A DNA stretch of 64,000 nucleotides, taken from NCBI GenBank assembly GCA_048013815.1, contig CM106586.1, positions 620,001 to 684,000 on the forward strand. The letters are read 5' to 3'. Origin of the DNA: Setoptus koraiensis (taxonomy: Eukaryota > Animalia > Arthropoda). A program made the position numbers and the translations under genes. The notes beneath the pieces are model-generated. The model saw only the letters and a program-made list of their open reading frames with translations, had not been told where the DNA came from and did not search any database. Shown here piece after piece: positions 1-64,000 of the stretch (its first letter is position 1; every line of letters begins with the position of its first letter).

Positions 1-1865
1 TGTGAATATCGTGATATTTGAACATGTTCCCACCTATCCGTTTTGATGATACTGCGTGTGTGTGTTGTGCATGTTGCTCGCTACATTCTGTGCAAGTATG
101 ATCAGAAATCAATTGGTCGTTTTCGAGACATAGAGAAATTTCGGATGACGGATGTCATGTATAGTCATCGATTTCTGAACATGTTCCCACCTATCCGTTT
201 TGATGATACTGCGTGTGTGTGTTGTGCATGTTGCTCGCAACATCATGTGCAAGTATGATCAGAAATCAATTGGTCGTTTTCGAGACAGAAAGAAATTTTG
301 GCTGACGGATGTCATGTGAATATCGTGATATTTGAACATGTTCCCACCTATCCGTTTTGATTATACTGCGTGAATGTGTTGTGCATGTTGCTCGCTACAT
401 TCTGTGCATGTATGATCAGAAATCAATTGGTCGTTTTCGAGACATAGAGAAATTTCGGATGACAGATGTCATGTATAGTCATCGATTTCTGAACATGTTC
501 CCACCTATCCGTTTTGATTATACTGCGTGTGTGTGTTGTGCATGTTGCTCGCAACATTTTGTGCAAGTATGATCAGGAATCAATTTGTCGTTTTCGAGAC
601 AGAAAGAAATTTTGGCTGACGGATGTCATGTGAATATCGTGATATTTGAACATGTTCCCACCTATCCGTTTTGATTATACTGCGTGTGTGTGTTGTGCAT
701 GTTGCTCGCAACATTATGTGCAAGTATGATCAGGGATCAACTGGTCGTTTTCGAGACAGAAAGAAATTTTGGCTGACGGATGTCATGTGAATATCGTGAT
801 ATTTGAACATGTTCCCACCTATCCGTTTTGATTATACTGCGTGAATGTGTTGTGCATGTTGCTCGCAACATTTTGTGCAAGTATGATCAGGAATCAATTT
901 GTCGTTTTCGAGACAGAAAGAAATTTTGGCTGACGGATGTCATGTGAATATCGTGATTTCTGAACATGTTCCCACCTATCCGTTTTGATTATACTGCGTG
1001 AATGTGTTGTGCATGTTGCTCGCTACATTCTGTGCAAGTATGATCAGAAATCAATTGGTCGTTTTCGAGACATAAAGAAATTTCGGCTGACGGATGTCAT
1101 GTGAATATCGTGATTTCTGAACATGTTCCCACCTATCCGTTTTGATTATACTGCGTGTGTGTGTTGTGCATGTTGCTCGCAACATTTTGTGCAAGTATGA
1201 TCAGGAATCAATTTGTCGTTTTCGAGACAGAAAGAAATTTTGGCTGACGGATGTCATGTGAATATCGTGATTTCTGAACATGTTCCCACCTATCCGTTTT
1301 GATGATACTGCGTGTGTGTGTTGTGCATGTTGCTCGCAACATCATGTGCAAGTATGATCAGAAATCAATTGGTCGTTTTCGAGACAGAAAGAAATTTTGG
1401 CTGACGGATGTCATGTGAATATCGTGATATTTGAACATGTTCCCACCTATCCGTTTTGATTATACTGCGTGAATGTGTTGTGCATGTTGCTCGCTACATT
1501 CTGTGCATGTATGATCAGAAATCAATTGGTCGTTTTCGAGACATAGAGAAATTTCGGATGACAGATGTCATGTATAGTCATCGATTTCTGAACATGTTCC
1601 CACCTATCCGTTTTGATGATACTGCGTGTGTGTGTTGTGCATGTTGCTCGCAACATTTTGTGCAAGTATGATCAGGGATCAACTGGTCGTTTTCGAGACA
1701 GAAAGAAATTTTGGCTGACGGATGTCATGTGAATATCGTGATTTCTGAACATGTTCCCACCTATCCGTTTTGATGATACTGCGTATGTGTGTTGTGCATG
1801 TAGCTCGCAACATTATGTGCAAGTATGATCAGGAATCAATTTGTCGTTTTCGAGACAGAAAGAAA
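1..1865. repeat. 157-bp satellite array A (about 12 units, continues off the left edge)
   Basis: gaacatgttcccacctatccgttttgat recurs every 157 bp; near-identical 71-aa ORFs at 43, 357 and 1456 are by-products of the repeat. Confidence 0.97.
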
Positions 1866-2245
1866 CCCATACCGGAAGTTTCATCAAGATCTGGTTGGTG
1901 ACCTAATCGCTAGAACAACCAATTTGGCAATTTCCTTGATCCACTCTCGAGACGTCCCAATGTCTGCGGCATTGAAAGTTTGACCTCCTTCCCGCAATGC
2001 TTAGCGACTTTATGAATCTCCTTTAATGTGTAGCTCAAGGATCTGGGGACGTTGTTGGTAAGTTTAAATAATCTAAGAAACTCATCAAGCGCACAAAGTG
2101 AAGCATAGGCGCACGTATCATTTCTCGATTGCGTTTGATTAATGACTTGAGCTTGAGTGACTCTCACAGATTCAAGAATATCATCCACTAAATGCTGAGT
2201 TATAGCGTCAGAGTTGAGAAAATTCACTGAATCAGTTATGTAAGT

Positions 2246-2698
2246 TCAATCTTGATTTTCATAATTCATGATAATAATCACCAAGAAGGAATGTGTGGCT
2301 TCGAACAAGAAACCGACATCGAAACCGTCTTTGAGAGAATCTTCAGTGGATGTGTGAATGTCTATAAGATGAATTTGATCCGAAAATTCTCTCTTTTCAA
2401 AATCAGTAATGTTTTCCAAACTCAACCATAAACTGACGTTGTGTTCGACTGGTGCGACATGATCTGAAATTCTTCTTCTACCTGCAAGAAAATCGGCAGT
2501 TGTTACCGGTGACTCACCGTATCTTGGGTTGTTCTTATGAAATTCAAGAACCAATTTCGCGCAACCTGGCATCAGATTCTCTATCGATTCCCAGGTTTTC
2601 TCGCCGCCATCCCATAAAATGTTATATAGTGTGAATCGAAATCTTGATTCCGTTACCCTTTCTGCGTCCATTACGTTTATAACTTTTTCGACTTTCGT
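2246..2698 (-). pseudogene. 5'-truncated chromodomain-containing coding fragment
   Basis: Frame reads KVEKVINV...LYNILWDGGEKTWESIENLMPGCAKLVLEF, matching the chromodomain pattern VEkI...Y.vkW.G..TWE..NL..C..L..eF. The frame is closed upstream at the start of the repeat at about 2698. Confidence 0.6.
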
Positions 2699-3700
2699 TT
2701 ATCCTAGCCTCGTCGCTCACTCGGACCACTCAAAATGTTGTCGGAGGGCCCTACGGGCCCTATGTGTGAAGTTTCATCGAAATCTGACTGGGTCACTATT
2801 CTCTACAACACCCGATATATCGGGTATTGTATCTAAGAGCGCCACACTTTTAAATCAATGAAACTCCACACATGGGGCCCGCAGTGCCCCATTAATACGT
2901 TTTGAGTGGTCCGGAAGTGCGGAAACTTCCGGTTCCGGTTTTACACAAACTTCGAGATACGAACTTGAAACTTCATATACTGTAGGATACAAATGTTACA
3001 AATTCAATGTCATCAAATTCAGGTTCGTACGACTTCCGGTTCTCGAAATATCTTCAAAAAGCGGTCTTTCTTCCGCGCAATCGATGGGATGCTGTGAAAT
3101 CTTGGGCTCCACAGTTCGCAGTCTGATCATCTCTTTGCTGGTGTATGGATTGCAGTCACGTGAGCGGAGGGCTGAGCGCGCAGCCCGATACCCGAAACGC
3201 TCATCAACCGTACCCGAAGGGTTCCCGTCGCACGGAATCGTCGCGGGAGCGACGACGGAGATGTGACGGCCTCCAGAATACGAGGCCGCAGGCCGAGTCT
3301 TCAGACCAATCACAAGCCGATCGAAGCTAAGGCCTATTTCTGCCATTCCTTGCTCTATTGGATGCGACTTCATCGAGGAACCGAAAAAAACCCCGAAAAA
3401 ATACCCGCAAATCCCCAAGCGGCTGTCGGGTACCGTTGAACGCCCACTGAGCGGTACCTCGGTTATCTCGATAACGAAGAATTTCCGCACTTCCGGAATA
3501 CCCATTCCGGTATCGGGGTACAGTACCCTACCCAAAAATACCCAAAATACCCCGAAAAAAGTGTGGCGCTGTTAGATACAATAACCGATATATCTTCTCC
3601 CCATCGCTCCTTATATGCGTATCGATATTCAGATATCTAGAGAGCCTTGGTATATATGACCCATTTTCTTCGTTAATTTTGAATTTTTCGGATAACATCT
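2698..3700 (+). mobile_element. Dispersed repeat family A with an internal inverted repeat (possible non-autonomous Helentron-like element); right end undefined
   Basis: About 2720-2782 is an imperfect inverted copy of about 2855-2912. gagtggtccggaagtgcggaaacttcc recurs at about 30525, and about 3450-3590 recurs at about 5320-5460. Begins in a T-run (tttatcctagcc). Confidence 0.5.
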
Positions 3701-3846
3701 CTCTGAGAACTTTGATAAGTTTATCAAAATCATGATCTCTCAAACATTTCTCGGGATAATGCGGCTGGAAATATCCCTTCCGCTTGAATAGACCAGTCTG
3801 TACGAATACAAGTGGTTCGTTGTGTAGTGCGTATGTGCCTTTTTGC

Positions 3847-4899
3847 TAGCGCTTAATTCTAATTAAGCGCTAATGATGTAGTGATGATGGATCCTAAATG
3901 GAGGAGGCAATCCACACACAAGCCTACAATTTTGAGTCACGCCCCCTTTTTAGCACACAGTAAGCTTCAGCTTGGAAGAGACTTAAGTCGCTACGCTCTC
4001 TAGCACACAGTAAGCTACATACTAGTTTGAGACTTAAGTCACTCCGCCTACCTGATACACAATAAGCTACACACTAGGTTAATTTGAGTATTCCACCTCC
4101 CTAGCACACAAAGGACTACGGATTTGATAAGCTACACACAAGCTTAAGTTGAATCGATTTATTAGCACACAACTAGCTACAGATTCGATCGAGAATTAAG
4201 TCACATCTAACTATAAAAATTTAAGACTTTAAGTAAATCCAACTCTATCAATCGATGAGCTGTACGAAGTGGTTGAGCAATCATTAAACACCAGATCTCG
4301 AGTCAGTTAACATAGAATAATACAAGAATGTCTACTAAAATGATGATCAAAAGCCTTAGATATGAGACTAAAAATGCAAAGGTCATAGGTAGAGTTCTTA
4401 GAAAATATCCTTTAAAAGAGCTCACGAATGGAAATTCTTTGTTATCATTCAGAATTCAAGATAAATCCGCCGCGACTGGGTTGTTTTGATAAGATTATTA
4501 GTGAAACTTACTTTGCAGATTGAACATTCAGTCTCCATGTTTAGATGTGAATAAATTTCAAAATCAGAGTATAACAATTACCAAATGACTATTACCAATT
4601 GGATTTGTCCAGACTGTGAGTTGATAATTTGCAGATATCAAATTTCAAATCTCAATAGAGCTAACATGTGTAATGTTTAGATACTTTGACACGAGAATTG
4701 AGAGACTCAAATCTCCATAGGGTTAACTCTGAATCAAGCTGTAGCTTACCGTGTATTAGTGAATGGAGCGACTCAAGTCTCAATCAAGCTGTAGCTTTCT
4801 ATGTGCTAAGGAGGGGGCGTGACTCAAAGTTGTAGGCTTGTGTGTAGATTTCTCCTCCATTACATCAATAGCGCTTAATTAAAATAAAATTAAGCGCTA
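3847..4899. mobile_element. About 1.05-kb foldback-like unit bounded by two inward-facing family-B (HINE) 5' ends
   Basis: Palindrome tagcgcttaatt..aattaagcgcta at 3847-3872 and 4869-4899. The flanking ~100 bp are imperfect inverted repeats (atggaggag..cacacacaagcctacaa..tgagtcacgcccc on both arms). Confidence 0.7.
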
Positions 4900-5299
4900 A
4901 AAATTTGTTGCCGATAGGCCTCCCAGAGCTCAATCAATGATAGATGTTCCAGGGTCTTCAAAAGAGGCTCCGGCTCACAAGTCAGGGTAGATGGCAATCA
5001 AGGGATCTGACAATTCGACAGGCCGGCCTGCACATCGTGGCACCTCCTGAGGGGCGCAGTCCTGAAGTGCGTGCTCAGAATCCTGTCGATGATTCAGCGC
5101 GTCTATGGTCGACCAACGATCCGCAGACGCAGTTTCACTCCCCGCCGCATCCATTGGTCACGCCTCCTAAGTCAAATTACTTTTATTCTGCTCCTGTGGC
5201 CGCTAGGAAGAATCTACCCTCTGTAAATGACCGTCAGTACTACCCCGGATGTGAGTGCGGGATGGTACGGCCGCCCGTACCTCTAATATGCCCAGAAAT

Positions 5300-5480
5300 A
5301 CCCTAAAATACCCTCAAGGCGGCACCTCGGGTATCTCGGGAACGAAGAATTTCCGCACTTCCGGAATGCTTTTTACGATCCCAGGGTATTATACCATAAC
5401 CGAAAATACCAAAAATACCCAAATTGGGCGTGGTCACTATTCGATGGAATAACCAGATGTTTCATTTGCCGTTAAGTTCT
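5300..5480 (+). repeat. Second copy of a family A segment
   Basis: gcggcacctcgggtatctcgggaacgaagaatttccgcacttccggaat matches about 3450-3500. Confidence 0.7.
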
Positions 5481-5569
5481 CACATCATGGGTGACCAATG
5501 GGATGCCAGACGGAGCAACTTTAGAGAATCAACCCGAGATTATGAAGAATATATATTCCTTCTCATCTA

Positions 5570-7010
5570 AAGCCTTCTATTCTAAACGACTGTCCGATGC
5601 TCAAAAGAGGTATACAACATCAGAACAAGAGGCTCTCGCCATAGTCAAGGTCATCAACCACTGGCACTACTACTTGGATAGACATCCCTTTAATATTCGG
5701 ACCGACCACAAACCACTAACATGGCTGCAATCGATCACCAACAAGAACAGGCGTCTATTCAACTGGTCGATCAAGTTATCAGTCCATGATTATAAGGTCG
5801 AATACCTGGCAGGCGAGACCAACATTGAGGCTGACGCATTATCCAGAGCACCAGTCTGTAATCTTGTCACTCTACAAGAAGTCAGAAACGCCCTCAATCG
5901 GTCTGATGAACCGATTCCGGCTCAATCTTTTGAAGAGGATGGAATCATCTATATTAACATAGAAGGAAAACGAAAACTTTTCGTTCCAGAATCCATAAGA
6001 AGAACACTTGTAGCAGAGACTCATAAGCGTTTCGGACATCTGGGAATACGCTCAACCAGTAATATCATCCAACTTAAGTATTACTGGCCAAACATCAACT
6101 CCGACATCAAGCATTTTCTCAACAATTGCGATACTTGCGCAAGATGCAAGAATTACTCTAGGATTAAGAAAGGAGAGCTCCGACAAATACCCGGCATAGC
6201 TCAACCATTGGAGATGTTATCTATGGATACAGTGAGCGGATTCAGAGACTACGGATCACTTAAGACCAACATGACCGTAGTGGTCGATCACGCAACAAGA
6301 TATGCTTGGACATTTGCCTCAAGAAGCATTAAAGATGATCAAGCAATCAACTGTATTCGACAGATAACCCAAGCGGTTGGACCAATCAAAGCCATACTTA
6401 CCGATAGATATCCAGCATACTTCAGCAGAAGATTCAATAGATTCCTCACCAATAAGAACATTGAACACAAGTTCACAACTCCGTATCATCCACAAGCCAA
6501 CGGGATTTGCGAGAGAATCAATCGGACAATCACCAATAAACTGCGATGCCTTAAAACCGACGATCCCAGATCATCATGGGTCAAGCTCCTCAAAATAACT
6601 ACTAAACAATACAACAACACTGTACATGCCGCAACAGGATTTCCACCCAGTTATCCAATGTTTGGAAGATCCACAGACATTATATAAACAATAACCACAA
6701 TTTCCCCCCACTAGAGCAAGCCAGAAGAGAGGCTTTGGAGAATGTACAGAAGTTGCACAATACTAACAAAAACCGACATGACCGGACCGAGGTACCGGTA
6801 GACATCAATGTAGGCGATTGGGTCTATACCAGAAGACCACAACAACTTAACAAAGAGAAGTTGGATAATCCCTACGAAGGGCCATGGTAAGTAGTGAGTA
6901 GAGTCTCATCAACAGTGTTCGAAGTTGCTAAAGGAGACCAGCAGAACAACAAGCCAACAACTTACTTCCATAGCACAATGCTGAAGAAGGCAACAGTCGA
7001 TATGTAAAGT
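5570..7010 (+). mobile_element. Ty3/gypsy pol fragment (RNase H + integrase), 5'-truncated and disrupted
   Basis: ORF 5491-6687 has RNase H motifs (FYSKRL..QKRY..EQEALAI..TDHKPL), integrase HHCC (HKRFGHLG..CDTC) and the D-D-E core (MDTV, TDRYP, NGICERIN). RNase H precedes integrase, the gypsy order. Confidence 0.92.
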
Positions 7011-7179
7011 ATGAAAGCCTAACAGCGCTCTTGGTGGAAGAGCCAGTAATTGTACAGAACTTATAAACGAAACACGCACGAGGACTCCCCTAGTGATGAA
7101 AAGACGAAACATAGCTCAAACACATACTAAGAGTCTCGCTATATCGCGCGCGCATAGATAACTTATATCCAATTGATAA

Positions 7180-7722
7180 GTGATAATTACAGCTCATTAT
7201 CATTACAACACCAAGATGAATTTCAACAACAATATTATAGAAGAGCCATGGTGGCTTATTGACAATCGCCACAACAACAATGGCGAATATTCATCATTTA
7301 TTGGTATGTTGCCACAGGCCACCACAATGATGGGCGACGATTACATAGCCAACAGGAGGCCATTGGCCGAAGAATGGGGCCCGGTTGGACCATATCGGGG
7401 CACACCAGCATCGCCGGACAATCGGATCTAATCCGACCTGTCCACACCGACCCAGGAAGAGGCCTTGGCCATCTTAGCCTGGCTCGAGGAAGAGCCGCCG
7501 GCATGGCCGGAATACGCTCTGTCACCGGAGCCGGCTAGTGAAGCCGACGGGGCCCAAGAAGAGGCCGAAGAAGCCGAATTCGACTCCCCTCCCGAGTCGC
7601 CAACCATAGTTGTGGGATTTCCACCTCGGGAGGGGGAGGGATGTACAGGCACTGCCTGCAACAACAACAACAAGCAACAACAGCTTATCGATTATAACGA
7701 GGACTCTACAGAGTGGCCTTAA
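7180..7722 (+). pseudogene. Extra acidic/Pro-rich ORF between pol and the 3' LTR, split by one in-frame stop
   Basis: ORFs 7180-7431 and 7465-7722 are in the same frame, separated by TAA at 7429-7431. Confidence 0.4.
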
Positions 7723-7924
7723 AGTCACTCTGTAGAGTCCCTCAAAGCACTATCACAGGCTCCACTACAGCCTTAACTCCTCTTATGAAGACCTGCAGTG
7801 GAGTCTGCGACCCCTCTTGGGTCTGCCTTTGGCAGTGCTGCACCGACCCCTATATATTGGGGCAGCACTGCCAGCTGAGCTCACTCTTGTATCTAAGTTC
7901 AGTCAATAAACATCTAAGTTTTAT
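7628..7924 (+). mobile_element. Polypurine tract and truncated gypsy 3' LTR
   Basis: PPT gggagggggaggga (7628-7641) immediately followed by TGT at 7642; TATA-like tatatat at 7851; aataaa at about 7905; cut at 7925 by a HINE 5' end. Confidence 0.75.
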
Positions 7925-9623
7925 TAGCGCTTAATTTTAATTAAGTAGCTATTGATGTGGTTCTGGCAGATACGTTCATTCACGTGGGTAGAACAAATCA
8001 GTGCTTTTTAGCGCTTAATTTTAATTAAGTAGCTATTGGGGTGGTTCTGGCAGATACGTTCATTCACGTGGGTAGAACAAATCAGTGCTTTTTTTAACTA
8101 GAAAAAAATAGCACGGTGAAGGCTGAACTGTGAGAAATAAACTAGATAAATTTAGAACAGTCAAAGCTTACAATGTTGATTAGTTAAATTTAGCACATAG
8201 AATGCTATGCGCGTTCACTTACTAGACGCGATTAGCACGCTCAAAGCTGAGATGCTAACTAGATGAATTTAGCACAGCAGAAGGCTAGCTGTCTTCAATT
8301 CTGATCTAGTGCACTGGAAGCTAGAGGTGTTGAAACTAGCAGATTGTAGAACAGTAGAAGCTACTCAGAACAACTACTGCTTCTCAGCACTGTTGATGCT
8401 ATTGTAGATAAAACTAGACGAGAGTAGCACGCTCAATGCTGCGATGCTAACTAGATGAATCTAGCACAGAGGAAGCCAAGCGGCGTACAATTCGGACTTG
8501 GCGCACGGGAAGCTAGGAGCCTTGTAACTAGAAGATTACAGCACAGCAGAAACTACTCAGTATAACTAGTAAGTCGTTCTAGTATTTGTGATACGCTTAG
8601 TAGTGCTGGGGGTGAGTAGCACAGTTACGGTTAAACTGGGTGACAGAAGTTGCAACTGAATATGAATGATTACCACACAAAGAAGGTTGCGTGTGATCTA
8701 AACATTAGATGAATATTATATCTGAGGGTGAGATGTTTACCAGATGAATTGAGCGTAGCAGGAGAATGGATGCAAACAATCGTTATTATAAACACAGGGA
8801 TATGATTTGTAGATAACTAGGATATTTAATAATTGGACATAGTGTAATAGAATGGACAGATCCGAACGAGGAAAATAAATTGATAATGACGACGATGGGT
8901 GGGAAAGACATAGCGGAGGAAGAAAAGAGAAACAGGAACAATTTCGAATGGATGAGATGCTCTATGCAAATTTTCACGGAATTCTAGGGGTGAGAAAATA
9001 TTCAGAATTCACGATATTCACATAAACATGGGTGTCGGAAAATTTGTGATGCGGCGGAAACAAGGAAGTACGTTCTGATCTAACTTGCACAGATTGACAC
9101 TAGCATTGTATCAGTGCTCTGTGCGAATTTTCACGGAAGTCTTACGGTGAGAACATGTTCAGAAATTCAAGTATTCACATGGACTGAGACATCCGGATAT
9201 TTCCAATGCTACGAAAACAAGCAAGTGCACATCAATGTCACTTGCACAGATAACTATCAGCATTGTACTGGTGCTCTGTGCAAATTTTCACGAAAGTCTT
9301 AAGGTGAGAACATGTTCAGAAATTCAAGTATTCACATGGACTGGGACATCCGGATATTTCCAATGCTGCGAAAACAAGCAAGTGCACATCAATGTCACTC
9401 GCACGGATTGACACAAGCATTGTATTAGTTCACTGTGCACGATAATCTTACTGTTAGAGCATGTTCAGAAATCAAGCTCTCCGCAAGACGGTCAACAATG
9501 ATTGCACACAGCTTCACACCTCTTCTGTCATCGTTATATGTTATCTCATACTCGCTTCTCTATTTCAACGGTACCATCTGAAAAATTAAGCGCTCGAGAT
9601 ACTGATCTAATCAGTATCACTTG
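7925..9623 (+). mobile_element. Complete non-autonomous Helentron-type element (HINE family B) with a tandemly duplicated 84-bp 5' end and about 3 internal 157-bp repeats
   Basis: 5' T-run + AGCGCTTAATT at 7925 and 8009. 3' subterminal inverted copy AATTAAGCGCT (9584-9594), perfect 9-bp stem gatactgat-cta-atcagtatc (9598-9618), then TT. ggtgagaacatgttcagaaattc occurs at 9146 and 9303 (157 bp apart). Confidence 0.82.
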
Positions 9624-9636
9624 TTACATTACCGAA

Positions 9637-11085
9637 TTATCGAATGAGTGTCAATCAATGGTTTAAGGGTTATTTTCAGACATAGCTCGATCAGTTGCCG
9701 TTGGTGGTATGCGTTGATTCTTTTTAATATCTTTGATGTGATGAAATTGAGCCTCTCATAGAGTGATGCTTTGTCTATAAGATCTTGTAATAGATCACAG
9801 CACAATTTGTCACATTTTTCTTTGGTTAATGGCGCTGATTCATGATTATAATCAGTAAGATCCAAGTTCCAAAGATCAGAAGATGAAAATCAATCTATCA
9901 TTCTGATGTAGATCATTGTGTCACTAACATTTAGCTGGGATTCTTTTGAGATATTTTCGAGATAAATGCAGTTGTGATGCGAAATCTTCTCCATAGTAAA
10001 ACACCGTGCTGAAGTTTGTTGTTCATTCAATGCTATAATCACAAGTTTATGCAAGTCATGTTATCAGTATCGTTCCATTGATGTCGTAGTCCCGACTTAC
10101 GAGGCTTCACAAGCGCACGGAGTGTTCTCAAAGCATCGAGTCGATCGCATAGTAACAAATCATTTTGAATAATAGCTCGCCTTCCATTAGATCGAAAACA
10201 AGCATGAACTTTGACGCGGTATACGGAGCACTGAATAAGAATCGATCAGTTATCGACCCGCCGGGCACATATTTCTCTGTTGTTAGGCGCGTGTTATCGA
10301 CTGTGCTTATGCTTTGTCATAACAAAGATCGTGTTCTTAATACTTTCCTAATTGTTGAGCAACAGTTGCCCTCTTTCCGGAAAAGGTTAGACGATCCCGC
10401 CTTCTCTGAACACGCTAGTTTTAACGAGTGAGGTGTGTGTTCAAATGGTTGCATGAAACCAGTTTCACGAGACGACATTTGTATCATTGTTTTATTTATT
10501 ATATTCATCTAATTTTTCATTCTTATTGTATATTTATTTATTATCATGATGTCCTCTGCCCCAGCTACAACGACAACCGCACCCTCAGGCGGACCCTCAG
10601 CCAGATCTACAGCTAGACCAGTCAGACACACAGCCGGACCAGTGCCCAGACCCACAGCGCCCGAAGCTGCCGGAAGCAGTAGGCGCCGCAGAGGCCGCCC
10701 CAGAGGCAGTGGCAGAGGTGGCAGCAGCAGCAGAGGCGTAGGCAGCGGCGGAGCCACACACACAGCAGCAACCACAACAACAACAAACCAAACCACAGCC
10801 ACACCAGCGAGCGCCGAGGGCGAAATAACAACACAGCAGACGGAAGGTGAGTATATCTCAATTTCATCTCGTATATTGACTATAAACAGATGAGTTATTT
10901 TTTTATCGAATGAGTGTCAATCAATGGTTTAAGGGTTATTTTCAGACATAGCTCGATCAGTTGCCGTTGGTGGTATGCGTTGCTTCTTTTTAATATCTTT
11001 GATGTGATGAAATTGAGCCTCTCATAGAGTGATGCTTTGTCTATAAGATCTTGTAATAGATCACAGCACAATTTGTCACATTTTT
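9637..11085. repeat. 183-bp direct repeats (9637-9819 and 10903-11085) enclosing about 1.1 kb
   Basis: ttatcgaatgagtgtc...aatttgtcacattttt occurs twice, 1266 bp apart; I see one mismatch. Confidence 0.95.
10546..10846 (+). CDS. Putative exon encoding an AT-hook, Thr/Ala/Gly/Ser-rich peptide
   Basis: GC-rich ORF starting at ATG; RRRRGRPRG at 10681-10707; ends at a strong donor AG|GTGAGT (10847). No downstream exon found. Confidence 0.45.
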
Positions 11086-11614
11086 AGCGCTTAATTTTAA
11101 TTAAGCGCTAATGATGTAGTGATGTTGGATCCTATAAATCACGCATGAATATCCACGCACGGTATGATGGTGGATACTAAATTCGTGCATTTCACAGTAT
11201 ATTCACCAGTTGTGCTATGGTGATTCACGCGCTGTGTGCTTGTGAATACTCCGACTTTGTATGCCAGTGAATATTCACGTACCGATTTATTCGTGGATAT
11301 TCACAGTTTTCGATCTTTAGAGTCACGCGCTGTGTGCTTGCAAACATTAGCACTAGTATAATCAGTGCTTAGTGAGTGTGTAGGTTGAAATGTGCTTCGG
11401 AGGTGGGAAGTACACTCAAGCTTGAGACTCGATAGTTCGTCCACCTCCCAAACACACATTTTTAGGAGGTGGATTGAATTTTGAGTCTCGGGCTCATGCA
11501 GAGGTTGATGTATAGTGAGGAGGTGGATCGATGCTATAACGAGATAGGTTAAGCTATTTCAAATAGCGTGGAGTGACAACTTAAGTCACTCCTCCTCCCT
11601 AGCACACAGTAACC
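11085..11614 (+). mobile_element. HINE family B 5' arm running into the gap
   Basis: Palindrome 11085-11110 followed by atgatgtagtgatg as at 3872. Comparison with the uninterrupted copy at 9811-9819 shows insertion after a T-run. Confidence 0.75.
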
Positions 11615-12114
11615 NNNNNNNNNNNNNNNNNNNNNNNNNNNNNNNNNNNNNNNNNNNNNNNNNNNNNNNNNNNNNNNNNNNNNNNNNNNNNNNNNNNNNN
11701 NNNNNNNNNNNNNNNNNNNNNNNNNNNNNNNNNNNNNNNNNNNNNNNNNNNNNNNNNNNNNNNNNNNNNNNNNNNNNNNNNNNNNNNNNNNNNNNNNNNN
11801 NNNNNNNNNNNNNNNNNNNNNNNNNNNNNNNNNNNNNNNNNNNNNNNNNNNNNNNNNNNNNNNNNNNNNNNNNNNNNNNNNNNNNNNNNNNNNNNNNNNN
11901 NNNNNNNNNNNNNNNNNNNNNNNNNNNNNNNNNNNNNNNNNNNNNNNNNNNNNNNNNNNNNNNNNNNNNNNNNNNNNNNNNNNNNNNNNNNNNNNNNNNN
12001 NNNNNNNNNNNNNNNNNNNNNNNNNNNNNNNNNNNNNNNNNNNNNNNNNNNNNNNNNNNNNNNNNNNNNNNNNNNNNNNNNNNNNNNNNNNNNNNNNNNN
12101 NNNNNNNNNNNNNN
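11615..12114. other. Assembly gap (500 N)
   Basis: Run of N. Confidence 1.
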
Positions 12115-15100
12115 TCGCTAGTTTTTTCTACATTCGTGCTGCTTACTATCATCAACAACCATAGCAAGTCTTATCAGCGTGCACTTGCCCGTTCACTCTG
12201 CGGAGAAATTCTTCGAACGCCCAAGTTGCGATCAATACCCTCATTTTTGAACATGTTCTCACCACTAAAAATCGCTAGTTTTTTCTACATACGTGCTGCA
12301 CACAGTCATCAACAATCAGAGCGAGTCTAATCAAAAGTTTATTGCCCGTTCACCCTGTAGAGAAATTTTTCGAACGCCCAAGTCGGTATGAATACTGCGA
12401 TTTTTGAACATGTTCTCACCACTAAAAATCGCTAGTTTTTTCTACATACGTGCTGCACACAGTCATCAACAATCAGAGCGAGTTTCATCAAAAATTTATT
12501 GCCCGTTCACCCTGCAGAGAAATTTTTCGAACGCCCCAATCGATATGAATACTGTGATTTTTGAACATGTTCTCACCGTAAAAAATCGCTAGTTTTTTCT
12601 ACATTCGTGCTGCTTACTATCATCAACAACCATAGCAAGTCTTATCAGCGTGCACTTGCCCGTTCACTCTGCAGAGAAATTTTTCGAACGCCCCAGTCGA
12701 TATGAATACTGTGATTTTTGATCATGTTCTCACCTCTAGAATTTTTTAGTTTTCTCTACATGCATGCTACACACTGTGATCAACAATCAGAGCGAGTCTC
12801 ATCAAAACTTACTTGCCCGTTCACTCTGCAGAGAAATTTTTCGAACGCCCCAGTCGATATGAATACTGTGATTTTTGTTCATGTTCTCACCTCTAGAATT
12901 TTTTAGTTTTCTCTACATGCATGCTACACACTGTGATCAACAATCAGAGCGAGTTTCATCAAAACGTACTTGCCCGTTCACTCTGCAGAGAAATTTTTCG
13001 AACGCCCCAGTCGATATGAATACTGTGATTTTTGAACATGTTCTCACCGTAAAAAATCGCTAGTTTTTTCTACATTCGTGCTGCTTACTATCATCAACAA
13101 CCATAGCAAGTCTTATCAGCGTGCACTTGCCCGTTCACTCTGCAGAGAAATTTTTCGAACGCCCCAGTCGATATGAATACTGTGATTTTTGTTCATGTTC
13201 TCACCTCTAGAATTTTTTAGTTTTCTCTACATGCATGCTACACACTGTGATCAACAATCAGAGCGAGTCTCATCAAAACGTACTTGCCCGTTCACTCTGC
13301 AGAGAAATTTTTCGAACGCCCCAGTCGATATGAATACTGTGATTTTTGAACATGTTCTCACCGTAAAAAATCGCTAGTTTTTTCTACATTCGTGCTGCTT
13401 ACTATCATCAACAACCATAGCAAGTCTTATCAGCGTGCACTTGCCCGTTCACTCTGCAGAGAAATTTTTCGAACGCCCCAGTCGATATGAATACTGTGAT
13501 TTTTGAACATGTTCTCACCCCTAGAATTTTTTAGTTTTCTCTACATGCATGCTACACACTGTGATCAACAATCAGAGCGAGTTTCATCAAAACTTACTTG
13601 CCCGTTCACCCTGCAGAGAAATTTTTCGAACGCCCCAGTCGATATGAATACTGTGATTTTTGAACATGTTCTCACCGTAAAAAATCGCTAGTTTTTTCTA
13701 CATTCGTGCTGCTTACTATCATCAACAACCATAGCAAGTCTTATCAGCGTGCACTTGCCCGTTCACTCTGCAGAGAAATTTTTCGAACGCCCCAGTCGAT
13801 ATGAATACTGTGATTTTTGTTCATGTTCTCACCTCTAGAATTTTTTAGTTTTCTCTACATGCATGCTACACACTGTGATCAACAATCAGAGCGAGTCTCA
13901 TCAAAACGTACTTGCCCGTTCACTCTGCAGAGAAATTTTTCGAACGCCCCAGTCGATATGAATACTGTGATTTTTGAACATGTTCTCACCGTAAAAAATC
14001 GCTAGTTTTTTCTACATTCGTGCTGCTTACTATCATCAACAACCATAGCAAGTCTTATCAGCGTGCACTTGCCCGTTCACTCTGCAGAGAAATTTTTCGA
14101 ACGCCCCAGTCGATATGAATACTGTGATTTTTGAACATGTTCTCACCCCTAGAATTTTTTAGTTTTCTCTACATGCATGCTACACACTGTGATCAACAAT
14201 CAGAGCGAGTCTCATCAAAACGTACTTGCCCGTTCACTCTGCAGAGAAATTTTTCGAACGCCCCAGTCGATATGAATACTGTGATTTTTGAACATGTTCT
14301 CACCGTAAAAAATCGCTAGTTTTTTCTACATTCGTGCTGCTTACTATCATCAACAACCATAGCAAGTCTTATCAGCGTGCACTTGCCCGTTCACTCTGCA
14401 GAGAAATTTTTCGAACGCCCCAGTCGATATGAATACTGTGATTTTTGAACATGTTCTCACCTCTAGAATTTTTTAGTTTTCTCTACATGCATGCTACACA
14501 CTGTGATCAACAATCAGAGCGAGTCTCATCAAAACGTACTTGCCCGTTCACTCTGCAGAGAAATTTTTCGAACGCCCCAGTCGATATGAATACTGTGATT
14601 TTTGAACATGTTCTCACCGTAAAAAATCGCTAGTTTTTTCTACATTCGTGCTGCTTACTATCATCAACAACCATAGCAAGTCTTATCAGCGTGCACTTGC
14701 CCGTTCACTCTGCAGAGAAATTTTTCGAACGCCCCAGTCGATATGAATACTGTGATTTTTGAACATGTTCTCACCGTAAAAAATCGCTAGTTTTTTCTAC
14801 ATTCATGCTGCTTACTATCATCAACAACCATAGCAAGTCTTATCAGCGTGCACTTGCCCGTTCACTCTGCAGAGAAATTTTTCGAACGCCCCAATCGATA
14901 TGAATACTGTGATTTTTGAACATGTTCTCACCGTAAAAAATCGCTAGTTTTTTCTACATTCGTGCTGCTTACTATCATCAACAACCATAGCAAGTCTTAT
15001 CAGCGTGCACTTGCCCGTTCACTCTGCAGAGAAATTTTTCGAACGCCCCAGTCGATATGAATACTGTGATTTTTGAACATGTTCTCACCGTAAAAAATCG

Positions 15101-16595
15101 CTAGTTTTTTCTACATTCGTGCTGCTTACTATCATCAACAACCATAGCAAGTCTTATCAGCGTGCACTTGCCCGTTCACTCTGCAGAGAAATTTTTCGAA
15201 CGCCCCAATCGATATGAATACTGTGATTTTTGAACATGTTCTCACCGTAAAAAATCGCTAGTTTTTTCTACATTCGTGCTGCTTACTATCATCAACAACC
15301 ATAGCAAGTCTTATCAGCGTGCACTTGCCCGTTCACTCTGCAGAGAAATTTTTCGAACGCCCCAGTCGATATGAATACTGTGATTTTTGAACATGTTCTC
15401 ACCGTAAAAAATCGCTAGTTTTTTCTACATTCGTGCTGCTTACTATCATCAACAACCATAGCAAGTCTTATCAGCGTGCACTTGCCCGTTCACTCTGCAG
15501 AGAAATTTTTCGAACGCCCCAGTCGATATGAATACTGTGATTTTTGAACATGTTCTCACCGTAAAAAATCGCTAGTTTTTTCTACATTCGTGCTGCTTAC
15601 TATCATCAACAACCATAGCAAGCCTCATCAGCGTGCACTTGCCCGTTCACTCTGCAGAGAAATTTTTCGAACGCCCCAGTCGATATGAATACTGTGATTT
15701 TTGATCATGTTCTCACCCCTAGAATTTTTTAGTTTTCTCTACATGCATGCTACACACAGTTATCAACAATCAGAGCGGGTCTCATCAAAACGTACTTGCC
15801 CGTTCACTCTGCAGAGAAATTTTTCGAACGCCCCAGTCGATATGAATACTGTGATTTTTGAACATGTTCTCACCCCTAGAATTTTTTAGTTTTCTCTACA
15901 TGCATGCTACACACAGTTATCAACAATCAGAGCGAGTTTCATCAAAACTTACTTGCCCGTTCACCCTGCAGAGAAATTTTTCGAACGCCCAAGTCGGTAT
16001 GAATGTTGTGATTTTTGAACATGTTCTCACCCCTAGAATTTTTTAGTTTTCTCCACATGCTTGCTACACACTGTGATCAACAATCAGAGCGAGTTTCATC
16101 AAAACTTACTTGCCCGTTCACCCTGCAGAGAAATTTTTCGAACGCCCAAGTCGGTATGAATGTTGTGATTTTTGAACATGTTCTCACCGTAAAAAATCGC
16201 TAGTTTTTTCTACATTCGTGCTGCTTACTATCATCAACAACCATAGCAAGTCTTATCAGCGTGCACTTGCCCGTTCACTCTGCAGAGAAATTTTTCGAAC
16301 GCCCCAGTCGATATGAATACTGTGATTTTTGTTCATGTTCTCACCCCTAGAATTTTTTAGTTTTCTCTACATGCATGCTACACACTGTGATCAACAATCA
16401 GAGCGAGTTTCATCAAAACTTACTTGCCCGTTCACCCTGCAGAGAAATTTTTCGAACGCCCCAATCGATATGAATACTGTGATTTTTGAACATGTTCTCA
16501 CCGTAAAAAATCGCTAGTTTTTTCTACATTCGTGCTGCTTACTATCATCAACAACCATAGCAAGTCTTATCAGCGTGCACTTGCCCGTTCACTCT
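12115..16595. repeat. 157-bp satellite array B (about 28 units, two main unit types)
   Basis: gaacatgttctcacc recurs every 157 bp. Units beginning ccgtaaaaaatcgctag and cc(t/c)ctagaatttttt alternate in part of the array. Confidence 0.97.
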
Positions 16596-17337
16596 CACCA
16601 TAAATTCGAATTTTCTAATCCCGTAGGTATAAATCGAATCTCCATAGGGATAACATTGTTAACGTTTAGATACTTCAACATAGAGAACAAAATGAAAATC
16701 GTCAAAGTCGAATCTCCATAGAGATAACATTGTTAACTTATTTTATCTACAATAGCATTAACAGTGCTAAGAAGCAGTAGTTATTCTGAGTAGCCTCTAC
16801 TGTACTACAATCTTCTAGTTCTGACGCCTCTAGCTTCCAGTGCACTAAATCCGAATTGTATACAGCTAGCCTTCTGCTGTGCTAAATTCATCTAGTTAGC
16901 ATCACAGTATTGAGCGTGCTACTCTCGTCTAGTTTTATCTACAATAGCATTAACAGTACTGAGAAGCACTAGTTATTCTGAGTAGCCTCTACTGTACTAC
17001 AATCTTCTAGTTCTGACGCCTCTAGCTTCCAGTGTACTAAATCTGCATTGTATACAGCTAGCCTTCTGCTGTGCTAAATTCATCTAGTTAGCATCTCAGC
17101 TTTGAGCGTGCTAATCGCGTCTAGTGAGTGAACGCGCATAGCATTCTGTGTGCTAAATTCAACTAAACAACAATGTAAGCTTTGAGTGTTCTAAATTTAT
17201 CTAGTTTATTTCTCACAGTACAGCTTTCACCGTGCTATTTTTTTCTAGTTGAAAAAAGCACTGATTTGTTCTACCCACGTGAATAAACGTAGCACCCAGA
17301 CCCATCCCAATAGCTGCTTAATTAAAATTAAGCGCTA
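16596..17337 (-). mobile_element. HINE family B 5' arm (minus strand) leading directly into satellite array B
   Basis: The reverse complement of about 16750-17337 matches about 8009-8600, including a 191-bp internal duplication; terminal palindrome at 17311-17337. Confidence 0.85.
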
Positions 17338-17665
17338 AAAAATAGCGAGAAAAGTCGCGCGGTCGAGATGAGAATCTCGAACTGTATCTCAGCTCTTTCG
17401 AGGTGAAACGGGGCCCCAAAGTTGAAGTTCTGAGAAAAGTGGGCGTGCCTGGTGAACGAGAAACCAGAAACAGAAATAAACCAGATTTCTGGCCTCACCT
17501 GATGGGGACCCTCCCAACTACACCCTTTTGTGAGAATCGAAGACCAGAAATGAAAACACCCCGAAATGAGACAAATTTGATGTAACTATAGCGCCAATGT
17601 ATTTCCAACTATGCTCCCTGGCAGCGTCTACATTATTGTATGATGATGATAATGTTTGCCTACTC

Positions 17666-18133
17666 TCAACGACCCTTTCCCTTATTTAGCCGGTCGTGAA
17701 TCATGTTTAACATCGTCGATTGTACAGCGGTATAGAATCCAATTAAACGCTCATCATCCAAAATCTCTGCCTTCAATCGTTCGATCTTCTCTTTATTACC
17801 GTCCTTGTCCCTTATTTCTAGAAAATGTATGTCGACATAGGAGCTTCGTTGTCGCAGCCTTAGATGTTTGATACCATCTCTAGCATTGTCTATTTCCCGG
17901 TTCCGAGCACTATCTTTGAACTCATGCACGTATCCGATTGGCTCATTTGCCGGTCTGGCAATTAGTTTTTCATCATCCCAAAGATTCTTCGCCGAAATTT
18001 CCTCCTTCATCTCAACCAAGCCGTTCTGGACAAGTTCCTCGAAAGCGTATGGCTCCCTCTTCTTTCGGGCAATAACAACCTCCCTAATGAAAATTGCGCA
18101 AAATATCAACAATATTAATTTGCATGCCGCCAT
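17666..18133 (-). CDS. Orphan 155-aa putatively secreted protein
   Basis: Clean ATG-to-stop ORF; hydrophobic N-terminus MAACKLILLIFCAIFIREVVIA followed by RKKR; non-repetitive, protein-like composition. Family not recognised. Confidence 0.6.
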   Translation of the reverse strand: MAACKLILLIFCAIFIREVVIARKKREPYAFEELVQNGLVEMKEEISAKNLWDDEKLIARPANEPIGYVHEFKDSARNREIDNARDGIKHLRLRQRSSYVDIHFLEIRDKDGNKEKIERLKAEILDDERLIGFYTAVQSTMLNMIHDRLNKGKGR

Positions 18134-18529
18134 TTTTTCTTGTATCTTGGATCGCTATAGATACCCGTAACTTATGAGAACTAAGACTTTTCACTACAAT
18201 CTTTGATTCTGATGATCGGTGATATTAGGCCGGGCGAGCGAAGCGAGCCGGTCTTTACAGATGCATTTTCGTTCTTTCCCCCTTTTGCTGCAAAAAAGTC
18301 CATAGAGTTTTCCCCTTCATCGTGTTGTCGGAAATCTGTGTGCTGCAGTGGAGAAAAAGTGTGCTTTCCCCCCTGTGCAGCAAAAAAGTCCATAGAGTTT
18401 TCCCCTTCTGAAAGTCAGCTGTGGTGTTCTCGTTCGTTCCCTTCGAGGCGTGGAGTGCCGCGGTGGGAGACGGGAGGGGGCGGGACTGGGAGGGTGGGAG
18501 GCGGGGAGCGTGCGCTGCGCAGCACAACA

Positions 18530-18815
18530 ACAGCTGCAGCAGTAGCAATGATTATGATAATAATGATGATAATGATAATAGTGATAGTAGTAATAATAAT
18601 AGTAGCAGTAGTGATAATAATAGTAGTAGTAGTAATAACAATAATAACAGTAGTAGTAATAATAACAGTAGTAGTAATAATAACAGTAGTAGTAGTAGTA
18701 GTACTAGTAGTAATAGCAGTAGCAGTAGTAATAGTAATAACAATAACAACAAAAACAAACAAAAAAAAATAAATAAAAAATAAAAAAAAATAAAAAAAAC
18801 AACAACAACAACAGC
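18530..18815. repeat. (AGT/AAT)n microsatellite and A-rich tract in the Helentron 5' region
   Basis: Direct inspection; source of several low-complexity ORF calls. Confidence 0.95.
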
Positions 18816-18842
18816 AGTATGCCTCAACATCAAGATAAGCGC

Positions 18843-19760
18843 GGATGTGAACCCAAAATGAGTTCTTTCCCGCAGCGCGGATGTGAACCCGCAATGAGTT
18901 CTTTCCCGCAGCGCCTCACAGGATGTGAACCCGTTATGAGTTCTTTCCCTAATTATACCGGATGTGAACCCGCAATGAGTTCTTTCCCGCAGCGCCTCAC
19001 AGGATGTGAACCCGTTATGAGTTCTTTCCCTAATTATACCGGATGTGAACCCGCAATGAGTTCTTTCCCGCAGCGCCTCACAGGATGTGAACCCGTTATG
19101 AGTTCTTTCCCTAATTATACCGGATGTGAACCCTCTATGAGTTCTTTCCCGCAGCGCCTCACAGGATGTGAACCCGTTATGAGTTCTTTCCCTAATTATA
19201 CCGGATGTGAACCCTTTATGAGTTCTTTCCCGCAGCGCCTCACAGGATGTGAACCCGTTATGAGTTCTTTCCCTAATTATACCGGATGTGAACCCGCAAT
19301 GAGTTCTTTCCCGCAGCGCCTTACAGGATGTGAACCCATTATGAGTTCTTTCCCTAATTATACCGGATGTGAACCAGAAATGGGTTCTTTCCCGCAGCGC
19401 CTTACAGGATGTGAACCCAGAATGGGTTCTTTCCCTGATTATACCGGATGTGAACCGGAAATGGGTTCTTTCCCGCAGCGGATGTGAACCGGAAATGGGT
19501 TCTTTCCCTAATTATATCATAGATGGATGTGAACCCGAAACGGGTTCTTTCCCGCAGTGCCTCACAGGAAGTGAACCCAGAATGGGTTCTTTCCCTGATT
19601 ATACCGGATGTGAACCTTCAATGAGTTCTTTCCCGCAGCGCCTCACAGGATGTGAACCCTTAATGAGTTCTTTCCCTAATTATACCGGATGTGAACCTTC
19701 AATGAGTTCTTTCCCGCAGCGCCTCACAGGATGTGAACCAGAAATGGGTTCTTTCCCTGA
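18843..19760 (+). repeat. Minisatellite of 23 units with 29-bp core ggatgtgaacc-N6-gagttctttccc (mostly alternating 42/39 bp)
   Basis: Units start at 18843, 18879, 18921, 18960 ... 19729; they translate as GCEPxMSSFP repeats. Confidence 0.95.
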
Positions 19761-22700
19761 TTACAGAATAGGTGGGAGCGACTCCTTGATTGGCGTTTTC
19801 CTGCAGAACCTTGCGCGATGCGACCCTGAAATTAGCCTTCCCCTGCTGCGCTTAAGAAGATGTGGACTCGAATTCGGTTCTTTCCTTCGTATGAGCAACG
19901 ATGATCTTGTATTTGAATTGGGTTCTATATTTGATGATCATCCGTGTTCGAGCTTCAATTCTCTTGCGTCAATCGTTGCTCATGGCGGTGGATATTCTCC
20001 AGATTCGCCGCACGATTCTTCAGATGAAGATCGTCATCCAGCTGAAAAGCCATTCTCTCGCCCACTCTCTAGGGCTGAGAAGATGAAATTGAAACGCGCC
20101 GATCCCGTTTTCAGAGCTGCTGAGAACGAGCGAAGGCGTGCCAACTATAAAGATAACGTTTCCGCTCATGATTACAAAGCGAAACAGATCAGAGCAAAGC
20201 GCTCCGATCCGGAGTTCGTTGCTGCTGAGCTTGCTCGCAAACGTGAATTGTACCAGAAAAATCCACATCCGACCATTGAGCGTATCAAAGAAAGACGTTC
20301 TGATTCGGTAAATTATTCACTAGAACTCGAGCGTAAAAAGTCATTGTATCATAGTGATAAATCGACAGCTGTTTGTGATTCAGATCCCTCTGTTGGCGAT
20401 GAGAGGCCGCAGCGAATTAGAACACAAAACAAGCGATACAATGATTATTACTTAGATAAGGACATCGAGTACCACAAGAAGGTTAGACTCGATCCTGAAT
20501 TCCGAAAGGCTGAGCTTGCAAAGTTGCAAAAGAAGCGCGAGAACGTAGCCTTTCGTGATAGAGAAGAGTTTGTCAAAAGGCGTTCTTACTTCGTTAAAAA
20601 AGTGAAATCATGGAACGACTTGGGCTTCTGTTTCTCTGGTTTAGATATTAATGAGGTTGACCAGAGACATTTGATAAAGATGAATGATGCTATAAGCACT
20701 TATTATCATGATTTGGCTCAGAGTTTTTTCCATGTATGCGTTGTGTGCTCTGGAACGTTTCGCGAATGTAGCCTAAAAAAATTTGACATTGAAGAATTCA
20801 GATCCGATATCGGTCAGGAATTCTTCGACAAGGTTGTGTCAGTATTTGATGAGCCGTTCCAAATATGTGGCACATGCTATTCCTACATTTTGAGGAAGAA
20901 AGTTCCCCCATTATGTATGAATAACGGGTTACGTTACGTTGCTTTACCAGAGTTTATTCGCACTCTCAACCCAATAGAACAGATTCTAGTATCTAATGTG
21001 ATACAATTTCGAAAAATTGTTGAGAATCGCCCTGAACACAATTCATGGATGCGTACTCACCCACATTTGTTCGGTAAGCCATCGATCATTAATGTACAGC
21101 TCGATCCTTCGGATGCCTTTTCAAAGGTTCAGAGTATTCCCCGTGCGCCGGATGAGTCGCTCTCGTGTGTTGTACGTCTTTTTAAACGACAACAATTTGC
21201 CGACATGAATCTGCATCCTCATGTACAAGGATTTATCGATCATGAAAAACTCGATAAAGCTGCTGCCTGGCTTGTTAAAACGCCCTTATATATTAAGGAT
21301 GGCATAAAATTCAAAGGCAAGGCTACCACGCAGAAAATTGCTGAAAAGTTCAATTCTGAGCGTGTTATTGATATGGAACTTGGTAAGGATATTCCTGATG
21401 AATTTCCCGATGCGATGTATCCACCCCAAGAGACATTCATCACACGGTTACCAGGTGCACCACTTGACATAGCTCCTGCCGAAGACCGACCTGCTATCAG
21501 CGCTCTCTTTGGTACCACTATCGATGAACGTCCATTTCCAACTATATTTGGTGGTCATCCTTATCCTAGTCCACCGCCCGCTGGGTCATCTTGGCCGAAA
21601 TTAACTTTGAGTCAGAGACTGAAGTTTGAAATGCGCAACGTCAGCACTCAACACAGACCTTGTGTGTATGTACTCTTTGGTGCTGCCAAAAAGTTGGCCA
21701 ATCAATTATATAGTGCGAGTTATACGGCGACAAGGATCTCTACCAAGACAAATGTTTTAACGGTTCAAGATGTTTTAGATCAGAAACATAGAAATGTTTT
21801 GATCAAAAACGATATGATGTTTACTTTGTATAAGCAGGTCCCCAACACACCTCAGTATTGGATGGCGCAGAGTAAAAAGTTACTCTTGGCTGTCTATGCC
21901 TTCGGTCCTCCTACCCTTTTCATGACCATAACAATTAACGAATCTGATGAGGCTGAGCTCTTAAGGTTACTCTACAGATTTAGGCACAATGTTTGGTTGA
22001 GTCAAAAAGATGTGCTTGAAGGTTTATCGCACTCTGAGAAAGCCGACTTGTTTCTCAATGATCCTGTGACTCTTTCTAGGTATTTCGAACTTAGGCAATC
22101 ATGCTTGATGAAATTCTTGAAGGATAAATATGGTGCTTTCGCTGGGTATAGAATTTATAAGTATTATTCACGGATCGAGTATCAACATAGGGGTTCACCT
22201 CATGCTCACATGATTTTCTGGTTAGAAGGTGCGCCGACATTCGATAAGGATGAGCCCTCATCTATACCCTCATGCGTTGATTTTATCGATAGGCACATAA
22301 CTACTCGTAGCGATCTATGTGATGAGCAAGTTGCCAAGCGCCAGTTCCACAAGCACACTAGAACTTGCCTAAAAATTAAGCATGGTAAAGTTGGTTGCAG
22401 ATTCAATCTACCCAGATATCCTATGGCCCAAACTTGCATTTTAGGTCCATTGATGGAAGGTGAGGTAGATAAAGCTGATATCCCCTCTGTGCGTGGACGT
22501 CTGTTAAAGATAAAGAATCTGCTCAAAGAGTGGACCCGTCCAATTCCTGGTGGTTATTTCCAGAGACAATCTGCATTGACATTTGATCAGTTTCTTGAAA
22601 AATTAGAAATGTCTCATGATCAATACATAGAAGCAATTAGATTGGGTCTTGAGAAACATAAAACTCTGTATAAATGTCAACCTTGCGATATAATGACTAA

Positions 22701-25700
22701 TAATTTTAATCCGATCATAGGCCCGATGATAAATGCCAACATGGACATTCAATTTGTGCTCGAGCCTTTCGGAGTAATCAAGTACTTAGTTAATTATTTG
22801 ACAAAAGCATCGGGTAAAGCGTCATTGGCGATGCGGGCTGTATTTGAGCATTACAAAAACCACAAAGCGTCGCACAATCCCCTAAAAGAAATGCTCAAGA
22901 CAATGTCTCGAGAACTCCTCAATTGTCTTGAGCTTGGTGCACCCGAAGCTGCTCTTATGTGTATAGGTGGCAAATTTCATGATTGTAACTGGAGTGAGGT
23001 TGTCGTGAATACTTCTCTGCCTAATGAAAGAACACGTATTCTGAAGCCGTTGAAAGAATTGGCTGAATTAGCTGACAAATCTTGCTCCGAAATATATCAT
23101 CCATCTGTCTACGAAAAGTATGAGAATAGACCCAAGAACCAATACAATATGTATTTTGCTGATTGGTTGACAAAGTATCAGGGTCAGACAGTTCATGATG
23201 AAAAGCCTGATTTCTTCGAGGATATTGTTGAATCAGAGCCCGATTTGTATACCGACAATCGTAAGGTGCTACGCATACACATTCCCAAATTGAAGGAAGA
23301 TCCCGAAAATTATTATCGTATCTTAATAACCTTCTTTGGTCGTCCATGGTTCAGTGAAATGACTGATATAATCAACAAAACTGAATCTTATGAGGAGCGC
23401 TATGAGAACGATCGTGATCTTATCACCGCTAATAGAAAACGGCACTACAAGTTGGATTTCGATGTGCAAGTCCGGTTGAAGGGTATGTTCGAACAAGAGC
23501 AACGTATCTTGGAAGATCAAGAAAATTTTAATTGCCCCATTCCTGATGACTTTATACCTCAAAGTAAATTGTCATTGGATGATTTCATTTTTGAAGAGTT
23601 CGATAAACGTGATTGCACCCGAAACAGACTCAATATCGAAAACATTGATGAAGACGCTGTTTTAGCAGAGCAACATACTAGTCATGGCAAGAAGCTCATT
23701 TATTTGAACAAGTTGAATAAAACCAAAAATGAACTTCTGGTCTTTTCAACGAAAGCTTCTGCCGACACCATGGATATCTGTTCACGTGTTGCTAGTCTAA
23801 ATGAAAAGCAGTATGTGTACGCTTCACATTTCGCTCACGCATTGAGATTGGGCAATCCATTCTATCATGTTGTATTGGGTGGTGCAGGTACTGGTAAATC
23901 TTTTCTCATAAAGACTCTGCATCGCATTGGGCTTGGCATTTTGGATGTTGATCCCGATGTTGATGTTGACGTTGAACAATTTCCCATTATGCTCACAGCT
24001 ACTTCTGCTTCTGCTGCATTTCTGATTGGTGGTTCAACTATGCACTCAGCTTTCCTACTTCCGGTAATGAGAGAGTTCACCAGTCTCAGCGAAGATACTC
24101 GCAGTACTCAAGCCAAAAAGTTCCTATCAACAAAAGTTATTTTTGTCGATGAGATATCAATGTGCTCTAATGCTATGTTGCATCAGATGAATGATAGGCT
24201 CATACAAATCAAGCAGTGTGATTTGCCTTTTGGTGGATGCTCCGTTGTATTTTTCGGCGATTTCAACCAGCTACCTCCTGTTGCTGCCAAGCCAGTGTAT
24301 GTGCCAACTGATATCACTGGTAACACGTATTTATGGCAGTTGTTTTCATGTTACGAGTTGGTTGACATCATGCGGCAGAAAGATGACAAAAGATTCGCCG
24401 AAACGTTATCACGAATAGCCAATGGGAATTTCGTTCAGCAAGACGTGGATCTCCTAAAGACACGGCTTTGTGGTGAAGATCATCCGATCAGTTTGAGTGA
24501 TATACCTGATGATGTTATACGGTTGTATCCCACTAACAAAGCCGTTAATGCTTACAACATTGAAGCTATGAGCAAAATTGAAGGAGATGCTATAGTTGTC
24601 CCAGCAGATGATTCCCTTCGATCCAAAGTTCGGTTGAACGTTGAAGCAACTCTGAATAAATTCTATAAGAAAGAATTAGAATCTAACAGAGGTATGCATT
24701 TGGGTTTGCCACAAACTTTAACTCTCAAGAAGGGTGCTGTCTATAAGATAACAACTAATATTGATACTAGTGATGGGCTCGTGAACGGTGCCGCGGGCAT
24801 ATTACAATATATAAGTTACATTATGCACCCCAAAAACCCATCAGCCAGGAGGCCTGGCCTCCTTTTCATGTCCTTCGAAAATAAAAGTATCGGTCAACGT
24901 GCGAGGCATGAATTCTTCCGCGAATACGTTAAAAAGAGTGAGATATTATCTACGATTCGTGAAGATTGGGTACCTATCACATTGAAACAAATCACCATAA
25001 GTGAGTTTGATTATTCAATTGATAGAATTCAATTTCCGATTGTTCCTGCACATGCTCGTACATATCATTCGAGTCAAGGTCAGACATGGACCTCTGCTGT
25101 CTGCAATTTGATGCCAATAAATAGAATCAATAGAAAGATGTTATATGTCGGATTCAGCCGCGTAACCAGCCTAAGTGGTCTTTTTATTGTTGGTGATCTA
25201 TCGAAAGCTTTAGAAAAATGCAGATCCGTGCCTGATAAACGTGCACCAGCTGCTAAGGGCAAGATAAAGATGGTTGATATTGACGAATGCGAGATGGAGC
25301 AGGATAGGTTTTTTGTAAATCAATTCAAGAAAAAATGCTCTCTCAACGCGTCAATCCTTTCTTCCCATAACCCGGTTGCTCCTTCTCTATTGTTTCATAG
25401 AATGGATCACCCGAAAACAAGTTCCATCGAGTTACGCAAAATTCTATCGATGAATAAATTTTCACTGATTTTCCTCTCAGAAACTTGTTTGAAGCCTAAT
25501 GCTCGCGTCGAATTTGCCGGCTATTATAACGTGAAACGTTTAGATTTCGAGTCCTCCGATCAAGTTTCGCGCCGTGGCCTGCTTTGCTGTGCGACGTATG
25601 ATTTAAAGGACGAGATTAAAGTGGGGCCTGCGAAAAGCAGCCAGAATCTAGAGGTTATGATTATTCAATACTTAGCCAATCATTATATCTTTATCTATGT

Positions 25701-26976
25701 GCGTCCTGGTCATAGTTGGTCGAATTTGAACGACAAGGTCATTTTACCGGCGCTTCAATATATCGACAAACATCCTGGTGGCAGATTTTACATTTTCGGC
25801 GAGTTCAATTGTAGAGTGACCAATCCTTCATATGCTCTGATGTGTGATGCGTTCCTTCAATACAAAATTTTCCCTCTGCTCGTTGAAGATGCCCTTAAAT
25901 CAATTGACGGTTTAACCTCCGAGTATATATTCACTAACGATAGAAATGTGAATATCGGTGTTGTTCGAACCATTGTGAGTTCGTTCTATCCCGTATATGT
26001 GACCAAACGGGACGTTACTAACACCATTGTGACAGAACCTCCGCCGCACAAGCCTAGCGATCGACATTATGAAGATCATAACGATGATAGTGTTGCCTAC
26101 TCTAGAAATGAGTTTTCTCAGAGCAAGTTCATCGGAATGCAATCAGATGAAGACTACTCCGATTGCTCGATCGCTTCTCAAGATTCTCGTGACTCTGATG
26201 CTTCTTCTCAGTCTTCCCAATTAGCATGCAATCCTGCCGAGGAATTTGTTTTGCGGAGCTCAGGGTTATCACAACCTACTGATATTATTGACATATCGGA
26301 TGATGACTCTGAGACTCAAATGGAAGTCGAAGCACAACCCGGCAATCTGTACTTAAAACGATATTTTAGCGAGTATTTCCTTTGTGAATATGAAGATGTT
26401 ACTCAGGGTGAGGTAGATATTTTGAATTCGACTGGATATCTCAATACCAATATCGTTAACTGTTTCCTCCACCTGTTACGTATCCAGTATGATGTTTTAC
26501 CGTTCGATTCGTTCTTCTATCCAATGTTGAGGCAAGAAATTTCTAGATTTGAATCATCTGACTTTGATAGAACATTTCCTGTGCATCTGAGATACCTAGA
26601 GGATCTTTTTGATCATCGAATTGCGCTGATACCGATTGTACTTGATGAACATTGGTCACTCGTCAAGGTTGACATCGATTCGCAAACCATTTCGCACTAT
26701 AATAGTCTTGTATCGGCGAGTAGTCGGTCTCACGGGTCGCAAGTATGTTCGAATTTGATCAAGTATTTGAAAATTGGAACTGGCATCGATTTCACTCTTT
26801 TGCCGACCCCTAGACCTCCTCAACAAGATAACGGATACGATTGTGGAGTATTTGTCTGTAAATATGCCCACTGTCTTGCCCTCGAACAAGATTTTCTCAA
26901 TTTTTCTCCCGCAGAAATGCGCGTTTATCGCCAGAAGATTAGACAGTCATTACTTTCTGAGACAATTGTTGTTTGA
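19369..26976 (+). CDS. Helentron RepHel polyprotein: Zn finger, HUH Rep, PIF1-family SF1 helicase, degenerate APE-like endonuclease, Ulp1/C48-like protease (true start uncertain)
   Basis: GPPTLFMT (21904); EYQHRGSPHAH (22177-22209); YLVNYLTK (22783); GGAGTGKS (23878); VDEISM (24145); FGDFNQLPPV; TYHSSQGQT; YVGFSRV; LSETCL and GEFN; HW..YNSL..QQDNGYDCG (26650-26847). Confidence 0.93.
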   Translation: MNQKWVLSRSALQDVNPEWVLSLIIPDVNRKWVLSRSGCEPEMGSFPNYIIDGCEPETGSFPQCLTGSEPRMGSFPDYTGCEPSMSSFPQRLTGCEPLMSSFPNYTGCEPSMSSFPQRLTGCEPEMGSFPDYRIGGSDSLIGVFLQNLARCDPEISLPLLRLRRCGLEFGSFLRMSNDDLVFELGSIFDDHPCSSFNSLASIVAHGGGYSPDSPHDSSDEDRHPAEKPFSRPLSRAEKMKLKRADPVFRAAENERRRANYKDNVSAHDYKAKQIRAKRSDPEFVAAELARKRELYQKNPHPTIERIKERRSDSVNYSLELERKKSLYHSDKSTAVCDSDPSVGDERPQRIRTQNKRYNDYYLDKDIEYHKKVRLDPEFRKAELAKLQKKRENVAFRDREEFVKRRSYFVKKVKSWNDLGFCFSGLDINEVDQRHLIKMNDAISTYYHDLAQSFFHVCVVCSGTFRECSLKKFDIEEFRSDIGQEFFDKVVSVFDEPFQICGTCYSYILRKKVPPLCMNNGLRYVALPEFIRTLNPIEQILVSNVIQFRKIVENRPEHNSWMRTHPHLFGKPSIINVQLDPSDAFSKVQSIPRAPDESLSCVVRLFKRQQFADMNLHPHVQGFIDHEKLDKAAAWLVKTPLYIKDGIKFKGKATTQKIAEKFNSERVIDMELGKDIPDEFPDAMYPPQETFITRLPGAPLDIAPAEDRPAISALFGTTIDERPFPTIFGGHPYPSPPPAGSSWPKLTLSQRLKFEMRNVSTQHRPCVYVLFGAAKKLANQLYSASYTATRISTKTNVLTVQDVLDQKHRNVLIKNDMMFTLYKQVPNTPQYWMAQSKKLLLAVYAFGPPTLFMTITINESDEAELLRLLYRFRHNVWLSQKDVLEGLSHSEKADLFLNDPVTLSRYFELRQSCLMKFLKDKYGAFAGYRIYKYYSRIEYQHRGSPHAHMIFWLEGAPTFDKDEPSSIPSCVDFIDRHITTRSDLCDEQVAKRQFHKHTRTCLKIKHGKVGCRFNLPRYPMAQTCILGPLMEGEVDKADIPSVRGRLLKIKNLLKEWTRPIPGGYFQRQSALTFDQFLEKLEMSHDQYIEAIRLGLEKHKTLYKCQPCDIMTNNFNPIIGPMINANMDIQFVLEPFGVIKYLVNYLTKASGKASLAMRAVFEHYKNHKASHNPLKEMLKTMSRELLNCLELGAPEAALMCIGGKFHDCNWSEVVVNTSLPNERTRILKPLKELAELADKSCSEIYHPSVYEKYENRPKNQYNMYFADWLTKYQGQTVHDEKPDFFEDIVESEPDLYTDNRKVLRIHIPKLKEDPENYYRILITFFGRPWFSEMTDIINKTESYEERYENDRDLITANRKRHYKLDFDVQVRLKGMFEQEQRILEDQENFNCPIPDDFIPQSKLSLDDFIFEEFDKRDCTRNRLNIENIDEDAVLAEQHTSHGKKLIYLNKLNKTKNELLVFSTKASADTMDICSRVASLNEKQYVYASHFAHALRLGNPFYHVVLGGAGTGKSFLIKTLHRIGLGILDVDPDVDVDVEQFPIMLTATSASAAFLIGGSTMHSAFLLPVMREFTSLSEDTRSTQAKKFLSTKVIFVDEISMCSNAMLHQMNDRLIQIKQCDLPFGGCSVVFFGDFNQLPPVAAKPVYVPTDITGNTYLWQLFSCYELVDIMRQKDDKRFAETLSRIANGNFVQQDVDLLKTRLCGEDHPISLSDIPDDVIRLYPTNKAVNAYNIEAMSKIEGDAIVVPADDSLRSKVRLNVEATLNKFYKKELESNRGMHLGLPQTLTLKKGAVYKITTNIDTSDGLVNGAAGILQYISYIMHPKNPSARRPGLLFMSFENKSIGQRARHEFFREYVKKSEILSTIREDWVPITLKQITISEFDYSIDRIQFPIVPAHARTYHSSQGQTWTSAVCNLMPINRINRKMLYVGFSRVTSLSGLFIVGDLSKALEKCRSVPDKRAPAAKGKIKMVDIDECEMEQDRFFVNQFKKKCSLNASILSSHNPVAPSLLFHRMDHPKTSSIELRKILSMNKFSLIFLSETCLKPNARVEFAGYYNVKRLDFESSDQVSRRGLLCCATYDLKDEIKVGPAKSSQNLEVMIIQYLANHYIFIYVRPGHSWSNLNDKVILPALQYIDKHPGGRFYIFGEFNCRVTNPSYALMCDAFLQYKIFPLLVEDALKSIDGLTSEYIFTNDRNVNIGVVRTIVSSFYPVYVTKRDVTNTIVTEPPPHKPSDRHYEDHNDDSVAYSRNEFSQSKFIGMQSDEDYSDCSIASQDSRDSDASSQSSQLACNPAEEFVLRSSGLSQPTDIIDISDDDSETQMEVEAQPGNLYLKRYFSEYFLCEYEDVTQGEVDILNSTGYLNTNIVNCFLHLLRIQYDVLPFDSFFYPMLRQEISRFESSDFDRTFPVHLRYLEDLFDHRIALIPIVLDEHWSLVKVDIDSQTISHYNSLVSASSRSHGSQVCSNLIKYLKIGTGIDFTLLPTPRPPQQDNGYDCGVFVCKYAHCLALEQDFLNFSPAEMRVYRQKIRQSLLSETIVV

Positions 26977-27048
26977 TATTAAAGTCTCCGCCTGTGTTTC
27001 GATATATGATGAACTTGAGATGTATCTAGGCCCAGATTGATGCAAATT

Positions 27049-27315
27049 GGAAGTGAACCTTCGACGGGTTCTTTCCCAGTCGCGCAAAATTGGAAGTGAA
27101 CCCTCGACGAGTTCTTTCCCAGTCGCGCAAAATTGGAAGTGAACCCTCGACGAGTTCTTTCCCAGTCGCGCAAAATTGGAAGTGAACCCTCAACGAGTTC
27201 TTTCCCAGTCGCGCAAAATTGGAAGTGAACCCTCAACGAGTTCTTTCCCAGTCGCGCAAAATTGGAAGTGAACCCTCAACGGGGCACTATTCGCTACAAC
27301 AACCGAGTTCTTTCC
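27049..27315 (+). repeat. 43-bp minisatellite (6 units) sharing the 29-bp core with the 5' array
   Basis: ggaagtgaacc-N6-gagttctttccc at 27049, 27092, 27135, 27178 and 27221, plus an interrupted unit at 27264. Confidence 0.93.
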
Positions 27316-27344
27316 CAGACGATAACAGAGTTGAGATAGATGAA

Positions 27345-27890
27345 GTTTAGGGTGGAAGATTCAGCATCAACGAAGTTTTTAGTCAGAGTGTACGTGGCGG
27401 AAGTAGATATATAGCATCATTATTTAGTCATCATCAGCAGTGGTTACGGTCGAGTCATGCGGAGTTAAGTTAGTTTAAGTTTGGGGTGGAAGATTCAGCA
27501 TCAACGAAGTTTTTATTTAGTCAGAGTGTACGTGGCGGAAGTAGATATATAGCATCATTATTTAGTCATCATCAGCAGTGGTTACGGTCGAGTCATGCGG
27601 AGTTAAGTTAGTTTAAGTTTGGGGTGGAAGATTCAGCATCAACGAAGTTTTTATTTAGTCAGAGTGTACGTGGCGGAAGTAGATATATAGCATCATTATT
27701 TAGTCATCATCAGCAGTGGTTACGGTCGAGTCATGCGGAGTTAAGTTAGTTTAAGTTTGGGGTGGAAGATTCAGCATCAACGAAGTTTTTATTTAGTCAG
27801 AGTGTACGTGGCGGAAGTAGATATATAGCATCATTATTTAGTCATCATCAGCAGTGGTTACGGTCGAGTCATACGGAGTTCAGCATCAAC
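27345..27890. repeat. 138-bp tandem repeat (about 4 units)
   Basis: ggtggaagattcagcatcaacgaag at 27351, 27485, 27623 and 27761. Confidence 0.95.
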
Positions 27891-28115
27891 AAAGTCTTTG
27901 GTAGGAGAACATGGAGCAAGATTGGATACTTGAAAATAAAATATATCAAGCAATAAGTTATATGCACAAATTCGTTTCTAGCACCACCTTGTTCGCACTT
28001 TTTTGTTGGTCTGGTAGTTGTTTTAGTGGTTGGTCGTTTGTCGTTTGGTTTGGTTTGGTTTGTTTATTTTATCGGTCGGTTGCCTTGTTGGTTTGTTGTT
28101 GGCGGTTTTATTTGG

Positions 28116-28235
28116 TTCGGTTCGGTTCGGTTCGGTTCGGTTCGGTTCGGTTCGGTTCGGTTCGGTTCGGTTCGGTTCGGTTCGGTTCGGTTCGGTTCGG
28201 TTCGGTTCGGTTCGGTTCGGTTCGGTTCGGTTCGG
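28116..28235 (+). repeat. (TTCGG)24 microsatellite
   Basis: Perfect 120-bp pentamer run preceded by degenerate T/G repeats. Confidence 0.98.
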
Positions 28236-28559
28236 TTTGTATGTTGGGTATATAGAACCGAAAGAACGGATCCGCTGGAAGGGTGTGTACAATGCGGATC
28301 CGCTCGGGTGTCATCGGTACGGCGGCACAGTATCACGGTTATAACCAATACTGTGCACGCCTGTTGTTGTCTATCTCTGTGCACTGCGCGCGTCGAACTT
28401 TATTGACGCGCGCGTGCAACACGTTATTACATTGTTTGTCGCATTGCCTCGGCGGATGCAATCATCTTGCCGTTGCGAAATCACAACGGCTAGATGATTG
28501 CATCCACCAGCAATGCCAGCACCGCCAGTCCGCCAGCATCACCGCCAGCATCAACACCA

Positions 28560-29790
28560 ACAGCAACAACCACCATCATCACCATCATCATTATTATCAT
28601 TATTATTATCATTATTATTGCTATTATTATTGCTATTATTATTATTATTATTGCTATTATTATTATTATTATTGCTATTATTATTATTATTATTGCTATT
28701 ATTATTATTATCATCATCACCATCACCATCATCGTCGTCACCACCAACATCATCCGCATCATAAGTGCAGTTGGTGATGTTTTCAAATTGGAACATCACC
28801 AACTGCACCGTTAATTACGGTGCTGTTGGTGGCCGGCAACAACGACAGCAGCAGCAACAACAGCAGCAACAACAAACCGGCCGACACCAGCGACGACAAC
28901 AACAACAGCAGCAGCAGAACCCCTTGCGGGCCCGCCAGCGTGCCAACCGGCGGCAACAACGGCAACAACAGCAGCAACAGCAACAACCAAAACAGCAGCA
29001 GCACCCACAACAGCACCAACAACAACAGCACCAACAACAACAGCACCAACAACAACAGCACCAACAACAAGAGCACCAACAACAACAGGACCAACAAGAG
29101 CAGCAACCACCGCCACCGCTCACCGCCGCTCAGCGCCAGCGCCGACGCCAACAACACCAACGCCAACAACACCAACGCCAACAACACCAACGCCAACAAC
29201 ACCAACAACCTCGGCCAGAACCTGTAGTGTTCGGGCCGGAACCTCTGTTCCGACCCGTCCTACACGTTCTGGCCGATGAATACGCCGGCCGCCGACGTCC
29301 TGGCGAGTCTCTCGACGCAAGACTCGCCAGGATGGAGGCCGAGCGGACGGCAGCAGCAGCAGCTTCAACAACATCAGCAGCAGCTTCAACAACATCAGCA
29401 GCAGCAGCAGCAGCTCCAACAACATCAGCAGCAACTCCAACAACATCAGCAGCAGCTCCAACAACATCAGCAGCAGCAGCTCCAACAACAACCACAACAG
29501 CACCACAACCAACAACAGCACCACAACCAACAACAACAGCAACACCAATAACAACAGCAGCAGCAGGAACAACAACAACAGCAACACCAATAACAACAGC
29601 AGCAGCAGGAACAACAACAACTCCAACATCAGCATCAACAGCAGCAGCAGGAACTCCCATGGAGGTGGATATGCCACAACAGCCACAGCAGCCACAACAG
29701 CCACAACAGCCACAACAGCTGCAGGAGCAACAACAGCAACAATAAAAAAAAATATTATTATTATCATTATCATTATTATTATTACCGCTG
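28560..29790. repeat. (ATT)n and (CAA/CAG)n low-complexity region interspersed with GC-rich hairpins; includes a doubtful 326-aa Q/T/A-rich ORF (28765-29745)
   Basis: Direct inspection. Confidence 0.85.
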
Positions 29791-30129
29791 TAACTATTAT
29801 TATTACAATAAAATTTGAGGCGAGCTCGCCCGGCCTCTCTTCGTTAGCCAGAACGAAAGGTTATTATATAGTGTAAAGTATTAGGGTCTATTATATCACT
29901 CAAATCTAGCATGTCAATGCTGTGTTTTCTCATGAAAATAAATTTCGTTGGATAGAAAAGACTGCCTCACTGATTACAGATTGGCTAGGGTGTTCTATCG
30001 AATAGTTTTTACCAAGATGGGAAAAAGTTATGCTACACCTTTCGAACAACATTTATTGGGTGTTCTTGCGAACTGGGCGTAGCTCAGTTCGCGACGAAAC
30101 TCATGGTGTGAGCTTCTTGGAGGCCTCTG

Positions 30130-30551
30130 ACGAGAAATATTTCGGACCGGAAGTGTAGAAACTTCCAGTTCCGGTTTTAGCTTCATCTTTGAGATACAGC
30201 CTTGAAACTCGGTATGTTAGTATATCAGACTAAGACAACCCCGATGACATCATCTTCAAATATCTACAACTTCCGGTTCTTGAGATATTCAGGAAAATTG
30301 CATGTATGGGCGAATCTGGTCTGGGTCTGTTCAGAGCCTACACCCAGAGTATGGCGACACGCATTCATGAACAAAACCCGGATCGATCACGGGCCCCGCC
30401 CACTCGACTCCCAGTCCTCGGGAAGAATCTTTTTTAGTTTGGGGGTGTTGTAGCGAATAGCGACCCAGTCAGATTTCGATGAAACTTCACACGTGGGGCC
30501 CGTAGGGTCCCCTGACAACAGTTTGAGTGGTCCGGAAGTGCGGAAACTTCC
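30130..30551 (+). repeat. Family A internal repeats running into the gap
   Basis: ccggaagtgtagaaacttccagttccggtttt and gagtggtccggaagtgcggaaacttcc match about 2905-2940; 30443-30530 is an inverted match to 2720-2815. Confidence 0.75.
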
Positions 30552-31051
30552 NNNNNNNNNNNNNNNNNNNNNNNNNNNNNNNNNNNNNNNNNNNNNNNNN
30601 NNNNNNNNNNNNNNNNNNNNNNNNNNNNNNNNNNNNNNNNNNNNNNNNNNNNNNNNNNNNNNNNNNNNNNNNNNNNNNNNNNNNNNNNNNNNNNNNNNNN
30701 NNNNNNNNNNNNNNNNNNNNNNNNNNNNNNNNNNNNNNNNNNNNNNNNNNNNNNNNNNNNNNNNNNNNNNNNNNNNNNNNNNNNNNNNNNNNNNNNNNNN
30801 NNNNNNNNNNNNNNNNNNNNNNNNNNNNNNNNNNNNNNNNNNNNNNNNNNNNNNNNNNNNNNNNNNNNNNNNNNNNNNNNNNNNNNNNNNNNNNNNNNNN
30901 NNNNNNNNNNNNNNNNNNNNNNNNNNNNNNNNNNNNNNNNNNNNNNNNNNNNNNNNNNNNNNNNNNNNNNNNNNNNNNNNNNNNNNNNNNNNNNNNNNNN
31001 NNNNNNNNNNNNNNNNNNNNNNNNNNNNNNNNNNNNNNNNNNNNNNNNNNN
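30552..31051. other. Assembly gap (500 N)
   Basis: Run of N. Confidence 1.
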
Positions 31052-31053
31052 AT

Positions 31054-31104
31054 TTGCCAACAGCAGGTAGTGATTGCGGCTGTTCTTCACGTGATGAATT
31101 GTAA
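31054..31104 (+). CDS. Possible C-terminal end of an ER-resident protein (..CGCSSRDEL-stop); the rest would be in the gap
   Basis: RDEL immediately before TAA, followed by an AT-rich tract with aataaa at about 31199. Confidence 0.35.
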   Translation: MPTAGSDCGCSSRDEL

Positions 31105-31531
31105 GCCATTGATCAATCAAAATAATAATCATGCTATTATGAAATATATCTAATAATAATGTTCTCATAAATTCGAAATAGAATTACAAATAGATTCAAA
31201 ATAAAATAGCAAATAAATTCAAATAAAAAGATCAAAGTCCATTCTATATATTTGAATTCGTGCCAAAATTAACTGCGGCCCTTCTTCCGCACGGGCCATG
31301 CCCCTTCGCTCCCGCACTAGCGCACAAATATGTATGCTGGCACAATGTGTGTGTGCACAGAGGGGGCGTCGGTCGCAGCGCCATCTGCCGGCGTGCGCGT
31401 CGTCCTGCGCAGATGGCCCAAAAACACCAGAAAATAACCAGAATAATGCAAAAACGAAAAATTTTCCGGGTAAACGGTTGCCCGGGTTCGACCCAGCTCT
31501 TCGAGATCTACAAGAATAGACCCATTAGAAA

Positions 31532-32819
31532 CAAGTGATCCTGATTCAATCAGTATCTCGAGCGCTTAATTTTTTGGATAGACGAGTATCGTTGGAATAT
31601 GGATGCGAGCATGTGACAACATGTCGGAGATACACATCTAAGCCTGTCAGATCAGAGTAGCCGGAAAGATGACAGAATAAATCCTAGTTCTCCAAATTGC
31701 TATTGCAGCATGATAAACATGTTGATTGCTTGCGTACGGAATTTAGTAGGATCCTAATGGTCAGTTTCGCCACAATGAGTAAGTTAGTTGGACACACCAA
31801 TTAGTCAATGGCGCATACTTTGTTATAGAGCATCGATTTCGAATTTCGAAGATCAAAATGTGACCATCGAATTTCGAATTGTGACCATCGAACTCTGACC
31901 ACGGAACTCTGACCACGGAACTCTGGCCATCGAACGAGCAGCTGAAACTCTCATCAGGAATTCGAATTTTCAATTTTCGAATTTCGAACTTCGAATTGTT
32001 ACCACCGAACTCTGACCACGGAACTCTGACCACGGAACTCTGGCCATCGAACATCGAACCAGCAGCTGAAACTCTCATCAGGAATTCGAATTTTCAATTT
32101 TCGAATTTCGAACTTCGAATTGTTACCACCGAAGTTCGAAATGTGACCATCGAACTATGTACAAGCACCTGGAACTAGTATCAGAAATTCGCGCACATGT
32201 TACTTCCCTATCACTACTTGCGCTTGGTTGCTATTGCTGTTGGTTATTTTCTCATTTTATTTCTAATTATATTTTATTATTTTATATATTTTATTTAAAG
32301 ATTCTATCATTGTTACCTAACCCTTCTTCTCTGCGTGTGATAGAGTTAGATAATGCGCAGGAAGAAGGGATGTAAAGACACTAGAAAGAAGAGCCAAGAA
32401 AGAGTGCGAAGATTGCATAAAATAGTGCGCGCACAGATTTTGCATGCATTTTCCCATAGAGCGTGGCGCCCCCTAAGCACCAGAAAAACCAGAATTACTC
32501 GCGAACCAGGAAAAAGTCGGGAAAAGCCGACACCGTTTCTTGTTCAGGGCATTGAGCTGAACACGTTTTGGTACATTAGAACCAAATCTGAGTGTTACAC
32601 TTCCCGGCCTTACCTTGTAAGAACACTCAACCACTTACTTTGAACGAGCAGCTAAAACTCTTATTAGAAATTCGAATTTTCAATTTTGAAGTTCGATTTG
32701 TCACCACCGAACTGCGCACAAATGTGACCTAGTCAAATCTCCATAGAATTACATAGTCACGTGAATAAACGTAGCACCCAGACCCATCCCAATAGCAGCT
32801 TAATTAAAATTAAGCGCTA
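31532..32819 (-). mobile_element. Complete HINE family B element (about 1.29 kb) with internal short tandem repeats
   Basis: 5' palindrome at about 32793-32819 matches the copy at 17311-17337. 3' end: agcgcttaatt at 31561-31571 plus stem gatcctgat/atcagtatc (31537-31557), as at 9584-9618. Internal gaactctgaccacg repeats at about 31880-32140. Confidence 0.82.
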
Positions 32820-32820
32820 A

Positions 32821-35286
32821 TTAAGATAAGCCTGCACTTCTTCTGCGAAAGTCTAATGTTAAGGATGAGAACCGATCTGTAAAGGGTCTTCCGCTAGTGG
32901 CTGCCGCTATTTCGTCTCTCAACGAAACTTGATTTCCAGCTGTTTCTGTGTTTAGATCTGATGAATTGGTGTTGTTGATTGAGAGGTTGCTGTATTCCGG
33001 GCTCGGAATGCTTTCGTCTGCATCGAGGTCGGTCAGTGGTCGGCTGTTGTCGGTAGGTGGTTGTTGGCTGTTTACTAGGTTTCGATTGTCAGTGTTGTCG
33101 TTGTTGTTTGGACTCATGGCATGCTGTATGATGGTGGTGCTCTCTTTGTTTGTTCCCGTGTCAGAAGATGTGATCGTTCTAGCAAGGTTCGGGTGGGGCA
33201 TCATTATAACGTCGCATGTTATAACGACCTTCTCGCTATGTGGTAGGAACACTCGGTACGTGTTTCTCCGTTGTGTGTATCTAACTACGTAGCATTCCTG
33301 GGTTTTGGCAGACCATTTAGTCGTTTTGCGGTGTTCGACAAGGCATTGTGCTGGTCGGCCGAACTCAACTAGGTTCCCCAGATATGGCTTACGGCCCGTC
33401 CATACTTCATATGGTGTCTGCCTTGTCTCAAGCCCTGTAGTTGTTCGATTTAAAAGGGGAACTGCCGTTGAGCTTGCCTCGGCCCACAAACCTGGTGGCA
33501 AACCGCTTTTCACAAGCATCGTTTTGGCAGCGTCACGAATGCTGCGGTTCGTCCTCTCGGCCTTGCCGTTCTGTTGCGGCACTCTCGGTGCGCCGGTTAT
33601 GGATACTGCATTATTGATGTTCAGTAAAGCGGCAACCTTATCGTTGACGAACTCTGATCCGTTGTCGGACCAGAGGGCTCTGCAGGTTCTTCCGCTCTCT
33701 ACTTCTATGAGGGCAAAGAAACTCTCTATCTTCGCTGCGACCTGGTCTTTCGAGTTCAAGGGGTAAATCGTCGAGTAGTTGGAAAACTCATCGGTTAAAA
33801 GAAGCAGATATTTGTTTCCACCTACGCTGGCCTCATAGGGACCCATTAGGTCTGCATGGACGATTTCGCCTACTTCGCTGGCTCTTTTCCGAGTCGATGG
33901 AGGGTGCGAAGTATGGCTTGCCTTGCCGGTTGGGCATTCCAAGCACTGACCATCATTTTTCTCGTCAGTTATTTGAATGCCGTCGGCTGATTTGGTTTCG
34001 GCTAGCTCTTCTATCCGTGGCGTGCCGACATGGGCCAGTACTTTATGCCACTCTGACAACGGCCTCTTGATTCTGCAAAAGAGTGCTGTTGTACGTGTAG
34101 GTTCAATGTGCAGCTCAAACAAGTTGCCTCCTTTCGTTCTGGTTTCTTGCGCGAAGAGGACTCCATTGAAGCTGAGGGCACATTTACCCTCGCAAGCCTG
34201 GAATTTCACTCCTTTCGAATCTGCTGTGCCCACGGACAGCAGATTTTCTGTGATGTCTGGGACATATAACACGTCTTCTAGGCAGAACTCGCTTTCTCTC
34301 CCTTGATCTAGTGAGCTTGTGAAGTGGATCTGACCTTCTGCTACTGCCTTGATGGCATTTCCGTCTCCAACAGTTATCGGAATTGGATGCTCAAACATGG
34401 TGATTTTGGTGAAGTAGGCCAGGTTGTGACACATGTGTCTCGAGGCCCCGCTGTCAGCGTACCAACCGGGTTGGATCTTGGGTTTCTTCCTTTGACTTTT
34501 TCGCACTGCGGCATTCGCGTGCCCAATGGCCGACCTTGTGGCAATTGTGACACATAGTTGTCTTTTTCAGCTCGGCGATCAGCTTCTTTCGTTTTTCTTT
34601 GTCTTCTGTGGAGAGCACTTCTGTTTTGTTCAGTGGATTCGCGTGTTGTTTCGGCTTCACGTAAAGTGCCGATACTTCTGGTGTGTGGTCGTCGTGGTCT
34701 TGCATGTCTTCGTCCTTGATGAGACGATCGATGAGATTGGCTAGGGTTTGTTCACTCTGGGTTGTGGCGGCCAGGCTCTACTAAACCCTTTGTATCTGCT
34801 CGATAACCCGCCGATAAGCTTGGCTTTCACGGATCTTTCGCTAAGATCTCCTCCGGCTTTTCTGATGCTGCTAGCTAGTGTTTCGATTCGGCCGATGTAG
34901 CAGCCCATTTTTCGCTTTCGCCCATCTTGATGGACCAAAACTTGTTGATGAGTGATTCTAAGTTACACTCGCTCTGTCTTTGGAAGAGGCTCTCCAGTCT
35001 CTTCCATATTGAGTTTGCCGTCTTGCAATTTGCAAGTTTTTCTATCAATTTCTGGTCTATTGAAGTTGTTAAAAGCTCACGTGCTTGCTGCATTTTCGCT
35101 TTTGAAGCTTCTACATCCTCTGCCTTGACCTCATGGTAGACGACGCTTTCTAAGTCTCTGCTCTCTATGATCGACTCAAGTATAAAGCGCCAGGCGATGT
35201 AGTTTTCGTTGGTTATCTTGATGATCGATGTTGAGCTGCTTGCTGCCATACTTGCCTAATCGGCTAAAGCCTTTTGGCTGTTAACC
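32821..35286 (-). mobile_element. Ty1/copia internal region (gag, protease, integrase), frameshifted; RT/RNase H missing
   Basis: gag start MAASSSTSIIKITNENYIAW; zinc knuckle CHNCHKVGHWAREC; protease WYADSGASRHMC; integrase VHADLMGP, LWSDNGSEF, NGKAERTNR. Integrase follows protease (copia order). Three frame changes in gag. Confidence 0.93.
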
Positions 35287-35467
35287 TGAAGTAAAAACTA
35301 AGGAACAGGCTATATTTTATATGGTGTTTTTATTGTGTGCACAAGTTGTGTAATTTTTTGAATGTGTGTTAGTTGTTAGAAGTGCACAGCCTTTTATAGT
35401 CTGGGCACGCTGAGTTATCGATGCACAGAGTGCGAGTTGTGCACGATTCCGTGCGTCCAGTTCAACA
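35287..35467 (-). mobile_element. Copia 5' LTR (about 181 bp)
   Basis: Minus strand reads TGTTGAA...CTTCA then GGTTAA (copia-type PBS start); contains tataaaag and aataaaa. Confidence 0.7.
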
Positions 35468-35509
35468 CATGTCGATACACTGTTCCTTTTTGCTACGATC
35501 AATAAAGTA

Positions 35510-37204
35510 CAGTAAGAACCCCTCAAATGTCAATTTGGGGCGCAAACCAGGGCGCGAATCTCAAATACAATTTTGTTCGACACAAGGATTTTATTGAATA
35601 CCGATAACACATTTACATTTCAATCAATCAACCATTTGGACTAATTGGATTCAAGCAAAGGTAAGCTCACAACAACAGCCACTGCTCATTCTCAGATACC
35701 CCACTGTTCGACGATATGCTCTGTATATATTGATCATATCTCATAGGATCGACCATCAAGTGACAGGCCGAATCGAACTGTCTCGCTAAATCCTGTTCAT
35801 AACTATCGTTCATCATCACAATAGGCATATCATCAATGCTTCGCTTGAAACCACATTTTATCCAACAATTGACTATGCACTGATGACTTATGTCATTCCA
35901 AGCATCTGTCAGCCATCTCACAGCATTGTCAGAATCAATCACTTTATGGACATTCTTGATACTTTTGCATCGTTCATAGTGTTGCAAAACATATTCGAGC
36001 AGCCTGGATATATAGCGTGCCTTAAAAGCTCTGATTATCCCCTGATCCAACGGTTGTGTCAAGGCAGTTGTTCGAGCAGGCAAGAACTTGAGTTCGATTG
36101 CAGGATATTTGCTCATGTCAATATTGTCATGCTGTTTGGCATTGTCAAGTAACAGTATGGCAGTCTCTTGTTCATCAATCAAATTTTCATGCCACTTTGA
36201 CAAGATCAATTCAAACAATTCTCTCGTGATGAATGACGAATCCGTATAATAGTAATCAACAGGCGATCTTCTATTGTCATAATTAAACTTTTTGAACCAC
36301 CTTGGTTTTGCAGCCTTTCCAATAACTGTTGGTTTCCTTTTCAATCCTGATCTACTTACGAAGAATGCCAATGTTATTGCATCTTTAAGTTTTTTGACAC
36401 CATGTCTTCTCGATCCTCTCTTAGCATAACCTCTTGTTGGAAGCATCCTCCAGAATAGTCGAGTTTCATCGAAATTCCAGATATTGTCATTCAAATTGAA
36501 CTGGAATATTTGCGGTATAGAATGTAATTTAAATTCATTAGCTGCAAATAGATCTGCAGAGATCAATTCGCCACATAGGGTACAACTCGTGATATTATTC
36601 CGGTTTTTGAAATTCCTCCACCATGAAGCAGACATTGACTCGTTCGAACTTCCACTCATCTCAGCGGCGTTTTTCCTTAATATCTTCACATTTATTGGTA
36701 CACCCTGTACCTTATATTCTTCAATGAGATCAACCATTCTTCTATCGAGATCATCACTAATCCTACTCTCTTGTATCTTTGTTAATTTTGCATTAAATCT
36801 ATTGCATAGACTCAGGTATTTGTCTTTCAAAGCAAGAACACGATAAATTTGAGGTGTAGATACACTGAATTTAATAGCCAAATCACTAATTGAATATCTT
36901 TCCACATTTCTTATGATATCTTCTTTCTCATTTAGGGTCAAATTTCGACGGCGATTTCGAGGCATCTTGGAGAGACAAATAGAAATAGACAACAGAAACC
37001 GAGGAAGTCGAGGAGCATAGGTCAACCGCGCTCTGATTTAAAACTGGCGCATCGAATAAAGTGCAAATCATCGTGAAAACAGCAAAAATAACATGTGTTG
37101 CGACATTTGAGGGAAGCGACATTTGAAGGAGTTTTACTGTATATAAAAACTTACTTTAACAGTTGTGACGTTTGAGAAAAGTGACATTTGAAGGAGTTTT
37201 ACTG
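35510..37204 (-). mobile_element. pogo/Tigger-family DNA transposon
   Basis: TA-flanked CAGT termini; imperfect 22-bp TIRs (cagtaagaacccctcaaatgtc vs cagtaaaactccttcaaatgtc, 18/22 identical); a second TA-flanked end at 37139. Confidence 0.85.
35667..36965 (-). CDS. pogo/Tigger (CENP-B-like) DDD transposase, uninterrupted ORF
   Basis: N-terminal HTH (RRNLTLNEKEDII), WNFDETRLFW, LLLDNAKQH, QPLDQGII. Confidence 0.9.
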   Translation of the reverse strand: MPRNRRRNLTLNEKEDIIRNVERYSISDLAIKFSVSTPQIYRVLALKDKYLSLCNRFNAKLTKIQESRISDDLDRRMVDLIEEYKVQGVPINVKILRKNAAEMSGSSNESMSASWWRNFKNRNNITSCTLCGELISADLFAANEFKLHSIPQIFQFNLNDNIWNFDETRLFWRMLPTRGYAKRGSRRHGVKKLKDAITLAFFVSRSGLKRKPTVIGKAAKPRWFKKFNYDNRRSPVDYYYTDSSFITRELFELILSKWHENLIDEQETAILLLDNAKQHDNIDMSKYPAIELKFLPARTTALTQPLDQGIIRAFKARYISRLLEYVLQHYERCKSIKNVHKVIDSDNAVRWLTDAWNDISHQCIVNCWIKCGFKRSIDDMPIVMMNDSYEQDLARQFDSACHLMVDPMRYDQYIQSISSNSGVSENEQWLLL

Positions 37205-37318
37205 TACTTCAACCTGAGATCCGATTGAATCCCACAAAAATGGCATCAAATTGCTACAAAGAAAGCATCACCTTTGTGTAAATTTTTTTCATTCGAAATT
37301 GAGCGAAGAAAAACAGCA

Positions 37319-39401
37319 ATGGATCGAGTAGATCGTTCATTGATAGATCAGCTTCGTGAAATAGGCTGGTAAGTCCTCGAATCATAAAATTATATTAGAT
37401 ATAACTGTTTTGCACCCAAATTACCTCCAACTCACAACGCTATCTGGAATCTTATAAAGCAACATAGGTGACAGTAAAATAAGCATACATGATTTGACCA
37501 AGGATGAAATTATGGAATGCACATCAGAGTGCCTTCGGCGTATCGATCCTAACAGATACGATGAACTAACCAAAGTCAATCGTGGTATTCTCAACATGGC
37601 CTCAAAGTTCAGACTAGCATCAAATCTGGCTAGCTTGTGCAATTCTGTTGGATACAAAATCAAGCTTGAATACCAAACATTTCTTTATGGAGACGTTGTA
37701 GATGTAAGAAATCTTTTTCTGTTTCTTACAGAGAGAGTTTTTAGAGAGGATGTAGTCCAACTGGAATGCCATGAAGGGGTCGTCACTAGTCGAAAATATA
37801 ACACTCATGGTGGTACATCAATGTCAAGGCCTGAAATTACATTGGATTCGATGTTGCCTGATTGTAGTGAGTGCAAACTGGACAAGATCGATCTTTTATT
37901 CGGCGCCTCTGCAAGTTCCATCAAGCACGTGTGGCAACCGAGGTCGATCTATCTGAATCCTTTGAGAGACATATATTCCACAAAGGACCATATTGAGGTA
38001 ATCTCTGGGGAAGCTTCACCATTGATGAAACCACCAGTTGCACCTAGAAGACAGAATGTATTGGTCGACTTCAAAGCAGGCTCAGGGCACATCCTCTCGT
38101 TATGCGAATGGAACCAGCTCAGTTGTCAGAATAATCTATACAAAAATCTGGCTCTTTTTGATCAGTCTGATATTGTGTTTGACAATTTAACCAATGGCCA
38201 CGACTATCTATCATTCCATGGAAAAAAGAAAGAAACTGTGATCAAAGATCTTGCTCTAACAAATGATCCAACTTCAATAATTATAGATGCAACTGTTCAA
38301 GAAATCCCTCATATTCATCAAGATTCAATCGAACGCACTAGAGATGATCCTAAGGTGAAGACCGAACCTCTCATGAAGAACAATAAGTCTCTCTTGGAAC
38401 AAATGAAGACTGAACTCAATCATCTAGATTCAAAGCATGAACAATTGCTCAACGATGAAAAGCTACCACAAAACTTGAAAGAGAAAATCAGGCTGTCCAA
38501 GATGCACCTCAATGATTTGAGATTAGCTTCAAAGACAGTGGCCGAATTGCGACATGATATAACTTCAGCAGAGAACGATCTAACCCAATTTAAATCAAAT
38601 TGGGCAGAAGCAAGATCATTTCTTCAGCAAGAGATGCAAAAGCTAGAATCGGAACTTTCAGAAGTTTCTGGTAGTGAGGCGGTCACAATAAACACCAAAA
38701 TTCAGGATGTTAACCATCGGATGACGAGTAACCAAACTAAAATCAAGAGGAATCTTATCGCTATAGAAAACCTGAATGCTAGAGTTATCTCATTCAAAGA
38801 AAAAGAACGCAATTCTCCTAGATCTTCATATGTGAAAATGTTAAACGAAGTAATGAAACAATTGAAGAAACAGAATGATGATCTTACCAAAATATTACGT
38901 GAAGTCAGGGCTTTACAGAAAGAAATTAACTCATTATGCGGACGTCTACAGAGGAGCTTTACTTTAGTCGATGAAGCTTTGTACGAGGTAAAATTCGTGA
39001 TTCTTGGCCATGATTAATTATTTTCAATAATCTCACACTAACTTTGCAATTGTTTGTCTCCCAGGATGCTATGAACGATGAATGGAACAGAAAATGTTAC
39101 AAACTGTTGGCCATAATGCACGAGGAATGCGATTTTCTCGTTCAAGGTATCGAATGCAGCGGAGAGGTTGTGCGCGACACTCTTAGGCTAGAGGAGATGG
39201 TGAGTTGACCAACTATTAAAAAGAAATCAAATTGTTGCGTCTATAATTTGATGCCTGATTTTGCGTTTCCGTCAAACTTCAATACAGGTAGATATGGAGA
39301 AGTCTAAGAACATCAGTGAGAGTCTATCTCGCGTTGCCCGTGATTTGCAAATTGTCAAGGATGATAACAGAGCTTATGAAGTCAGCAAACGAAAAGCATA
39401 G
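37319..39401 (+). CDS. CCDC22: Coiled-coil domain-containing protein 22 (CCC/Commander complex); 4 exons: 37319-37368, 37460-38987, 39065-39199, 39288-39401 (608 aa)
   Basis: MDRVDRSLIDQLREIG..ECLRRIDP resembles the CCDC22 N-terminus; C-terminal RSSYVKMLNEVMKQLKKQ..LQRSFTLVDE..CYKLLA; GT-AG introns keep the frame. Confidence 0.88.
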
Positions 39402-39557
39402 CGGTCGTATCACAAATGTGAACAGTTGGAAGGACACATCGCTGAGAATAGAAATATTTTATTGTCGGACATATTTAGTCATAAGGTGGTTCTATTGTAA
39501 TCCTAATTTATCGCCAAGATTTACATTCATACGATTATGAATTGTATCCAGAACATA

Positions 39558-42319
39558 CTAACGAGCCGGATTCAGCGAATATTGATTATATAAAATAACC
39601 AATCTCTTTTCAACAGCGTTTTTGTATTTTTCAAGGAGCTGCCTATCCTCATGGTCTACTTGTTGTATTAAGCTGTGAAGGAGCACTTGAGCTGTTTGAT
39701 ATCTTCTGAAACACTGTATTTGAGACAACAAAAGGTGAAAAGTGATTAATTGATTGTTTTTTTTTTCATCGTGTCTCAAATTTAAAGGAGGTAAATAAAG
39801 GAAATATAGAAATATCGAAAAATATACAGGTAATCGGAAATATCAACTTACCTCCTCGGGGTGTCCAAACAATTCCTCCAATGCAGCAGCTTGACACATC
39901 TCTATAGCGTAATTGTAGATGAGTTTATCGGCGGTTATCAGTTCTAAAGTCGACCTACCATAAGTTGTTGAAAGGATTGATTGACAATCTATCGATTTGC
40001 ACATGTTCAAACAGTGATGAAATCTACTCTTCATGGTCTTCAAAACTGAAACATAAGGAAGGAAGTTCATTAAGAGTCAAAAAAAAAATCGATGCATAAT
40101 AGTTAGAGGAAAAATTGAAAGTTGTTCTTACCTTGACGGACTGAAGATGAATTTCTAAGTCTACCGGTCTGGATTTCTGTTCTACTTAATTGAAGAGCCG
40201 AGGAGGTCAGTTGCAATGCACGCACGTACAAGACCAACCTTTCTATTTTTCTTATGGACTCAGATGAAAAGTCTTTCAATGATGCATAGTCAGTCAAATT
40301 GATCAGGTTAGATTTTGAGTCTGCTAGCTCTAAGATACAGTTTACTAAGGCGACAACAAAATTCAATTTCGCTAATATCTCATTATGCTCTCTATCCAAT
40401 AATGTCTCCTCTGGGAGATCTAATTCATAGAAAACTGGAGGGCTACTCTCCAATTGTATAGGTGAAGCATTCAACGGATAGTTATGATTTGTTATTCGAG
40501 TTGATGGTGGCGGAGAAGATCCAAATCTGATGAGAGAGCCACGAGAGGAAGTAGTTGTCGAAGTTATGATCTGAGTTTGCTGCTGTTGCCCGATAGGAGG
40601 TGATTGACCATCCAAGTTGGTGATGTTAGCATAGTATGGGTGATACAGACCACCAGTTGGAGGATTTGTTTGATAGATTTGATGCTGAAAGCTATGATGG
40701 CAGGAAGATTGTGAACAAGCTTGCAAGTGATGATGGTGGTGGAACTTATGAGCTGCCAAAGCCGAGGTCGGTGAAGTTGGATTACGATATTGTCTTATCA
40801 GCGAGGGTGTGGATTGTATATCTGATATATTAGCTGTTGTTGTCACATAAGAGAACCTTCGTTGTAACGGGCCGCCCATTAATGACAGTGGTCCTGATGT
40901 TGGCGGAGTGCCAGTGGCAAATTGCAATGATGGAGGTGTAAGACTAGAGATATCGACGAGTACATCGTTAAGACTTGCAATAGAGCCCCTCTTTTGGCTT
41001 GTTATTGATTGGTTACTGCTTGTTTGAACGATGTTTACATTATTTGACTGCTTGAATGATTTATCAGGTGGCGGAGTCTTCGAAGTTGTACTTATATAAG
41101 ATACCATTACAAAATCTCCGCCTACAGCTGTGTCGGACGAATCGGACGAATTTGAATCTTCAATGCAGTCTATTTTGTCTGAGGAAAGCTTCGTAGCGCG
41201 CTCTTTATTGAGTGCATTTTCTTTATCTGAAGAGCCAATGTTGTGTGCTCCATTGTTCGAGTGGGGATTTATGTATTGATGGTGGCCTAATGACATGGGT
41301 GACCCTAGAGCGAGTCCGGTAAACGATATAGGTGATTGCATGGTTGGAGTAGAAGGCGATGCATTCATAGTTGACGAAGAAGATGATTCTCTACTTCCAA
41401 TGTTGGAGTTTTGTCGGTGCTTATTTAAACGACGGTGACTATTCTCAGAACTCAATCTACTTGGGACGGGCATCGGTCTGGTTTTGGGATTTTTCAAAAA
41501 AGGATGCTCGTAGAATTCGTCGAAGCCAATTCTGTCTTTTGGGTCACGTTGTAAAAGTTTCAATAAAAGATCTGACAAGTCATCTGATGTCTCAGGAGGT
41601 ATCTTTGGTGTCAATTTTGAATTCTTTTCATAAAAGGATCTTAAGGCTTGTGGAGTTTGTGCTTGAAATGGTGCTTTTCCTGTGAGGCACTGATATAGTA
41701 TTGTTCCTATTGACCATAAATCCGCTTTACCATCATAGGGTTTGGACAATAGAATTTCTACTGCCATAAATTGAGGTGAACCACATAAAGTGGCGGCCAT
41801 AACCCCGTCTTGGAGAAATCTTGCAAAACCAAAATCAGCTATCTTCAAAGTAATTTCATTTGGTGTTGGACTTTGCTTGTTTCCATCGTGACACAAGAGT
41901 ATATTCTGAGGCTTTAAATCACGGTGTATTATACCTTTCGAGTTTAAGGCTCTCATGGCCCCACAAATTTGGCGAGTAAATAGCCTGATAGTGTCCTCGC
42001 TCAGAGTGCCTCTAGATATCAGATAATCAGCCAAATCCCCTCCATTACAATATTCCATAACAAGATAGACATTTTGTGAGGTCTCTTTGCAGTCTAGAAG
42101 ACATACAACATTTTCATGATGCAACTTAGTCAATTCCTCCAATATTTTAATCTCTTTCTCTAGTAGTAATTGTGACTTAGCTAAACTTTTTTTTGTAATG
42201 GATTTGACGGCCACTCTCAAACTATGATTTTTAATGTGCCTACCCTGAAATACAACTGCAAATGCACCATGACCGATGAGATCCTTCGGATTGAACTCGT
42301 AGTCTCCGACAGTTTCCAT
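39558..42319 (-). CDS. Atg1: Ser/Thr kinase Atg1/ULK (unc-51); 3 exons: 42319-40132, 40045-39852, 39713-39558 (845 aa)
   Basis: [33 protein letters not shown]; C-terminal [42 protein letters not shown]-like region. Confidence 0.96.
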
Positions 42320-43204
42320 GATACCAATATCTTTTATTAGTTCAGTTTATTTGATACTAAGTCCTATTAAATTAATAATAATATCCTACTGATTTTGATA
42401 TATATCGCTACCTGATATATATTTTTCCGGTTCGTTGCTGATGCAGCAATAAAGAAGCTTCTCTCACATTGGTTGCTGATTTCAAGTAGCCATAATGATC
42501 GGTAGTGAATCACTATTTGTCATAATTGAATACAGCACAAATATCACTAATAGTCTAATGTATATGATATATGCCAGAGATTCAATTAATTGATAGTATC
42601 GCAGAAACATAAATATAAACATGAATAATCCTGGATTTGTTTTATGTGAGTCATTCTTCATATATAATGGGGTACAATTTTTGATTATCTATTGAAGCAT
42701 CATTTTGTTGGTAATTGCATCAAATTGAGGTGATCTGTATTTTATTTCAAGTAATAGTCAAATAGTGATAATCATATATATTGCATGTATACAAATTGTA
42801 TATGAAATTATAATGTTTTTATATATATTTGTTTATATTTGATTTATATACGTATATATAGATGTGGAAAGTGTGCTGTGTTTTATTCAATGCTGCATAC
42901 AATATACTGACTGGCAGTCTATACGAGTCAAGAGTGGATAATCGATGCACAAACAGACACTCTCTTTAAAACGCTACGATTTTAACATTGATCTTTTAGT
43001 TGATGTTTTAACCAACAGAGTGAGTATTCTGTTGATCATTACGTTATTTCGTATACGAGTTTGAAATCAGTACGCCCCCTGTAATAGAATTTCACAATTT
43101 ATTTCTGTTCAGTGAAATGCTATATGGAAGAATCCACGTTCCCTCAACTAGACACTAACACACACACACACGATTTGCAAGATACGATTTCTATACAAGA
43201 ACAG

Positions 43205-43217
43205 CTACAACGACAAC

Positions 43218-43270
<53 letters not shown>
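43205..43270. repeat. (CAA)n microsatellite
   Basis: Direct inspection. Confidence 0.95.
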
Positions 43271-46200
43271 AGAGAGCTTTTCTCTGTAGAAGTGTTGCAA
43301 CTTGCAAGCAGCTATAGCTGCTAGTTGCATTGAACAAACCAATAGAATATTCTTGGTTTGTTCGTTCGAATATTCTCACAAAGAAAATGCTTTGGCACAG
43401 TTTTTATACTTGGTTAGAAATATAAAACTGAGCAAAATTGGTCGTTCACGTGTGAATGTTGGCAAGGTTCATACTCGAGGCTGAATGTTTGGATAGTTGA
43501 GAACGCATATTTGCATGAATAACCAGATAGACAATTCCAGATAGATCGGTCGATGTTTTCATACTTTCGTAGCTCACATCACCATAACATTAATGGACTT
43601 TCAGAAAGAATTGTCGCCCATATAAAAAGTGAACATATTCATGGATATTATAGATATTCATGAATAAAAACCAGATGCATACTAACAAACTTACTTTTAA
43701 AGGTGGAATTAAAAGCAGTTGCAGATTTTTGAGTCGAAATCCTGCCCACTAAATAACAACAACACCAAAGACCGTTGGACGTGTTGAAAAAGCAAGAACT
43801 ATACCAATAGATAATTCTAATATTACTGAAGTCTCTAATTTTGCTACCTACTCCATCACCTGTGTACGCTACAAGTTATTAACTGGCTATGGAGAATTTT
43901 GCTTGTATAGTTGGTTGGTGCGTATCTTAACTCTTGTTCTCCTCTCGTGCTCTCTCAAGTTTATACAACACGTACCTTACAGAGTATGAGAGAGTGTATC
44001 TTAAGTTATAACATTGTAGTTATACAACTAAACTTACTTTGTTATTCTACAGTGCCATGTCAAGGAATATAACATGATCATCAAGCTAAAACAATATATT
44101 TCGTTTTGGCGCGAGAAAACCTCTTAATGTCAACAAACAAATCGAACAACTTATTCTAAAGAGTTTATCCAATAATTCATAATTCAAATAGTTATTGTTG
44201 ATTATTGACTAGGAGTATATATGAATCATAAACAGATCAACGTTTTATCAGTCAGTTTCATCTTCGGTGCCCGCTAGATCATATTAGATGACACAATATA
44301 AAAACGTGTGTCAATTGCAATTATAACATTAAGGAAAAAAACCTTTCTCTAATAATTAGCCATAAACTCTATTATTGTATACACACACAAACACCAATCA
44401 ACAATAATCTAATAAAGTTTTTTTGTTAAATATTGTTTGATTCGATTGATTGGGCTACAATTAGATGGCTGTTGTAAGATAGACACAGCAGGCATTTGTA
44501 ATCAAAATAGTCTATCTCCATGCTGTCGACACATAGTCTGATCATAGCATCAGTGACTTCCTAGTGCCGGATGTTAGATGACTAGGTGTTAGTTGATTCT
44601 GTCATGTGAGCAGTCTGCTTGAGTTTGCCCAGATTATTGAATGCTAAATTGTTGTAAGCCTATGTTTTAGCTTTTTGGACTCATTTCTACATAGACTGTT
44701 AGTTCAGAGAGATATGTTATTTTCCCTATAATTTATAAAATAGAATGAGGGATGCAAGATCAATCAACCATTTCCTTTGCACGTGAATTGCAGACACTTG
44801 ATGGTAACTTTACAATTTTGATCTCCTTACATTTCATCATGATTGTCATCGCAAGAAACAAAGCATAACAGCGAAAAATACGATGATCATAATAGTAAGT
44901 GGATAACTGATGAGTATATTAAATCAAATTGAAGTAGCTCCTGTACAAAGTAGCAAAACAAATAAAACAAACGGACAATAGTTTTATACTTTTTCCTTCC
45001 CATTGGACACATCCAACTGCAATCGTGGTCGGTCACTTTTTGGCATTTCTAATACTAATTTATGGCAAAAAGTGAACTATATTACAGGAAAATGTAAGAC
45101 GGCGTTTGTTTTGATTCAATCAATTCTTATCAGCAACAAATCAATCAGCTTATTTAGCTTCAAAGACAACTAAATAAAGAGGTGTCTAACATTGTGTTAG
45201 ATGCAGCCTTTTGATCTTCCATTTTTGTATCTTTTTGTAGATAAACATTTTTATTCCATGAGTGATCATTTGTATAACGATATTCGATGAAAGAGATAAA
45301 GATTGCGATGCTGTTATCCATTATATCTCTATTCATTTATTGTGATATATTGCTGTAGTTGTATCAGTTGGTTGATAACGCTACAAATACAACACTTGTT
45401 GTGGAATGAAAGAAAACTATGTCCTATCACTAATATAATTCGTAAGATCAACAATAACCAACATGACTCTAATGCGTGATAGACAGATACTTTTATATCT
45501 AGGATCGTGCTCTCTCGCTAACACATGTCACATTTCATGCATTTGATCGAAGTGATTCTGCTGACTGTAATATTTTCTCTCGGTTTCGTCTGTCACACAA
45601 TGCCTAGTTGTATAGAATAACAAACAATTACTATCATTAGATTCATTGAGTAGTAAATATGCGAATTTAAGACACTTGCCTGACTTGCAATTGTCTTTCT
45701 CATATTGCCTAACAGAGTATGTGTTATAACTTCCTTTACAATCTTTCGCACTTCTGTTAATCACTTCCAATACTTTTTCCTCCTTTTTTGATACGATGTT
45801 AATCACAGTTGTTACACCAACCAACTTGGTTGGTTGAACCAAGGTAATGCTTGAGGTGATTTATCATTTGTTAGTCAGCATTTTCTGGACTCTTCTGTTT
45901 TGTCCGCATAATCCACTTGTTGCGGGTAGTGCGAAAGAACATCTTTACTTCAAATCCCAGCTTCAGTCGCCAACTCACCAGACAAGCAATCACCTTATAG
46001 ATGGACTACCAATTAAACTGAGAACAAACTCCGGCGATGGTCTCAACTAAATACCTCGGAAAGACGCACACATCACTCACAACGAGAGACCGCCATCATT
46101 GATACAGTCTGATTACATGACTGTAGTACAGTCACTGTACTAGCAGAAAGGGTGGAATCCTTGCCCCCCCCCACCGTTCTGGGGTCAACCTATACAGATC

Positions 46201-47530
46201 AATTTCCTGTTTGATCGTGATTTTTCGAAATTTTGCGAAAAACGTGCTTGAAGCCCTCCAAGATGAAATTGACGCACATTCATTGCAATTTTCTTCCTAT
46301 TATGTTTTCATGAATTGGTGCACTGAAGGTGAGCAATCGTTAGATTGTTTCGATTATAATAGCTACGCTTGTTGTGAGAGGTCTAACCAAAAGGTCATTG
46401 TAGATATTAAATATTTACAGAAAGTCACATGAGTTAGATATGGTGACACTTGATTCTTATATACACACATGATAGACAAAGGGATCCAATTCATCGATCA
46501 GTTGAGTTATGCTGATGAAAGTGTCATTAATAGGAAATGCACATTTAATTATTTGCTTTACAGTTATAGCAAAACTATTATTAAAATCACTGCTAAAAAC
46601 AAAAATAGCATAAAATGAGCTACACACTGATAAAAAAAGAATAGACAGTAGATTCATTTAGCACAACAAATCGCAATGTGCTCATTAATTGAATTTGTGC
46701 ACTTTTAAACTTTTGTTCGCCATTTTCTGTGTGTTTTGTTTTGCGAATGCAATATTACTGGCGCTACAGTGGCCCTGCAATGCTCCATTAAAAAATGCGT
46801 GTGCGTTTCAGACAGAGACACACACACAATGTTTATTTGGGCTGTTGAAGCGTGCAAACATTGCTCCATCTCTTCGTTCAGCCAACCACTCTGCTCTCTG
46901 TTCGCTTGCTTTCTACGTGTGCGTGTGTGTGCGTGTGTGTGATGTAAAATTGGTGAGAATGTACGACAGTCAGTGTGCGTGTGTGTGTGTGTGTGTGTGC
47001 GATCTTCTCGCTACACTACATGCAGTGTAGAAATATTGCATTAAATTCAACCTTGATCATATTACCGATATATTACTTGTTATTATTACTACTACTAGTA
47101 TTACTATTATAAACCTTGTTTTGTTATTATTATTAATCGACTATATTTAATCCATTGATTGAGTATTGAATCAATCTCAGGAAGGAAATACACACAGATT
47201 GTATCATATTGTTGGACTAATAATTACCGTCTCTGGCGCTAGCTAATATCACCATCATCGTTGATTGTGGAAAGCCAGATTGAAGCCAGATATTATTATT
47301 TCATTAGATTTCACTATTGCAATATATTAACGGCAAACAATCGTTAATTATAAGATATCATTTAATATTCCATGACCAACTGATAAAAACGAGTTAATTA
47401 TAATTTAACACCTGACACATTATACCAATTTGTATCATATTGTACAACTATTATCTACTTGCTTGGTCGATCAACCTATAGACAAAGGGTCAGAGGATTT
47501 GAAAAACAATCAAACAAACCAAAAATAAAT

Positions 47531-48574
47531 ATGAACCAACCAAATAGGAATCAGAGATTGGATATTAGAATTCCTGCATTTGAAAAATACGCTTATTGTC
47601 TCTGCTTCCACGTTAAGCCTGCAACTATATTCATTGCAGTTATTAAGCTCATTCGTGCTCTATTGTTCGCATCTATCGTTATCAACAATGAATTTACATT
47701 TAATGATTCTATCAACGATCCACAATATCCACAATATGCAAACCTTGACTTTGATACGCGTAGATCAACAGCCAGCGCCGTAACAATATTGATCTTAATG
47801 ATGATAGCGTCAGTGTCAGCACTTGGTATATATTCGGTTATCAGTGGAAAAGCGTCATTGTTGATGCCTCTTTACGCAATAATGTTGTGCGATTTCTTTT
47901 TTGCCCTACCAGCATTCTATAATAGGGACCTAGATCACACCTTAGCTGATGGTTTGGTAGATCTGAAATCTTATTGGCCCCAGAATACTCGCTATTCACT
48001 CATGTTGGTATCTACCATTATTATGCTTATCAAAATTTACTTCCTATGTGTTATTTGGAAGTGTTACCGTTATCTGAGGATGCAAGAAATTCTATTGCCC
48101 ATTCACGTGCATGAGATATTTCCCCCTCATTTCTCTCATCATCATATTCCACCGGTACACCCTGACATAAGGGTCGTAGATTCTAGTAATACTCAAAATA
48201 TAGCTCCGCCGCCTTATGATTCAATTGTTACAAGCTTAAAATCACAGCCTCCAAATTACGAGGAAGCCATGAAAACCACTGTTTTACCATGTCAAACAAA
48301 TATTGAGCTACCAAATGCGCAACATCAGGCTTCCCTTCAGTTAAACAATCAATCTGCTATTCATAATGCGGCGAATCAATCTACACCACCAGCCAGTGAT
48401 TCCCAACAGGCTACCTCAGATGATCGGGCTCGTATATTGCAACAGTCAATCGCTCGTCCTGGAGATACATTAACAGATGAAGTGAACACAAATGGTAACC
48501 TTCGACATCCAGTAAACGTAGCTAACAATATGTCAAATCAGAATGTAACTGAATCTTCTTCTGCTGACCAATGA
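47531..48574 (+). CDS. LAPTM4: LAPTM4/Mtp-family lysosomal membrane protein, single exon
   Basis: CLCFHVKPATI at the N-terminus, four hydrophobic segments, VIWKCYRYL, and PY motifs PPPY and PPNY in the tail; likely ATG at 47531. Confidence 0.8.
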   Translation: MNQPNRNQRLDIRIPAFEKYAYCLCFHVKPATIFIAVIKLIRALLFASIVINNEFTFNDSINDPQYPQYANLDFDTRRSTASAVTILILMMIASVSALGIYSVISGKASLLMPLYAIMLCDFFFALPAFYNRDLDHTLADGLVDLKSYWPQNTRYSLMLVSTIIMLIKIYFLCVIWKCYRYLRMQEILLPIHVHEIFPPHFSHHHIPPVHPDIRVVDSSNTQNIAPPPYDSIVTSLKSQPPNYEEAMKTTVLPCQTNIELPNAQHQASLQLNNQSAIHNAANQSTPPASDSQQATSDDRARILQQSIARPGDTLTDEVNTNGNLRHPVNVANNMSNQNVTESSSADQ

Positions 48575-49107
48575 ATCTGCCGGCAGAACATGAATCGTTA
48601 TTAAGGTACAAGTATGTGTATTATTGATAAACGAATCAAGCTTAATATCCAGTAATGATATCCATACATAATATTCAATGTGATTTACATCTGTAACCGA
48701 TACGTAATACCGGTAATTATAAAGTATTATCGCGCGGGCTCGATAGATCACTCAATTCAACCGATGGACTACAACAGTTAAACGATTGTATACTATACTA
48801 TTATTACTATTAGTGAGCATATATCATATCTAACCCTCTAGTAAAGTTGAAGCAGAGGTGAACACTTTTGAGAAGCGTGGTCATGTTAATATACTTGCTT
48901 GTTAAATCTAGTTACGATCGTCAATATATAATAATTAACTTGATCTATTTGAGCTATGAAAGCGTCTTTGTTATCTAAAGATCACCCCAGTAAAACAGAC
49001 TGTAAAGCTGTAAGATAAAAAATTGACACCTTTTTTTCTGATCAAGTCTTGTTTTAAATTTATTCTTAACTCAGAACTATCTACGATGAGATATGCTGGT
49101 CGACATT

Positions 49108-49446
49108 CTATTCAGACTTTTGAATTATCAGTGGACCAACATTGTCATTAGATGACTTGTTGTGCTCGGTATGTGAACCATCACAATAAGGAAATTTTTT
49201 ACTTCGCCAACAACGGCAGAAGACGCTCTTCTTACCTAGATCTTCTACATCAAATGTATCCACTACCTTTGGGTTGTCTTTCTTAATGTTCAAATTCACT
49301 GCTGTACCACTGCCGACTTTCTTTTCGTCCTCTGATCTGGCTTTAGACGAATAAGTAATATAAGCGGCATAACCCACGGCTAATGCGGTGCCAATCCATG
49401 ATACACAAACCACCGGATCCAATGTTTTGATCATATAGATGGTCAT
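49108..49446 (-). CDS. Cisd2: CDGSH iron-sulfur domain protein (mitoNEET/Miner1 type), single exon
   Basis: N-terminal TM helix; [16 protein letters not shown]; DNVGPL. Confidence 0.93.
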
Positions 49447-52400
49447 GATGTTAGGTTATATCGATTTCTTATTCTCCCTGATAATATTTATTGATATCGA
49501 TCCTGACTAGGGTGATGTCGGCCAATCAAGAATCAAATTAAATGGTCAATGTTCCTTGTTAGTGCAGATTATATAATAATAATAATAAAAATGATAGCAA
49601 TAATAATAATAATACAGTACGAGAGACACAAACAATCTCTGTGGCACAGTCTGATAATTTTTAGTTACAGATGACGCATAGAGGGAGCTTTTGTATTTCA
49701 ACAACGATGCACAAGCATCTAACAAGAGAGAGAGACCATCCTAACTTTTGATGCAGTTGCAGTATCGAGCTCCTTGTATTCGCAATCAATGCAGTCGTCG
49801 CACGCCATAACCCATTCGTGTAATCCCACAATGAAGGGAACACATATTTGATTAGAGAGTGTTAGTCAAGAGTCATGTCAGTAAAGGTTCACTACAGAAT
49901 TTACAGAATTTTTTCATTGGTCAATGAAGGTTGGTATGGCCCAAACAACAAGCGAGAACTACAAGTAGACTGTGCCATAAAAGAGTGAGACATTCTATCT
50001 GCGAATGCGATAAGTAAAATCAATCATAAATCATAATGTCCAGAGAAACAACTTGACTGACTGTGAGTACAATGTTCAACGAGGATCTTTTGTGCAAAAA
50101 TCATTTCACAAGTTGCACTTGTTTTGAATGATAAGCAAGACGATATCTATATCTATGTAGCATGTCGGTTACACTTGTCTCCATAGGATAAAACGAATGA
50201 ATAAGATAGACAGACAGACAGACAGAGAAAGCTCTAGGCCCAGTAGTTGAGATGAAATATTTTATCTGAGAATAATCTCGTCATAGAGAGAAAACATAAT
50301 AAACTGGCCATTAATCGTAATTGTATGAAATATAACATGATGATCATGGACGTCAACATCGAACACTACAATCGATTACATTGAGTGTGACAGCAAGGAC
50401 ATATCTCATAGTAATATATTGTTTGAGAATCATTTGTCCATTTAGGAAGCACTCTCTTCTCTGGGGTTATGTATTGAGAGGTTTTTGCATCTAGGGCTCT
50501 TTTATCGATATAGTTGTGTTGAGTTGTAGTGGAAGTTGCATTAATATTGTCGTGGTGGCACGCATTAAGATGGCCTCGTTTCTCTTGTTGTTTTGGAATT
50601 CACTAAGAGTTTGATTCTGGCTTCGTCGTGTCCATAGTCGGTTCGGTGGTGCTGTTGTTCTTGGAGAATTCGATTTGATCGAGTGGATTTGTTCAGTTTT
50701 GTCTCTTTTCGCCTTAGTTCCATTGTGTTGGTAGATAAGAGTTATTTTCGGAACTACTTATAGTGGTGATAGAAACAACGACAGCACCAACTATCACTAT
50801 TGCTGCTACTACTAGGACCGCGATAACAGTAATAATACTAATAGTGGCAACTACAGAAAAGTTGGATATGGTCTAGGAGTTGCTTCCTAAATCATGATTA
50901 CTTTGTCATGGTTGATACGATATTGATCGTGCAATCTCAGAATTAGTTACAGTTAGTCGGTGGCATATACACACAAATACAATCTTATTAAGTAGTTCTC
51001 TTGGGTTTGATTTTAATTTGTTTGAGGATGACATAATTTAAGGGTGGTATTTTATCGTTTCTTGCAACAACATGAGGCCAGCTTTATTGCTGCAATAGTA
51101 ACATGTTAACGACTTGCAGCACAATAAATGAAATCGTTGAATCTAACAACGGTCATCATAAAGTGCAAGTGTAAGCGCTATAGTTACGGGCAACAGTACA
51201 TATAGCATATAGTATACAGTATATAGCTAGTGACATAGGGTACAACAATGACTCGATGACAGCGCAAAATTGATCACATTTGCACTTGATCCACTGGTAG
51301 CATTATCCTCATCATCATCACCATCATCATTTGTGTTATTTTTACAACTTATTCCTATTCTCATCAATATACTGATACAAAAGCTCAATTGTAGGCATTG
51401 GTTGATGCAGCAAGGATTGATACAACACTCGGATGGTAGGTCCAGCTAGCACAGCATGTCGGACACTGACAAGAGTTTGGCACAGAACGATCACCCGATT
51501 TGTGTGTGCTGAAATTGATGAGTTTACTGTCTGCGCAATCAATCTGTTGTTGTTCGTTCAATACGATATGTGCTCAAAGTTTAAGCCTTGGACACAATCT
51601 TATTTGGCCTGTGAAGATCAAGTGCGCCAGTTCGCAAGACATTCTACCATATCTTGCACGATTCATTTTATAAAATCTACAGTTTGGGCTTCATGGACAC
51701 AATTCGTTCGTAACACTGGCCTTGCTGCGATAGCTGGGCGCACGTTGTTCGATTTACGAAACAGAAGCAGGAGATTGCGTATTGGTGGCACACGCAATAC
51801 TTTTCGACACTCTGTGCTTGTGTGCGGCACACACAGCTCTTGCGCACTTGATGCCCGCACCCCAGACTGATACATCACTAACAAACTTGTAAACTGTACA
51901 GTACTGTAAGTGTGTGCCAAGGCAACATAGCTTCCATTTAGATTTGTTGTTAGCATACTAACGAGCGTGAGTGTAGTAGAGATTCAGACGCTTACTATAG
52001 ATACTTATATCCAGCAGTATATAATACATGTATAAGCGACTGTATGTATGTATGTGTGTGGGTGTAACCATATATGGGTCCTTAATAATATGACCTAAAA
52101 GTTGGGCTTTACAGTTGTAAGTAGGGTGTGACAAGTGTAGATATAGAAGTGAAGATTGTAGCTTAACTTTTGGGTCATATTATATATAGGGTGCAAGGAT
52201 CAAGTCGCACTGCTGTCAAGCTGCACCATGTGTGCGCCAACACTGTGCTAGTACAGTCTTTCAAGACAAGTGAAAATGAATGTATGTTTGTGTGTGTGTG
52301 TGCGTCAGCCTGTATGTTTGTTTGTTTGTTGTGTGCCAATGCGTGTGGGCGGCTGCAACCATATATGGGCTACATAGCGAACTTCGACACAAATTTTATA

Positions 52401-52686
52401 GTTTGGAAGCTGATATGAAATTATTAAGATAGAAAGAATAGAGAAGAAGGAGAAAAAATACGTTCTCAGCGCGCCTGCAGAATTACCAATACATATGTGT
52501 TGAGCATAGAAGTGAAGAGCGATAGCCCGTTGCATGGCATAACATTGTGTCAGAGGTATGATATTGTTATTATTATTTTCTATCGATTCGACAACAACAA
52601 CAGCAATTAATATTCAATCATTACTATTATTATTATATCGCCAATAACAAATAACGACCACAATATAATCACATAATATTGTCAGC

Positions 52687-55600
52687 ATGCGCCAATTAAA
52701 GTTACAAATGGTCGACGGAACCATCAAGACCCTGATGGTGTCCGAAGATCAACCGGTGGCGAACCTGATGGTATTAATATGTACAAAATTAAATATTAGG
52801 AACAGCGAAGAATTCAGTTTAATGGGCACTAACCGTATTAACAAGCATACCATTAAAAAAGTGAAAATAGACGAAGATGTCTATTGGTTAGACCATTCAA
52901 AGACATTGGATGAGCAAGGCATCAATGAGGACGATTCAGTCATATTGAAGAGAAAGTTTTTCTATTCAGACCAAAATGTTGATATTGGTGACACTATTCA
53001 GCTGGATATTCTATATGCACAAGTCAAAGATGAAATAATTAAAGGAAATTATCCCGTCTCTGTAGACAAGGCATGCAAATTTGCTGGTATACAATTGCAA
53101 GCGCAATATGGTAACTCTATTGGACATTTTAATTTGAAAGAGTTTCTACCATTCGAATTCACCAAAATTAAACAAATTGATAAGAAGATCCTATCTCATC
53201 ATAAAAATTATTATAATCTTGGTGGTCAAGAAGCTAAATTAGCCTATATCAAAGAAGCACGAACATTGCCAACATATGGTGCAACATTCTTTTTGGTAAA
53301 AGAGAAAGAGAAAAACAAATTAGTGCCTAGATTATTGGGAATAACAAAAGATTGTGTAATGAGACTAGATGCTGACACAAAGAAAATAATCAAAACATGG
53401 CCCTTAACCACTATTAAAAGATGGGCCGCATCTTTGAATTCATTCACCTTCGATTTCGGTGACTATTCGGATCATTATTATAGTTTACAAACAAACGAAG
53501 GAGAACAAATCTCACAATTGATTGCTGGATATATCGATCTTATTTTAAAAAGAAAGAAACCCAAGGATCACTTCGGTTTAGAGGGTGACGTCAGTTGCAC
53601 TATGGTGGAACACGAGGTAGCACCCTCTAGAGCTATCATCATTCAGCATCAACCCGGTCTTCGGCCGCCATCAAGACAGGCATCCGTAGCCAATCTTGGC
53701 CCTAATACTCCACCATCGGTTCTCAAAACTTTACGCGAAGAGGGCCCCTACATAGATCCGCCCGAATACAAACCGGCCACAGAGATTAAGGGCAAAGCCG
53801 AAATTGGTTTTGAGAAAAGTCCACCAACTCAATATTTACAATCATATAATTTAAGTGACCCACAACAGGGATTACATCGTAAAATTGAGAAAGCACAAGC
53901 TAGTGTTGATGCAGCACAACGAGTGCTAGACCGTCCAATAGAGACAAACAATCTTAGTGCCATCGAATTTGAAAATAAGAAACAAAAGTTAGCTAATCAA
54001 TTTGCCAATCTCAATGCTGCCACTGCACAACTAGTCTCATTGTCTACACTGCCAGAGGAAGGTCTTGATTATCCAGCCTTAAACAAAGCTGTTGATACCG
54101 TGACTAACAACCTGCCTGATATGGCCAAAGATATCAAAATAGTTGCCTCTTTTATGGATGATGAAGAAGGTGGAGAGCAGTTGATAGATGCCACTCGTCG
54201 CCTTTGTAAAGCTTTCTCGGATCTTCTGAACGCTGCCGAACCTGGACCAGTTGTACCTAGACAGAGTTTAATTAGTGCAGCAAGTAGAGTTGGTGATGCC
54301 ACACAAGCCTTACTTTACACAATTAATGAAGGTGAACAAGATAGAGAATCGGCTGATATATTATTATCATTGGCGAAAGGCGTCGCAAATGCTGCCGCCG
54401 CTCTAGTATTAAAAGCCAAAGATGAGGCCTCAAACTGCCAAGATCAAGATCTACAGAACCTTGTAATCGGCTCGGCTACTCAGTGTGCCTTGGCAACATC
54501 GCAGATGGTGACTACTGCGAAAATAGTTGCCCCAACTATCGATAGTCATAATTGTCAAAAGCAATTGATTGACTCATGTAACGAAGTATACCGTGCTGTG
54601 GATGGTATAAAAAAGACAACCCGAGGCAATGTCGACGATGCTGCTCATCGTGTTGATAGAACCTTGGACAAATTAATAAAACATTCTAGATTCATAGAGA
54701 GAAGACATGAACAAGCCCCATTACACACAGCACCCCCACCTCCTTTAGCAGAGTCGACAATTTCTGGGATGATAGGCGATCTAGAAACTACTATAATTTT
54801 CGCTACTGCCGGAACATTGAAATCTCAAGATGATGACACTTTCTCATATCACACTGAGCATATATTGAGAACAGCTAAAGCTTTAGTAGAAGATACTAAA
54901 ACACTGGTTGCCAATGCTGCAACAGATCAGCAACAGTTGAACCACGCCGCTCAAGATGCCGTCATAACAATAACCAGACTCTCAGAGATTGTCAAAGCAG
55001 GTGCCGCTTCTTTAGGTCCAACTAATGTAGAAAATCAAGTAGCGTTAATAAGAGCAGTCAAAGACGTAGCAGTATCATTGAGTGGGTTGATTGGCGCCAC
55101 AAAATCTGCCCTAGGCAATGATAGTAATGATCCATCCATGATGAAGGTCAAAGATTCAGCCAAGGTGAGACAATTTATATCCAGCTTATATTCATTCATT
55201 TACCATGTTTTTCAACGGAGTTTTGAGTTTCTACACAACTAACGCGCTTGCATTCTTTTCTTTTTTTCTCTTAGGTTATGGTCAGCAATGTCACATCGTT
55301 ACTGAGAACTGTCAAGACAGTTGAGGATGAACACCAGCGCGGTATCAGGGCCCTAGAGGCTACCATTGAAGCAATAGAGCATGAATTGCACAATTATGAT
55401 AATCTTGGTGTCGACCCAAGACAGAAACGCGCTTCTCCTGAAGATCTAATACGTGCAAGCAAACCAATTACGTTGGCGACTGCGAAAACTGTAGCAGCTG
55501 GTAGTAGCGGTAAGCAAGATGACGTCATTGTAGCTGCGAATATGGGACGAAAAGCTATATTCGACATGCTGCAGACAACTAAATCCGCATCCACTCAAGC

Positions 55601-56951
55601 CGATAATGTCGAGTTGAAGAATAGAATCTTACGGGCCGGAAAAGACTGTGCTATTCATTATCGACAATTGTTAAGTGTATTGCATCGAACTATTCAACAT
55701 CCATCATTAGCCACAACCAACTCAGAGGTCAAACAGGATATGATTAATATGTCGAGAACAATTGCCTCATGTGTGACCGAGTTAGTTGATTGTAGCCACC
55801 TATTGAAAGGAGCTGATTGGGTTGATCCCGATGACCCGTCTATAATAGCAGAAACAGAACTTTTGGGAGCCGCGAGCTCGATAGATGCAGCAGCTAAAAA
55901 GTTGGAAAATCTGAAGCCCAGAATAACTTCGATCAAGGTAAGATTTAAACCTTCGATACGTCATAAAGAGATTTACAAACTTTTGTCATTCCATTGAGAT
56001 ATGTTTGATATTCTTGGTTGTAGAATAACATAATTAATATTCAACCAAGAATCAAATATATACTCGATGTATTGAGCAAAAATCAACTTCATTAAAATAT
56101 CCGCCAACTAACGTAATCTTGATTGATTACTCTTTACATTAGCTTTACCATGATATGTAACGCCTGTTTGCCTTACATCGATTCGCCCTATTCACACAAT
56201 TCTATATTAAGCTTCCGCACGAGGATCTTAACTTTGATGAGATGATCTTGGAAGCGGCCAAATGTATAATTGAGGCCACTGCAGCTTTGGTAAGTAAACA
56301 ACCGATACTATTTCTTTCGTTAAAACCAGATATCAGCCTAATAATTGTTATTCTCTAATGATTTACTTTTTCTTTGTGTGATGATAAATTTTTCAGTTGA
56401 GAGCAGCCAGTGCGTCTCAGCGTGAATTATTAGTCGATGGACGTCTCGACGAAACTGAAAAGTTCTATGCTTCGGATAACAATCAATGGTCTGAAGGGTT
56501 AGTTTCTGCAGCGCGAATGGTTGCTGCCGCAACTCAAAGCCTCGTTGAGGCAGCCAATGCTCTAGTCCAAGGCCAAGCATCTGAGGAGAGACTTATATCC
56601 GCAGCTAAACAAGTGGCTAGCTCAACCAACCAGTTGTTGGTTGCCTGCAAAGTGAAGGCCGACCCTGAATCCAAAACTATGATGAGACTTCAGAACGCAG
56701 GCAACGCAGTCAAGAGAGCAACTGACAATCTTGTCAGGGCAGCTCAACAAGCGAAAGAGCATGATGAGGAGCAGAGCCTCATAATAAGCAATAGAAAAGT
56801 TTCCGGAATAGCCCAAGAAATCTCAGCGAGGGAGCAGATTCTGACAAAAGAAAAAGAGCTGCAAGTCGCAAAGTCTAAACTTATGGCAATAAGAAAAGCA
56901 AGATATAGCAATAGGCCAGATGATTTTCAAGGTTATGGTGGAGATCTCTAG
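52687..56951 (+). CDS. talin: Talin-like protein, internally shortened; 4 exons: 52687-55164, 55275-55937, 56212-56289, 56397-56951 (1257 aa)
   Basis: FERM F1-F3 (KLQMVDGTIKT, KRKFFYSDQNV, YGATFFLVKEK, RWAAS, IAGYIDLIL), R1-R2, then GDLETTIIFATAGTL (R11), DWVDPDDP, and the I/LWEQ region QWSEGLVSAA..QLLVACKVKAD. Confidence 0.93.
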
Positions 56952-57597
56952 TTCATCTCCAATATACAATGCAATTCTCGACTATTTCCAAAGTACCGTC
57001 TTCTTTTACAGGCGATAGAAAACATATTTAGATTACATATTCATACAACGAACAATTTCTACTAATCATCAGATCAGATCAATATATTACAAGAGTAATA
57101 TAATAAATTTTATGTTCATAGACTCATTCATTGATTCAACTAATCATGTTAACTTTAATGACAACAATCATATCAATAGAAAAGAAATAATAAAAAGCTA
57201 CCAGGAACCAACTCGATGTTGTTGAATGTAGTTTTTCAGTGTATAATCGATTCCTTGAATAGCAAAGATTTTCATCTCACGTAAACTTGTCATGTCTGGA
57301 TAATCCAATTTTAAATGGTAGTAGTCGAGACCATCTTGCTTCAACTAACTGGTCAGAGTTGGATATTTGACTTGTCGAATATCTGTGCAAATGGAAATCG
57401 AACTTTCTAGATTCATTTGTTCGAATTTGGCGCCTTGATTTGCGCGTTAACTGATGACTTTTAGCTCTATACTCTCTTGGACAATCAGTGTATCGCATCT
57501 GATTCACGTGAAATCTTCTATAGTATTTAAAAAACAATTCATACCATTTCAATCAGAAGAAAATATTCATTGACTCTTAACCATTCAGCTTGCCAGG

Positions 57598-58662
57598 ATG
57601 CCCATCGACTACAGTAAATGGAAGACCATTGAAGTTAGTGATGATGAGGACGACACACATCCTAATATCGATAATGCCTCCTTATTCAGATGGAGGCATC
57701 AAGCGCGTGTTGAGAGAATGGAAAAAATGAATCAAGAGAAACAGAAGTTATTGAAAGAAAAGCAGGAGGCCGAAGAAAAATTGAAAAAACTAAAGGATAC
57801 TGATCCATCAGCACCTGCTGTGGAGGAGGCAAAAGTTAAACTGGAAGAAGTATCAAAAAAGTTCCAACAAGTAGAACTAGAGGAGAAACAGCAACCCTGG
57901 AATGTTGATACCATCTCGAAACCAAAGTGGGAAAAAACAATAATCAACAATCCTGTCAAAGTTGATAAAGCTCCGTTGACAGAAGAGGAGAAGGAACGTC
58001 GATACAATGAATTTGTCAAGAAACATGAAAGTGACATAAAGAAATTCGGTATGTTGAGCAAGTGGGATGATTGTAAAAAGTTTCTTATGGATGAACCCAA
58101 TTTGTGCTGTGAGGAAACAGCAAACTATCTAACACTTTGGTGCCTCAATTTGGAAATTGAAGGCAAAAGCAATCTGATGGAGCATGTAGCCAAACAGGCA
58201 ATTTCCATGCAATATATGCTGGAATTAGCAAAACAATTAGATGTAGATGCGCGTGGTTGCATATCATCTTTTTTCACAAAAATTCAGAAAGCTGAACAAC
58301 AGTACATTGATGTTTTTAACGAAGAGGTGGAGTCATTCAAGAATAGAATACGCGAACGTGCTAGAATTCGCATAGAGGCCTCAACTAGAGAGATCGAAGA
58401 AGAAGAACGCAAGAAACGCTTAGGCCCGGGAGGATTAGATCCACTGGAGGTTTTCGAAACCCTTCCTAAACAACTTCAGGAATGTTTTGAGTCCAAGGAT
58501 ATCTCGATGCTTCAAAGAGTAATTGCGGAGATGGATGTTGAAGATGCAAAGTATCATATGAAGAGGTGTGTGGACTCCGGGCTGTGGGTGCCAGATGCTA
58601 AAGATAGCGAGACAACCGCAGGCGATAATTATGAAGAATTGCCAGCTTCCAAAACGGCATGA
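57598..58662 (+). CDS. Cdc37: Hsp90 co-chaperone Cdc37, single exon
   Basis: MPIDYSKWKTIEVSDDEDDTHPNID..LFRWRHQAR; GPGGLDPLEV; CVDSGLWVP. Confidence 0.98.
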   Translation: MPIDYSKWKTIEVSDDEDDTHPNIDNASLFRWRHQARVERMEKMNQEKQKLLKEKQEAEEKLKKLKDTDPSAPAVEEAKVKLEEVSKKFQQVELEEKQQPWNVDTISKPKWEKTIINNPVKVDKAPLTEEEKERRYNEFVKKHESDIKKFGMLSKWDDCKKFLMDEPNLCCEETANYLTLWCLNLEIEGKSNLMEHVAKQAISMQYMLELAKQLDVDARGCISSFFTKIQKAEQQYIDVFNEEVESFKNRIRERARIRIEASTREIEEEERKKRLGPGGLDPLEVFETLPKQLQECFESKDISMLQRVIAEMDVEDAKYHMKRCVDSGLWVPDAKDSETTAGDNYEELPASKTA

Positions 58663-58834
58663 AAAGTCTATGATCTTCGATTAAAAAAAAACATTATATC
58701 CAATTTCTATTCACTGAGAAAGATGAGTCTATCCAGTACTAATTACTTTTAATGTGTTATGATAATTTAATTTCGTTCTCGTCTCTATCGCATCGAGCAA
58801 CTTGAATAGTACTATAATGGCCGAAGTGACTGCA

Positions 58835-59095
58835 CTAGTATCCGAGCCAGGGGTCCGCTCTGTTCTTTCTAAGAACAAGTTTGATTCTTCTGTCCATATC
58901 TTCGTCATAGATGGCTTTGCATATCTCAAAACTTTTGCGCCTTCTTGTTTGAAAGGGTTTCTCACAGTACCTGGTTCTTCTATGTTTACCAAACACATCT
59001 TCTACAGCTAATATTCTATTGAGTACACGGAAAGCATCTCCGAATTTCCCATCTTTGACCAAAATGGTCCTGGAGAGAAATTGTTTGTGTCTCAT
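58835..59095 (-). CDS. mRpS21: Mitochondrial ribosomal protein S21
   Basis: MRHKQFLSRTILV..LNRIL..YCEKPFQTRRR..YDEDM..RKNRADPW. Confidence 0.93.
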   Translation of the reverse strand: MRHKQFLSRTILVKDGKFGDAFRVLNRILAVEDVFGKHRRTRYCEKPFQTRRRKSFEICKAIYDEDMDRRIKLVLRKNRADPWLGY

Positions 59096-59331
59096 GTTTA
59101 TATTTATATAGTAGTAGTCTTCGCTTGATAATATAACATGTATTGTTGATATTTAGCAGGTAATATCGATTTACATAGAATCAATTAGTAAAAGATATTA
59201 CACATATTGTGAAATTCACGTGGGCTCTAACAAAATTATTACAGTAAGAATCATACGCGCGAATTACAAATTTTGGTGAAAAAGTTTTTCATTATTTTTT
59301 GTTTATTTTGAAATTGAAAGAATTCGTAGGT

Positions 59332-59730
59332 TTATGGTTTACGGTTTAGTTGATTTGGTTTTTCGCAAATCAACAGCCTTTTATAAGATAAGCGCCTATT
59401 TCTAAGAATGTTCTGATCGAAAGGGCATATCACTGCTGGTCTAGGATGAAACTGTAAAGATGCTTCTCCACCCCATTGATAAGGTTTTTGCGTTTGAATA
59501 ACATTCTTTTGAATTGGTTGTTGCTGTTGTAATGGCTGTTGCCTGGGTTGTTGGTTTTGTGCATTAGTACTTTTGACTTCTTTAATTGATGATATCTTCT
59601 CAACATGGGCCTTATGTCTTGTTTTTATGTGATTATCTAGGGCTTGTGGTTTCAAAACTTGACTACAGATATCACATACAAGAAGGTAAAATTCATCCCA
59701 TTCTGGATATTGGTACATATTTACAGACAT
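59332..59730 (-). CDS. ATXN7: Very short ataxin-7/Sgf73-like protein (132 aa; an upstream exon is possible)
   Basis: DEFYLLVCDICSQVLKPQAL..HIKTRH resembles the ataxin-7 N-terminal zinc finger; FHPRPAVICPF resembles the conserved C-terminal HPxP..C.F motif. Confidence 0.65.
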   Translation of the reverse strand: MSVNMYQYPEWDEFYLLVCDICSQVLKPQALDNHIKTRHKAHVEKISSIKEVKSTNAQNQQPRQQPLQQQQPIQKNVIQTQKPYQWGGEASLQFHPRPAVICPFDQNILRNRRLSYKRLLICEKPNQLNRKP

Positions 59731-61691
59731 CTAATATTGTCCTTTTGGTGTGTTGATTAGGTAAATTATAAATTGTAATAATAGGAGAAAGAAAGATGTG
59801 AGTACAAGAGGGCAATGTTATTTCCCAGTATCGACATGAAATCTAATAGCAACCGATGTTATTTTTTCATTTGATTGCGGCTTGCGCACACCATTCAAAG
59901 CGCGAGTTTCGAACCTAATTTATAGTAAGAATTTATTTGGAATTCCAAGAAAAACAATAGGTTATCTTTTCCCAAAATTTTCATCGATGTCCCTCAAAAG
60001 TGTTGTCGTTGTCCAACTGCTACATGTAAATATGTCTATCAGTTACTTGACTATAATCGTCTCTTATTGCAATGCTTCTGGGCTGATAATTTATTCATTT
60101 GTGCGCAATTCAAGGTGAGATATCCTTCATAGTGTAGCATTTGCTCCATTCTGATGGCAAACAAACAAACTAAAGAAGTCATCATTTAACAGTTGACTGT
60201 TCTTACTATTTACAAATATAAAATCAACAATAATTCTACATGTGCATCGCCGATGTGAGACGAGGTCTATGATAAATGGAATTGGTTTTGCCCATGCAAT
60301 GACAGTTGGCGATAGTACTTTGATTCGTGAAACAACACGTTCACAAACGGCCGGAAAAAGTGGGTTTTTACCAAAACTCAAAATAATCAACAATCTATTT
60401 TTCTTTATCTGTACACCAGTACTGTTAGTGATTCTGCATGAAAAGAATTTACTTCTATTTTTACTCTTCTAACATATCAGGTTAGAAAAGTTGAAGTCAG
60501 GCAAGAGTCTTACTATTTGTTTAATTGACCAATTGTTAGAAGAGAGTTTTAAACAATAACAGGTATATTGAATAATATCATTGATCATTCAACTATTAGT
60601 ATGTTTGATTTGTTCACCCAACCAAATAACAACTAACAAAGTCTAACTTTTCTTTAACTTTGCTTACAGTAGTAAACTTATGACGCAAGTAACAAGTATT
60701 GTTTGGCTGGCTTCGTTTGTTAGCAACTCTTTATCTAGCTATAGCAATTAAAGTACAAGCATGTAATCAGCAACAACAACAACAACTACAGCCGCCAATA
60801 ATACTGCAAGTAAGTTGAAGTAACTTGTTGCATGCTGCTTGTTCATCGATAGAATAGTTTAACTGAATGAACCAAGTCGGTGTGAAACTTAACGGTTACG
60901 CGATAAGAAAGAGAAGGGCGTTCACTTGGGGTTAGTTAAGTCAATTCAAAGTCAAGTTCGTCGAACACTTGCACTAACGTTTTCACAATTAACTAACTAA
61001 GACATTGATAGAATTCAGAGGCTTTAGTTTTCTCTGGTTTCATTATCAGATCTTTCACCATTTCACTTAAACAAGCAAGCCTTGAATACAATATGACATT
61101 AGAACGGTATGTTCAGGGGAAAACCGTTTTCCATCGTGGAATTATGATGTCAATAAAGAATTTCTTTTTATTATAAAAAGCACCACTTAAGCATGTTTCA
61201 GCTCAGATTGATCAATTCTATGTTGGTAAGTTTAGTGTGTTTTTCTCTATTGTCACCTCCATCGGTGGCACCATGATTAATTTATTGGGTTTTTCCTACA
61301 AAACCGTTAGAAAGTCGATTATTGTTCTCCTGTGAACAACTTCTTACAGAGAGGATTCATCCAAGAAAAATAATGTGCCCGCCCATTGTGCAACTTGATT
61401 TTTCAACTAGATCTATCATTATTTTAGATGATTCCTCGCCATAAACTTTTCAACTTGACAAAAATTTGTATTTAAGGGACACTTTGTTTCTTTGGTTGTA
61501 TCAGTTTGATTTCTCAAGTACCTAACAAAGATCAACCACTCATAAACAACTAGTTATAGTTTGTTTTGACTAATCTCAAATATTACCAAAGAAAACATAT
61601 TAGCTAGACAGATCAATATACTAGAAATATCTCCAGCAATTTTACTATTGAGTAACAAGAACAGAAGCAAACATTCAACAAGAATATCACC

Positions 61692-62290
61692 ATGAACTCA
61701 GTAAACATCAATAAATCAATCAACATTTGCAATTGCATTGTAATCTTGATTGTAATTTCAGTGTCACTGATAAACGCTAGATTAATACGTCGTCCCATTC
61801 ATGATGAATACGGATATGGCCAGGACAGTTATGGAGCTATGGGTGCGCCAACAGGTGAGAGAGCGATCATAAAAGTAAGAGGAGCCCGACATCCAATTGA
61901 TGGCTCTGCTCCGCAAAAGCTTGCAATTGAGGATGACCCCTATCGCGGTCCATTACCTAGGGGTATTTATGACAATGTCGACAATTATCGCGGCCGTGCT
62001 GATTATCCATATGGAATGATGCAACAATCAAGCTATGGAGGGTAAGTTTATCGATATCATGCCGATTACTAAGAACTTTTGAGATTAAAAGATTAGCTAG
62101 ATTATTTGTGATCATTTCATTCAAAAAATACCAATGCTTTTATTGATTATAATGCTTACCATAAACTTAAAATTCATTTAAAATAATGACCAGATATGGC
62201 CGTCAACCTTACCAAGGCTATGGAATGCCATCGAGAATCGCAGTAACAGGTGCTTTCCCTTACGGTTATGGCTCCAGATATGGAAGATAG
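61692..62290 (+). CDS. Small secreted Gly/Tyr-rich protein; exons 61692-62041 and 62194-62290 (148 aa)
   Basis: Signal-like hydrophobic N-terminus; YGYG/YG repeats; phase-2 GTAAGT..CAG intron keeps the frame to a stop. Confidence 0.75.
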
Positions 62291-62728
62291 CAATATAATT
62301 AGAATGCTCTTGCTTCAAAACTAGATAGCTATTCATTTATTTCACAATATCCATACGCATTGTGTCTAATTGATAGAAGCCATTTTACAATGTGCCACTA
62401 AATGAGAGCTCCGCATGCATGATAACAAAAATTCGATTTTTTAAAAATAATTTTGATTTTGTGTCAGTAATCAAATAAAAACGAACGCCAAACCAAGCTT
62501 GTATAAATCAAAAAATTGTATATATCACAGTAGAATCGACACTGTACTCTTTGCTTTATATTGTTGTTTGCTTTGAAATTGATGCCTTTTCATATTTTTT
62601 TCACTCCTTTCAATTGATACAATTTAGGTATCGTTGATATAAGAATTGATTTCATCAATACGATGTGAATTTTTAATTAACCTTATTAACTTTATTATCA
62701 TCATCCTATATAAAATAATATCATCATA

Positions 62729-63097
62729 TTGCTAAATCAATTCAGGTTAGAAGATTTCTTTGAGCCAGATTTCAAGATTCGCGCAAAGGTTAAAGTTGCT
62801 GGCAGCAAGCCAAGCAAATGTCGTTTTATCTCAAACGCTGACAGTGAAATACCAGAGCTAGGTCTAGATTCAGCCCGTTTGAAAATTGATTGCAATCTGA
62901 ATCCCATCCGTATGGCCAATGCAGCTTTGAAAGTAGCGAAGCAATATAAGAAACATAGAAACAGTAGACAAAAGAAGAATAAAAGAGGAAGAGCTCCCGA
63001 TCGATCAGTAAGATCGAATTCCAAACATCGAACGACAACAATAGCAATAAATAAAAATGTTGTGTCAAAACATCACAGACAAAACGATTACGACTAA
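62729..63097 (+). CDS. Hypothetical basic protein (possibly a terminal exon)
   Basis: 122-codon ORF of moderate complexity with a possible acceptor at about 62746; family not recognised. Confidence 0.3.
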   Translation: MLNQFRLEDFFEPDFKIRAKVKVAGSKPSKCRFISNADSEIPELGLDSARLKIDCNLNPIRMANAALKVAKQYKKHRNSRQKKNKRGRAPDRSVRSNSKHRTTTIAINKNVVSKHHRQNDYD

Positions 63098-64000
63098 TTT
63101 GATTCCAAGTGTCAACGGTTTCATAGAAAGATAATTGCACAATGTACAAACTACTGTATTATGTTATTTCACTTAAATTGTGTCATAGAAGAAACTTTCT
63201 CAATTAATTGTTGTATACGCTGTTCTAACAAGATCAGTTAATCAGGATTAATTTGTCAGTTAGTTAGCTATCAAATGTATAAAGCAATCACTTTTATGTA
63301 TCTTTATATCAATTGTAATTACCAACCATAGCAAAGCAATGTATAATCGGTTTTAACTATAATTTATATCTATTGGCATTGTTGCACTGAAACAGTTAAA
63401 TGAGTTTTCCAAAAAACTGAAGATAAGCCGCTCCATGCCTTATAGTTTCTTTGATGGCGACCAAATGAAGAATAAAGAGTCTTCATCCCAAATAATTCAA
63501 TGTTGACAGTATTGATTGTATTGATTGTATTCTCATCGAAACGGTTCAAACAAGTAATAAGATTGCGGTAATAGTCAAACGCTATATAGAAGCTTCAATA
63601 GTTAATGAATGTCATTTGTGGTCAAAAAAAAAAGAATAATATGTAATAAATCTTTTGTGGATATATCTAGATATTTTCACAACGTTGAGATCGTTTTGAA
63701 TCAGGAGAAACTATACTCTAATGGATGTCACGTTTATCAAACAATCGATTCTTTAATTAGTGTAACTTCAACGCTGATTTAGCAACAATTAGCAAAAATC
63801 CAAGGATAGTAATGTGATTATTTATTGCGCCATCTATTAATGGTGATGAACATGTGTAGCAGTGAATACTAGTAGAGTATTTAACCTAGATTCTATATAT
63901 ATCGACAGATGGAATTCTCTCTTATTCGATGATTCAATATATGAACATAGAAAAAAAAAGATATGAAGGAAGGGAAGGAGAGAAAGGGAAAGAGAGCAAA

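Follow-up and report, generated by a model that had tools for sequence, protein, structure and literature searches.

Tandem arrays of a 157-bp repeat associated with non-autonomous Helentron-type elements in Setoptus koraiensis

The window, by which we mean the whole stretch of 64,000 nucleotides of Setoptus koraiensis DNA that was analysed (GCA_048013815.1, contig CM106586.1, positions 620,001 to 684,000), contains near its left end two tandem arrays, A and B, and a transposable element with a few internal units of the same 157-bp length. A preliminary description of the sequence had read these features as a satellite family expanding from inside a non-autonomous Helentron. The question raised by the locus is whether the three sets of units are related, and whether the arrays grew from the interior of mobile elements or came from elsewhere.

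The relationship of the units was determined by comparing consensus monomers. Those of types A, B and C match up along the full 157 columns with no gap needed, all in the same phase and orientation, with identities of 54-55% (A/B), 56% (A/C) and 60-64% (B/C). In the shuffle control (300 shuffles, best phase), the mean identity was 35-36% and the maximum 43%, which places the observed values at z = 12.6-14.9; the reverse-orientation alignment scores at shuffle level. Arrays A and B and the units inside the element at 8005-9626, given as about three in the preliminary description, thus belong to one 157-bp family, and their likeness goes beyond that of shuffled monomers. The family is more diverse than the three subfamilies first distinguished, since at least five monomer types were found (A, B1, B2, C, and D). 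Types B1 and B2 are also present in other copies, with 95-97% identity.

The features of this part of the window are compiled in Table 1. Directly upstream of array A lie an X arm and 1.7 units of type D (locus L001); this arm starts at C2:619061, 940 bp before the window, on the plus strand. The array, whose monomers are about 95% identical to their own consensus, is broken off in the middle of a unit at 1865, where the adjoining sequence is an unrelated transposon. Array A represents the central repeat, in expanded form, of a plus-strand X-type HINE, and not a minus-strand member of the complete element's plan, as first described. In X-type elements the units are inverted with respect to the element ends, which is the opposite of the Y-type arrangement. 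As a separate observation, the X arm holds GTGRATATYCAC sites.

Table 1. Positions of repeats, termini and arms at the left end of the window.
Feature	Position	Strand	Description
Array A	5..1865	+	157-bp repeat, A type, 11.9 units; 92% matches (Tandem Repeats Finder)
Extra 5' terminus	7921..8004	+	84-bp tandem duplicate before the complete element; 7921-8009 vs 8005-8093, 97%
Complete non-autonomous Helentron	8005..9626	+	Y arm, C-type units
5' end of 8005-9626	8010-8021		T run and 12-bp subTIR (8010-8021), with complementary inverted repeat
Interior of 8005-9626	8221-9477		192-bp repeats 8221-8568; spacer 8569-8900; 3.3 units 8958-9477
157-bp x 2.3 repeat	9083-9439		Inside element 8005-9626 (Tandem Repeats Finder)
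3' end of 8005-9626	9583-9626		subTIR 9583-9594; 9-bp-stem hairpin 9598-9618; terminus ~9626
X2-type HINE 5' arm	11081..11614	+	90% to X arm; subTIR fully palindromic; enters gap, faces array B
Assembly gap	11615..12114		500 N; hides junction of X2 arm with array B
Array B	12115..16595	- (element sense)	157 bp x 28.5 or 314 bp x 14.3 at 93% (Tandem Repeats Finder); lower bound on units
5' arm of B-bearing element	16596..17341	-	T run and subTIR 17336-17325; unique part to 17127
Inner part of arm 16596-17341	17125-16631	-	192-bp repeats x2, 17125-16741; remnant of 83-bp repeat 16737-16631

Motif and phase place the units of the complete element at 9477-9321, 9328-9172 and 9171-9015; a fourth unit is degenerate. 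Array B has at least 28.5 units, a lower bound given that its left edge begins mid-unit at the assembly gap. Dimers of B1 and B2, two types with 83% identity, lie on both sides of a B2-only run (14594-15692), and the monomers become more diverged towards both edges of the array. Twelve of the B2 monomers are 100% identical, a perfection for which assembly polishing could partly account. On the right, array B adjoins its 5' arm directly in the same contig. This arm of about 740 bp had been described as the inverted homologue of the 5' arm of the complete element, and the comparison of 8005-8568 with 17341-16778 (inverted) bears this out, with 89% identity over 564 bp. The sequence to the left of the gap is free of 157-bp repeats and belongs to a different element, whose 5' arm starts at 11081 on the plus strand; on the right the sequence opens mid-unit in array B, so the two sides are not one continuous kind of sequence. 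Array B has on either side a 5' arm that points towards it, one from 11081 (+) and one from 17341 (-). No 3' end of the B-bearing element is seen, the junction being hidden by the gap, and for the B type no clear-cut 3' end emerged from the copies examined.

The termini define the kind of element involved. About 60 5' ends and 45 3' ends at 21 loci (the window and 20 genome loci) share a common structure in unrelated flanks. The 5' end consists of a T run followed by a 12-bp subterminal inverted repeat (subTIR), AGCGCTTAATTT, and the 3' end of a complementary subTIR about 33 bp from the terminus, a hairpin with a 9-bp stem, and ...CACTTG. In the window we counted 12 occurrences of the subTIR motif, where 0.34 would be expected. 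The hairpin at 9598-9618 has a 3-nt loop and folds as DNA; folding z values of the hairpins range from -2.2 to -6.5, and paired changes (G..C vs A..T) are found at the stem base between copies. Either 4-7 T or TTATT precede almost every 5' end, T follows most CACTTG 3' ends, and no target-site duplication was found in the flanks of the ends examined at the 21 loci. Support from a paralogous empty site exists for one 5' junction only (9819/9820 vs 11085/11086), at a precision short of the exact TT cut. Instead of the canonical Helitron ends (5' TC ... CTRR 3', insertion between A and T), these copies have T run/AGCGC... and ...CACTTG in T flanks. The end structure that defines HINEs was first worked out in a mite (PMC4067079) and was also applied to oyster elements (PMC7492417). 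As proposed in the preliminary description, the elements with 157-bp central repeats are non-autonomous Helentron-type transposons (HINEs), their T run and subTIR, hairpin and CACTTG being those of this group.

A candidate autonomous partner lies just upstream of the window, where an intact RepHel ORF of 1671 aa (L001 8432..3417, minus strand) encodes the domains Helitron_like_N (1e-24) and PIF1 (2e-26). The ORF is preceded by a Y arm, in a copy that is without its first 99 bases, and followed by an 83-bp repeat that is found again in the window at 16631-16737, where the arm gives way to array B; the 3' side of this copy is non-canonical. An AP-endonuclease domain at the RepHel C-terminus is the criterion that separates Helentron from Helitron2/proto-Helentron, and the C-terminal 247 aa gave Exo_endo_phos_2 (E = 1.8e-4, 21.8 bits) and Exo_endo_phos (E = 3.5e-3, 17.6 bits), both below the Pfam cut-offs; a PDB sequence search with the same C-terminus returned no useful match. 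Judging from the shared sequence, this RepHel gene is likely the driver of transposition. An autonomous Helentron within the window (18225-29862) was also considered as the partner and rejected, its termini (GGCCGGGCGAGC...) being unrelated.

The number of central units varies widely between copies. Among X-type copies that are complete from 5' start to 3' tail, the counts are 0.6, 1.2, 1.6, 2.6, 2.6, 3.6, 6.6, and 7.4 units. Y/C copies contain 1.4-5.8 units, and B copies 2.3+3.8 and 4.2, with minima of 7.4 and 28.5 in two further copies. X arms that are 99% identical to each other are associated with 2.6, 6.6, and at least 11.9 units, which indicates that the expansion is recent. The earlier view that one element plan occurs with few and with many units holds in that the same arms carry both, but array A stands outside the family-B plan and follows arm X. 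An array of 27 units at C2:391660, analysed like some other A and B loci by coordinates alone, has the canonical 3' tail; a pattern search for an X-type 5' start upstream found none within reach, so this array is not callable as a complete element. At another locus (L017), the B units give way to a second arm, truncated at its 5' end, and then to a single 3' end. Segments of 1617 bp and 559 bp beside B units (L017, L009) have no match in the sampled loci.

Genome-wide, the 48.8-Mb assembly contains 164 intact units, defined by the conserved boxes, which amount to about 26 kb or some 0.05%, possibly an under-representation given the gaps beside arrays. With longest assembled arrays of 27-29 units, the family forms in this assembly neither the long homogeneous arrays nor the sizeable genome fraction of classical, usually heterochromatic satellite DNA. 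The arrays are short and satellite-like and do not form a major satellite, so the word satellite had overstated their scale.

We consider it probable that several HINE copies of one group are present and that their internal 157-bp arrays grew in place at particular insertions. In mobile copies the central units number about 1-7, and growth in place would then have extended array A to 11.9 units in a plus-strand X-type element and array B to at least 28.5 in a minus-strand Y-type element. Unequal exchange or replication slippage between tandem units is the most likely route, as suggested by the dimeric higher-order pattern, the identical B2 block midway along array B, and the diverged edge monomers. 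Transposition itself would probably have been driven by the upstream RepHel gene, which has the same 5' arm and post-ORF 83-bp repeat as the B-bearing copy. Against this reading, array A breaks off on its 3' side and array B is without a visible 3' end. The 27-unit array with no X-type 5' start within reach, the incomplete RepHel copy with its non-canonical 3' side and sub-threshold endonuclease match, and the possible share of assembly polishing in the perfect B2 identity also count against it.

Instead of being born within the elements, the repeat could be a pre-existing host tandem repeat taken up more than once by Helentron derivatives as "filler DNA", the long arrays being remnants or relatives of the older repeat. 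Such capture, which has been discussed for oysters alongside the opposite scenario (PMC7492417; PMC12628747), would fit the finding that, measured against the termini, homologous units of X-type elements point the other way from those of Y-type elements, as well as the nesting of A units inside D units, the arm-to-B junction of the window, which is unlike that of L017, and the 27-unit array with detected HINE sequence on one side only. However, HINE parts touch every array examined, no large free-standing array was found in the assembly with its 164 intact units, and unit counts are graded on arms otherwise 99% identical; we regard capture as improbable.

It is also unlikely that the arrays were inserted already long, as concatemers made by aberrant rolling-circle replication after the 3' terminator was lost or read through, a mechanism reviewed in PMC12628747. 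Several 5' ends do occur with a single 3' end (the 84-bp duplicated terminus at 7921-8093 and the second arm of L017), and tandems joining a 3' end to a 5' end exist, but what recurs in arrays A and B is the monomer (157 bp) or the dimer (314 bp) and no truncated element, and identity is highest in the middle of the array and falls to the edges, as exchange in place predicts. The fully palindromic 5' ends of X/Z-type elements and the inverted ends of about 100 bp in the element at 3848-4898 could suggest that a cut-and-paste DNA transposon with inverted ends gave rise to these elements, as MITE-like or foldback forms. We rejected this reading as highly implausible, since the ends are asymmetric, with hairpin and CACTTG at the 3' end only, the flanks are T-rich with no target-site duplication seen, the sole coding partner with a shared arm is RepHel, and palindromic subTIRs are a described feature of mite HINEs (PMC4067079).

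The elements and their repeats have known counterparts. HINE-Mo and Helentron-Mo of Metaseiulus occidentalis (Thomas et al. 2014, PMC4067079) likewise have palindromic subTIRs of 12-15 bp, a short palindrome close to the 3' end, boundary T strings, a T-rich/TT target, and optional central tandem repeats, and their non-autonomous copies are deletion derivatives of a RepHel-bearing partner. The sequence family differs, and here central-repeat counts are graded up to 27-29 units, in both orientations and two arm families. In Drosophila, as far as PMC12628747 and PMC7492417 relate the work of Dias et al. 2015, central tandem repeats of DINE-1/DINE-TR1 also occur as expanded satellite-like arrays. 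Those arrays are described there as reaching true satellite scale in heterochromatin, compared with about 26 kb assembled here; the core and microsatellite module attributed to DINE-1 are not seen in the 157-bp-bearing elements. The Cg_HINE elements and the Cg170/HindIII satellite of the Pacific oyster (PMC7492417; PMC12628747) resemble the present family in having monomers of 140-180 bp, mostly five or fewer units per element, and a longest assembled array of 29 units. There, too, flanks and repeats are combined in modular fashion, repeats of two types occur in one element, and transposon graveyards contain "intermediate" arrays flanked on one side only. In the 11 oyster elements the orientation of the array to the flanks is constant, whereas here homologous units are inverted between X and Y. 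An autonomous partner could be assigned to none of the oyster elements; the present family has a RepHel copy with the same arm.

The process by which a transposon-borne repeat becomes an array is thus already known from flies and oysters, and the present locus is a clean further example, which adds one more lineage to those of Drosophila and the bivalves and leaves the general picture unchanged. It is a compact case of internal repeats of a rolling-circle transposon becoming tandem arrays in a very small arthropod genome (48.8 Mb, two pieces), where a candidate driver gene, mobile copies with graded counts, and two young arrays can be traced on the sequence. What it adds to the oyster survey is one repeat found in both orientations in two arm families with common termini.

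Within the monomer, a 25-bp box is almost invariant across the five types, which are otherwise 44-64% alike, and holds the perfect palindrome GAACATGTTC. One conjecture, to which we give little credence, is that the element's Rep or a host factor might bind this box. Such binding could favour the 157-bp repeat as a cargo that Helentron families exchange with one another in both orientations, and could make it apt to grow into arrays or to seed chromatin.

The 157-bp repeats of arrays A and B and of the internal units (C) of the complete element at 8005-9626 contain the palindrome GAACATGTT at an exact 157-bp spacing. Cut in one phase, their consensus monomers give a gap-free alignment across the full 157 columns, with identities of 54-55% (A/B), 56% (A/C) and 60-64% (B/C). 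Because these identities exceed all shuffles (best phase, n=300; mean 35-36%, maximum 43%; z = 12.6-14.9 for the real monomers), the A, B and C monomers are homologous; alignment in reverse orientation scores at the shuffle level. The preliminary description had proposed a single family, which could have proved no more similar than shuffled controls, and on this point it holds. A further monomer type, D, shows 44-52% identity to A, B and C in gap-free alignments (z = 5.7-12.4) and has the plus-strand orientation of arrays A and B. Across the five types (A, B1, B2, C and D), 17 of the first 25 columns, which form a conserved box, are invariant, versus 17% of the other columns, a conservation reached by none of 5000 permutations; a second, smaller conserved block occupies columns 76-96. 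The A, B and C monomers terminate in the half-site-like CATGTGAATA.

Arrays, complete elements and unit counts of the 157-bp family. Positions without prefix are those of the window; C1 and C2 are two assembly pieces, and L009 and L017 are fetched loci of the same genome. Counts for X-type elements combine the coordinates of X 5' starts, A units and X-type 3' tails.
Feature	Coordinates	Units or end structure	Method
Array A	5-1865	157 bp x 11.9 copies, 92% matches	Tandem Repeats Finder
Array B	12115-16595	157 bp x 28.5; also 314-bp dimer x 14.3 at 93%	Tandem Repeats Finder
Internal C units	9083-9439	157 bp x 2.3 copies	Tandem Repeats Finder
Complete element, 5' end	8005-9626	T run and AGCGCTTAATTT, then short complementary repeat	
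Complete element, 3' end	8005-9626	complement of the 12-mer AGCGCTTAATTT, CGA, hairpin with 9-bp stem, CACTTG	
Complete X-type element	C2:436390-434926	0.6 units	
Complete X-type element	C2:560059-561999	2.6 units	
Complete X-type element	C1:17351811-17349471	6.6 units	
Complete X-type element, X2 variant	C2:24474034-24476553	7.4 units	
Further complete X-type elements		1.2, 1.6, 2.6 and 3.6 units	
Complete Y/C copies		1.4-5.8 units	
B units elsewhere	L017	2.3 + 3.8 units	
B units elsewhere	C2:593334-594020	4.2 units	
B units elsewhere	L009	at least 7.4 units	

The 12-mer that marks the element ends occurs 12 times in the window, compared with 0.34 expected. In the window and the 20 fetched loci, the same end structure recurs at about 60 5' termini and about 45 3' termini; the flanks are unrelated between copies, T (usually 4-7) precedes the 5' end, a T usually follows CACTTG, and no target-site duplication was seen at the element ends. 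The 3' hairpin of the element at 8005-9626 folds as DNA, and hairpin variants retain pairing (G..C versus A..T at the stem base). Helentrons and their non-autonomous derivatives (HINEs) were defined by Thomas et al., first in a mite, by palindromic subterminal inverted repeats (subTIRs), a 3' palindrome, T strings, a TT or T-rich target and optional central repeats (PMC4067079), and the oyster elements were classified by the same structure (PMC7492417). Judged by sequence, the ends described here have this structure.

The element plan occurs with more than one 5' arm. The 940 bp before the window (9061-10000 of L001, the stretch just upstream) form a second arm, X, with the same T run and subTIR, followed by 1.7 D units and then by array A. 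The preliminary description had made array A a minus-strand member of the family that carries array B; the X arm and D units directly upstream, on the plus strand, contradict this and assign array A, from the sequence order, to a plus-strand X-type element. A complete short element of this type (L012 4680-3424) consists of an X arm, two D units and the canonical 3' subTIR and hairpin. Read in element sense, the units of X-type elements show ...TGAACATGTTCYCACC... and those of Y-type elements its complement; two families with common termini thus carry the repeat module in opposite orientations. At 1865 other transposon sequence interrupts array A within a unit. On the downstream side there are a 968-bp repeat family (2822-3586) and a pol fragment of an LTR retrotransposon (5491-6687, plus strand; a 398-aa ORF with RNase H and integrase domains), so that the region is a dense transposon nest. 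The X arm (L001 9130-9285, or C2:619130-619285; homologous part at window 11150-11300) contains 8 copies of GTGRATA versus 0.17 expected, several of which form the 12-bp palindrome GTGRATATYCAC; this set and the monomer-end motif could be binding sites.

The number of units varies widely between copies; among X arms that share 99% identity with the one before the window, it is 2.6, 6.6 and at least 11.9, so the changes are recent. A canonical 3' tail follows the 27-unit A array at C2:391660-395859 after 296 bp, a spacing also seen in the 2.6-unit copy; no X-type 5' start could be located on the upstream side of this array. In L009 a 968-bp transposon splits the B array, which borders on a gap, and in L017 a second, 5'-truncated arm and one 3' end come after the B units. 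At C2:730488-731508, an array known from coordinates alone, at least 7-8 D-type units stand at 157-bp spacing beside a canonical X-type 3' tail, and the D type has therefore also expanded at one locus.

The 740-bp arm beside array B had been described as the inverted homologue of the 5' arm of the complete element, and the match of 8005-8568 to 17341-16778 (inverted, 89%) bears this out; arm and array adjoin inside one contig. Array B is composed of B1/B2 dimers, whose types are 83% alike, and a B2-only run (14594-15692). Identity is 100% among twelve B2 monomers and 92-100% among the B1 monomers, values that assembly polishing may have exaggerated, and divergence is greater at both edges. Both types occur at other loci at 95-97% identity; the variants are therefore older than array B, which is a young local amplification. 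Its pattern fits growth in place, probably by unequal exchange or slippage. Its length is a lower bound: the sequence kinds on the two sides of the 500-N gap at 11615-12114 differ, the right flank opening in mid-unit of array B and the left (11081-11614) being a plus-strand 5' arm of another element, not 157-bp repeat. Next to the gap, the last two monomers are only 83-89% identical to the rest, a divergence of the kind seen at array edges; array B may therefore stop a short way into the gap. A clean B-type 3' end was found at none of the loci, and the proposal of one element plan with few and many units stands in outline, without array A as its member and without a visible 3' end for array B. 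Two direct copies of a 183-bp sequence (99.5% identical), at 9637-9819 and 10903-11085, stand on either side of 1083 bp that are otherwise unique. The 5' end of the X2 element, whose arm lies left of the gap, interrupts the second copy precisely at its T run, so the first copy is a paralogous empty site for this junction.

An open frame of 1671 aa with Helitron_like_N (1e-24) and PIF1 helicase (2e-26) domains lies on the minus strand shortly before the window (L001 8432..3417). It is preceded by the 5' arm that the complete element and the B-bearing copy also have, Y (unique part and 192-bp repeats), and followed by an 83-bp tandem repeat, which follows the 5' arm in many non-autonomous copies. 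We regard this copy of the Rep/helicase protein (RepHel) as the candidate autonomous partner. An endonuclease domain separates Helentrons from Helitron2; here it is hinted at by Exo_endo_phos matches (E = 2e-4 and 3.5e-3), both below the cut-off, and a PDB sequence search with the C-terminal part gave no match. The first 99 bases are missing from the coding copy, whose 3' side is also unusual. A remnant of the 83-bp repeat (16631-16737) lies between the arm of the B-bearing copy and array B, and this copy therefore seems to have arisen from the Helentron by deletion. The Helentron at 18225-29862 was rejected as partner, its termini being unrelated. Between copies (window 8221-8568 and 16741-17125; L001 2849-3267; L003, L004 and L005), the 192-bp repeats of the 5' arm vary in number from 1.8 to about 3 and the 83-bp repeats after the ORF from 1.3 to about 8.5.

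A count of the conserved box TGAWCATGTTCYCACC in the 48.8-Mb assembly gave 164 occurrences, versus 0 in the reversed control, which corresponds to about 26 kb and 0.05% of the genome; the two arrays of the window and the 27-unit array together account for about 40% of these units. With longest arrays of 27-29 units, the arrays are short and satellite-like, and the earlier term satellite was overstated, although the interpretation is otherwise retained in outline, apart from the assignment of array A. Several 500-N gaps adjoin 157-bp arrays, so true lengths may be larger. Such gaps lie at or inside HINE copies and arrays (L009 634-1133, L020 5105-5604, L006, L007, L018; window 30552-31051), one cutting a 5' subTIR in mid-motif, and both HINE copies and 157-bp repeats may be under-represented in the assembly.

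The growth of satellite-like arrays from HINE central repeats is established for DINE-1/DINE-TR1 of Drosophila (Dias et al. 2015, cited in PMC12628747 and PMC7492417) and for oysters and other bivalves (PMC7492417, PMC12628747). The longest array of the oyster survey, with 29 units (PMC7492417), resembles the longest here. Oyster "graveyard" loci include one-sided arrays, differing array orientations and two repeat types per element (PMC12628747), whereas array orientation is always the same in the 11 defined oyster elements (PMC7492417), from which the X/Y inversion is a small difference. A RepHel copy with a common arm is present here and absent from the oyster study. The 157-bp family is another case of a known process, and the observation itself is confirmed.

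Other arrangements of the same ends were also observed. X/Z-type 5' starts with a fully palindromic subTIR number 68 in the genome. The 1051-bp element at 3848-4898 has inverted repeats of about 100 bp at both ends, each opening with a fully palindromic subTIR, and interior repeats of about 60 bp, a layout that resembles two HINE 5' ends joined head to head in a foldback-like derivative. An inverted 3' hairpin and subTIR recurrently abut a Y-type 5' subTIR (L001 2459-2495, L007 ~7222, L002 ~3881), giving a Y-type element with hairpins at both ends, and one of these structures occupies the expected position of the autonomous copy's 3' end.

What the first reader, a model, noticed from the sequence alone, without database searches (positions are those of the whole stretch)
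18225..29862. Complete Helentron whose transposase ends in an Ulp1/SUMO-protease-like domain
Seen: both termini are intact with 13-bp perfectly matched subterminal repeats, and a 7.5-kb stop-free ORF ends in HW (26650), YNSL (26698) and QQDNGYDCG (Cys at 26842). Known: Helentrons have Rep motif 2 RGSPH, often carry an APE endonuclease and sometimes an OTU protease; C48 proteases use His-Asp-Cys, and SUMO pathways take part in transposon silencing. Here the triad Asp position is Asn. Inference: a young element carrying a possible counter-silencing deSUMOylase. I cannot say whether this fusion has been described.
Basis: partly seen in the sequence, partly recalled or inferred. Interest (0 to 1): 0.75.

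Follow-up and report, generated by a model that had tools for sequence, protein, structure and literature searches.

The report
Helentron transposon carrying a SUMO-protease-like domain
An apparently intact rolling-circle transposon (Helentron) in a small arthropod genome has a SENP/Ulp1-type cysteine protease domain fused to the end of its transposase, a rare variant of the known habit of these elements of carrying ubiquitin-family proteases.

Summary
Window ~18223-29865 is a two-ended Helentron. A 13-nt subterminal inverted repeat occurs exactly twice in the window (0.02 expected). A 3' hairpin keeps its pairing through compensatory changes in other copies. At least six short non-autonomous derivatives share both ends. 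The true 3' end is 29865, not 29862.

One stop-free frame (19369-26976; probable start ATG 19891, 2361 aa) encodes DUF6570, an HUH Rep (RGSPHAH), a Pif1 helicase, an endonuclease-like domain and a Peptidase_C48 domain.
- **C48 domain:** Pfam 70.7 bits; SENP2/SENP1 E~1e-15. The AlphaFold model (pLDDT 87) matches SENP1/2/5 and Ulp1. His, Gln and Cys are kept and the Asp is Asn. That variant occurs in 9 of 163 aligned relatives, so it does not by itself imply inactivity.
- **Endonuclease domain:** homologous to a neighbouring Helentron's (E 2e-8), but several catalytic positions are substituted.
- **Copy number:** the coding part is single-copy in the 48.7-Mb assembly, so "young" is unproven.

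Novelty is moderate. The HELIANO survey already lists Peptidase_C48 among domains carried by Helitron-like elements. Helentrons are known to carry OTU, VTD and UCH proteases, and Ginger1 and MULE transposons carry Ulp1. No in-frame RepHel-C48 protein turned up in the searches. Counter-silencing is speculation.

The parts
18223..18239 (+). 5' terminus (TATT/TT, exact first base uncertain between 18223 and 18226) plus the 13-nt 5' subterminal inverted repeat at 18227-18239
   Evidence: Homology with 9 other genomic copies starts at 18222-18228. The 13-mer occurs only twice in the window, 0.02 expected.
18271..18408 (+). Two 48-nt direct repeats (92% identical) in the 5' leader, shared with the short non-autonomous copies
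   Evidence: Repeat family D16. The 5' 210-290 nt are conserved in other copies.
18878..19763 (+). 81-bp tandem array, 11 copies. It is open in the ORF frame and gives the spurious first ~170 codons.
   Evidence: Tandem Repeats Finder score 1347; translation.
19891..26976 (+). Transposase ORF from the first ATG after the array (2361 aa plus stop). The open frame itself starts at 19369.
20893..21294 (+). DUF6570 (Cys-rich, zinc-finger-like). HELIANO reports this domain almost only in HLE2/Helentron-type elements.
   Evidence: Pfam 3.2e-9; HELIANO text.
21703..22215 (+). Rep (HUH) nuclease domain with the IEYQHRGSPHAH motif. The two-tyrosine motif YLVNYLTK lies downstream.
   Evidence: Helitron_like_N 1.2e-19. 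The Ser between G and P is diagnostic of Helentrons per PMC4067079.
23860..25161 (+). Pif1-type SF1 helicase (Walker A GGAGTGKS, DE box, FSRVTS motif)
   Evidence: PIF1 4.8e-25, AAA_19, AAA_30 and UvrD_C_2; translation.
25384..26001 (+). Endonuclease-like (EEP/APE-type) domain with substituted catalytic positions: HN to HR, GDFN to GEFN, SYH to SSF. The ET glutamate is kept.
   Evidence: BLASTP E 2e-8 to the C-terminal domain of the neighbouring Helentron ORF. All ten top protein-language-model clusters are Exo_endo_phos, score 0.96. No Pfam or PDB hit. Motif alignment.
26284..26316 (+). IIDISDDDSE within an acidic, Ser-rich linker. It looks like a SUMO-interacting motif (hydrophobic core followed by an acidic/Ser run).
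   Evidence: Pattern scan. Reading it as a SIM is inference from the general SIM consensus and was not tested.
26440..26943 (+). Peptidase_C48 (Ulp1/SENP) domain: His2428 (26650), Asn2445 (26701) in place of Asp, Gln2486, Cys2492 (26842). The first 'tunnel' Trp is Tyr2357.
   Evidence: Pfam 70.7-75.6 bits. SENP2 and SENP1 E~1e-15 over the whole domain. AF2 pLDDT 87.3 and Foldseek SENP1/2/5/Ulp1 E~1e-14.
27044..27880 (+). 43-bp (5.5 copies) and 138-bp (4 copies) tandem arrays downstream of the ORF. The 43-bp unit is ~70% similar to the upstream 81-bp unit.
28114..29742 (+). Microsatellites and low-complexity tracts: (GGTTC)25, (ATT)n and CAA/CAG-rich arrays. The ORFs listed here are low-complexity artefacts.
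29824..29836 (-). 3' subterminal inverted repeat, embedded in the 12-nt palindrome GGCGAGCTCGCC
29840..29857 (+). 3' hairpin TTCGTT-AGCCAG-AACGAA, 8 nt from the end
   Evidence: All 66 cells are paired in 11 copies, and 2 of 6 pairs show compensatory double changes.
29858..29865 (+). 3' terminus, ending in GGTTATT
   Evidence: Homology of 6 of 10 other copies ends exactly at 29865, the rest within 2 nt.

Best explanation
This is the autonomous member of a low-copy Helentron (HLE2) family in a small arthropod genome; an earlier scan note calls the animal a mite.

Shown:
- Helentron-type termini: 13-nt subTIRs, a 3' hairpin, and short derivatives sharing both ends.
- One uninterrupted gene with the order DUF6570, HUH Rep, Pif1 helicase, endonuclease-like domain, acidic linker, C48 protease.
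- The C48 domain is a real SENP1/2-like fold that keeps the catalytic His, the oxyanion Gln and the Cys. Its third triad residue is Asn.
- Related Helentrons in other animals carry OTU, VTD or UCH proteases, which this element lacks.

Inferred:
- Rep and helicase move the element by rolling-circle transposition and also mobilise the short copies.
- The endonuclease-like domain is probably inactive.
- The C48 domain is probably an active isopeptidase for a ubiquitin-like modifier, most likely SUMO. It would fill the slot that OTU/VTD deubiquitinases fill in other Helentrons, acting in trans on host conjugates at the site of transposition.
- The target is unknown: SUMO-dependent chromatin silencing, or SUMO-regulated replication and repair factors.
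For: - Termini and family. The layout matches the mite Helentron/HINE anatomy in PMC4067079.
- Domains: Pfam, with intact HUH, two-Tyr and helicase motifs.
- C48 domain: SENP2 9.8e-16 and SENP1 3e-15 with aligned H, Q and C. The AF2 model has pLDDT 87.3 and pTM 0.85. Foldseek puts SENP1/2/5/3 and Ulp1 first at E~1e-14, well ahead of NEDP1 (1e-8) and bacterial CE deubiquitinases.
- Asn variant: found in 9 of 163 aligned relatives, all of which keep His and Cys.
- No recent donor: the nearest C48 genes in the same genome are only 29-33% identical.
- Relatives: RepHel relatives carry OTU, Herpes_teg_N (VTD) or UCH, and none carries C48.
- Precedent for activity: Helentron VTD domains are proven active deubiquitinases (PMC9741609).
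- A SIM-like motif sits just upstream of the domain.
Against: - The canonical Asp is missing, and the first tunnel Trp is Tyr (6 of 163 relatives).
- With only one coding copy, purifying selection on the C48 part cannot be measured.
- The adjacent EN-like domain has lost catalytic residues, so parts of this protein may be decaying.
- No expression or activity data exist.
- SUMO specificity rests on similarity ranking only.
- No empty site was found, so the TT target and the exact 5' base are unproven.
Confidence: 0.6

Rival explanations
1. The C48 domain is a passenger. It would be an old captured fragment that stays open by chance or through recent arrival of the element, is catalytically impaired (Asn for Asp, Tyr for Trp), and contributes nothing to transposition.
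For: - Triad Asp is replaced, and a tunnel Trp is replaced.
- The neighbouring EN-like domain has degenerated.
- The coding region is single-copy, so constraint is unproven.
- HELIANO treats such domains as captures of uncertain use.
Against: - His, Gln and Cys, and 11 further near-invariant family positions, are kept.
- The predicted fold is confident.
- The domain is only 29-33% identical to any gene in the genome, so it is not a fresh capture. Even so, it has no stop or frameshift over 218 codons within a 2535-codon open frame.
- Asn recurs in natural relatives that keep His and Cys.
Confidence: 0.2
2. The domain is active but is a deubiquitinase or deNEDDylase rather than a SUMO protease. 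It would then be a direct functional replacement for the OTU/VTD domains of other Helentrons.
For: - Helentron VTDs cleave ubiquitin and NEDD8 but not SUMO (PMC9741609).
- CE-clan enzymes include NEDP1 and bacterial deubiquitinases, which also appear in the fold hits.
- Weak Pfam hits to LupA and ElaD/SseL ubiquitin proteases.
Against: - Sequence and fold hits to SUMO-specific SENP1/2/5/3 and Ulp1 are 6-8 orders of magnitude better than those to NEDP1 or the CE deubiquitinases.
- A SIM-like motif sits upstream.
Confidence: 0.12
3. The protease works in cis. Like adenain-type and poxvirus/asfarvirus CE proteases, it would cut the 2361-aa polyprotein into Rep-helicase and accessory pieces.
For: - CE-clan viral proteases process polyproteins at Gly-Gly-X sites (general knowledge).
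- MPXV core protease appears among the distant fold hits.
Against: - None of the nine GG sites in the ORF lies in an inter-domain linker. There is none between the EN-like and C48 domains.
- The closest relatives are isopeptidases, not processing proteases.
Confidence: 0.04
4. The locus is no longer a transposon but a domesticated single-copy host gene that still sits between old termini.
For: - The coding region is single-copy in a compact 48.7-Mb genome.
- The EN-like domain is probably inactive.
Against: - Both termini, the subTIRs and the hairpin are intact and match mobile short copies at up to 98%.
- The Rep HUH and Tyr motifs and the helicase motifs are intact.
- Internal tandem arrays typical of Helentrons are retained.
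Confidence: 0.04

Closest known systems
Helentrons and their HINE/DINE-1 derivatives (Thomas et al. 2014, PMC4067079; the HLE2 group of HELIANO, PMC11417382)
   Same: - The RGSPHxH Rep signature, a Pif1 helicase and a C-terminal endonuclease-type domain.
- DUF6570.
- 12-15-nt subTIRs 2-4 nt from the 5' end, and a short 3' hairpin.
- Internal tandem repeats and microsatellites.
- Short non-autonomous derivatives, and T-rich ends.
   Different: - An extra C48 protease is fused in frame after the endonuclease-like domain.
- No OTU, VTD or RPA is present.
- The endonuclease domain is below Pfam detection and has substituted catalytic residues.
Helentron-encoded ubiquitin-family proteases: OTU, VTD (Erven et al. 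2022, PMC9741609) and UCH (HELIANO)
   Same: A cysteine protease for ubiquitin-like modifiers, built into the transposase gene of a Helentron. VTD domains have been shown to be active enzymes.
   Different: - A different protease clan (CE/C48, not OTU, VTD or USP).
- A different position (C-terminal, not N-terminal to Rep).
- A different probable substrate (SUMO rather than ubiquitin or NEDD8).
Peptidase_C48 listed among 20 domains 'stably included' in Helitron-like elements (HELIANO, NAR 2024, PMC11417382)
   Same: The same Pfam family associated with Helitron-like elements.
   Different: - The paper gives no taxon, element class or architecture for C48 in its main text.
- It names DUF6570, Herpes_Helicase, Herpes_teg_N and UvrD_C_2 as likely sharing the RepHel ORF and says the other 17 domains lie in different ORFs. 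Here C48 is in the same frame as RepHel.
- Supplementary Table S11 could not be read.
Ulp1 domains at the C-terminus of Ginger1 transposases, and in MULE (KI-MULE/VANC-KIU) and CACTA elements (PMC2836005, PMC13317346)
   Same: A C48/Ulp1 domain fused to, or carried beside, a transposase. A role in transposition or anti-silencing has been proposed but never demonstrated.
   Different: Those are DDE cut-and-paste transposons. This is a rolling-circle HUH/helicase element.
Host SENP1/2-type SUMO proteases
   Same: The fold, His-Gln-Cys, the HW and NGxDCG motifs, and overall domain length.
   Different: - Asn replaces the triad Asp, and Tyr replaces the first tunnel Trp.
- Identity is only 29% to the genome's own SENP1-like gene.
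- It is closer (32%, 112 bits) to two small tandem C48-only ORFs on the other contig.

Membership tests
Helentron (HLE2 rolling-circle transposon) | HUH Rep with the motif-2 signature (V/I)ExQxRGSPHxH (Ser between G and P) and a two-Tyr motif | tested here: met
   IEYQHRGSPHAH and YLVNYLTK are in the translation. Helitron_like_N scores 1.2e-19. The criterion comes from PMC4067079.
Helentron (HLE2 rolling-circle transposon) | Pif1-like SF1 helicase fused C-terminal to Rep | tested here: met
   PIF1 4.8e-25 at aa 1498-1690, plus AAA_19, AAA_30 and UvrD_C_2.
Helentron (HLE2 rolling-circle transposon) | AP-endonuclease (Exo_endo_phos) domain C-terminal to the helicase | tested here: inconclusive
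   - A homologous domain is present: E 2e-8 to the neighbouring Helentron's C-terminal domain, and all top Atlas clusters are Exo_endo_phos.
- It gets no Pfam or PDB hit, and an HMM built from 6 Helentron EN domains is not significant.
- Single-sequence AF2 failed.
- Catalytic Asn, Asp and His positions are substituted.
Helentron (HLE2 rolling-circle transposon) | 12-15-nt subterminal inverted repeats a few nt from the 5' end, and a short palindrome near the 3' end | tested here: met
   The 13-nt subTIR starts 2-4 nt from the 5' end. The 6-bp-stem hairpin lies 8 nt from the 3' end and shows covariation.
Helentron (HLE2 rolling-circle transposon) | Insertion between T and T without target-site duplication | tested here: inconclusive
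   The ends are T-rich (TATT... ...TTATT) and the flanks differ between copies. No empty site was found, and the one paralogue of the right flank (L013) does not match the left flank.
Helentron (HLE2 rolling-circle transposon) | Non-autonomous derivatives sharing both termini | tested here: met
   17 5'-end and 12 3'-end matches were found in the assembly. At least six elements of 348-516 bp carry both ends.
Peptidase C48 (Ulp1/SENP, clan CE) | Sequence match to PF02902 above the gathering score | tested here: met
   70.7 bits in the whole ORF and 75.6 bits for the domain alone, against a cutoff of 20.7.
Peptidase C48 (Ulp1/SENP, clan CE) | Ulp1 fold | tested here: met
   The AF2 model built from a 51-row alignment has pLDDT 87.3 and pTM 0.85. 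Foldseek top hits are SENP1, SENP2, SENP5, SENP3 and Ulp1 at E 1e-14 to 1e-11, TM ~0.7.
Peptidase C48 (Ulp1/SENP, clan CE) | Catalytic His, nucleophile Cys and oxyanion Gln | tested here: met
   H2428, C2492 and Q2486 align with the SENP1/2 residues. These columns are 94-95% conserved in relatives.
Peptidase C48 (Ulp1/SENP, clan CE) | Catalytic Asp as third triad member | tested here: not met
   - Asn2445 aligns with the SENP Asp.
- Among 163 aligned relatives, Asp occurs 144 times and Asn 9 times.
- It is therefore filed as a C48-family homologue with a variant triad, not as a proven active C48 peptidase.
Peptidase C48 (Ulp1/SENP, clan CE) | SUMO-specific isopeptidase or processing activity | not testable with these tools
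   This needs an enzyme assay.

The most novel reading that the evidence does not exclude
A Helentron lineage has replaced the usual OTU/VTD deubiquitinase with a transposase-tethered SUMO protease. The protease has its own SIM-like motif and a His-Asn-Cys triad, and it strips SUMO from host chromatin-silencing or repair factors at the element. That would make it a transposon-encoded deSUMOylase acting as an anti-silencing device in an animal.
Probability: 0.15. Interest if true: 0.75.

Novelty: new variant of a known kind. Interest (0 to 1): 0.42.

Why it matters
Helentrons repeatedly acquire proteases of the ubiquitin system, and only the VTD class has been tested biochemically. A SENP-type domain welded to an apparently intact RepHel transposase would extend that pattern from ubiquitin and NEDD8 to SUMO. 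It would also give a compact, testable construct for asking why rolling-circle transposons need such enzymes. Two candidate reasons are countering SUMO-dependent silencing and tuning SUMO-regulated replication and repair.

The element is also a clean reference copy of an autonomous Helentron with its short derivatives in a very small genome. The idea itself is not new. C48 in Helitron-like elements is already listed in a survey, and Ulp1-transposase fusions are known in Ginger1 and MULEs.

Tried and rejected
- **Full-length RepHel-C48 relatives, by the C48 region:** a word-indexed search with length window 1394-4436 aa found no hit.
- **Exhaustive HMMER search with the C48 domain:** 2687 hits, the best only 35% identical. 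None of the top 150 is a RepHel fusion. The one protein of similar length (P0114, 2567 aa) has C48 only.
- **RepHel search:** 18 Helentron-like proteins at 29% identity or less, none with PF02902. These absences are weak evidence, because transposon ORFs are often unannotated and only the top hits were seen.
- **EN domain:** Pfam and PDB sequence searches were blank. An HMM of six Helentron EN domains was not significant. Single-sequence AlphaFold failed at pLDDT 34, and no fold search was run on that model.
- **Empty-site test:** the 98% paralogue of the right flank (L013) does not match the left flank.
- **HELIANO supplementary tables:** not held.
- **Self-processing at a linker Gly-Gly:** no such site exists.
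- **Transposon context for the two tandem C48 ORFs on contig 1:** no transposase or long terminal repeats were seen within 10 kb.
- **Host taxon:** only arthropod-like SENP hits were obtained. The 'mite' label comes from an earlier scan note and was not verified.
Full report
**Observation**

The window holds one long open frame on the + strand, 19369-26976, with 2535 codons and no stop.
- HW starts at 26650.
- YNSL starts at 26698.
- QQDNGYDCG starts at 26821, and its Cys codon is at 26842.

The 13-nt AGGCCGGGCGAGC lies at 18227-18239 on the + strand and at 29824-29836 on the - strand. These are the only two matches in 64 kb even with one mismatch allowed, against 0.02 expected from shuffles.

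**Boundaries and family**

The window is G000:C2:620001-684000 of a 48.7-Mb assembly in two contigs.
- The first 296 nt of the element match 16 other places, and the last ~86 nt match 11 other places.
- Homology with other copies begins at 18222-18228 and ends at GGTTATT, which is 29865.
- At least six places carry both ends 348-516 bp apart, for example C2:24080706-24081105 and C2:16658140-16658534. These are short non-autonomous derivatives, 81-98% identical to the master at the termini.
- The 3' hairpin (29840-29845 pairing with 29852-29857) is paired in all 66 cells of 11 copies. Two of its six pairs show compensatory double changes.
- The 3' subTIR sits inside a 12-nt palindrome.

This layout includes a subTIR 2-4 nt from the 5' end, a hairpin 8 nt from the 3' end, and internal tandem arrays and microsatellites. 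It is the anatomy described for mite and insect Helentrons and their HINE/DINE-1 derivatives (PMC4067079). No empty site was found, so the TT target and the exact first base remain open.

**The gene**

The first ~170 codons are a translated 81-bp tandem array. The likely start is the ATG at 19891, giving 2361 aa.

Pfam finds four domains:
- DUF6570 at aa 509-642.
- Helitron_like_N at aa 779-949.
- PIF1 at aa 1498-1690.
- Peptidase_C48 at aa 2358-2525, scoring 70.7 bits against a cutoff of 20.7.

The Rep motif IEYQHRGSPHAH has the Ser that distinguishes Helentrons from Helitrons. The two-Tyr motif and the helicase Walker A, Walker B and later motifs are intact.

The closest RepHel proteins in a 5.8-billion-protein collection are at most 29% identical. 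They are typical Helentron proteins, several from oysters, carrying OTU, Herpes_teg_N (VTD), Exo_endo_phos or, in one case, UCH. None carries C48.

**Endonuclease-like domain**

The stretch between helicase and C48 (aa ~2006-2211) gets no Pfam or PDB sequence hit. A profile built from six Helentron EN domains is not significant either.

Other evidence does place it in the endonuclease family:
- It aligns at E 2e-8 (27% over 206 aa) with the C-terminal domain of a second Helentron ORF of 1671 aa. That ORF lies just left of the window at C2:614110-617514 and has a weak Exo_endo_phos_2 hit.
- All ten nearest named protein-language-model clusters are Exo_endo_phos, with a score of 0.96.

It is therefore a homologue of the Helentron endonuclease. 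In the alignments the neighbour keeps the N of YNIQS, together with ET, GDFN and SYH. This element instead has FHRMD (the Asn is Arg), ET, GEFN and SSF. I infer that the domain is probably catalytically impaired. Single-sequence AlphaFold failed at pLDDT 34, so the fold is not confirmed.

**The C48 domain**

- **Sequence:** phmmer against PDB sequences gives SENP2 at 9.8e-16 and SENP1 at 3e-15 over the whole domain. SENP5, SENP3 and Ulp1 follow, and NEDP1 and chlamydial enzymes are far weaker.
- **Catalytic residues:** His2428-Trp, Gln2486 and Cys2492 align with the catalytic His, oxyanion Gln and Cys of SENP1/2. Asn2445 aligns with the Asp.
- **Fold:** an AlphaFold model from a 51-row alignment has pLDDT 87.3 and pTM 0.85. 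Foldseek ranks SENP1, SENP2, SENP5, SENP3 and Ulp1 first, at E 1e-14 to 1e-11 and TM about 0.7.
- **Asn variant:** among 163 domain stretches from the 150 best relatives, the triad position is Asp 144 times and Asn 9 times. All nine Asn cases keep His and Cys. Asn is thus a recurrent natural variant, and clan CE proteases with His-Asn-Cys are known from my own knowledge (asfarvirus pS273R). Asn does not by itself argue for inactivity.
- **Tunnel Trp:** the first tunnel Trp is Tyr, which occurs in 6 of 163 relatives.
- **SIM-like motif:** just upstream, IIDISDDDSE in an acidic, Ser-rich linker looks like a SUMO-interacting motif. This is inference.

**Origin of the domain**

- The genome's canonical SENP1-like gene (C1:10835757-10836320, a 419-aa ORF, 45-57% identical to named insect and chelicerate SENP1) is only 29% identical to the Helentron domain.
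- Two small tandem C48-only ORFs at C1:5.313-5.315 Mb are closer, at 32% identity, 112 bits and E 4e-33. They show no transposon context within 10 kb.
- An exhaustive HMMER scan of 1.84 billion representatives found nothing above 35-39% identity, not even a self-cluster.

The domain is therefore not a recent capture from any gene now in this genome.

**Copy number and age**

DNA and protein searches of the whole assembly find the coding part only once. The 2535-codon open frame argues that the gene has not decayed. 'Young' cannot be shown from copy divergence, and selection on the C48 part cannot be measured here.

**What is already known**

- The HELIANO survey (NAR 2024, PMC11417382) lists Peptidase_C48 among 20 domains 'stably included' in Helitron-like elements. 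It names DUF6570, Herpes_Helicase, Herpes_teg_N and UvrD_C_2 as likely sharing the RepHel ORF and says the other 17 are in different ORFs. No detail on C48 is given in the text, and the supplement is not held.
- Helentron VTD domains are proven ubiquitin/NEDD8 proteases that do not cleave SUMO. The authors note that Helitrons seem to benefit from deubiquitination supplied by different protease classes (PMC9741609).
- Ulp1 domains sit at the C-terminus of Ginger1 transposases and occur in MULEs (PMC2836005). They are also fused to the VANC anti-silencing factor in plant VANDAL elements, where the function of the Ulp1 part is unknown (PMC13317346).
- I found no paper describing an in-frame RepHel-EN-C48 protein.

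**Verdict**

This is a real, complete, apparently coding-competent Helentron with a genuine SENP-type domain fused in frame. I class it as a new variant of a known kind.

The most likely role is an active isopeptidase for a ubiquitin-like modifier, probably SUMO, occupying the niche of OTU/VTD in other Helentrons. The counter-silencing idea is plausible by analogy but untested.

Noticed in passing
G000:C2:614110-617514 (-), 2.5-6 kb left of the window start; locus L025:505-5517: A second, different Helentron ORF of 1671 aa with DUF6570, Rep, PIF1 and a weak Exo_endo_phos_2 hit. It is 32% identical to this one, keeps the canonical endonuclease motifs and has no C48 domain.
   Followed up: partly
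G000:C1:5312970-5315300 (-); L026:1495-2529 and L033:5423-6298: Two tandem small ORFs (345 and 291 aa) that consist of an acidic, Ser-rich N-terminus plus a C48 domain with the canonical Asp. They are the closest in-genome relatives of the Helentron C48 (32%, E 4e-33). No transposase or terminal repeats were seen within 10 kb.
   Followed up: partly
window 29861-30400 versus G000:C2:1861953-1862700 (L013): The right flank of the element has a 98% (then 88%) paralogue elsewhere on the same contig. It starts exactly at the element's end, but the left flank does not match. The Helentron may therefore abut another repeat rather than sit in a simple duplicated site.
   Followed up: partly
window 18878-19763 and 27044-27281: The 81-bp array upstream of the ORF and the 43-bp array downstream share a ~70% similar core (GAACCC..GAGTTCTTTCCC). 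The coding region is thus bracketed by related repeats in the same orientation.
   Followed up: partly
window 20083-20560 (ORF aa 239-400): Three copies of a basic motif of the form R-x-D-P-x-F-x-x-A-E followed by a K/R-rich helix-like stretch, N-terminal to DUF6570. This may be a DNA-binding or nuclear-localisation repeat, and it gets no Pfam hit.
   Followed up: no
whole ORF, window 19369-26976: Neither the ORF nor any protein at least 50% identical to its C48 domain is present in the 15-billion-protein collection. The best RepHel relatives are at most 29% identical, so this Helentron lineage is poorly sampled.
   Followed up: yes
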